Below, piece after piece: positions 1 through 64,000 of a DNA stretch of 64,000 nucleotides. Numbering within the stretch: position 1 is the first letter of the stretch; each line of letters opens with the position of its first letter. Under the pieces are notes generated by a model. That model made no database searches. It was not told where the DNA came from and saw nothing but the letters and a program-made list of their open reading frames with translations. The DNA is taken from the IMG/VR virus record IMGVR_UViG_2721755646_000011. One strand, 5' to 3'. The position numbers and the translations under genes were made by a program. The DNA comes from a virus (taxonomy: Duplodnaviria > Heunggongvirae > Uroviricota > Caudoviricetes).

Positions 1-1
1 C

Positions 2-70
2 CGCGTTGAGAATTTTAATCGCCTATTCACCGAGCTACTAGAAGCTCGCAAACGTAACAAACATCAGTAA
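2..70 (+). CDS. DicA-like HTH repressor, C-terminal fragment truncated by window edge
   Basis: In-frame translation RVENFNRLFTELLEARKRNKHQ-stop parallels the C-terminus of the complete 135-aa DicA-like ORF at 58639-59046 (RVENFNKLFEELLKARKRSANK); same downstream gene order. Confidence 0.55.
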   Translation, partial: RVENFNRLFTELLEARKRNKHQ

Positions 71-154
71 CCCCCTTCACAAATTTTAAAGCCTTACATT
101 TCAATGTATTGGCTTTATTTTGCATTAAATATTGAGTTTTCTCATTAAAAATAC

Positions 155-183
155 TTGACCAACATTCATGAGAAAACTAAATT
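155..183 (+). promoter_or_regulatory. putative sigma70 promoter of the dicB-type operon (TTGACC, 17-bp spacer, TAAATT)
   Basis: Consensus-like -35 and -10 hexamers read directly; an equivalent TTGACC promoter is found at 59145-59174 before the paralogous operon. Confidence 0.45.
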
Positions 184-259
184 ACCACCCATCAAGACAC
201 CGCACGGTGTTCTCAGCAAACAGTTCCGCTACCCGGCGTTAAGGGGAAATGAGGTCAGC

Positions 260-415
260 ATGGATACTATCGATCTTGGCAACAGCGAATCTCTGGTATG
301 TGGCGTGTTCCCCAACCAGGACGGCACGTTCACCGCGATGACGTATACCAAAAGCAAAACGTTTAAAACCGAAAATGGTGCCCGTCGCTGGCTGGAAAGA
401 AACTCAGGTGAGTGA
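260..415 (+). CDS. ydfA: YdfA-like small protein (Qin-type dicB operon)
   Basis: 51-aa reading MDTIDLGNSESLVCGVFPNQDGTF... inside the 86-aa track ORF; position between the DicA-type repressor and ydfB/ydfC as in the E. coli Qin prophage; identification from memory of the family. Confidence 0.5.
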   Translation: MDTIDLGNSESLVCGVFPNQDGTFTAMTYTKSKTFKTENGARRWLERNSGE

Positions 416-416
416 T

Positions 417-545
417 ATGGATTTCGACACAATCATGGAAAAGGCTTATGAAGAATACTTCGAAGGTCTTGCCGACGGCGAAGAAGCTCTCAGCTTCAAC
501 GAATTTAAACAGGCGCTTTCCAGCTCGGCAAAATCTAACGGCTGA
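417..545 (+). CDS. ydfB: YdfB-like small protein (42 aa)
   Basis: ATG 1 nt after the ydfA stop; translation MDFDTIMEKAYEEYFEGLADGEEALSFNEFKQALSSSAKSNG; not in the ORF track because it is under 60 aa. Confidence 0.45.
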   Translation: MDFDTIMEKAYEEYFEGLADGEEALSFNEFKQALSSSAKSNG

Positions 546-574
546 TAAGCGAAACAGCACCGCGAGGAATCAGT

Positions 575-793
575 ATGCAGAAACGAGAACCCGTCATCAT
601 CGCACCAGACTATACCGATGATGAACTTTATGAGTGGATGCGCCAGAAAATTAATGCAGCGCAGGATCTGAAATGGGCCAATGAAGCCAGGGCTAAGCAG
701 GCTGAAAAACTGTCCGCTCTGGAGCAGGATATCACCAATCTGGAAAAAGCAGCGGCATTAAGCATTGCCAGAATGATTACATACCCGCGTTAA
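575..793 (+). CDS. ydfC: YdfC-like protein (72 aa)
   Basis: 72-aa ORF; a near-identical paralogue is at 59682-59900; position upstream of dicF. Confidence 0.6.
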   Translation: MQKREPVIIAPDYTDDELYEWMRQKINAAQDLKWANEARAKQAEKLSALEQDITNLEKAAALSIARMITYPR

Positions 794-1133
794 TAGCTAA
801 CCAACGAAGCTAAGGTTGGTAATTAAGTAGTTCTCCACGGGTGAGGTGGAGTGCGTGCGCCGGACGCGGGTGAGCATCCGGCACTGACAGTTTACTGAAA
901 GGATATTTCCCTGAAAAGTCAGACCATAACGCGAAAGCGCACGGCGAGGTAGCTGGTTCATAGATAGCCTGTCGTTAAATTTTCGTCGACCGTGCGCTTC
1001 CGGTTGTGGCAACCCGCGAAATGGTGCGGCGGTAAGTATGGCGGGGTTATTTCTTCCCCGTTGAGGACACCGGGTTGTCAGGTTGACCATACGCTTAAGT
1101 GACAACCCCGCTGCAACGCCTTCTGTTATCAAT

Positions 1134-1191
1134 TTTCTGGTGACGTTTGGCGGTATCAGTTTTACTCCGTGACTGCTCTGCCGCCCTTTTT
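1134..1191 (+). ncRNA. dicF: DicF small regulatory RNA (antisense regulator of ftsZ and other mRNAs)
   Basis: Sequence TTTCTGGTGACGTTTGGCGGTATCAGTTTTACTCCGTGACTGCTCTGCCGCCCTTTTT matches my recollection of E. coli DicF, ends in a GC hairpin plus T-run, and lies between ydfC and dicB. Confidence 0.7.
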
Positions 1192-1358
1192 AAAGTGAAT
1201 TTTGTGATGTGGTGAATGCGGCTGAGCGCACGCGGAACAGTTAAAGCTAAAAACAGCGTTATGGGTGATTCTGTATTCCGGCGTTAATTGTTAACTGGTT
1301 AACGTCACCTGGAGGCACCAGGCACCACATCACAAAATTCATTGTTGAGGACGCGATA

Positions 1359-1547
1359 ATGGAAACGTCACTACCAAACGTTAATACGTCTGAAGGGTGT
1401 TTTAATATTGGTATTCTGCTCAGTAACCGGGAGTTTACTGAAGACGCCATCAGGATGAGAAAATATGAGCCTTATCTTCTCAATGATAATTCCATACTCT
1501 CCAGAATTGCCCTTCTTGAACTTGGCATTTTCGGAGGGCAGCAGTGA
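1359..1547 (+). CDS. dicB: DicB cell-division inhibitor (62 aa)
   Basis: 62-aa product METSLPNVNTSEGCF... with the size and N-terminus of DicB; immediately after dicF; paralogue at 61100-61288. Confidence 0.7.
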   Translation: METSLPNVNTSEGCFNIGILLSNREFTEDAIRMRKYEPYLLNDNSILSRIALLELGIFGGQQ

Positions 1548-1732
1548 GTTCAGCGTTTGCACTGATGATGACGGTTTTTCTTATAACAGGTGAGCCACAG
1601 AATGTGATTACCGGAATTTATGCCAGTAAAGAATCCTGCCATCAGGCAAGAGACGAGCAAAAAATTTCCGGTGAATGTCTCCCGTTAAACAAAGTATCGC
1701 TGTACCTGAATAACGAAATACCGGCTGGATAA
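1544..1732 (+). CDS. ydfD: YdfD-like small protein
   Basis: 62-aa ORF overlapping the dicB stop by 4 nt, hydrophobic N-terminus; paralogue at 61285-61476. Confidence 0.55.
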   Translation: MSSAFALMMTVFLITGEPQNVITGIYASKESCHQARDEQKISGECLPLNKVSLYLNNEIPAG

Positions 1733-1824
1733 CCCGCCAGCCGTATTAACGCCATACCCGTTGATTAAGCATGCCAGCAATGGCAGGGATTCGTACAACC
1801 TTAAAATAGTTATGAGGTTTATCA

Positions 1825-4269
1825 ATGAGCACTGATAAAGAAGAAATTGCACTGTATTACGAAGCCAAAAATGACAAAGTCAGAAAACGCCTTGGGATTA
1901 AAGGCGGTTTTTACTGGCGCACAGCAAAAAAATTATCGGTTGCAATATCACGGGGTGTTGTCGCAATGGACGATGCTGGATTTGACGAAGAGGATTTCAA
2001 AAAACCTGTTCGCGTGAATTTGCCCATTGTTAATGACCTGCCGCCTGAAGGTGTGTTCGATACTGAATTCTGCAACCGCTATGAAAAAGGCGGGGAAGAT
2101 GGCATCACAATGATATTTATAGCGCCTTCCCCCTCAGTTCAGGACAAACCAGCCAGCTCTGACAATACCAACGTCAATGGCGAAGACATGGCTGAGATTG
2201 AGGATAATATGCTCCTGCCGATTTCCGGTCAGGAACTGCCCATTCGCTGGCTTGCGCAACATGGCAGCGAAAAACCGGTAACGCACGTTTCACGGGAAGA
2301 ACTTCAGGCATTACATATCGCACGAGCTGAAGAACTGCCTGCTGTTACTGCCCTGGCTATTTCCCACAACACAAAGCTGCTCGACCCGCTGGAGATTCGC
2401 GACCTTCACAAACTGGTACGCGACACAGACAAAGTTTTCCCTAATCCCGTTAATTCCAGTCTGGGGTTAATGACTGCTTTTTTCGAAGCATACCTGGACG
2501 CTGACTATACCGATCGAGGTCTGCTGACAAAAGAGTGGATGAAAGGAAATCGTGTTTTACGCATCAGCCGCACGCCATCCGGCGCTAATGCTGGCGGAGG
2601 AATTCTTACCGATCGCGGTGAAGGTTTTGTCCACGATGATGCGTCAGTAGAACGTGACGTTGCCGCTGGCGTTCTGGCCCGTTCAATGGACATCGATATT
2701 TACAATCCACATCCGGCACACGCCAAACGCATTGAAGAAATCGTTTCAGAGAATAAGCCGCCCTTTTCTGTTTTTCGTGACAAATTCATCGCCATGCCTG
2801 GTCACCTGGATTATTCCCGCGCGATAGTGGTTGCGTCCGTGAAAGAAGCACCAATTGGTATCGAGGCTACTCCCCACCGTGTTACCGAATATCTGAACAA
2901 AGTACTGACCGAAACCGACCATGCCAACCCTGATCCAGAAATCGTGGATATTGCCTGCGGTCGCTCCTCTGCTCCAATGCCGCAGCGTGTAACAAAAGAA
3001 GGAAAACAGGATGATGAAGAAAAACCGCAGCCATCTGGCGCAATGGCAGATGAACAGGCAACGACTGAAGCAGTGGAACCGGATACAACTGAACATAATC
3101 AGGACACGCAGTCGATGGATGCTCAGCCACAGATAAATTCTGTTGATGCGAAATATCAGAAACTGCGGGCAGAACTCCATGAAGCCCGGAAAAACATTCC
3201 GCCCCAAAATCCTGTCGATGCAGACAAATTACTGGCTGCCTCTCGCGGAGAATTTGTTGAAGGGATTAGCGACCCGAATGATCCGAAATGGATTAAGGGG
3301 ATCCAGACCCGCGATTCTGTGTACCAGAATCAGCCAGAAACGGAACAGAACGACCAGAAAGCGGAACAGAACAGCCCAAATACGCAACAAAACGAGCCAG
3401 AAACGAAACAACCTGAACCAGTAGTGCAACAGGAACCGGAAAAGATCTGCACCGCCTGCGGTCAGAGGAGTGGCGGCAACTGCCCTGATTGTGGCGCGGT
3501 GATGGGCGACGCAACATACCAGGAAACATTCGATGACAAGAACCTGGTTGAAGTTCAGGAAGACGATTCGGAGAAAATGGAAGGCGCTGAACATCCACAC
3601 AAGGAGAATGCTGGCAGCGCTCAGGACCACGCCAGCGATAGTGAAACTGGCGAGACGGCAGATCCCTTAATTACGGTGAACGGTCATCGCATTATCACAT
3701 CCACCAGCAGGACGTGTGACCATCTAATGATCGACCTTGAAACCATGGGAAAAAATCCTGATGCCCCGATTATCTCAATAGGTGCAATATTTTTCGATCC
3801 GCAAACCGGAGATATGGGACCGGAATTTAGTAAGACTATCGATCTGGAAACTGCTGGCGGAGTCATTGATCGGGACACCATTAAATGGTGGCTTAAGCAA
3901 TCACGCGAAGCGCAATCTGCCATTATGACCGATGAAATCCCGTTAGATGATGCACTGTTACAATTGCGGGAATTTATCGACGAAAACTCCGGTGAATTTT
4001 TTGTTCAGGTCTGGGGAAATGGAGCCAACTTCGACAACACGATTTTGCGCCGTTCATACGAACGGCAGGGGATCCCCTGCCCGTGGCGTTACTACAACGA
4101 TCGCGATGTACGCACAATCGTTGAGCTGGGGAAAGCCATAGACTTCGATGCCAGAACTGCTATCCCATTCGAAGGTGAGCGCCACAATGCGCTGGATGAC
4201 GCTCGTTACCAGGCAAAATACGTTTCAGCTATCTGGCAAAAACTGATCCCGAATCAGGCTGATTTTTAA
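1825..4269 (+). CDS. large prophage early protein with C-terminal DnaQ-like (DEDDh) 3'-5' exonuclease domain
   Basis: 814-aa ORF; C-terminal roughly 190 aa carry the DLETMG ... GNGANFD ... HNALDDA exonuclease motifs; sits where Qin has the ydfE fragment, upstream of xis-int. Confidence 0.6.
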
Positions 4270-4333
4270 TGTTCAACCCCGGTCGTTGCCCACCAGCTAT
4301 AGTGGCGGCGACCATGATTAGCGAACGACGCTC

Positions 4334-4582
4334 ATGGCAAGACTTATTCTGCTCACTGAGTGGGCAAAAGAGGAATTCAGTGAACCGGTCCCTACTCCGA
4401 GTACGTTAAGTAAATACGCTAAAGCCGGAATGATATTTCCTCTCCCCAAAAAAGTTGGAAGACGCTGGCGAGTGGATCCGCAAGCTCGCTTTGTCGGAAT
4501 GGTAAACAAGCCGGAGGTGATCGCCACAGATCACCCTGCTTTGAAGAGGATACTGGAAGATGGCGCGCCCGCGAAAATATAA
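4334..4582 (+). CDS. xis: excisionase-like protein
   Basis: 82-aa ORF directly upstream of, and overlapping, the integrase start; typical Xis position and size. Confidence 0.6.
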   Translation: MARLILLTEWAKEEFSEPVPTPSTLSKYAKAGMIFPLPKKVGRRWRVDPQARFVGMVNKPEVIATDHPALKRILEDGAPAKI

Positions 4583-5690
4583 AACCGATGTTCCGGGATT
4601 ATCTCCGTATTTTGACAAAAGAAATAACAAAGTTTACTGGCGTTACAGGCATCCCATAACAGGCAAAAATCACGGTCTCGGCAGTATTGACCAGAAACTG
4701 GCAGAAACTATTGCAGCAGAAGCGAACAGCCGTCTTGCCCGGCAGCAAATGGAACAAATGCTCAGTCTGCAGGAGAAAATTATTAGTGATACCGGCGGTT
4801 CATCAACCGTTACCATTTTTCTGAATAATTACAGAAAAATTCAACAGGAAAGATATGAAAACGGCGAGATCAAACTCAACACGCTGAAACAGAAAGCGGC
4901 CCCTCTCAGGGTATTTGATGAACGTTTTGGCACCAGACCGTTAGATGCCATAACCGTAAAAGATGTGGTATCAGTACTGGAAGAGTACAAGGCCAGAGGA
5001 CATAACAGAATGGGACAAATTTTCAGGAAAGTACTGATCGATGTTTTCCGGGAAGCTCAGCAAACGGGCGATGTCCCGCCAGGCTTTAACCCTGCAGAAT
5101 CTGCAAAAAAACCGCAGGTGCGGATATCAAGACAGCGACTGACTTTTGATGAGTGGATGATGATTTATAACGCAGCGGAAAAGGATGGTTACTTTTTACA
5201 GCGCGGTATGCTGCTGGCACTGATGACAGGCCAGCGCCTTTCAGATATTTGCAAAATGCAATTTTCGGATATCCGGGATGGTTATCTTCATGTCGAACAG
5301 CAAAAAACAGGAACCCGGATTGCCATCCCTCTGGCTCTGCGTTGCGATAAATTAAATCTCACCCTGGATGATGTGGTGTCATCCTGCCGCGATTGCGTTC
5401 TTAGTCCGTGGCTATTGCACCACCATCACGCGAAAGGGACAGCTAAGCGCGGCGGGATGGTTAAGCCAGCAACATTAACCGTTGCATTTAAAAAAGCCCG
5501 GGATTCTGTGGATTACAACTGGCGTGCTAATGGCACCCCACCCTCTTTCCATGAGCAGAGATCTTTATCAGAGCGATTGTTCAGAGAGCAGGGGGTTGAT
5601 ACCAAAATTTTGCTAGGCCATTCGAATCAAAAAATGATCGATATTTACAACGACGCACGCGGTAAGGAATGGAAAAAACTGGTCATTTGA
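4560..5690 (+). CDS. int: tyrosine-type phage integrase
   Basis: 376-aa ORF with C-terminal catalytic-domain motifs (RLSD ... HEQRS ... LLGHSN ... IYND) of lambda-family integrases. Confidence 0.9.
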   Translation: MARPRKYKTDVPGLSPYFDKRNNKVYWRYRHPITGKNHGLGSIDQKLAETIAAEANSRLARQQMEQMLSLQEKIISDTGGSSTVTIFLNNYRKIQQERYENGEIKLNTLKQKAAPLRVFDERFGTRPLDAITVKDVVSVLEEYKARGHNRMGQIFRKVLIDVFREAQQTGDVPPGFNPAESAKKPQVRISRQRLTFDEWMMIYNAAEKDGYFLQRGMLLALMTGQRLSDICKMQFSDIRDGYLHVEQQKTGTRIAIPLALRCDKLNLTLDDVVSSCRDCVLSPWLLHHHHAKGTAKRGGMVKPATLTVAFKKARDSVDYNWRANGTPPSFHEQRSLSERLFREQGVDTKILLGHSNQKMIDIYNDARGKEWKKLVI

Positions 5691-5696
5691 TGACCA

Positions 5697-5732
5697 GTTT
5701 TGCAGAGGGGTTTTGCAGAGGTTTTGCAGAGA
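5697..5732. repeat. three tandem GTTTTGCAGAG repeats just after int (candidate integrase arm-type sites in att)
   Basis: Direct repeats read in sequence; a GGTCA-n5-TGACC palindrome spans the int stop codon. Confidence 0.4.
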
Positions 5733-6989
5733 AAATTAAAAACGATATCCTGCGGAGAACATAAACACCCACGGATCCAGTCGTACCGAGTCTTTCACGG
5801 TAGTAACACCAGATTTATACTTAGCCGTGGTATCGATATCCATGTACCACACTGGTAGATTTTACAAAACTCAATAACATATTATATTTAAAGGAAAAAT
5901 ACAGAATTTACGATGCTTTTTTATACAGATCTCTCGTGTTTTTAACTGATTGATTTTGTTGAACTCTTTTTTTGTTTTGCAGGAGTTACTCCTCTTACCT
6001 TATTGTCCACTCGATGACCAACACATTCACAACCCAAACCAGAATATCCTATCTATGAAGCATGTATCCGCACGCAGATTAATTATGGTTTACATTGTTC
6101 TACCACAATAGTCGCATCCTAAATGGGTGCGGTTGAGGATCACCATCCTTGAAGAGGATGCCCGCCACTTTAACTGCATGACAGGGCTATTTAAACAATC
6201 ACTAAAAATCGCCCAAGAGCATTCTGTTTCTATAATGTATTCCAAGAGATTAAAAAATAATATCATACGTTATTCGGCAGAGTTCGTATGTACTACGGCG
6301 TCCCAACCATGTCCCAAAACAAAAATTTCTGCCCTATACACGTTCCAAAAAATTCAACAGCAAAGAGAGTCTGCTGACGAGTTGTTGATTCACTGATTAA
6401 TACGTAAAATTGATAACTGCTGGAAATCATACAATACTCGTACTTTCGAAAGTTCGCTAACCAGGTGCTACACGCGAGGTGTTACAGTTTTCTTTACGAT
6501 TTATCATTCAATCCTAATCCATGCATGACATGTGGTGCCTGTGGGGTGATCCTACCTACGTAATGTGGACACAGCCCTAATCAAGGTTCTGTTTTTCAAA
6601 ACAGTTCCGTGCTGAGACAGCCACAAGTACTGTGTCGGCACCACCGATTGTAATCACACTAGATCTAATTAAACACAGCCGTCTGCATTATTTCCCGACT
6701 CATAAAATATTAGCCGTAAATGCATTCGACTTTTAGTGAGTGGAAGAAACTTTCCGCCCTAGCATTATCGTAACAGCGCCCCTTTGCACTCATCCTGTCA
6801 TGCAGGTATGCCGCTTCAGAAGCGCCTGATAATGCGTTGAAATCAGGACGGTGGCTACTTGCTATTCAGTTCACGATACATCCCTTAAGGACCAGCGAAT
6901 AGCAATGAGTCACTTTATTATCAAGTTTGATGACCGCTTTGATGCTAACTTTTAATAAGAGTCTCTTCACACAAAATCGTGTACCGAGT

Positions 6990-7640
6990 CTACACTGAAT
7001 AACAATCACTCCTCACCGTAAAGTGACCGATACTGCAATCAAACTCACACTGCTCTCTGGCCACAAGCATTGATAATGTTATTGGCTCTCTGCTTAGTGG
7101 GTGATGCATCCCATCATTAATTATACGAGAAAGAGCCATTTCATCATATAAACTACATACTCTGGAACCTTCAGCATTTCTTAAAAAAACACCTCGTTGA
7201 GGAATTGCCAGCGTAATCGGGCACTGTAATGCTTCATCTATGTAAGACATTTCTTCAATATTAACTAAAAATGAACATGAATGTAATCGCCGCTGTAACA
7301 ATTCAATTCTGTTATCATTACTATGCATAAATTCAGAAATAACCTGCCCCATATATGTACTGAATACATCAAGAAATGAATTGCCTCCATTCAATTGATT
7401 TTCAACAGAATCAGCCAATCTAATGATATCGGCTAGTTCTGTATGGCTTAAACCCGAATATAGTTCCTCTTGAACAGGATCTACAATAAAAGCGTCCATA
7501 GCACTCTGATAGCGAACAGAAAACGATCTTTCTCCTATTGTGAGTCTTTCCATTTGATGATCTCTGGTCGCACGTTGTAAAACTTCAACATCTTGTGTTG
7601 ACAAGTAATTTCCAGAAGACAAATTAAATGAAAATGGCAT
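6990..7640 (-). CDS. nleG: NleG-family type III secreted effector (U-box E3 ubiquitin ligase family)
   Basis: 216-aa ORF with MPFSFNLSS N-terminus and conserved C-terminal CPITL ... HPLSREPIT U-box-like region. Confidence 0.8.
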   Translation of the reverse strand: MPFSFNLSSGNYLSTQDVEVLQRATRDHQMERLTIGERSFSVRYQSAMDAFIVDPVQEELYSGLSHTELADIIRLADSVENQLNGGNSFLDVFSTYMGQVISEFMHSNDNRIELLQRRLHSCSFLVNIEEMSYIDEALQCPITLAIPQRGVFLRNAEGSRVCSLYDEMALSRIINDGMHHPLSREPITLSMLVAREQCEFDCSIGHFTVRSDCYSV

Positions 7641-7860
7641 AATTTTATCCCTAAAGCATATATCTTACTTTTCGATAATTAACAAAAAGCCATCCTCCAC
7701 AGCAATACTCCATCAGAATAATTGTAGGATTATTTTAATCTAATTTATAAGCATAAAATATATACTCACTAAATAGCTGCGCAGAATAGTAGATCATTTA
7801 GAGGGAACTCAACCCGATTGTGCGATCTGATCAATCGCCAAATCAATACAAATCACCAAC

Positions 7861-8713
7861 CGGACTGAGCAATGTCGATCATACCACCAATTTCCCGTGA
7901 CGAACGACGCCTAATACAGAAAGCCATCCATAAAAGGCTGACAGCCATGCTGATGCTGCACCGGGGCGACCGTGTCAGCGACGTTGCCCGCACACTATGC
8001 TGCGCCCGTTCCTCTGTTGGGCGCTGGATTAACTAGTTCACACAGTCGGGTGTTGAGGGACTGAAATCATTACCTGCCGAGCGAGCCCGCCGCTGGCCGT
8101 TTGCGCATATCTACACACTATTACGTGAACAGGTAAAATATTCACTCGCGACTTTGGCTACAATTATTCACGCTGGAGTACAGAACTGCTGACAATAAAA
8201 ATCAATGAGATAACCGGCTGCCTGTTACATGCTGGAACCATTCGCCGCTGGTTGTCGTCTGTGGGGCTTGTGTGGCGAAGGGCTGCGCCAACTCTACGTA
8301 TCCGTGCCCCGCCTAAAGATAAAAAGATGGCAACAATCCATAACGCACTGGACGAATGCAGCACAGAGCATCCGGTCTTTTATGAAGATGAAGTATTTAT
8401 CCATCTTAATCCCAAAATCGGTGCGGACTGGAAACTGCTCGGGAAGCAAAAACGAGGGGTCACGCCGGAACAAAATGAAAAATATTCTCTGGACGTAGCG
8501 CTGCACAGCGGGACAGGTTAAGTCAGCTGTGTGGGCGCCAACAGCAAAAGTTCGGCGCTGTTCATCAGACTGCTGAAGCGGCTTAAAGCTACATACTGTC
8601 GGACGAAAACCATCACGCTGCTCGAGGACAACTACATTATCCACAAAGGCCGGGAAACCCAGCGCTGGCTGAAGGATAAACCGAAGTGCAGAGTCATTTA
8701 TCAGCCGGTTTAA
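7861..8713 (+). pseudogene. IS630-family transposase remnant (in-frame stop and frameshifts)
   Basis: Fragments MSIIPPISRDERRLIQKAIHKRL ..., 8252-8521 and 8531-8713 read as pieces of one transposase in three frames. Confidence 0.55.
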
Positions 8714-9146
8714 TCTCCATGGGTGAATCATTTTGAATAGCTATGGCAGATACTTCACGCCACAATAACGCGTAATCATCAGTGCCGCTCAATGTGGCAA
8801 CTATTGAAAAAGTTCGCCATTTTATGGAATCCGTCAGTCCATTCCCCGAAGGCAAACATGGGCTGGCAAAAATGTGCGATATTAGGCGCAGCTATTTAGT
8901 TATTCCGTCATTTCTCCCGCCCGTGTAAACACTACTGAATCTTGTCGTTGTGACAAAGCTATAAATAGTCAATCACAGCACGTTTCTGCGTACGACGCGC
9001 TGCAATTTTCTTTACGATTTATAACTGTACAGGTGAACTATGAGTTATTTGGATACATACATATAGTGTAACGCCTGTTGTATATTTTACTCATATCTTT
9101 TTACAGGATGAAAACCAATGATACTGGCGCATAGCCTCCTCCAACC

Positions 9147-9737
9147 TTACCCCTGTATAACACGACTCATATAACCTGGGATTTCATTTCGTAGTTTTAC
9201 AATATCAACACCCGGGGCGATATGTTTCTGATAAAACTTGTCTGCAAGCACGTTTGCTATGTAATCTGTTGTACTGTTTTTTACAGCTCGGCTCATACCA
9301 TCGCAAAGAGCATCCATTTTTTTGCCAAAAGAAGCATTTCCTATTATTATATGATTAATAGAACTTTGTGCCGCTTTAACATCAAGAGTTAGTTCAAACT
9401 CCTTACTTACAAGAGAAAAGACCATTTTCCTCTCTTCAGAAGAAATTTTTGCATTTTTTTGAAGGCAGCAATTATCAATCTCTTGGTTGATAACCCTTGA
9501 CGGATATACTGTCCGTTCATCACTTACCCATCCATGAATATCTTTAGTACTCTGCCTGCTTACCGTCTCCAGTATACAGCCGCTAAATTTGTTAACATTA
9601 AAGCGGATAGAGCGCTCTCCCATTGAACACTTCACGACCTCATCATTCTTCCCACGGATGGTGCCCCGGAAAGAATTATCTTTATGATAACTGATACCAA
9701 AAGAGCTGAAGGACACACCTGTCGCATTTACTGGCAT
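9147..9737 (-). CDS. espM: EspM-family WxxxE type III effector (RhoA-activating GEF mimic)
   Basis: 196-aa ORF with WxxxE motif at W70/E74 (HGWVSDE), the size and motif position of EspM1/EspM2. Confidence 0.75.
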   Translation of the reverse strand: MPVNATGVSFSSFGISYHKDNSFRGTIRGKNDEVVKCSMGERSIRFNVNKFSGCILETVSRQSTKDIHGWVSDERTVYPSRVINQEIDNCCLQKNAKISSEERKMVFSLVSKEFELTLDVKAAQSSINHIIIGNASFGKKMDALCDGMSRAVKNSTTDYIANVLADKFYQKHIAPGVDIVKLRNEIPGYMSRVIQG

Positions 9738-9920
9738 AACAAATCCTTTTCATTAAAATTTGCTTACAAAAATTGTATACAATCATTTTAATTAAAAAAA
9801 TACATGTGTAAATAGCATTCGTTCAAAATTTAATTTTTTGTTTGAATCCTATCACATATTTAGTATCTTGACTCCTGTCACCAATATGGTTCAATAACAT
9901 AGACTAAAGAGGGAGAAAAT

Positions 9921-10568
9921 ATGCCTGTCATATTAAACTTTTCGAGTGAAAGAGTATTGTCTGAAAGTGAACTGGAGGCTTTACGTCATGTCGGAAGAGT
10001 TAGTCAGAGTGAACAGCTTGTTGTGAGAGGCCGCACTATGAGACTTCATCATATTTCATTTATGGACAGTTTTAGCGTGGAACCGGTTTCCGGCGGACTG
10101 TTGGATCGCCTTAGTGCAAGAGGGCATCGCCTTCTCGCAGAAAATCTGGAGATACAGCTTAACAGAGGCCATACTTTTTTGCAGGCATTCCGTTTATATA
10201 TGGAACAGAGCCGTGCAACCCCATGTACGCGCCAAAACGTCAGTAGTGCAATACAAAACAAAATTAACTCTCATGCATTTACTGTTAGTCATCAAGACTT
10301 TTCCTGTCATGAACAACACCTGAATTGCCCGATAACATTATGCATTCCTGAAACTGGTGTTTTTGTCAGAAATGCAAAAAACTCAGAAATATGTTCATTA
10401 TATGACCACAATGCACTCACTGAACTTATCCGACGCAACGCTCCACACCCTCTCAGCCGTGAACCCTTTGTTCCGGAAATGATTGTCAGCAAAGATGAAT
10501 GCCATTTTAATCTAATAGAACAATATTTTTGCATATTAGCCACACAAAATATATGCACTAGAATTTGA
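9921..10568 (+). CDS. nleG: NleG-family type III secreted effector
   Basis: 215-aa ORF, MPVILNFSSE N-terminus, C-terminal CPITL ... HPLSREPF U-box-like motifs. Confidence 0.8.
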   Translation: MPVILNFSSERVLSESELEALRHVGRVSQSEQLVVRGRTMRLHHISFMDSFSVEPVSGGLLDRLSARGHRLLAENLEIQLNRGHTFLQAFRLYMEQSRATPCTRQNVSSAIQNKINSHAFTVSHQDFSCHEQHLNCPITLCIPETGVFVRNAKNSEICSLYDHNALTELIRRNAPHPLSREPFVPEMIVSKDECHFNLIEQYFCILATQNICTRI

Positions 10569-10749
10569 CTGTATGGTTCGATTTAAATGTTGCAAAATTA
10601 ATTTTACTAGTTATTGCCATCTATTTCATACTCCCTAATTCTTGATACAATCTGTCTGTCAAAATAGTAGATTAGATCGAACTTATATTACAGCTATTTA
10701 GTTTCTAAAATGGAATTTTTAACGTTTTATACTTCACATTACAATCTGT

Positions 10750-11170
10750 ACCATAAGCCTCCTCAGCGAGGTTGCCTGAATACCCTGTCGTGCCCATTTT
10801 TCCATCGGACGCAGTTGTCTGCTCTCTCGAACTACTGGCAATAAAAATCAACCAGACAGCTTGATGTCCGTTACATGCAGGACTAATCACGATTGGTTAC
10901 CGTTTACAAAACTTGCGTAACATTGGAGGAGAACGAATAATATTCTCTAGCTGGTACGCGTTCCATAGCGAAACGGGCAAGGTCCAACAGCAAGAGCTGA
11001 AACTCAGGGGGATTTATCAGTCGATTTATTCGCCATGGATGAATCACGCTGTACGGTTATGGTAGCTCTTAGCGACAAGGCATAATCATCAGTACACCAA
11101 TGTAACAACCGTTGAAAAAGACTCATTATTTTATGAACCAGCCATCCCATTTCCAGAGTGGTAAATATGA
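10750..11170. mobile_element. IS630-like terminal remnant (no intact transposase)
   Basis: About 70% nucleotide similarity to the 3' end and flank of the IS630 remnant at 8700-8900. Confidence 0.35.
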
Positions 11171-11278
11171 TTTGTTAAAGTGTAACAGTACTCTGCGTAG
11201 CCTTTTTAGATTCATAGTTTAATGTTTCTAAATACATTAAATTGCACTATAAGAGAAAGACATAATGTGAGGATAAAA

Positions 11279-22636: not shown

Positions 22637-23236
22637 TCAGAAACGGTATCCGATACCAACAATAAATGCATCCGATCGCCAGTCGCCACTACCGGAACCT
22701 TCATAAGCAAGGTCAATGGTCACGGATTCGGTCGGGTTAAACTGCACGCCAGCCCCCCACGCCAGAGACGTGTTGCTGTGGCGACCGTCATCACTTCCGG
22801 TCAGCACATCGTGCGTTTTCCCCTTGTTGTCAGTTACGCGGAGATAATCCCCGTAGAAAGTCGACACACGGCTGTAAGCCACACCCGCCATCGCATACGC
22901 GCTGAACCATTCATTCACGCGTACAGACGGCCCCGCCATCACGCTGAACCAGCGGTTACGCACGGAATCTTCATGCCAGCGGGTATCGCTGTAGCGCGTT
23001 TTTTGCTCATCCTCAGCATTGGCATAACTGAAGGACGTAATCAGCCCCAGCGCGTCCATAAACTCATAACGGTATTTCACGTTAATCCCGTTCAGATCAT
23101 CACTACCGGGAACGTTCGTCGAGGCATGGAGATACCCCGCGCTCAGCGTGGACTGATGTTCTGCTGCACTCGCTGGCGTAGCAGCGGCGACCTGCCAGAC
23201 TACTGCGGACAAAATAACAGCACATAATTTACGCAT
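22637..23236 (-). CDS. lom: Lom/Ail-family outer-membrane protein
   Basis: 199-aa ORF with signal peptide and C-terminal beta-barrel signature ending GIGYRF; between J and the tail fibre as in lambda. Confidence 0.85.
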   Translation of the reverse strand: MRKLCAVILSAVVWQVAAATPASAAEHQSTLSAGYLHASTNVPGSDDLNGINVKYRYEFMDALGLITSFSYANAEDEQKTRYSDTRWHEDSVRNRWFSVMAGPSVRVNEWFSAYAMAGVAYSRVSTFYGDYLRVTDNKGKTHDVLTGSDDGRHSNTSLAWGAGVQFNPTESVTIDLAYEGSGSGDWRSDAFIVGIGYRF

Positions 23237-23303
23237 AATTACCTCTCGCTTTTCTGCAATAAAAAAGGCGCCATTTCTGGCGCCCGTATCTGGGTTATAA
23301 AAT

Positions 23304-26300
23304 TCAGCTAATCGTGATGCCTGCAGTGGCTTTCTTCATCACCACAACCAGCAAATCGCTGATACTTGCTGTGGGATACCAGTTATTTACCAGCCATGCT
23401 GACACCGAAAACTCCAGTGTCATGTGACCGTGACCGGCAGGCATATCAATAACACCACTGTAAATCAGCGTATTATCCAGCGCGGTACGGTTATAAATTT
23501 CAGCACCGTTTTTCCGCACTATCAGACGGCATGAGGAGTAAATATCAGTATGCTCTTTCTCATGTTTAGCGCCGCTGAATGCCACCGCCGGAATAACAAT
23601 CTGCCGGTCAAACGGCTGATCGTCATAAACCCTGACGGTAATGGTTCCTGATGGCCACCGCTCCGGTGCACGGGAGTCCCGGGGGAAAGCTTTGCCCACT
23701 GTTTTAACGAGATCGCCTTCAATCTGGTTCGCGGACAATTTTCCCAGAACCCGACAGTTCTCGTTAATCGTGACGTTGTTGAGCGTCCCGGAGTTCGCAT
23801 TCACGTTACCGCTGATATCGGCATTTTTCGCCGTCAGCCGCCCGTCCGGTGTCAGGGAAAATGCCGGAGGATTACCGCCGCTGGTAATGGTGGGAGCCGT
23901 CAGATATTTCAGGAACACTTCATTCATAAATATCTGATCGCCCTGACCAACAAACATCGGCTTTGTGTTGCCATTCGCAGGATTAATCATCGCAATCCTG
24001 TCTGCCGCCAGCAGCACCTGACTCTGCATTCCTGCTGGCGTATTCTCAATACCGGCACCGATACCCGCAATATAAAGGCGTCCGTCCTGCATCTGCTGCA
24101 GCTTCACTGCCCACATGCTGTTCAGGTTATTATTTGTATCAACCTGAACTTTCTGTATCTGCTGGATTGCCGCACTCTGATTTTCCAGTTTTTTATTGAC
24201 GGTCTGCGTGATTTCATTGCTGACATTCGTAATGGACGTCCTGATTTCAGCCAGGTCCGGCGCAAGCTGACCGTTATCAATCTGCGTCCACAGCTCCTGG
24301 GCCAGATGTGTTTTCCCGATTTCTCCTTTGAAAAAATCCAGGTAACCTTCCGCATCATCGCTCGCCCGACCGACAGCCTCCACGAATGCCGATTTGCCAA
24401 CAGTATTCACACTGCGGATATAAAAATAATAATCATGGCCCGGTTTGATATTGATACTGGCAGCTATCCAGTACAGCGCCGAGCCAAGATAGCGGGCTGC
24501 GGTTTCAACCTGCCTGATATCCGCAATCCGCTTTTCCGAGAACCAGAACTCAAACTGTACCGTCGGGTCATAAACGGCAAGATGCGGCGTGGCGGTTATC
24601 TGAAAATAGCCCGGCGTCAGCTCAATCCGCGACGGTGCTGCCGGTGCGGCAATCCGGAAGGTGGTGGTGGCAGGTTCACCCTGCTGGCCATAGCTGTTTA
24701 TCGCCCGCACCGTCAGGGTGTATTCCCCGAGCGGCAGGCCGCTGAAACGGTGCTCCGTGTCTGCGGTGATGGCGGTGGTCACCAGTCTGGCATCCGTTCC
24801 CTTACCACTGGTCAGGCGCAGACTGAAGCGCACGCCCTTCACCACCCGCGGCGTGTCCCATTTAGCCTGCGCCAGATACTGGCCGTCAGCTGCACTCACC
24901 TCCACCGTCAGGTGCTGTACTGCCGGTGGGATGACGCTGTTCAGGGAACCTGACTGCGGCTCAAAGCGGGCACCGTTATCCACGATGGCTTCTTTTTCCG
25001 GTACGTGCTGCACCGCCGTGATGGCAAAGGTGCCGTCCGTGTTTTCCCGGACGGAGACACAGCGGAACAGGCGACGGCGCAGTGACGGCAGGGAGAGTCC
25101 CCACACCCCGTATGTCTCCACACCATCAGGCAGGGTACTGACCTGTATCCGGTCCGGCGCGGGGTGTGCGGTGATGTCCACACTCACCGGCTTACCGCTG
25201 CCGTTAATCAGGTTCACCGTGGCGGCACCGGTCTCCGGCAGTGTCACCTCACGGTCCAGCGTCAGGGTGCGGCTGGCGGCATCGATGGACAGGACACGTC
25301 CGCCGGTCATGGTCCCGGCATAGTCGTTATCACAGATTTCAATAATGTCACCGGGTGTGTGACGCAGCCCCTGTGACCCGAGCGTGAAATCCACCGTCTG
25401 CGTTTCCAGCAGTCCGGTCTTTATCACCCACAGCCCGGCACGGTGGGCCTGACCGCGACTGGTGCAGCCGAACGCATCCATCTTCAGCAGGTTGCGTCCG
25501 TAGCGCAGTATGGCTTCCGGGTCTTCCACCAGTTCCGTGGAGGTCTGCCAGCCGTTCTGCGGGTCGGTGTAATTCACCTCCACCGCCGTGTGGCGGTCCT
25601 TCAGGGCGCTGAAGCTGTAGCGAAACCCCACGCCGTTATCATCCACCACCACATCACTGCTGGTGTAGGCCACACCACATCTGACGGACGGTCCTGCACA
25701 AACGTCAGCGTCTGCCCGTTCCATACCGGCATACAGCGCATCGCCGAGCAGAAATCACTGAGAACGTCCCACGCCTTACGCTGTTGTGACAGGTACGCAT
25801 TGAAAGTCATCCGCGGCTCTGTGCCCCCGAAACCATCCGGGACCGTCTGGTCGCAGTACTGCGCAATGGCATACAGCGCCCACTTGTCCACATCCGCCGC
25901 CCCCAGGCGTTTTCCCATTCCGTAGCGCGGGTGGGTCAGCATGTCCCACAGGCACCAGGCAGGGTTGTTGCTGTATGCCGGTTTCAGGCTGCCGTCCCAG
26001 ATGCCGCTGTACGTGCGTTTTTCCGGGTCATAGTTTGACGGTACCTGGATGATGCGACCGCGGATATGGTAGTTCACCGTCATCTGCTGACCGCCAAACT
26101 GCTCCGCATCCACCTGCAGCCCCACAATCGCCGTGTTCGGGTAGCACTGTTTCACATCGATGATTTCGGTGTATGACGACCAGAGCGTCTTATTCTGCAG
26201 CTGGTCCGAGGTGCTGTCCGCTGTCTCCCGGACCATCCGGATGTTAAAGGGCCGCTCAGGCAGATTATCCAGAATCACCGACGCCAGAAACTGCGAGGTG

Positions 26301-26776
26301 GTCTTGCCGTTAATGGTGACATCCTTTTCCGTCACCCAGTTACCGTTACGCTGCAACTGAATCAGCAGTCGGACAGAAGAGTGATTACGGTCGCCCTTTG
26401 AGGTGGTCTCCAACAGTGACTGCACCCCGAAGGTGACCCGCAGGCGGTCAATGTTCGCGGACGTAATGGTGCGCGTCACCGGTTTTGCCTTCGTCACTTC
26501 CACGCCCAGTCCGGTTTCAGCTCCGGAGGACTCAAAGCCTTCCGGTGGTGTCTGCTCCTGCTCCCCGGCACGCCAGACCGCGGTCACACCGTGTATCACG
26601 GGATTGCCGTCCGTGTCCGTCAGTGGGGTTTTGTTCACCAGAATACTCTGCAGTCCCTTCACCGGACCTTCTATCGGTCCCTCACCAATCGCATCAATCA
26701 CACTCATCATCTGCGTGGATTTGAGATTATCCTTCGCCTCACGAGGCGTGTGTGCCTTACCGCCACCTTTTCCCAT
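23304..26776 (-). pseudogene. host-specificity protein J (central tail fibre), split by a 1-nt frameshift
   Basis: ORFs 25601-26776 (N-terminal part) and 23304-25724 (C-terminal part) are contiguous J sequence in two frames; shift near 25690 at GTGGTGTGG/CCTACACC. Confidence 0.8.
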
Positions 26777-27118
26777 ACAGCCTTCCCCTGAATAAATTAA
26801 CCGCCACTTGCCATTCCGTACAGAAGTCGGATATCCTTCGCCCGAAAAGCATGAAACACATTTCTGCCATGCTAAAGAGAACCCCCGGTATCAGCAGATA
26901 CCGGGGTTTTCTTTCATGCCCACCGATAATCCTGTTGGTTAAAACCGGTAATGGCATAAAAATTCTGAATATCTTCACATTTTCACACACTGACTGTGGC
27001 GCTTATAATTTCGCTGCGTTAGTGTTTTTTTGCCCGAGTAACAAAAACAACTCCTTAACATTGATCTTCATTTGTCTGTCCCCGCAGCTCCGCGATCACT
27101 GCGGGATTTTTTTATGTT

Positions 27119-27799
27119 TTATCCCTGTCGCCCGACAACCACGACCGTTCCGCCCCCGCCTTCATCACGGGTGCTGATGTCCTGGGATATACGGCGGGAG
27201 CCAACCAGCATTTCCCCGTAAGGCACCGGCATCGGGTTCCCCTGGGCAATCATGTTATCCAGCGAGGAAAAGTACGTGTTCTGTCTGCCGTTATCCGTTG
27301 CGCGGTAATCCGGTGTTTTTGCCTTCGGGGCCAGCATCTGGGCCACACCGCCCAGAATCATGCTGGCTCCAAGTGAAAACAGCATCGTGGTGGCAGAAAA
27401 ACCACCGGCTGCCAGGGCTGAACCCCATAACGCCATTGATGCCCCGGCAGTGAAGAAAGAGCCCACGATGGCTGCCGCCCCCAGCACAATCTGCAGTCCA
27501 CCCTTTCCGGCCCCGGCCAGTCGCGGCACAATATGGATGACCGTTCCCTCACCCAGCTGTTCGTGAAGACGGGCGTACACCGCCTCCGGTGCCGTGTCAT
27601 AACCGGCAATACGTATCTGGTACCAGCCTTCGTTCATCTGACGGCGAAAGCCCGGCACCTGTAACGACAGCGCCCGGATGGCTTCCGCTGCCGTGTTCAC
27701 ATACAGGCTGAGGCGGCGGCCAAATCGTTGTAAATCCCCGTGAAGGCAGATACGTGCCAGTGGCGGTGACGCCAGGCTGAATGCGTTCGTCGTTGCCAT
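27119..27799 (-). CDS. tail assembly protein I
   Basis: 226-aa ORF with gpI-like sequence and hydrophobic C-terminal half, between K and J. Confidence 0.75.
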   Translation of the reverse strand: MATTNAFSLASPPLARICLHGDLQRFGRRLSLYVNTAAEAIRALSLQVPGFRRQMNEGWYQIRIAGYDTAPEAVYARLHEQLGEGTVIHIVPRLAGAGKGGLQIVLGAAAIVGSFFTAGASMALWGSALAAGGFSATTMLFSLGASMILGGVAQMLAPKAKTPDYRATDNGRQNTYFSSLDNMIAQGNPMPVPYGEMLVGSRRISQDISTRDEGGGGTVVVVGRQG

Positions 27800-28440
27800 T
27801 TTTCGGAATACCTCTCCCGTTTACTCAGTTGTTCAGGCAGATGGTGAAGCAGTTCACCGTTGCCGCAGTATATGGCGGCATGATTGGCCACCGATGCGCC
27901 AAAGCAGCACAGCAGGATATCGCCAGGCTGTGCGGAAGGCAGGGAAATCCTGTAAAAACCAGTCGCCTCCATATTGTCCAGGTACAGGTTCTGACCATTG
28001 CGCCACCAGTCATCCTCACGCTCAAAATCCGGCATATCAGTCCCCGCCAGATGATAAGCATCCCGGAACAGCGTGTAACAGTCCGTCACCCCGTGCTCAA
28101 AGCGCCGTCCTGTCAGATGTGGCACACAGCGGAATTTGTGAATGTCACCCCGGCAGACCAGCCACCAGGGCAGTGCGCTTTTTATCTGCAGCCGCCGGTC
28201 GGCCTCGCTCAGCCAGGGCAGCCCACCGGGATGACTGTGGACCAGTGCCACAATCTCCCCCTGCATCTCTGCCCGCAGCCAGTCTTCCGGTGCGATACGA
28301 AAATACGCCTCCGGCTCTGCAGAAATATTCACACAAGGGATATACCACTCCCCCTCCGGCGTGCTTATCACGAAGCCGCACGACTCCGCAGGCGCACACC
28401 GCCGGGCATGCGCCAGAATCGCTGATTCAGTCTGTGTCAT
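27697..28440 (-). CDS. tail assembly protein K (JAB/MPN plus NlpC/P60 domains)
   Basis: Start MTQTESAILAHARRC ... with HSHP metal-binding motif of the JAB domain; track ORF extends spuriously upstream. Confidence 0.75.
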   Translation of the reverse strand: MTQTESAILAHARRCAPAESCGFVISTPEGEWYIPCVNISAEPEAYFRIAPEDWLRAEMQGEIVALVHSHPGGLPWLSEADRRLQIKSALPWWLVCRGDIHKFRCVPHLTGRRFEHGVTDCYTLFRDAYHLAGTDMPDFEREDDWWRNGQNLYLDNMEATGFYRISLPSAQPGDILLCCFGASVANHAAIYCGNGELLHHLPEQLSKRERYSEKWQRRTHSAWRHRHWHVSAFTGIYNDLAAASACM

Positions 28441-28450
28441 AAACCGGGAT

Positions 28451-29149
28451 TTACTGCGAAAGTTTATTAATGGAAAGGAAACCGCCAAAATTAGCCACCA
28501 TGCTGCGCATCTCACACCCGCGCATGCACTTGCTGCATCTGTCCTTACGGATATCCGTGGTGGGGTTGTCGAACTCATCCGCCACTGCCCCGCCCGTGTA
28601 ACCACACTCATCAGAGCGGTAGGTCCACATACAGGTATTCGCCAGCATAATGCGACCGGGAAACAGCGCTCCGTCCGTCTCCGTCGGTGTTGCCAGCACA
28701 AACGAGGCTGTCATGGCCGTCAGCTCTGACATCTGCTCCACCACCCAGCGGTCTCTCAGCTCCTGCTCCGGGTCCGCTTCCGGATTGCCCGCCACAAAAT
28801 TCACCGCATCCAGAAAACGGGCATACACCCGGCGGCGGACCACCGTGGCACCCACCAGGCTCTGCAGGTCCTCCGCCATTCCGGTGACCAGACCGAACAG
28901 ATTCGACACCGTCAGCGACGGGCGGGCACTGCTGCCCTTCCCGTTCATCTCAAAGCCACTGCCGTCAATCGGGTATACCTGATATTGCCGCCCCTGCCAG
29001 GTGACCGCCTCCCCTTTTTCATTCAGCTCATTACAGAAAAAATACCGCTCACCGCCCTGCACCGTCAGGTCAATTTCCCAGAGCACCACCCGCGGTGACT
29101 GCTCTGATTTAACCGACTCGTTCAGACTTTCTTCATGAATGTCCTGCAT
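28451..29149 (-). CDS. minor tail protein L
   Basis: 232-aa ORF, gpL-like, four Cys near the C-terminus. Confidence 0.75.
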   Translation of the reverse strand: MQDIHEESLNESVKSEQSPRVVLWEIDLTVQGGERYFFCNELNEKGEAVTWQGRQYQVYPIDGSGFEMNGKGSSARPSLTVSNLFGLVTGMAEDLQSLVGATVVRRRVYARFLDAVNFVAGNPEADPEQELRDRWVVEQMSELTAMTASFVLATPTETDGALFPGRIMLANTCMWTYRSDECGYTGGAVADEFDNPTTDIRKDRCSKCMRGCEMRSMVANFGGFLSINKLSQ

Positions 29150-29490
29150 CAGTTCACCACCTGCTCAATCGTACAGCTGAAATCACTGTACCGGGCGTTA
29201 TCCGTGACGCTCCACTCCCGGCACACAACCCTCACCGTCCGGTTATGTTTCGGCGGTCGCCACAAAAAGGCACGGTAACCACCATGCCAGGATAAAAATT
29301 CATCCAGCCAGCGCCGGGTTGACTCATCCGTCACCCGGAACACCGCCTGAAACGTCTTCAGTTGAGGATTCAGCCCTGTGGGGCGGCGCTGTTCATAACC
29401 GTCACCAAACCGCACCCTCACCACCGACGGCTTCTCACTCACCTGCATCCCTTCACGCGGGACCAGATGCAGCGTTTTTATCTCAGCCAC
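29149..29490 (-). CDS. minor tail protein M
   Basis: 113-aa ORF, gpM-like, overlaps the L start codon. Confidence 0.75.
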   Translation of the reverse strand: MAEIKTLHLVPREGMQVSEKPSVVRVRFGDGYEQRRPTGLNPQLKTFQAVFRVTDESTRRWLDEFLSWHGGYRAFLWRPPKHNRTVRVVCREWSVTDNARYSDFSCTIEQVVN

Positions 29491-32400
29491 TCAGCATTCC
29501 TCCGTCACGTCGCATGGACAGCATCACCGCCTGCACCCGCTGGTCAATCAGCTGCACAAGACTGCCTGCCGCCTCCGGCCCTATCTGTCCGTTAGCCCCG
29601 TCATTCTGAATGGCGATGTGGTAGACCGGGGAATACACCAGACCAGCACTGCCGTTCATACTGCCCACGGCGCGTACGCCCAGCGAGCCATCCGCCGCCC
29701 GGGTCAGGGGCATAATAGCTTCAGGTCCGGCTTCCCCCATCAGCCCGGCCCCTTTTGCAAACGCAAAGTACGTGGGCGTGTCCACAATGCTGTTGCTGTA
29801 CGCGCTCAGGTTTGCCGAGGTATACACGCCGCCTTTTGCATTGGCCACCGCTCCGCCCAGCCAGTCACCAATGCTGCCGAGAAATCCTCCCGCACCGGAC
29901 ATACCGTTTGCCGCCGTCTTAATTCCGTTGACAATCGCGGCATTCATAAGAACTTTTGATATTTCCTGCAGCACTGATGAGGCCCAGCTGCGCCATTCCA
30001 CTTTATTTCCGTTCAGCATCTCCGTGATGTTATTCACCATCCCTGAGATACCCTCCGTCGCCAGCTGTGCTGCCTGTGAGGCGTAATCGGACGCATTATC
30101 CACCCAGTTACTGAATCCCTCCTGCAGCCCTTTCTGCCAGTCCGCACGCTGCACATCCGATTCGGCATAAAAGACTGCCTGGTCCTTAAGGCGTTCGCTC
30201 AGATACTGCGCGTTCTGTGCCAGAGCCTGTCTGTAAAAATCCTCACTGATATCCCCGGTCTGATACTGAGACTGAAGGTCCGCATCCTTCTGGCGGAAGC
30301 TGTCGCGGATCTGCTGCAACTCCCGCATGCGTTCTCTGGCTCGCTCCCCCTGCCCGTACCCCAGCAGTTCAGCATCATTCGACGCACGCGCAGCCGCATT
30401 CTCATTCTTCAGTGTCTCTTCCCGGGATCGCAACTGTTCCCGGATTTTTTGCTGGTCAATCAGGGTCGCGTTACGCAGCAGTTCCTGCTTCTGCATCTCC
30501 GTCAGGGTTTTCAGTTCACCCAGCGCTGTCTGGTATTTCAGCTTCGCCAGCTCTGTATTCTGCCCCACCAGTGCCAGTTGCTCTTTCTGCTGCTTCAGCA
30601 GCCGGGAAAAACTGTCTTCCGCTTTTTCCGTCTCTGATTTTCCACCCCGGGATTTGGGTTTATTCGCCTCGTTATTGCGCCAGGCTTCCAGGGCATTACT
30701 GATATAACGTTGTCTCGCCTCCTGATACGGATCACCCACAAAACCGAGGTCATCCGCCGCATACCCCAGTCGGACACGCTCTTTTTCTTCCCCTTTCAGT
30801 CTGGACAGGGCCAGCTCACGCTCTGTTTTTGTCAGGGCACTCTGCTGTTTATCATCCAGGGTGGCCTGCGGCAGCCGTAACGGTACATTCACCAGTCCCT
30901 GACGCTGCTGAAGCAGTTCATTCCCCAGCCCCAGCAGACGGTTGAATTCCGTATGCTGACCGTTCATAACCAGCATGGACTGGTACACCTTATTCTGCTC
31001 TGCGCCTGCTGAGCCCGGCAAGCACATCCTGAATGGACTGCGCTTTTTCCTGCATCTGTGCCAGACGGGACTGCTCAACGGCAAGCTGCTCTGTTGCCTG
31101 AGAAAGCCCTTCCGTTACGGTCTTCACCGATGTCAGATGGTTTATCATGAATCCGTCACCGGTCGTCCAGCCCGGGTTCGCCAGAACATACTGATATCCT
31201 GCGATTTTTTCCTGCAGGGATTTCACCCGACTGGCCTGTTCATCAATCAGCCGGTTCTGCTCTGTCAGCGCCGCCCGTGTTCGTCCTTCATTATCTGAGG
31301 CTTCAGGCAGAGACATTGACGGCGTTTTATGCGCGATTTCATCTATCGTCAGTGCATACTGGCGCGCAGACTCCCTGGCCTGCTCCTGATTCTGGTACAG
31401 CGTGTACCATGCTGCAGCCCCCAGCATCACCAGTCCGGGTACGCCACCAACCAGCCCCAGCGCACCGCTCATCAGACGTGAGCCCACCGCCGTTGTACTG
31501 TTCAGCGCATTCTGGGCGGCGGTTCTGGCAGCAATATTTCTGTTCAGGCGTTCCTGTGTGGCCGCCAGACGGGCCTCTGCTGCAATCTGCATCTCCGTCC
31601 CGCGGGCTGCCGCCACGGCCTGCTGAGCACGGTACACGGCTGCCCTTGCCCGCGCCGTGGCAATCTGCGTTCCCCTGAACTGTGCTTCCGCCAGTGCAAC
31701 TTCATTACGTGCAGCCGTCACAAGTCCTGCCGTGGCAGACATCGCTCCGGAGGCCATATTGCCAAAGTAACGTGCAACCCCGACGGCAACCAGCGCGCCC
31801 ACGGCTGTTGCCACATTATCAATCTGTCCGGCAACACCGTTCAGCATGCCGGAGAGCGTTTTTGTCACCCCGCTGGCCTCATTCGCACCGCCCACCCAGG
31901 CCATAAAGGCGTTTTCCACCTTCGTGATACTACTGGAAACCGTTTCCGGCATGGCCGCATATTCATCACGTAATATCCCCAGCTGGCTGATTAACGCGGG
32001 GACCACTTTATCCGCTGTCAGTTTTCCGTCATCCGCCATTGCCTTCAGATCTTTACGGGCCACGCCCATACCCGCAGCCAGTGCACGTACGATCCGGTCA
32101 CCACTTTCATTGACCGAATTAAATTCCTCACCGCGCAACACACCCTGTGCCAGCGCCTGGCTGAACTGGGTGATCACCGAACCCGCCTCAGCCGTACTGG
32201 CACCGGAGATTTTCAGCCCCGTGGAAATGGCCTCCGTCACCTTCAGTACATCACCGGCACTGTAACCATATTCACGCATCGAGGCAGCCGAACGGGCAAA
32301 CAGGGCCGCATTATCCGAAAATGCCGTGCCTGTCCGCTGGCTGATATCCATCAGCACTTTCTGTGATGACGAAAATTCATCGGATGACTGTGATGCCTGT

Positions 32401-32696
32401 TTCAGACGGGCATTTACGGAACTCCACTCATCCGCCAGTGAAATCAGGTGTCCGGAGGCAAAGGCACCGGCAAATGCGCCAGCCATTCCGACAGCAGAAC
32501 CGCGAATTTCCGTCAACTGGCTGTTCAGTTCTGCCAGGGCACGTCGCTGCTCCCGGGCTGCCGCAGCGGCCTGACGCCCGCCATTCTGCAGGGTCCGGTA
32601 ATATTCACTGCCCATACGGGACGCCCGCTGGATCTCCGACTGGAATGACTGTGAATTTGCCGAAATTTTGATAATCAGTTCACGTAACGTCGCCAT
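29483..32696 (-). pseudogene. tail tape measure protein, split into two frames
   Basis: ORFs 30990-32696 (568 aa) and 29483-31084 (533 aa) are both Ala/Gln-rich coiled-coil tape-measure sequence and overlap by about 95 nt in different frames. Confidence 0.7.
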
Positions 32697-32699
32697 TCA

Positions 32700-33700
32700 C
32701 CTTTCTCCGGGCAAAAAAAAACCTGCCACAGCAGGTTTTCATCATTATTTATGACATTGCTGCAGGCTACGCGTCTTCCAGCGCCGCAAACGGATCCACC
32801 TCCGGCTTATCCTCATCCTCGCCCCAGCAGAGCATGGCGTCCTTCAGTGCAACATTCATCCCTGTGCCCCGAAAACCGCTTTCACGATCTGTGCATTACG
32901 GATATCCCGCGCTCATCACCCAGCGGGATACCCTGTCGAACTCCATCCACATCATCGCCTCGCTCGCATCAGGCTGTCCGCAGTTCGGATAGGTCGCCCC
33001 GACAGCGCAATCATCAGCGAATTCCGGCGGCTACTTCTGGCCGACTCGCATCACGATCAGCTGCCATACGCGCACCGGCTGTCCGCATCGACTGCAACGG
33101 CATTCCCATGACGGCACGTTCACAGGTCGCCCAGCAGCGCAGTCCGCAGCAAACGCGACATTTCCTGCGCATTCGGCACCTTCACCGTTTTCACTGACGG
33201 AACCGGCAGTCGGCCAGCGCCAGTGTCAGTCGCCATAACTATCCGCGCACCATTCCGTTACTGACACGCATCAGAGGTAATGCTTCGCGGCTTTCTGCGA
33301 CCACCCGCAGGTATAGCCCTTATCACCTGACGCAGCTTACTGCACAGTGTCCAGGCTGACAGCTCTATCCACGCTGCATTCTCATTCCGGACGCGTTTAT
33401 CGCCCCACGTCTGACCACGCTGATCGACTTTGCATGCCATGCGCACCACCGGTATTCACGGTAAGTGCTCTCCAGATTTTTCACAAACGCCAGCGGTACC
33501 ATAGGACACCGGTTTACCCTTCAGGCGAAGTGAAAACGTTGCAGCACCACGCGTTGTCCATGACCAGGTGTCTGACGCACTTCCGCCAGGCTTAAAGCCC
33601 TTACCGGACGGAAACTGCACTTAAACGCACCGGTACACCGTGTCTTCTCAGATACCGGCTACCATCGCAGGCGGCCTGAGGCGTTGGGCCTGATTCAGAT
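32700..33700 (-). other. degraded region where major tail / tail chaperone (V, G, G-T) genes are expected; no intact ORF
   Basis: About 1 kb between tape measure and the U-like gene with stops in every minus-strand frame; only short fragments such as MNVALKDAMLCWGEDEDKPEVDPFAALEDA. Confidence 0.45.
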
Positions 33701-33705
33701 AAAAA

Positions 33706-33936
33706 TTACCCCGACATGGAAATCTCGGACGACGCCCCCAGACCGTTGATGTTCTCCTGCTCTGTGGAGCAGAGCGTGGTCACATCAATATCCTGTTTCT
33801 GACCGGCGGTGAACTGGACTTCCTTGATGGTGCAGTCCAGGCGCAGATATTCCGCCTTCTCCATGGTTTCAGCAGTCGCCGGGGCAGATGAAATCATCAC
33901 CTGCGTCAGCTGTGAACGTTCATACAAAGCAGACAT
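33706..33936 (-). CDS. hypothetical 76-aa protein (possibly a truncated major tail protein)
   Basis: AGGAGG RBS plus ATG directly after a GC hairpin with T-run; too short for an intact major tail protein. Confidence 0.35.
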   Translation of the reverse strand: MSALYERSQLTQVMISSAPATAETMEKAEYLRLDCTIKEVQFTAGQKQDIDVTTLCSTEQENINGLGASSEISMSG

Positions 33937-33994
33937 TCTGCCTCCTGATAATAAAAAACCCGCACGCGGCGGGTTATGGGTTCTGTTGAAAAAA

Positions 33995-34339
33995 TTACAC
34001 CGTGACCTGAAACTCCAGGGTTGCACGGTAACAGCGGTTTTCCGGAATATAGTCCTGCATTTCACTGACGGATCCCGGGGCCAGCAGCATTATGGCTTCA
34101 CGGGCGTCCTGACGTATCTGACGCGCCTGCGTCACAGTCCCGGCATAAACGTCTATCTGCACCGACACTGAGGACTCCGCCTGCCCGCCCATCACGTCCG
34201 CCGACACCGATGAAATCAGGCTGAAAACCACCCACGGAAGCGCCACCGACGGCCTGCCATCCAGCAGGGGGACCACATACGGGTACACCTGCCCGCCGGC
34301 AAGATGCGCCAGATGAGGATACAAATCCGCCTCCGTCAT
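33995..34339 (-). CDS. tail terminator (gpU-like) protein
   Basis: 114-aa ORF with DGRP motif and pattern resembling lambda gpU; position before the tail tube region. Confidence 0.5.
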   Translation of the reverse strand: MTEADLYPHLAHLAGGQVYPYVVPLLDGRPSVALPWVVFSLISSVSADVMGGQAESSVSVQIDVYAGTVTQARQIRQDAREAIMLLAPGSVSEMQDYIPENRCYRATLEFQVTV

Positions 34340-34782
34340 CGTCTCAGTACCTCATCAATGGCCCGGTTCATCCGAGCAATCGCCACCTGTGCCGCCTGTT
34401 CACTGCGCACATCAAATGCCGGGCGCACAAACGGGTGCGGTGGCATATTCACGGTCCCCATTTCCACAAACCGCCAGTAGAAAGCATTGCGCGGGTTATC
34501 CGCCTTCATGGTGTTATCGCTGTTACCGGTGTCCGGATTAACACCCCGGATATGCACACCGGATTCCATCCCGCCATCGCGGGAGCACCGGGAAAGGACC
34601 ACCACATTGCGGCGAAGTTTTCCCCTGCGTACCGGTGCCCGTGACACCACTTCTTCTTTCAGCACATTCGCACCCGCACGGGTTGCCTCACGCAGCACCC
34701 GGTTATTTTCCGCACCACTCAGAAGCTGCAAATCGCGGCTGATGTCCTCCAGCCCCGAAAAATCCAGCAGGGTTTCGATCAT
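34336..34782 (-). CDS. tail completion protein (HK97 gp10 / gpZ-like)
   Basis: 148-aa ORF, overlapping starts/stops with neighbours, typical head-tail module position. Confidence 0.45.
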   Translation of the reverse strand: MIETLLDFSGLEDISRDLQLLSGAENNRVLREATRAGANVLKEEVVSRAPVRRGKLRRNVVVLSRCSRDGGMESGVHIRGVNPDTGNSDNTMKADNPRNAFYWRFVEMGTVNMPPHPFVRPAFDVRSEQAAQVAIARMNRAIDEVLRR

Positions 34783-35129
34783 TTTTCCCCTCCCAGCCGA
34801 CAGAGAATTTCCAGACGCCCGCCGGTTGCATCCGGAACCGGGACCCCGACGACATTCAGGACATGGTCACGCCAGGGACCACTCAGCACATGAAGTCGTG
34901 ACGCCGCCGTGATTTCACGACCAGACTGACCGCGTACCCAGATGCGGATTTCCGCCTGCGCCATTTCCGCACCGGACTGCATCCGCTCCCGGCTGCTCCT
35001 GCCCCGGATATCCGCATGAATTTTCCCGCATGACACCCATTCTTCCGTCATTTCTCCGGCAGCATTACGGGTTAACACCGGGTTCAGAACACTGATCATC
35101 TGTGTCAGACGACCTGCAGATATTGCCAT
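34779..35129 (-). CDS. head-tail adaptor / head closure protein
   Basis: 116-aa ORF in the head-tail joining gene block. Confidence 0.45.
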   Translation of the reverse strand: MAISAGRLTQMISVLNPVLTRNAAGEMTEEWVSCGKIHADIRGRSSRERMQSGAEMAQAEIRIWVRGQSGREITAASRLHVLSGPWRDHVLNVVGVPVPDATGGRLEILCRLGGEK

Positions 35130-35138
35130 TCCCCCTCC

Positions 35139-64000: not shown

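Follow-up and report, generated by a model that had tools for sequence, protein, structure and literature searches.

The window analysed here, a stretch of 64,000 nucleotides that matches an E. coli O157:H7 chromosome at 100%, starts in the early-left promoter region of a Qin/Tritos-like prophage. On the plus strand, a promoter-like site (155-183) is followed by ydfA (260-412), ydfB (417-542) and ydfC (575-793), as placed by the open reading frame (ORF) map. Next comes a gap of 341 nt, the untranslated leader that is the subject of this study, which runs from the ydfC stop codon to DicF (794-1134, copy 1). The small RNA DicF, with its intrinsic terminator hairpin and U tract, occupies 1135-1186 and is recognized by Rfam RF00039 with 76.7 bits (gathering score 48). 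Beyond it lie dicB (1359-1547, Pfam DicB), a DUF1482 gene and a large exonuclease gene. This order is repeated at the other end of the window, where a second prophage carries ydfC (59682-59900), a second copy of the leader (60552-60875), a DicF variant that shares the 5' seed but not the hairpin (60876-60925; Rfam 43.5 bits, under the gathering score of 48) and dicB (61100-61288). Both leaders sit in the early-left (dicBF) operons of two Qin/Tritos-like lambdoid prophages. The corresponding order in the intact phage Tritos is CI, ydfA, ydfB, ydfC, leader, DicF, dicB, ydfD, exonuclease VIII, xis and int.

DicF is among the oldest known bacterial small RNAs, and it acts on cell division, metabolism and EHEC virulence. 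In publications on its processing, the region is referred to as the "long untranslated region containing dicF" of the dicBF operon; the 5' end of DicF is described as cut by RNase E from a polycistronic transcript, and its 3' end as the product of Rho-independent termination (53 nt) or of RNase III cleavage of the full-length mRNA (72 nt) (PMC5069750, citing Faubladier 1990 for the 5' end). Since RNase III acts on an mRNA of full length, some transcription is known to run past the DicF terminator, and from the published processing it follows that the leader is known as transcribed and as part of the DicF precursor. The role as a DicF precursor that the original prediction had put forward is established in this sense and is not new; in those publications the precursor is this same RNA, treated as an untranslated stretch. 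An A/U-rich single-stranded linker, GCCUUCUGUUAUCAAUU, spans 1118-1134 on the plus strand and reaches the 5' end of DicF (the DicF model starts at 1135), where RNase E is reported to cut (PMC5069750). The leader itself adjoins DicF and is not part of it: the Rfam DicF model (RF00039, at least 48 bits) has no match in 794-1134. K-12 RefSeq records carry no annotation over 794-1134, and no description of a fold, a conserved domain or a spread beyond dicF was found for the leader in the publications covered, among which the older literature is incompletely represented.

The reading of 794-1134, and of 60552-60875, as a plus-strand non-coding leader in front of DicF is almost certainly correct. 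An ORF is present on the minus strand of each copy (797-1132, 111 aa; 60535-60909, 124 aa), and a "hypothetical protein" is labelled at this place in some O157 and phage records. The original prediction had argued against coding on the ground that the two frames differ mostly by nonsynonymous changes. When counted, the 13 substitutions between the copies divide into 7 synonymous and 6 nonsynonymous changes in the minus-strand frame, a ratio that by itself would tilt the balance towards coding. A broader sample of copies decides the matter as non-coding. Among 37 copies that are at least 95% identical, a 1-base indel leaves 17 with a frame of 93 instead of 130 codons; in distant copies, the open frames range from 60 to 131 codons without consistency, and the lengths seen for the region of hairpin H2, described below, run from 62 to 68 nt and do not differ by multiples of three. 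In addition, the ORFs belong to no Pfam family and to no PHROG family, whereas every real neighbour of 42-135 aa, even the 42-aa YdfB, has a PHROG family, and PGAP places no annotation here in most genomes, K-12 included. The frame is thus not kept among relatives, as conservation at the protein level would entail. The non-coding verdict stands for these reasons and not for the one first offered, and the region is an RNA rather than a minus-strand gene.

Comparison of 814-1134 with 60552-60875 gives 308 identical positions of 321 (96.0%), with 13 substitutions and 0 internal indels. In the alignment, bases 794-813 of copy 1 correspond to 59901-59920, and shared sequence resumes at 60552. The intervening 631 bp (59921-60551) are an insertion specific to copy 2, with two ORFs that belong to PHROG families of unknown function (59923-60330 on the plus strand, phrog_1363; 60308-60541 on the minus strand, phrog_10348). 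The near-identity of the two copies that had been noted at the outset therefore holds over 814-1134, and it is the left edge of copy 2 that is corrected by the insertion, from 60545 to 60552. The same degree of likeness is found next to the leader: copy-to-copy identity is 95.9% for ydfC and 95.8% for the dicF-dicB spacer, and it falls to 75.9% for the DicF hairpin and 65.6% for dicB. Since the leader is no more alike than the flanking ydfC, its conservation is not special, and the two copies alone say nothing on selection. Judged from the sequences, this pattern of identities is one of phage mosaicism. The description of the region as hairpin-rich and highly structured was confirmed. The hairpin quoted in its support, GGTTGTCAGG...GACAACC, is located at 1073-1107 and 60814-60848, and the plus strand of 794-1190 has a minimum free energy (MFE) of -151.9 kcal/mol (z = -3.98), with 0 of 100 shuffles as stable; the minus strand of the same interval gives z = -2.89.

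The upstream part of the leader is made up of hairpins on the plus strand. Just 3' of the ydfC stop codon, the alignment of the copies places hairpin H0 (798-822; UAACCAAC...GGUUGGUAA), whose loop is the point at which the two-ORF insertion of copy 2 entered, splitting the hairpin. Hairpin Ha (859-882; GCCGGA...UCCGGC), present in alignment A4 and in the MFE fold, has an invariant stem and so shows no covariation either way. In alignment A4, hairpin Hb (884-922; CUGAC...GUCAG) contains a boxB-like CCCUGA-AAAG-UCAGGG hairpin, the stem of which is mismatched in copy 1 and carries the compensatory pair CUCUGA/UCAGAG in copy 2. The long stem Hc (935-999; AAGCGCACGG / CCGUGCGCUU) encloses a variable insert and abuts the conserved domain described below; alignment A4 contains paired changes in this stem (GCGUACGG/CCGUACGC and GUGCACGG/CCGUGCAC), and the lineages of cdtI, F1055 and L033 have GAGAGCAC/GUGCUCUC at its position. 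Copy 2 of these upstream modules (Ha, Hb and Hc) lies at 60552-60743 on the plus strand and is 96.3% identical to 814-1002. Recombination breakpoints recur at 814/826, 836, 854, 914, 1003 and 1014 in BLAST comparisons of about 120 viral contigs together with phage genomes, and the leader is accordingly a mosaic chain of separately exchangeable RNA modules. Within 814-1002, stems are mostly invariant and the few compensatory pairs are confined to Hb and Hc; only hairpins with sparse covariation are described for this part, and no specific fold is claimed.

The 3' third of the leader is of a different kind. Positions 1003-1117 on the plus strand form a conserved RNA domain of 115 nt (module B) with four helices and a likely loop-loop pseudoknot, which is matched by covariance model R1 with 137.5 bits (E = 2e-39); the domain of copy 2 (60744-60858, plus strand) scores 135.3 bits and has one C-A mismatch in hairpin H1 (60766-60770, CGCAG). 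A closing stem, P1 (1003-1009 with 1111-1117), encloses hairpin H1 (1014-1018 with 1025-1029), stem P2 (1030-1033 with 1069-1072) topped by hairpin H2 (1042-1046 with 1056-1060), and hairpin H3 with a UAAG bulge (1073-1082 with 1094-1107). This fold was first read by hand from sequence variants. In a MAFFT alignment of 31 non-redundant sequences (less than 96.5% alike), 17 of the 37 pairs vary on both sides, compared with 5.6 +/- 1.7 in shuffles, and 93.8% of cells are paired, compared with 32-56% when the partners are slid. The alignment of 56 sequences made with model R1, which is biased towards the model by construction, is concordant (18 of 37 pairs against 7.1 +/- 1.7 in shuffles; 95.5% of cells paired against 33-55% with slid partners). 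At least seven different stem sequences are found for H2, including GGGG/CCCC, UGGG/CCCA, CAGGUG/CACCUG, UGGUG/CACCA, AGGUGG/CCACCU and CGGGC/GUCCG, and at least six for H3, including GUUGUCA/UGACAAC, GUUGCCA/UGGCAAC, GUAACCA/UGGUUAC, GCUACCA/UGGUAGC and AUCACCA/UGGUGAU. In phage P7, a compensatory change in P2 replaces U-A by C-G. The loops of the domain are more conserved than its stems, and the loop and bulge of H3 are near-invariant. G-U pairs are frequent, which restricts this fold to the plus-strand RNA.

The MFE structure of the window copy, predicted from the single sequence, contains the same P1, H1, P2, H2 and H3. An RNAalifold consensus of 67 sequences gave a different structure that has no covarying pair, and the manual model, with which the MFE fold agrees, was preferred. 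For the domain alone, thermodynamic z-scores are modest (-0.6 to -1.9; -1.8 for the window sequence), so the case for the fold rests on covariation and not on stability. Stem P1 is missing in phages P1 and P7, in locus L053 and in pPE4. Taken together, these data make it very probable that 1003-1117 folds as a compact domain of P1, H1, P2/H2 and H3. Covariance analysis across many copies, which had been proposed as a check, is thus positive for 1003-1117 (17-18 of 37 pairs) and yields little for 814-1002; the suggestion of an additional RNA element is borne out for this covarying, pseudoknotted 3' third and not for the rest of the leader.

The pseudoknot would pair GUAUGG in the P2/H2 internal loop (1036-1041) with CCAUAC in the loop of H3 (1087-1092) on the plus strand, and its existence is likely. 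Five of its six pairs were fixed by the search patterns, and the covariation comes from the one position left free, which is U-A in most sequences, C-G in phage P1 and U-G in F1055 and L035. The pair of sister phages P7 (GUAUGG/CCAUAC) and P1 (GCAUGG/CCAUGC) differs in the same way, and since P7 was recovered by BLAST it is not constrained by any search pattern. Variants of the 5' strand at its two middle positions number 3 in 2.9 million viral contigs, and 5' strand variants number 1 in 241 million metagenome records. No compensated variant was found in these scans; each of the four singletons has one change with the partner strand unaltered, and one of the four changes (A to G) still permits a G-U pair. 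From these counts, the 5' strand of the pseudoknot is judged to be under very strong constraint.

The leader matches 4,090 of 5,426 complete E. coli genomes, in Qin-like prophages, and 1003-1117 is its most widely shared piece by BLAST against phage genomes and 120 viral contigs. The domain is present in phage cdtI, Stx2c phages, Ayreon, 2H10, Salmonella phage F1055 and a phage deposited as Actinobacillus phage, as well as in P1, P7 and several hundred P1-like plasmids of Escherichia, Salmonella, Klebsiella and Shigella. Model R1 identifies exactly two copies in the window, with none in the remainder, and one in the complete Tritos genome, with none in the early-right operon of that phage. Among the hits of a loose-pattern scan of genome contigs, only those in E. 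albertii and E. ruysiae are real; nearly all others are chance matches in unrelated bacteria, and loci from Leclercia and Cardiobacterium were rejected by model R1.

The domain always lies in sense orientation in the leader of a repressor-controlled early operon. In phage P1, the C1-controlled Pban promoter precedes the start of the domain by about 35 nt; the domain here lies in the leader of the ban operon, which in P1 and P7 is repressor-controlled and ends with the ban helicase gene. The terminator 3' of the P1 domain is a strong hairpin with an 8-bp stem, a UUCG loop and 6 U, and the same strand has no other terminator-like site over the 2.7 kb up to ban (tRNA genes, tciABC, ban). In cdtI and an Stx2c phage, about 350 nt without a gene separate cI from the domain that follows it. 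No N gene lies between the promoter and the domain in Tritos, cdtI, the Stx2c phage, F1055, pPE4 or P1/P7, as judged from the annotation of six phages and from two N families only; in the latter, narrow test, tblastn with the N proteins of phiSTEC1589 and lambda gave 0 matches in any domain-bearing locus. Phage phiSTEC1589 does carry an N gene. It retains the upstream modules as well as a DicF-like small RNA but lacks the domain, and a small hairpin, GUUGUGAAUAACAAC, stands at the domain's place before the DicF-like RNA.

On the 3' side, a DicF-type hairpin with a U tract follows at about 10-35 nt in 68 of 72 distinct downstream contexts. The variable seed starts right after the 3' strand of P1 and differs by lineage. 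No small RNA follows the domain in lineages L255, L262 and L337, or in L277, where the domain stands directly before a ribosome-binding site and an ATG; from these four lineages, the domain is not only an accessory of DicF. The terminators behind the domain differ by lineage (DicF, the P1 hairpin GCCCAUC...GGGUGGGC, F1055 and cdtI), and no conserved alternative pairing between domain and terminator was found across the lineages compared. Both observations fit a mechanism that is independent of the terminator sequence.

Comparison with known RNA classes provided no assignment. Rfam 15 has no family in the leader; between 560 and 1400, it returns only DicF and a sub-threshold STnc100 match downstream of DicF. 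In P1, an annotated "dicF-like region" (misc_feature, NC_005856, 68791-68892) overlaps H3 and the following terminator hairpin; it starts inside the domain and leaves out H1, P2, H2 and the 5' strand of the pseudoknot (68735-68790), and the P1 small RNA has no match to the Rfam DicF model. A tRNA-like element was discarded, as the Rfam tRNA model finds the two real tRNAs of the window and nothing in 560-1400 (E up to 10). The four-way junction of the domain is only loosely cloverleaf-like. A riboswitch or attenuator was likewise set aside, given that the terminators differ, that the motif GGCGGUA is missing in P1 and F1055 and that no Rfam riboswitch matches. The ops element recognized by RfaH is a 12-nt consensus on the non-template strand, GGCGGTAGNNTG, with essential T6 and G8. 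The GGCGGUA of the domain equals the first 7 bases of this consensus, but the domain's GGCGGTAAGTAT agrees at positions 1-7 only and fails at 8, 11 and 12, and P7 reads GGCGGCAAG, with a C at the essential T6 that is compensated as an RNA base pair. In the cdtI downstream sequence, AAACAGAGAAG, and in phage P1, CGUUGUGGUA, there is a resemblance to the hairpin ribozyme sequence; the former is one strand of a perfect long stem, no ribozyme was found in the Rfam search, and this candidate was rejected. A lambda-type nut site was also rejected: its boxB-like counterpart in the upstream module is present, with the stem mismatched in copy 1, but there is no N gene and no tblastn match for the two N families.

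Two antiterminator RNAs are among the closest known parallels. EAR (eps-associated RNA) was reportedly described by Irnov and Winkler in 2010 as an intra-operon antiterminator RNA of Bacillus. Like the domain, EAR is structured, about 120 nt long, pseudoknotted and placed between genes in a long operon; it differs in host group and in sequence, and it gives no Rfam match here. The putL and putR sites of phage HK022 are protein-independent processive antiterminator RNAs and share with the domain a structured RNA in the early-operon leader of an N-less lambdoid phage, upstream of terminators (PMC9378689). However, put comprises about 70 nt and two stem-loops, whereas the domain has 115 nt, four helices and a pseudoknot; and put sites occur in both early operons of HK022, whereas Tritos has one copy of the domain, in the left operon only. 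An action on RNA polymerase like that of put, which suppresses termination and pausing by binding the beta-prime zinc-binding domain, is hypothetical for the present domain. At E up to 10, model R1 has no match in loci L006 and L007 of HK022, and a put family is lacking from Rfam, in which the HK022 put sites find no match. Homology to put was rejected, and the local resemblance of GGGUUCAGGAUGAAC to GGGUUGUCAGGUUGACC has no support from model R1. The domain therefore agrees with put in its context, an N-less early leader before a terminator, and not in sequence or structure. It appears that the 115-nt pseudoknotted domain has so far not been described and is a good candidate for a new RNA family.

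As the leading explanation, which is held tentatively and is given somewhat less than even chances as a whole, the domain is proposed to act in cis on the nascent early transcript. Its function could be read-through or anti-polarity, to which a slightly lower probability is attached. Transcription would be made resistant to the intrinsic terminator 3' of the domain (the DicF-type hairpin and U tract) and to Rho over about 560 nt of untranslated RNA, and the early genes downstream (dicB, exonuclease, xis and int) would still be expressed without an N protein; in phage P1, read-through would allow expression of the tRNA genes and the ban helicase gene. Where stem P1 exists, the A/U-rich linker would be left single-stranded, RNase E would cut there, and the 5' end of the small RNA would be freed. 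We infer a mechanism analogous to that of put or EAR in a structurally unrelated RNA. The promoter-proximal site before a terminator in N-less phages is counted for read-through, as is the N-bearing phiSTEC1589, which does without the domain. Counted against it are the missing link to put, the one well-studied phage antiterminator RNA, and the lack of a copy in the Tritos right operon. In addition, the position of the domain 10-35 nt before a DicF-type small RNA in about 95% of contexts fits maturation or stability equally well. That the domain constitutes a second class of protein-independent processive antiterminator RNA, structurally unrelated to put and used by N-less Qin/Rac-type lambdoid phages and P1/P7 to take early transcription through the DicF-type terminator and beyond, would extend the analogy further and is rather unlikely.

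The nearest competitor is a scaffold for maturation or stability, in which the closing stem borders the A/U-rich stretch and entry of RNase E gives a defined 5'-monophosphate end; any cassette of seed plus terminator would be served, and the precursor may be protected as well. This role, although doubtful when taken by itself, is nearly as likely as read-through, and the two could coexist. It would account for the DicF-type hairpin in 68 of the 72 contexts, with the seed right after the 3' strand of P1, for the RNase E-made 5' end of DicF 17 nt after that stem, and for the small hairpin that phiSTEC1589 keeps before its DicF-like RNA. The domain nevertheless has no small RNA behind it in L255, L262, L337 and L277, and the closing stem is absent in P1, P7, L053 and pPE4. 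A plain stem would also be sufficient for this purpose, which leaves the near-invariant loop and bulge of H3 and the pseudoknot unexplained.

An RNA that acts in trans is improbable. The domain would be excised as a stable species of about 115-130 nt and would serve as a decoy, sponge or cofactor, with its conserved loops binding a factor of the host or of the phage. Its self-contained fold with a closing stem of its own, its movement between phages as a unit, its loops, which are more conserved than its stems, and its occurrence across phages of unrelated kinds (lambdoid ones, P1/P7, and L255 and L262 with a third context) would suit such an RNA. Against it, no released RNA species is known, the domain has neither a terminator of its own nor a protective 3' hairpin, stem P1 is absent in some lineages, and the constant sense orientation within an early-operon leader is what is expected of a cis element.

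Lower still is the probability of a passive spacer, a GC-rich hairpin filler that keeps Rho off and offers shared sequence for recombination with no fold-dependent activity. Such filler would be consistent with lineage breakpoints at module borders, with the mostly invariant stems and little covariation of 814-1002 and with a copy identity equal to that of the flanking genes. For 1003-1117, however, it conflicts with the compensatory changes in 17-18 of 37 pairs and with the near-absolute conservation of unpaired loop bases from lambdoid to P1-type phages, and this combination of compensation and loop conservation shows selection on a specific three-dimensional fold. Finally, a real protein gene on the minus strand is, with the frame broken as described above, hardly credible.

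Whichever role applies, the domain deserves an Rfam family, and a recurring false "hypothetical protein" can be removed from annotations. The domain also offers a concrete target for mutation in thousands of E. coli prophages and in P1/P7, in cassettes with different seeds. If it directs maturation, it would explain how small-RNA seeds are swapped behind a fixed processing platform. If it controls elongation, a new RNA class would stand beside a list that is now essentially put and EAR, and, should the antiterminator class prove true, such a device would be present in about three-quarters of sequenced E. coli genomes.

Judged from sequence comparison, the small RNA 3' of the pseudoknotted domain behaves like a cassette in which a single type of terminator hairpin is combined with differing 5' seeds. 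DicF-type small RNAs occupy this position in the window (1135-1186) and in the compared phage loci L002 (cdtI type, 1619-1670), L248 (~4119-4175), L005 (1700-1765), L348 (2790-2850) and L003 (vB_Apl-pPE4, 1609-1770). The compared loci share one kind of terminator hairpin (UUUGGCGG...). The 5' seed of DicF is UUUCUGGUGA, and those of other small RNAs are AUUGCUGUGUGUAGUC, CCAUGUGUAGUCUUUGG or CAUGUUGAUUACC. The small RNA of cdtI and the Stx2c-phage starts with GCCACUGCUUU, identical to the first 11 nt of the RybB seed. Among the non-DicF versions, only the small RNA of phage phiSTEC1589 comes close to the Rfam DicF model (35.6 bits). In vB_Apl-pPE4, two tandem copies of the DicF-like small RNA are present. 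The database entry assigns this phage to Actinobacillus, but its early region resembles that of an E. coli prophage. The cdtI-type phages carry a long inverted repeat, ACAAAACAGAGAAGAGCA...UGUUCUUCUCUGUUUUGU, 3' of the small RNA (L002 1665-1760, L004, L248), which could form a further large stem-loop within the same leader.

A boxB-like hairpin is located in the upstream module at 905-922 (copy 1) and 60646-60663 (copy 2). In most phages this hairpin has the form CCCUGA-AAAG-UCAGGG; the stem of copy 2 is compensated (CUCUGA/UCAGAG), and that of copy 1 contains one C-A mismatch. An N gene is absent. A separate hairpin, ACCACCUCGCCUGACGUGGU, recurs at the module junctions of many phages, often preceded by a repeated GTTGTTGGGGA motif. 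It is found at 59628-59650 of the window and 5' of the 914 recombination breakpoint in five phage loci (L009, L012, L018, L053 and L087), and the related CCUCCCCUGACGGCGUGGUAG lies 3' of the domain in loci L255 and L262. In copy 2, the loop of the hairpin following ydfC holds a 631-bp insertion (59921-60551) with a plus-strand ORF (59923-60330, phrog_1363 match) and a minus-strand ORF (60308-60541, phrog_10348 match), both from families whose function is not known. This arrangement is found again in several viral contigs.

The non-coding flanks on either side of DicF are ~96% identical between the copies, whereas the dicB copies (1359-1547 and 61100-61288) share only 65.6% DNA identity. A sharp mosaic border is observed at the dicB start. 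Elsewhere in the window, Rfam identifies a sok antitoxin RNA (53610-53759, minus strand) and a full STnc100 match (48433-48641, minus strand), which adjoins the anti-GcvB small RNA AgvB (48372-48431, plus strand) and two tRNA genes (48754-48983, minus strand). The dicF-dicB spacer also matches STnc100, at 39.8 bits in copy 1 (1184-1391) and 32.5 bits in copy 2 (60914-61119), both under the gathering score of 47, and a weak match is seen in P1 (L001 3842-3961). Because these sub-threshold matches occur in both copies and a weak one in P1, the spacer 3' of DicF may be another conserved phage RNA element.

Follow-up and report, generated by a model that had tools for sequence, protein, structure and literature searches.

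Tail-gene lesions in the nleA prophage of the Escherichia coli O157:H7 strain 644-PT8 record: a lineage-wide frameshift in J and probable consensus errors in the tape measure and V/G/T genes

The stretch of DNA analyzed here, hereafter the window (64,000 nt), is part of the E. coli O157:H7 strain 644-PT8 genome (CP015831, about 3,258,164-3,322,163). Adding 3,258,163 to the window ORF coordinates reproduces at least nine gene positions listed by Cowley et al. (2016; PMC5320650, Suppl. Table 1), including those of nleG (6990), espM1 (9147), nleA (18548), paa (53948) and DicA (58639), and the agreement extends across all the error patches described below. The region at 20-64 kb is an Sp9/CP-933P-like lambdoid prophage located at ompW, and the prophage cargo comprises nleA, nleH, nleF, espM1 and nleG. 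Insertion at ompW is supported by an ompW 3' fragment at 5736-5861 and by NCCP 13892, a collinear genome in which a full ompW lies past the int end. Resequenced EDL933 differs from the window at the junction at ~5734, where it carries ompW'/yciE instead of int. The features relevant to this analysis are the following, "private" denoting lesions confined to this one record:

18548-19873: nleA
23304-26776, minus strand: gpJ (tail tip / host specificity) pseudogene, Pfam J domains spread over two ORFs
27119-27700, minus strand: tail gene I, intact (Pfam Lambda_tail_I)
27697-28440, minus strand: tail gene K, intact (Pfam Prok-JAB and NLPC_P60)
28451-29149, minus strand: tail gene L, intact (Pfam Phage_tail_L)
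29149-29490, minus strand: tail gene M, intact (Pfam Phage_min_tail)
29483-32696, minus strand: tape measure gene (H-equivalent), the strain 350 allele (3243 nt) minus 29 nt
31003-31012: private lesion 1, two deletions (1 nt and 28 nt) at a distance of 9 nt
32749-33936, minus strand: what is left of T (tail assembly protein), G (chaperone) and V (major tail subunit), as tblastn fragments in three frames
32764-33709: private lesion 2, 111 indel events and 28 substitutions, densest at ~33000-33400
35462-37894, minus strand: portal gene, with a shared 1-nt deletion at ~35577
35890-35947: private lesion 3, ten insertions of a single C or G in 58 nt (vs. 180-PT54), cutting the portal ORF at 670 aa
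63109-63997: private lesion 4, in a RecE-type exonuclease gene, 12 indel events and no substitutions (vs. NCCP 13892)

The order V-G-T-H-M-L-K-I-J-lom-tail fibre is that of the Sp9/CP-933P-type tail module, and the module is collinear gene for gene with annotated O157 prophages, with V, G and T identifiable as fragments only. Pfam matches to J (five domains), I, K, L, M, H and gp17 support the assignment, and I, K, L and M (27119-29490) are collinear with intact annotated genes of a reference locus (L010). The gene order is also that of the lambda tail module (V, G/GT, H, M, L, K, I, J, lom, stf), and lambda Pfam families match J, I, K, L, M and the C-terminal part of H. Unlike lambda, however, the window has HK97-like head and head-tail joining genes (gp10-family, gp17 tail completion) and a tape measure protein with HK97_TLTM/TMP_3 domains. 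Sakai Sp9 (equivalent to the EDL933 nleA prophage CP-933P) is 98-99% similar across most of its length and shares with the window the ompW site, the HK97-like head module, the cargo (nleG, espM1, nleF, nleH1-2, nleA, ISEc8 and paa) and the tail order V-G-T-H-M-L-...-J-lom-stf. Both are defective in some morphogenetic genes, and Sakai Sp9 belongs to the "defective prophage pool" (Asadulghani et al., 2009; PMC2669165). The defects differ: in Sakai Sp9 J is intact, L is truncated, K and I are absent, the tape measure allele is short (3081 nt) and the portal is annotated as intact, while the window carries intact L, K and I, a long H allele, and frameshifted J and portal genes. The latter mosaic is common to strain 350, NCCP 13892 and the EDL933 2.29 Mb locus.

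Gene J is represented by two minus-strand ORFs, 25601-26776 (391 aa) and 23304-25724 (806 aa). The original prediction had attributed this split to a 1-nt frameshift near 25690 lying outside a homopolymer, and both points hold: when aligned with intact J genes, the window lacks a single base at ~25667/25668 (J nt ~1109), about 22 nt from the predicted site, in a 2-3-nt C run with no long homopolymer, where GGCC[C/G]TAC has become GGCCTAC. Adding one base yields a single 1157-aa ORF with no internal stop. The same gap is found in resequenced EDL933, NCCP 13892 and strain 350, while it is absent from intact J genes, including that of Sakai Sp9. The exact 61-mer spanning the lesion occurs in 245 complete-genome records, the 391-aa N-terminal fragment is encoded on 829 contigs, among them short-read assemblies, and RefSeq already labels J of related O157:H7 prophages as "frameshifted". 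J therefore has both properties expected of a genuine pseudogene, namely a single repairable indel and the same lesion in independent assemblies from different platforms. These comparisons indicate that the 1-nt deletion, already annotated as "gpJ frameshifted" and so recorded for hundreds of O157:H7 genomes, is biological and lineage-wide; it would have arisen once and then been inherited through a large part of the O157:H7 lineage.

The tape measure gene was likewise found in two frames around 30990-31084, as had been noticed, with minus-strand ORFs at 30990-32696 (568 aa) and 29483-31084 (533 aa) separated by the 1+28-nt deletion. Homologues are intact at 1080 aa, and the Pfam HK97 tape-measure profile is broken at positions 168/179 between the two ORFs. 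The 29 missing nucleotides are present in every reference allele, long and short. Our reference set consisted of 5,426 complete genomes, including the sister record 180-PT54 and leaving out NZ_CP015831 itself; the deletion occurred in none of them, the best matches all falling into two pieces (260 nt vs. 231 nt), and the 568-aa product was found on one contig only. A search for microhomology flanking the deletion yielded none. A link to the natural 162-nt length polymorphism of the tape measure gene was considered and rejected, since the polymorphism begins ~43 nt beyond the deletion and the missing 29 nt are present in alleles of either type. On these alignments we consider it very likely that the 1+28-nt deletion is an assembly artefact, probably a consensus or join error. 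The lesion amounts to just two events, and a real complex deletion in 644-PT8 could also produce it.

As had also been observed, the 1-kb segment where the major tail and chaperone genes should lie contains no intact ORF, only fragments of V, G and T in three frames. In 32749-33936 the in-frame remainder is limited to V residues 1-78 (33936-33703), the rest being scattered, whereas intact T/G/V counterparts are present at 32779-34180 in locus L010. Within 32764-33709 we counted 28 substitutions along with the 111 indel events, of which 87 were deletions (254 nt in all) and 24 were insertions (40 nt in all). Strain 350, NCCP 13892 and 180-PT54 show no differences among themselves across the 1275-nt V/G/T segment; in natural alleles of this segment V, G and T are all intact, and the length varies by only 4-9 nt. 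The flanks of the patch differ from strain 350 at two positions (31013-32763) and at none (33710-35886). In total, 139 of the ~183 differences from the closest reference genomes fall in 946 of the 64,000 nt (binomial tail ~1e-212), and the best match to 32700-33760 among the 5,426 genomes had only 85.4% identity. The possibility that two paralogous prophage alleles had been blended in the patch was rejected, as four reference alleles agree with one another at 460 of the 495 differing columns. Judging from its sequence, the patch is almost certainly an assembly artefact. An ORF inside the patch, 644_03347 (33120-33236), is listed as a strain-unique gene by Cowley et al. (2016; PMC5320650).

The head and packaging genes had been predicted to be intact, which our analysis contradicts: the portal ORF of the window is 670 aa long, against 859 aa for the intact protein of EDL933 and Sakai Sp9, and it combines a shared deletion with private insertions. 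The 1-nt deletion at ~35577 is real, being common to strain 350, NCCP 13892 and 180-PT54, for all of which RefSeq gives "phage portal protein, frameshifted". The ten insertions at 35890-35947 are private, and the 670-aa product was found on one contig only. The portal gene also contains an in-frame tandem repeat (162 bp, 2.6 copies, 35939-36367); an apparent deletion of ~157 nt in this gene was rejected, since the comparison with 180-PT54 resolves it into a copy-number difference of the 162-bp repeat plus the ten single-base insertions. The 542-aa product of the exonuclease gene was likewise found on one contig only.

The history of the record is relevant here. PacBio data for 644-PT8 gave two contigs, MinION data were assembled with Canu 1.1, and a 200-kb contig was placed by hand, "inserted twice", on an OpGen optical map; the authors further reported recombination between prophages P7 and P8, and described 180-PT54 as an outbreak sister of 644-PT8, three core SNPs and ~1 year apart (Cowley et al., 2016; PMC5320650). 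Illumina data for the strain are held in BioProject PRJNA248042. An error-prone method or manual finishing, which would be expected behind an artefact of this type, is accordingly on record. Outside the patches, the window differs from 180-PT54 at 33.7-46.2 kb by two substitutions and one indel, the homologous segment of the latter (L012) being a very close proxy from another locus, in a differently arranged prophage mosaic; at the coordinate of 180-PT54 that is collinear with the window the nleA prophage is absent. Over most of its length the window has an accuracy above 99.97%.

Alignment with intact homologues, which the original prediction had proposed, thus gives one indel for J, two for the tape measure gene and 111 events for V/G/T, and the last two loci behave differently from J. 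Their lesions are absent from the 5,426 complete genomes, 180-PT54 included, and their products are singletons, contrary to what shared decay would leave. Nor do they follow the spectrum of natural divergence, given the 111 indel events against 28 substitutions in V/G/T and the 0-2 differences in the flanking kilobases. They are private, clustered and indel-dominated, at otherwise invariant positions. Consensus errors of early long-read data (PacBio RS II / MinION R7) are similar, being mostly small indels with few substitutions, clustered in short stretches of multi-copy prophage DNA and giving spurious frameshifted genes. Unlike genome-wide long-read error, those of the window are local (joins, ends or filler), since the remainder is essentially error-free. 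This accuracy is unlike that of a MinION assembly from 2015 left unpolished; candidate sources of the patches are the ends of PacBio contigs, MinION filler and manual edits. That private, indel-dense patches missing from the sister isolate occur in a hand-finished long-read record argues that the tape measure and V/G/T lesions are artefacts. Very probably, then, only one tail lesion, that of J, is biological, and the tape measure and V/G/T lesions, like the portal and exonuclease patches, would be errors of the deposited consensus. All patches would be short stretches of multi-copy prophage DNA in which the long-read consensus is of low quality or contigs were joined by hand; we infer contig ends, joins or filler.

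It may still be argued that all lesions are real and that this is a heavily decayed, tail-less cryptic prophage whose genes J, H, V, G and T were inactivated independently. The disrupted ORFs are present in the deposited sequence, many defects are known in O157 prophages (Asadulghani et al., 2009; PMC2669165), and this locus does carry genuine frameshifts in J and in the portal gene. Yet such decay would need ~111 indel events with few substitutions within 946 nt, while the adjoining DNA, 11 kb on the left and 2.2 kb on the right, stayed near-identical to other strains and an identical intact V/G/T segment was kept in 180-PT54, ~one year diverged, and in two unrelated strains. Moreover, the resulting alleles are found in no other genome or protein set, and unrelated portal and exonuclease genes of the same record bear similar patches. 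We regard general decay as highly improbable. Localized, indel-generating repair of prophage DNA during the recombination that gave the 200-kb inverted duplication may be invoked as a source of real patches, but it appears extremely improbable. An intermediate reading, unlikely in our opinion though deserving more weight, is that artefacts are limited to the V/G/T, portal and exonuclease patches, the 29-nt tape measure deletion being real and private to 644-PT8; it might, for example, have originated in the prophage-prophage recombination behind the same duplication. With its two events confined to 10 nt, the tape measure lesion is more compact than the diffuse patches; P7/P8 recombination is reported for this strain (PMC5320650); and against the 180-PT54 allele there are 59 substitutions to the left of 31012 and near identity to the right. 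However, strain 350 has the same combination of left and right alleles uninterrupted, with two substitutions and the 29 nt present, and a recombination scar is therefore unnecessary. The missing microhomology, the singleton status of the truncated product and the other local errors demonstrable in the record also speak against it.

Programmed -1 frameshifting is established for the tail chaperone G/GT of lambdoid phages, and by comparison with it a programmed or tolerated recoding could be imagined to keep J and H full-length, an idea that the conservation of the J lesion in hundreds of genomes might seem to favor. Nevertheless, clonal descent accounts for that conservation. The site GGCCTAC is no slippery heptamer and a +1 correction would be required, and intact single-ORF J alleles with just one extra base coexist in related prophages, Sakai Sp9 included. 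As for H, its lesion takes out 29 nt, i.e., 9-10 codons of a conserved domain. Recoding thus comes close to inconceivable, and consensus error remains our preferred reading for the tape measure and V/G/T lesions. Of the view that the tail module carries multiple inactivating lesions, little is left as biology, the tape measure and V/G/T lesions being private to one record and absent from 180-PT54; a tail-defective prophage is still indicated, through the J frameshift common to independently sequenced O157:H7 genomes and not via the other lesions. Resequencing that restored intact ORFs had been named as the outcome that would speak against the original prediction, and the sister isolate in effect provides it for H and V/G/T, while J stays split.

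These findings call for caution, as local error patches in a public "complete" genome have given rise to spurious pseudogenes and, with 644_03347, to at least one spurious "strain-unique" gene. A scan of the sequence only would take such patches for gene decay; it was comparison with a sister isolate that told the true lesion apart from the false ones. The biological weight of the result is small, given that defective lambdoid prophages of O157:H7 are well documented and that J is already a RefSeq pseudogene. With the 1-nt deletion in J, a full-length tail-tip protein would be beyond the reach of the 644-PT8 prophage on its own, and, by analogy with the work on Sakai, its mobilization may be possible only with tail parts of sibling prophages.

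The nearest complete genomes to the window belong to E. coli O157:H7, strain NCCP 13892 being collinear with it from base 1 and strain 350 showing 99.97% identity to window 20000-31012. Subtracting 3,258,163 from the coordinates listed for strain 644-PT8 (Suppl. Table 1, PMC5320650) gives the window ORF coordinates for at least nine genes, which run from nleG (6990) to a hypothetical gene (59923) and span all the patches described below; the window is therefore CP015831 ~3,258,164-3,322,163. It carries a lambdoid prophage, which is an Sp9/CP-933P-type nleA element at the ompW site, with a T3SS effector island upstream of the structural genes. The features considered are as follows (private denoting presence in the 644-PT8 record alone).

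6990-20790: effector island, with nleG (6990-7640), espM1 (9147-9737), nleG (9921-10568), ISEc8 (11.9-14.2 kb), nleF, nleH1-2, a degenerate integrase and nleA (18548-19873)
20214-20788: frameshifted nleG-like gene, the frameshift being common to other strains
20-64 kb, minus strand: prophage genes in the order tail fibre, lom, J (tail tip), I, K, L, M, tape measure (H), T, G, V, head-tail joining genes, portal, capsid, terminase, lysis, early region with paa
35890-35947: private portal patch, ten single C/G insertions in 58 nt at the edge of a 162-bp tandem repeat
63109-63997: private exonuclease patch, 12 indel events (3 single-base insertions and 9 deletion events totalling 20 nt) and 0 substitutions

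In a comparison of 644-PT8 with 180-PT54 (NZ_CP015832), a sister isolate from a linked outbreak, several effector-island genes were listed as 'unique' to the former (Cowley et al., 2016; PMC5320650). Window 1-5861 holds a tandem pair of prophages at ompW, in which a second lambdoid prophage, by its exonuclease, xis and int end, adjoins a 126-nt ompW 3' fragment (5736-5861), followed by the nleA prophage; in 180-PT54, full ompW and yciC come immediately after the same int.

Our analysis agreed with the original prediction that J is split by a 1-nt frameshift. The gene appears as two ORFs (391 and 806 aa); when aligned to intact J genes it lacks one base at ~25667/8 (GGCC[C/G]TAC), and re-adding it yields a single 1157-aa ORF. 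This deletion is common to resequenced EDL933, strain 350, NCCP 13892 and many more genomes annotated 'gpJ ... frameshifted'. An exact 61-mer across it was found in 245 complete-genome records and the extra-base version in 54 others, the 391-aa product occurs on 829 contigs, and J of Sakai prophage Sp9 retains the base. J is therefore a genuine pseudogene inherited clonally.

The tape measure gene does lie in two frames, as had been claimed: compared with every allele examined, it lacks 1 nt at 31003 and 28 nt at 31012. Precisely at this point the match to the Pfam HK97 tape-measure profile is interrupted, and among 5,426 genomes every best match to window 30900-31130 consists of two pieces, with 29 bases more in the genome than in the window. 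As for natural variation, long alleles (3243 nt) carry an in-frame 162-nt segment at 31050-31215, flanked by the direct repeat TTTTTCCTGCAGGGATTTCAC, which short alleles (3081 nt) lack.

The major tail and chaperone kilobase is likewise disrupted: across the T/G/V interval (32749-33936) only codons 1-78 of V are retained. The stretch 32764-33709 holds 87 deletion events (254 nt), 24 insertion events (40 nt) and 28 substitutions, which become denser from 32764 onwards, level off at 33000-33400 and thin out by 33709, while the flanks differ from strain 350 by 2 substitutions in 31013-32763 and none in 33710-35886. The best identity for window 32700-33760 among the 5,426 genomes was 85.4%; strain 350 (UK), NCCP 13892 (Korea) and 180-PT54 (UK) are mutually identical across the entire 1275-nt segment. 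A divergent allele or paralogue mixture was ruled out, since four reference alleles agree with one another in 460 of the 495 columns in which the window departs from them. The 'PT8-unique' gene 644_03347 (3,291,283-3,291,399, window 33120-33236; PMC5320650) lies inside the scrambled patch.

The expectation of intact head genes was not borne out, as the portal gene has both a shared 1-nt deletion at ~35577, near its 3' end and touching only about the last 36 codons, and the private insertions, which cut its ORF to 670 aa. The deletion is common to strain 350 and NCCP 13892 but not to intact EDL933 portal alleles, RefSeq annotates the gene as frameshifted, and from this comparison we regard the deletion as real. 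The in-frame tandem repeat (35939-36367) has 2.6 copies in the window and in 180-PT54; strain 350 and NCCP 13892 have one copy more. The private exonuclease patch, which may extend past the window end, leaves a 542-aa ORF (61569-63197) of the RecE-type exonuclease gene of the prophage. Among ~15 billion proteins, the truncated products of the tape-measure, portal and exonuclease genes were each found on one contig, of 5,831,209 bp.

Concerning the origin of the private lesions, PacBio sequencing of 644-PT8 gave two contigs, the work also drew on a MinION/Canu 1.1 assembly and on optical mapping (OpGen), and the deposited record is called that of a MinION-sequenced strain; 180-PT54 differs from 644-PT8 by 3 core SNPs, with an estimated divergence of ~one year (Cowley et al., 2016). 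Comparison with 180-PT54 served as a stand-in for resequencing of 644-PT8. Its homologous segment has the tape measure gene, T, G and V all intact, and patches excluded it differs from window 33.7-46.2 kb by 2 substitutions and 1 indel; outside the patches the window is a handful of bases different from the best references. By this comparison, more than 100 indels within 1 kb could not build up in ~one year, on which ground the patches were rated artefacts, almost certainly so for T/G/V and with about the same probability for the portal and exonuclease. The tape-measure lesion is very probably an artefact as well; being compact, it could instead reflect one real event. Of the multiple inactivating tail lesions originally proposed, therefore, that in J stands as real and shared, while those in the tape measure and T/G/V are private and the genes intact in 180-PT54.

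Single-base deletions at 42602 (also relative to 180-PT54) and ~19.9 kb, apparently intergenic, were seen against NCCP 13892 and are probably residual homopolymer errors. Substitution-rich tracts against the same genome at 854-1500 (~37) and 30000-31000 (~30) are identical to 57_142493 and ATCC 43889, and to strain 350, respectively; these are ordinary mosaicism from recombination between prophages rather than errors. In resequenced EDL933 (NZ_CP008957.1, locus L009, 19227-29239), a head/tail gene block is duplicated at the nleA prophage with many genes annotated 'frameshifted', which may be a further case of faulty long-read assembly, here in a reference genome.

The remaining tail lesions are most probably no biological feature, and the frameshift of J in a defective O157 prophage was known and annotated before; the value of the finding lies in flagging the quality of one public record. 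The prophage cannot encode a full-length J. In Sakai, Sp9 was shown to excise spontaneously and to have its DNA packaged in spite of morphogenetic defects, sibling prophages apparently supplying the proteins (Asadulghani et al., 2009; PMC2669165). A J-defective prophage might be mobilised likewise.
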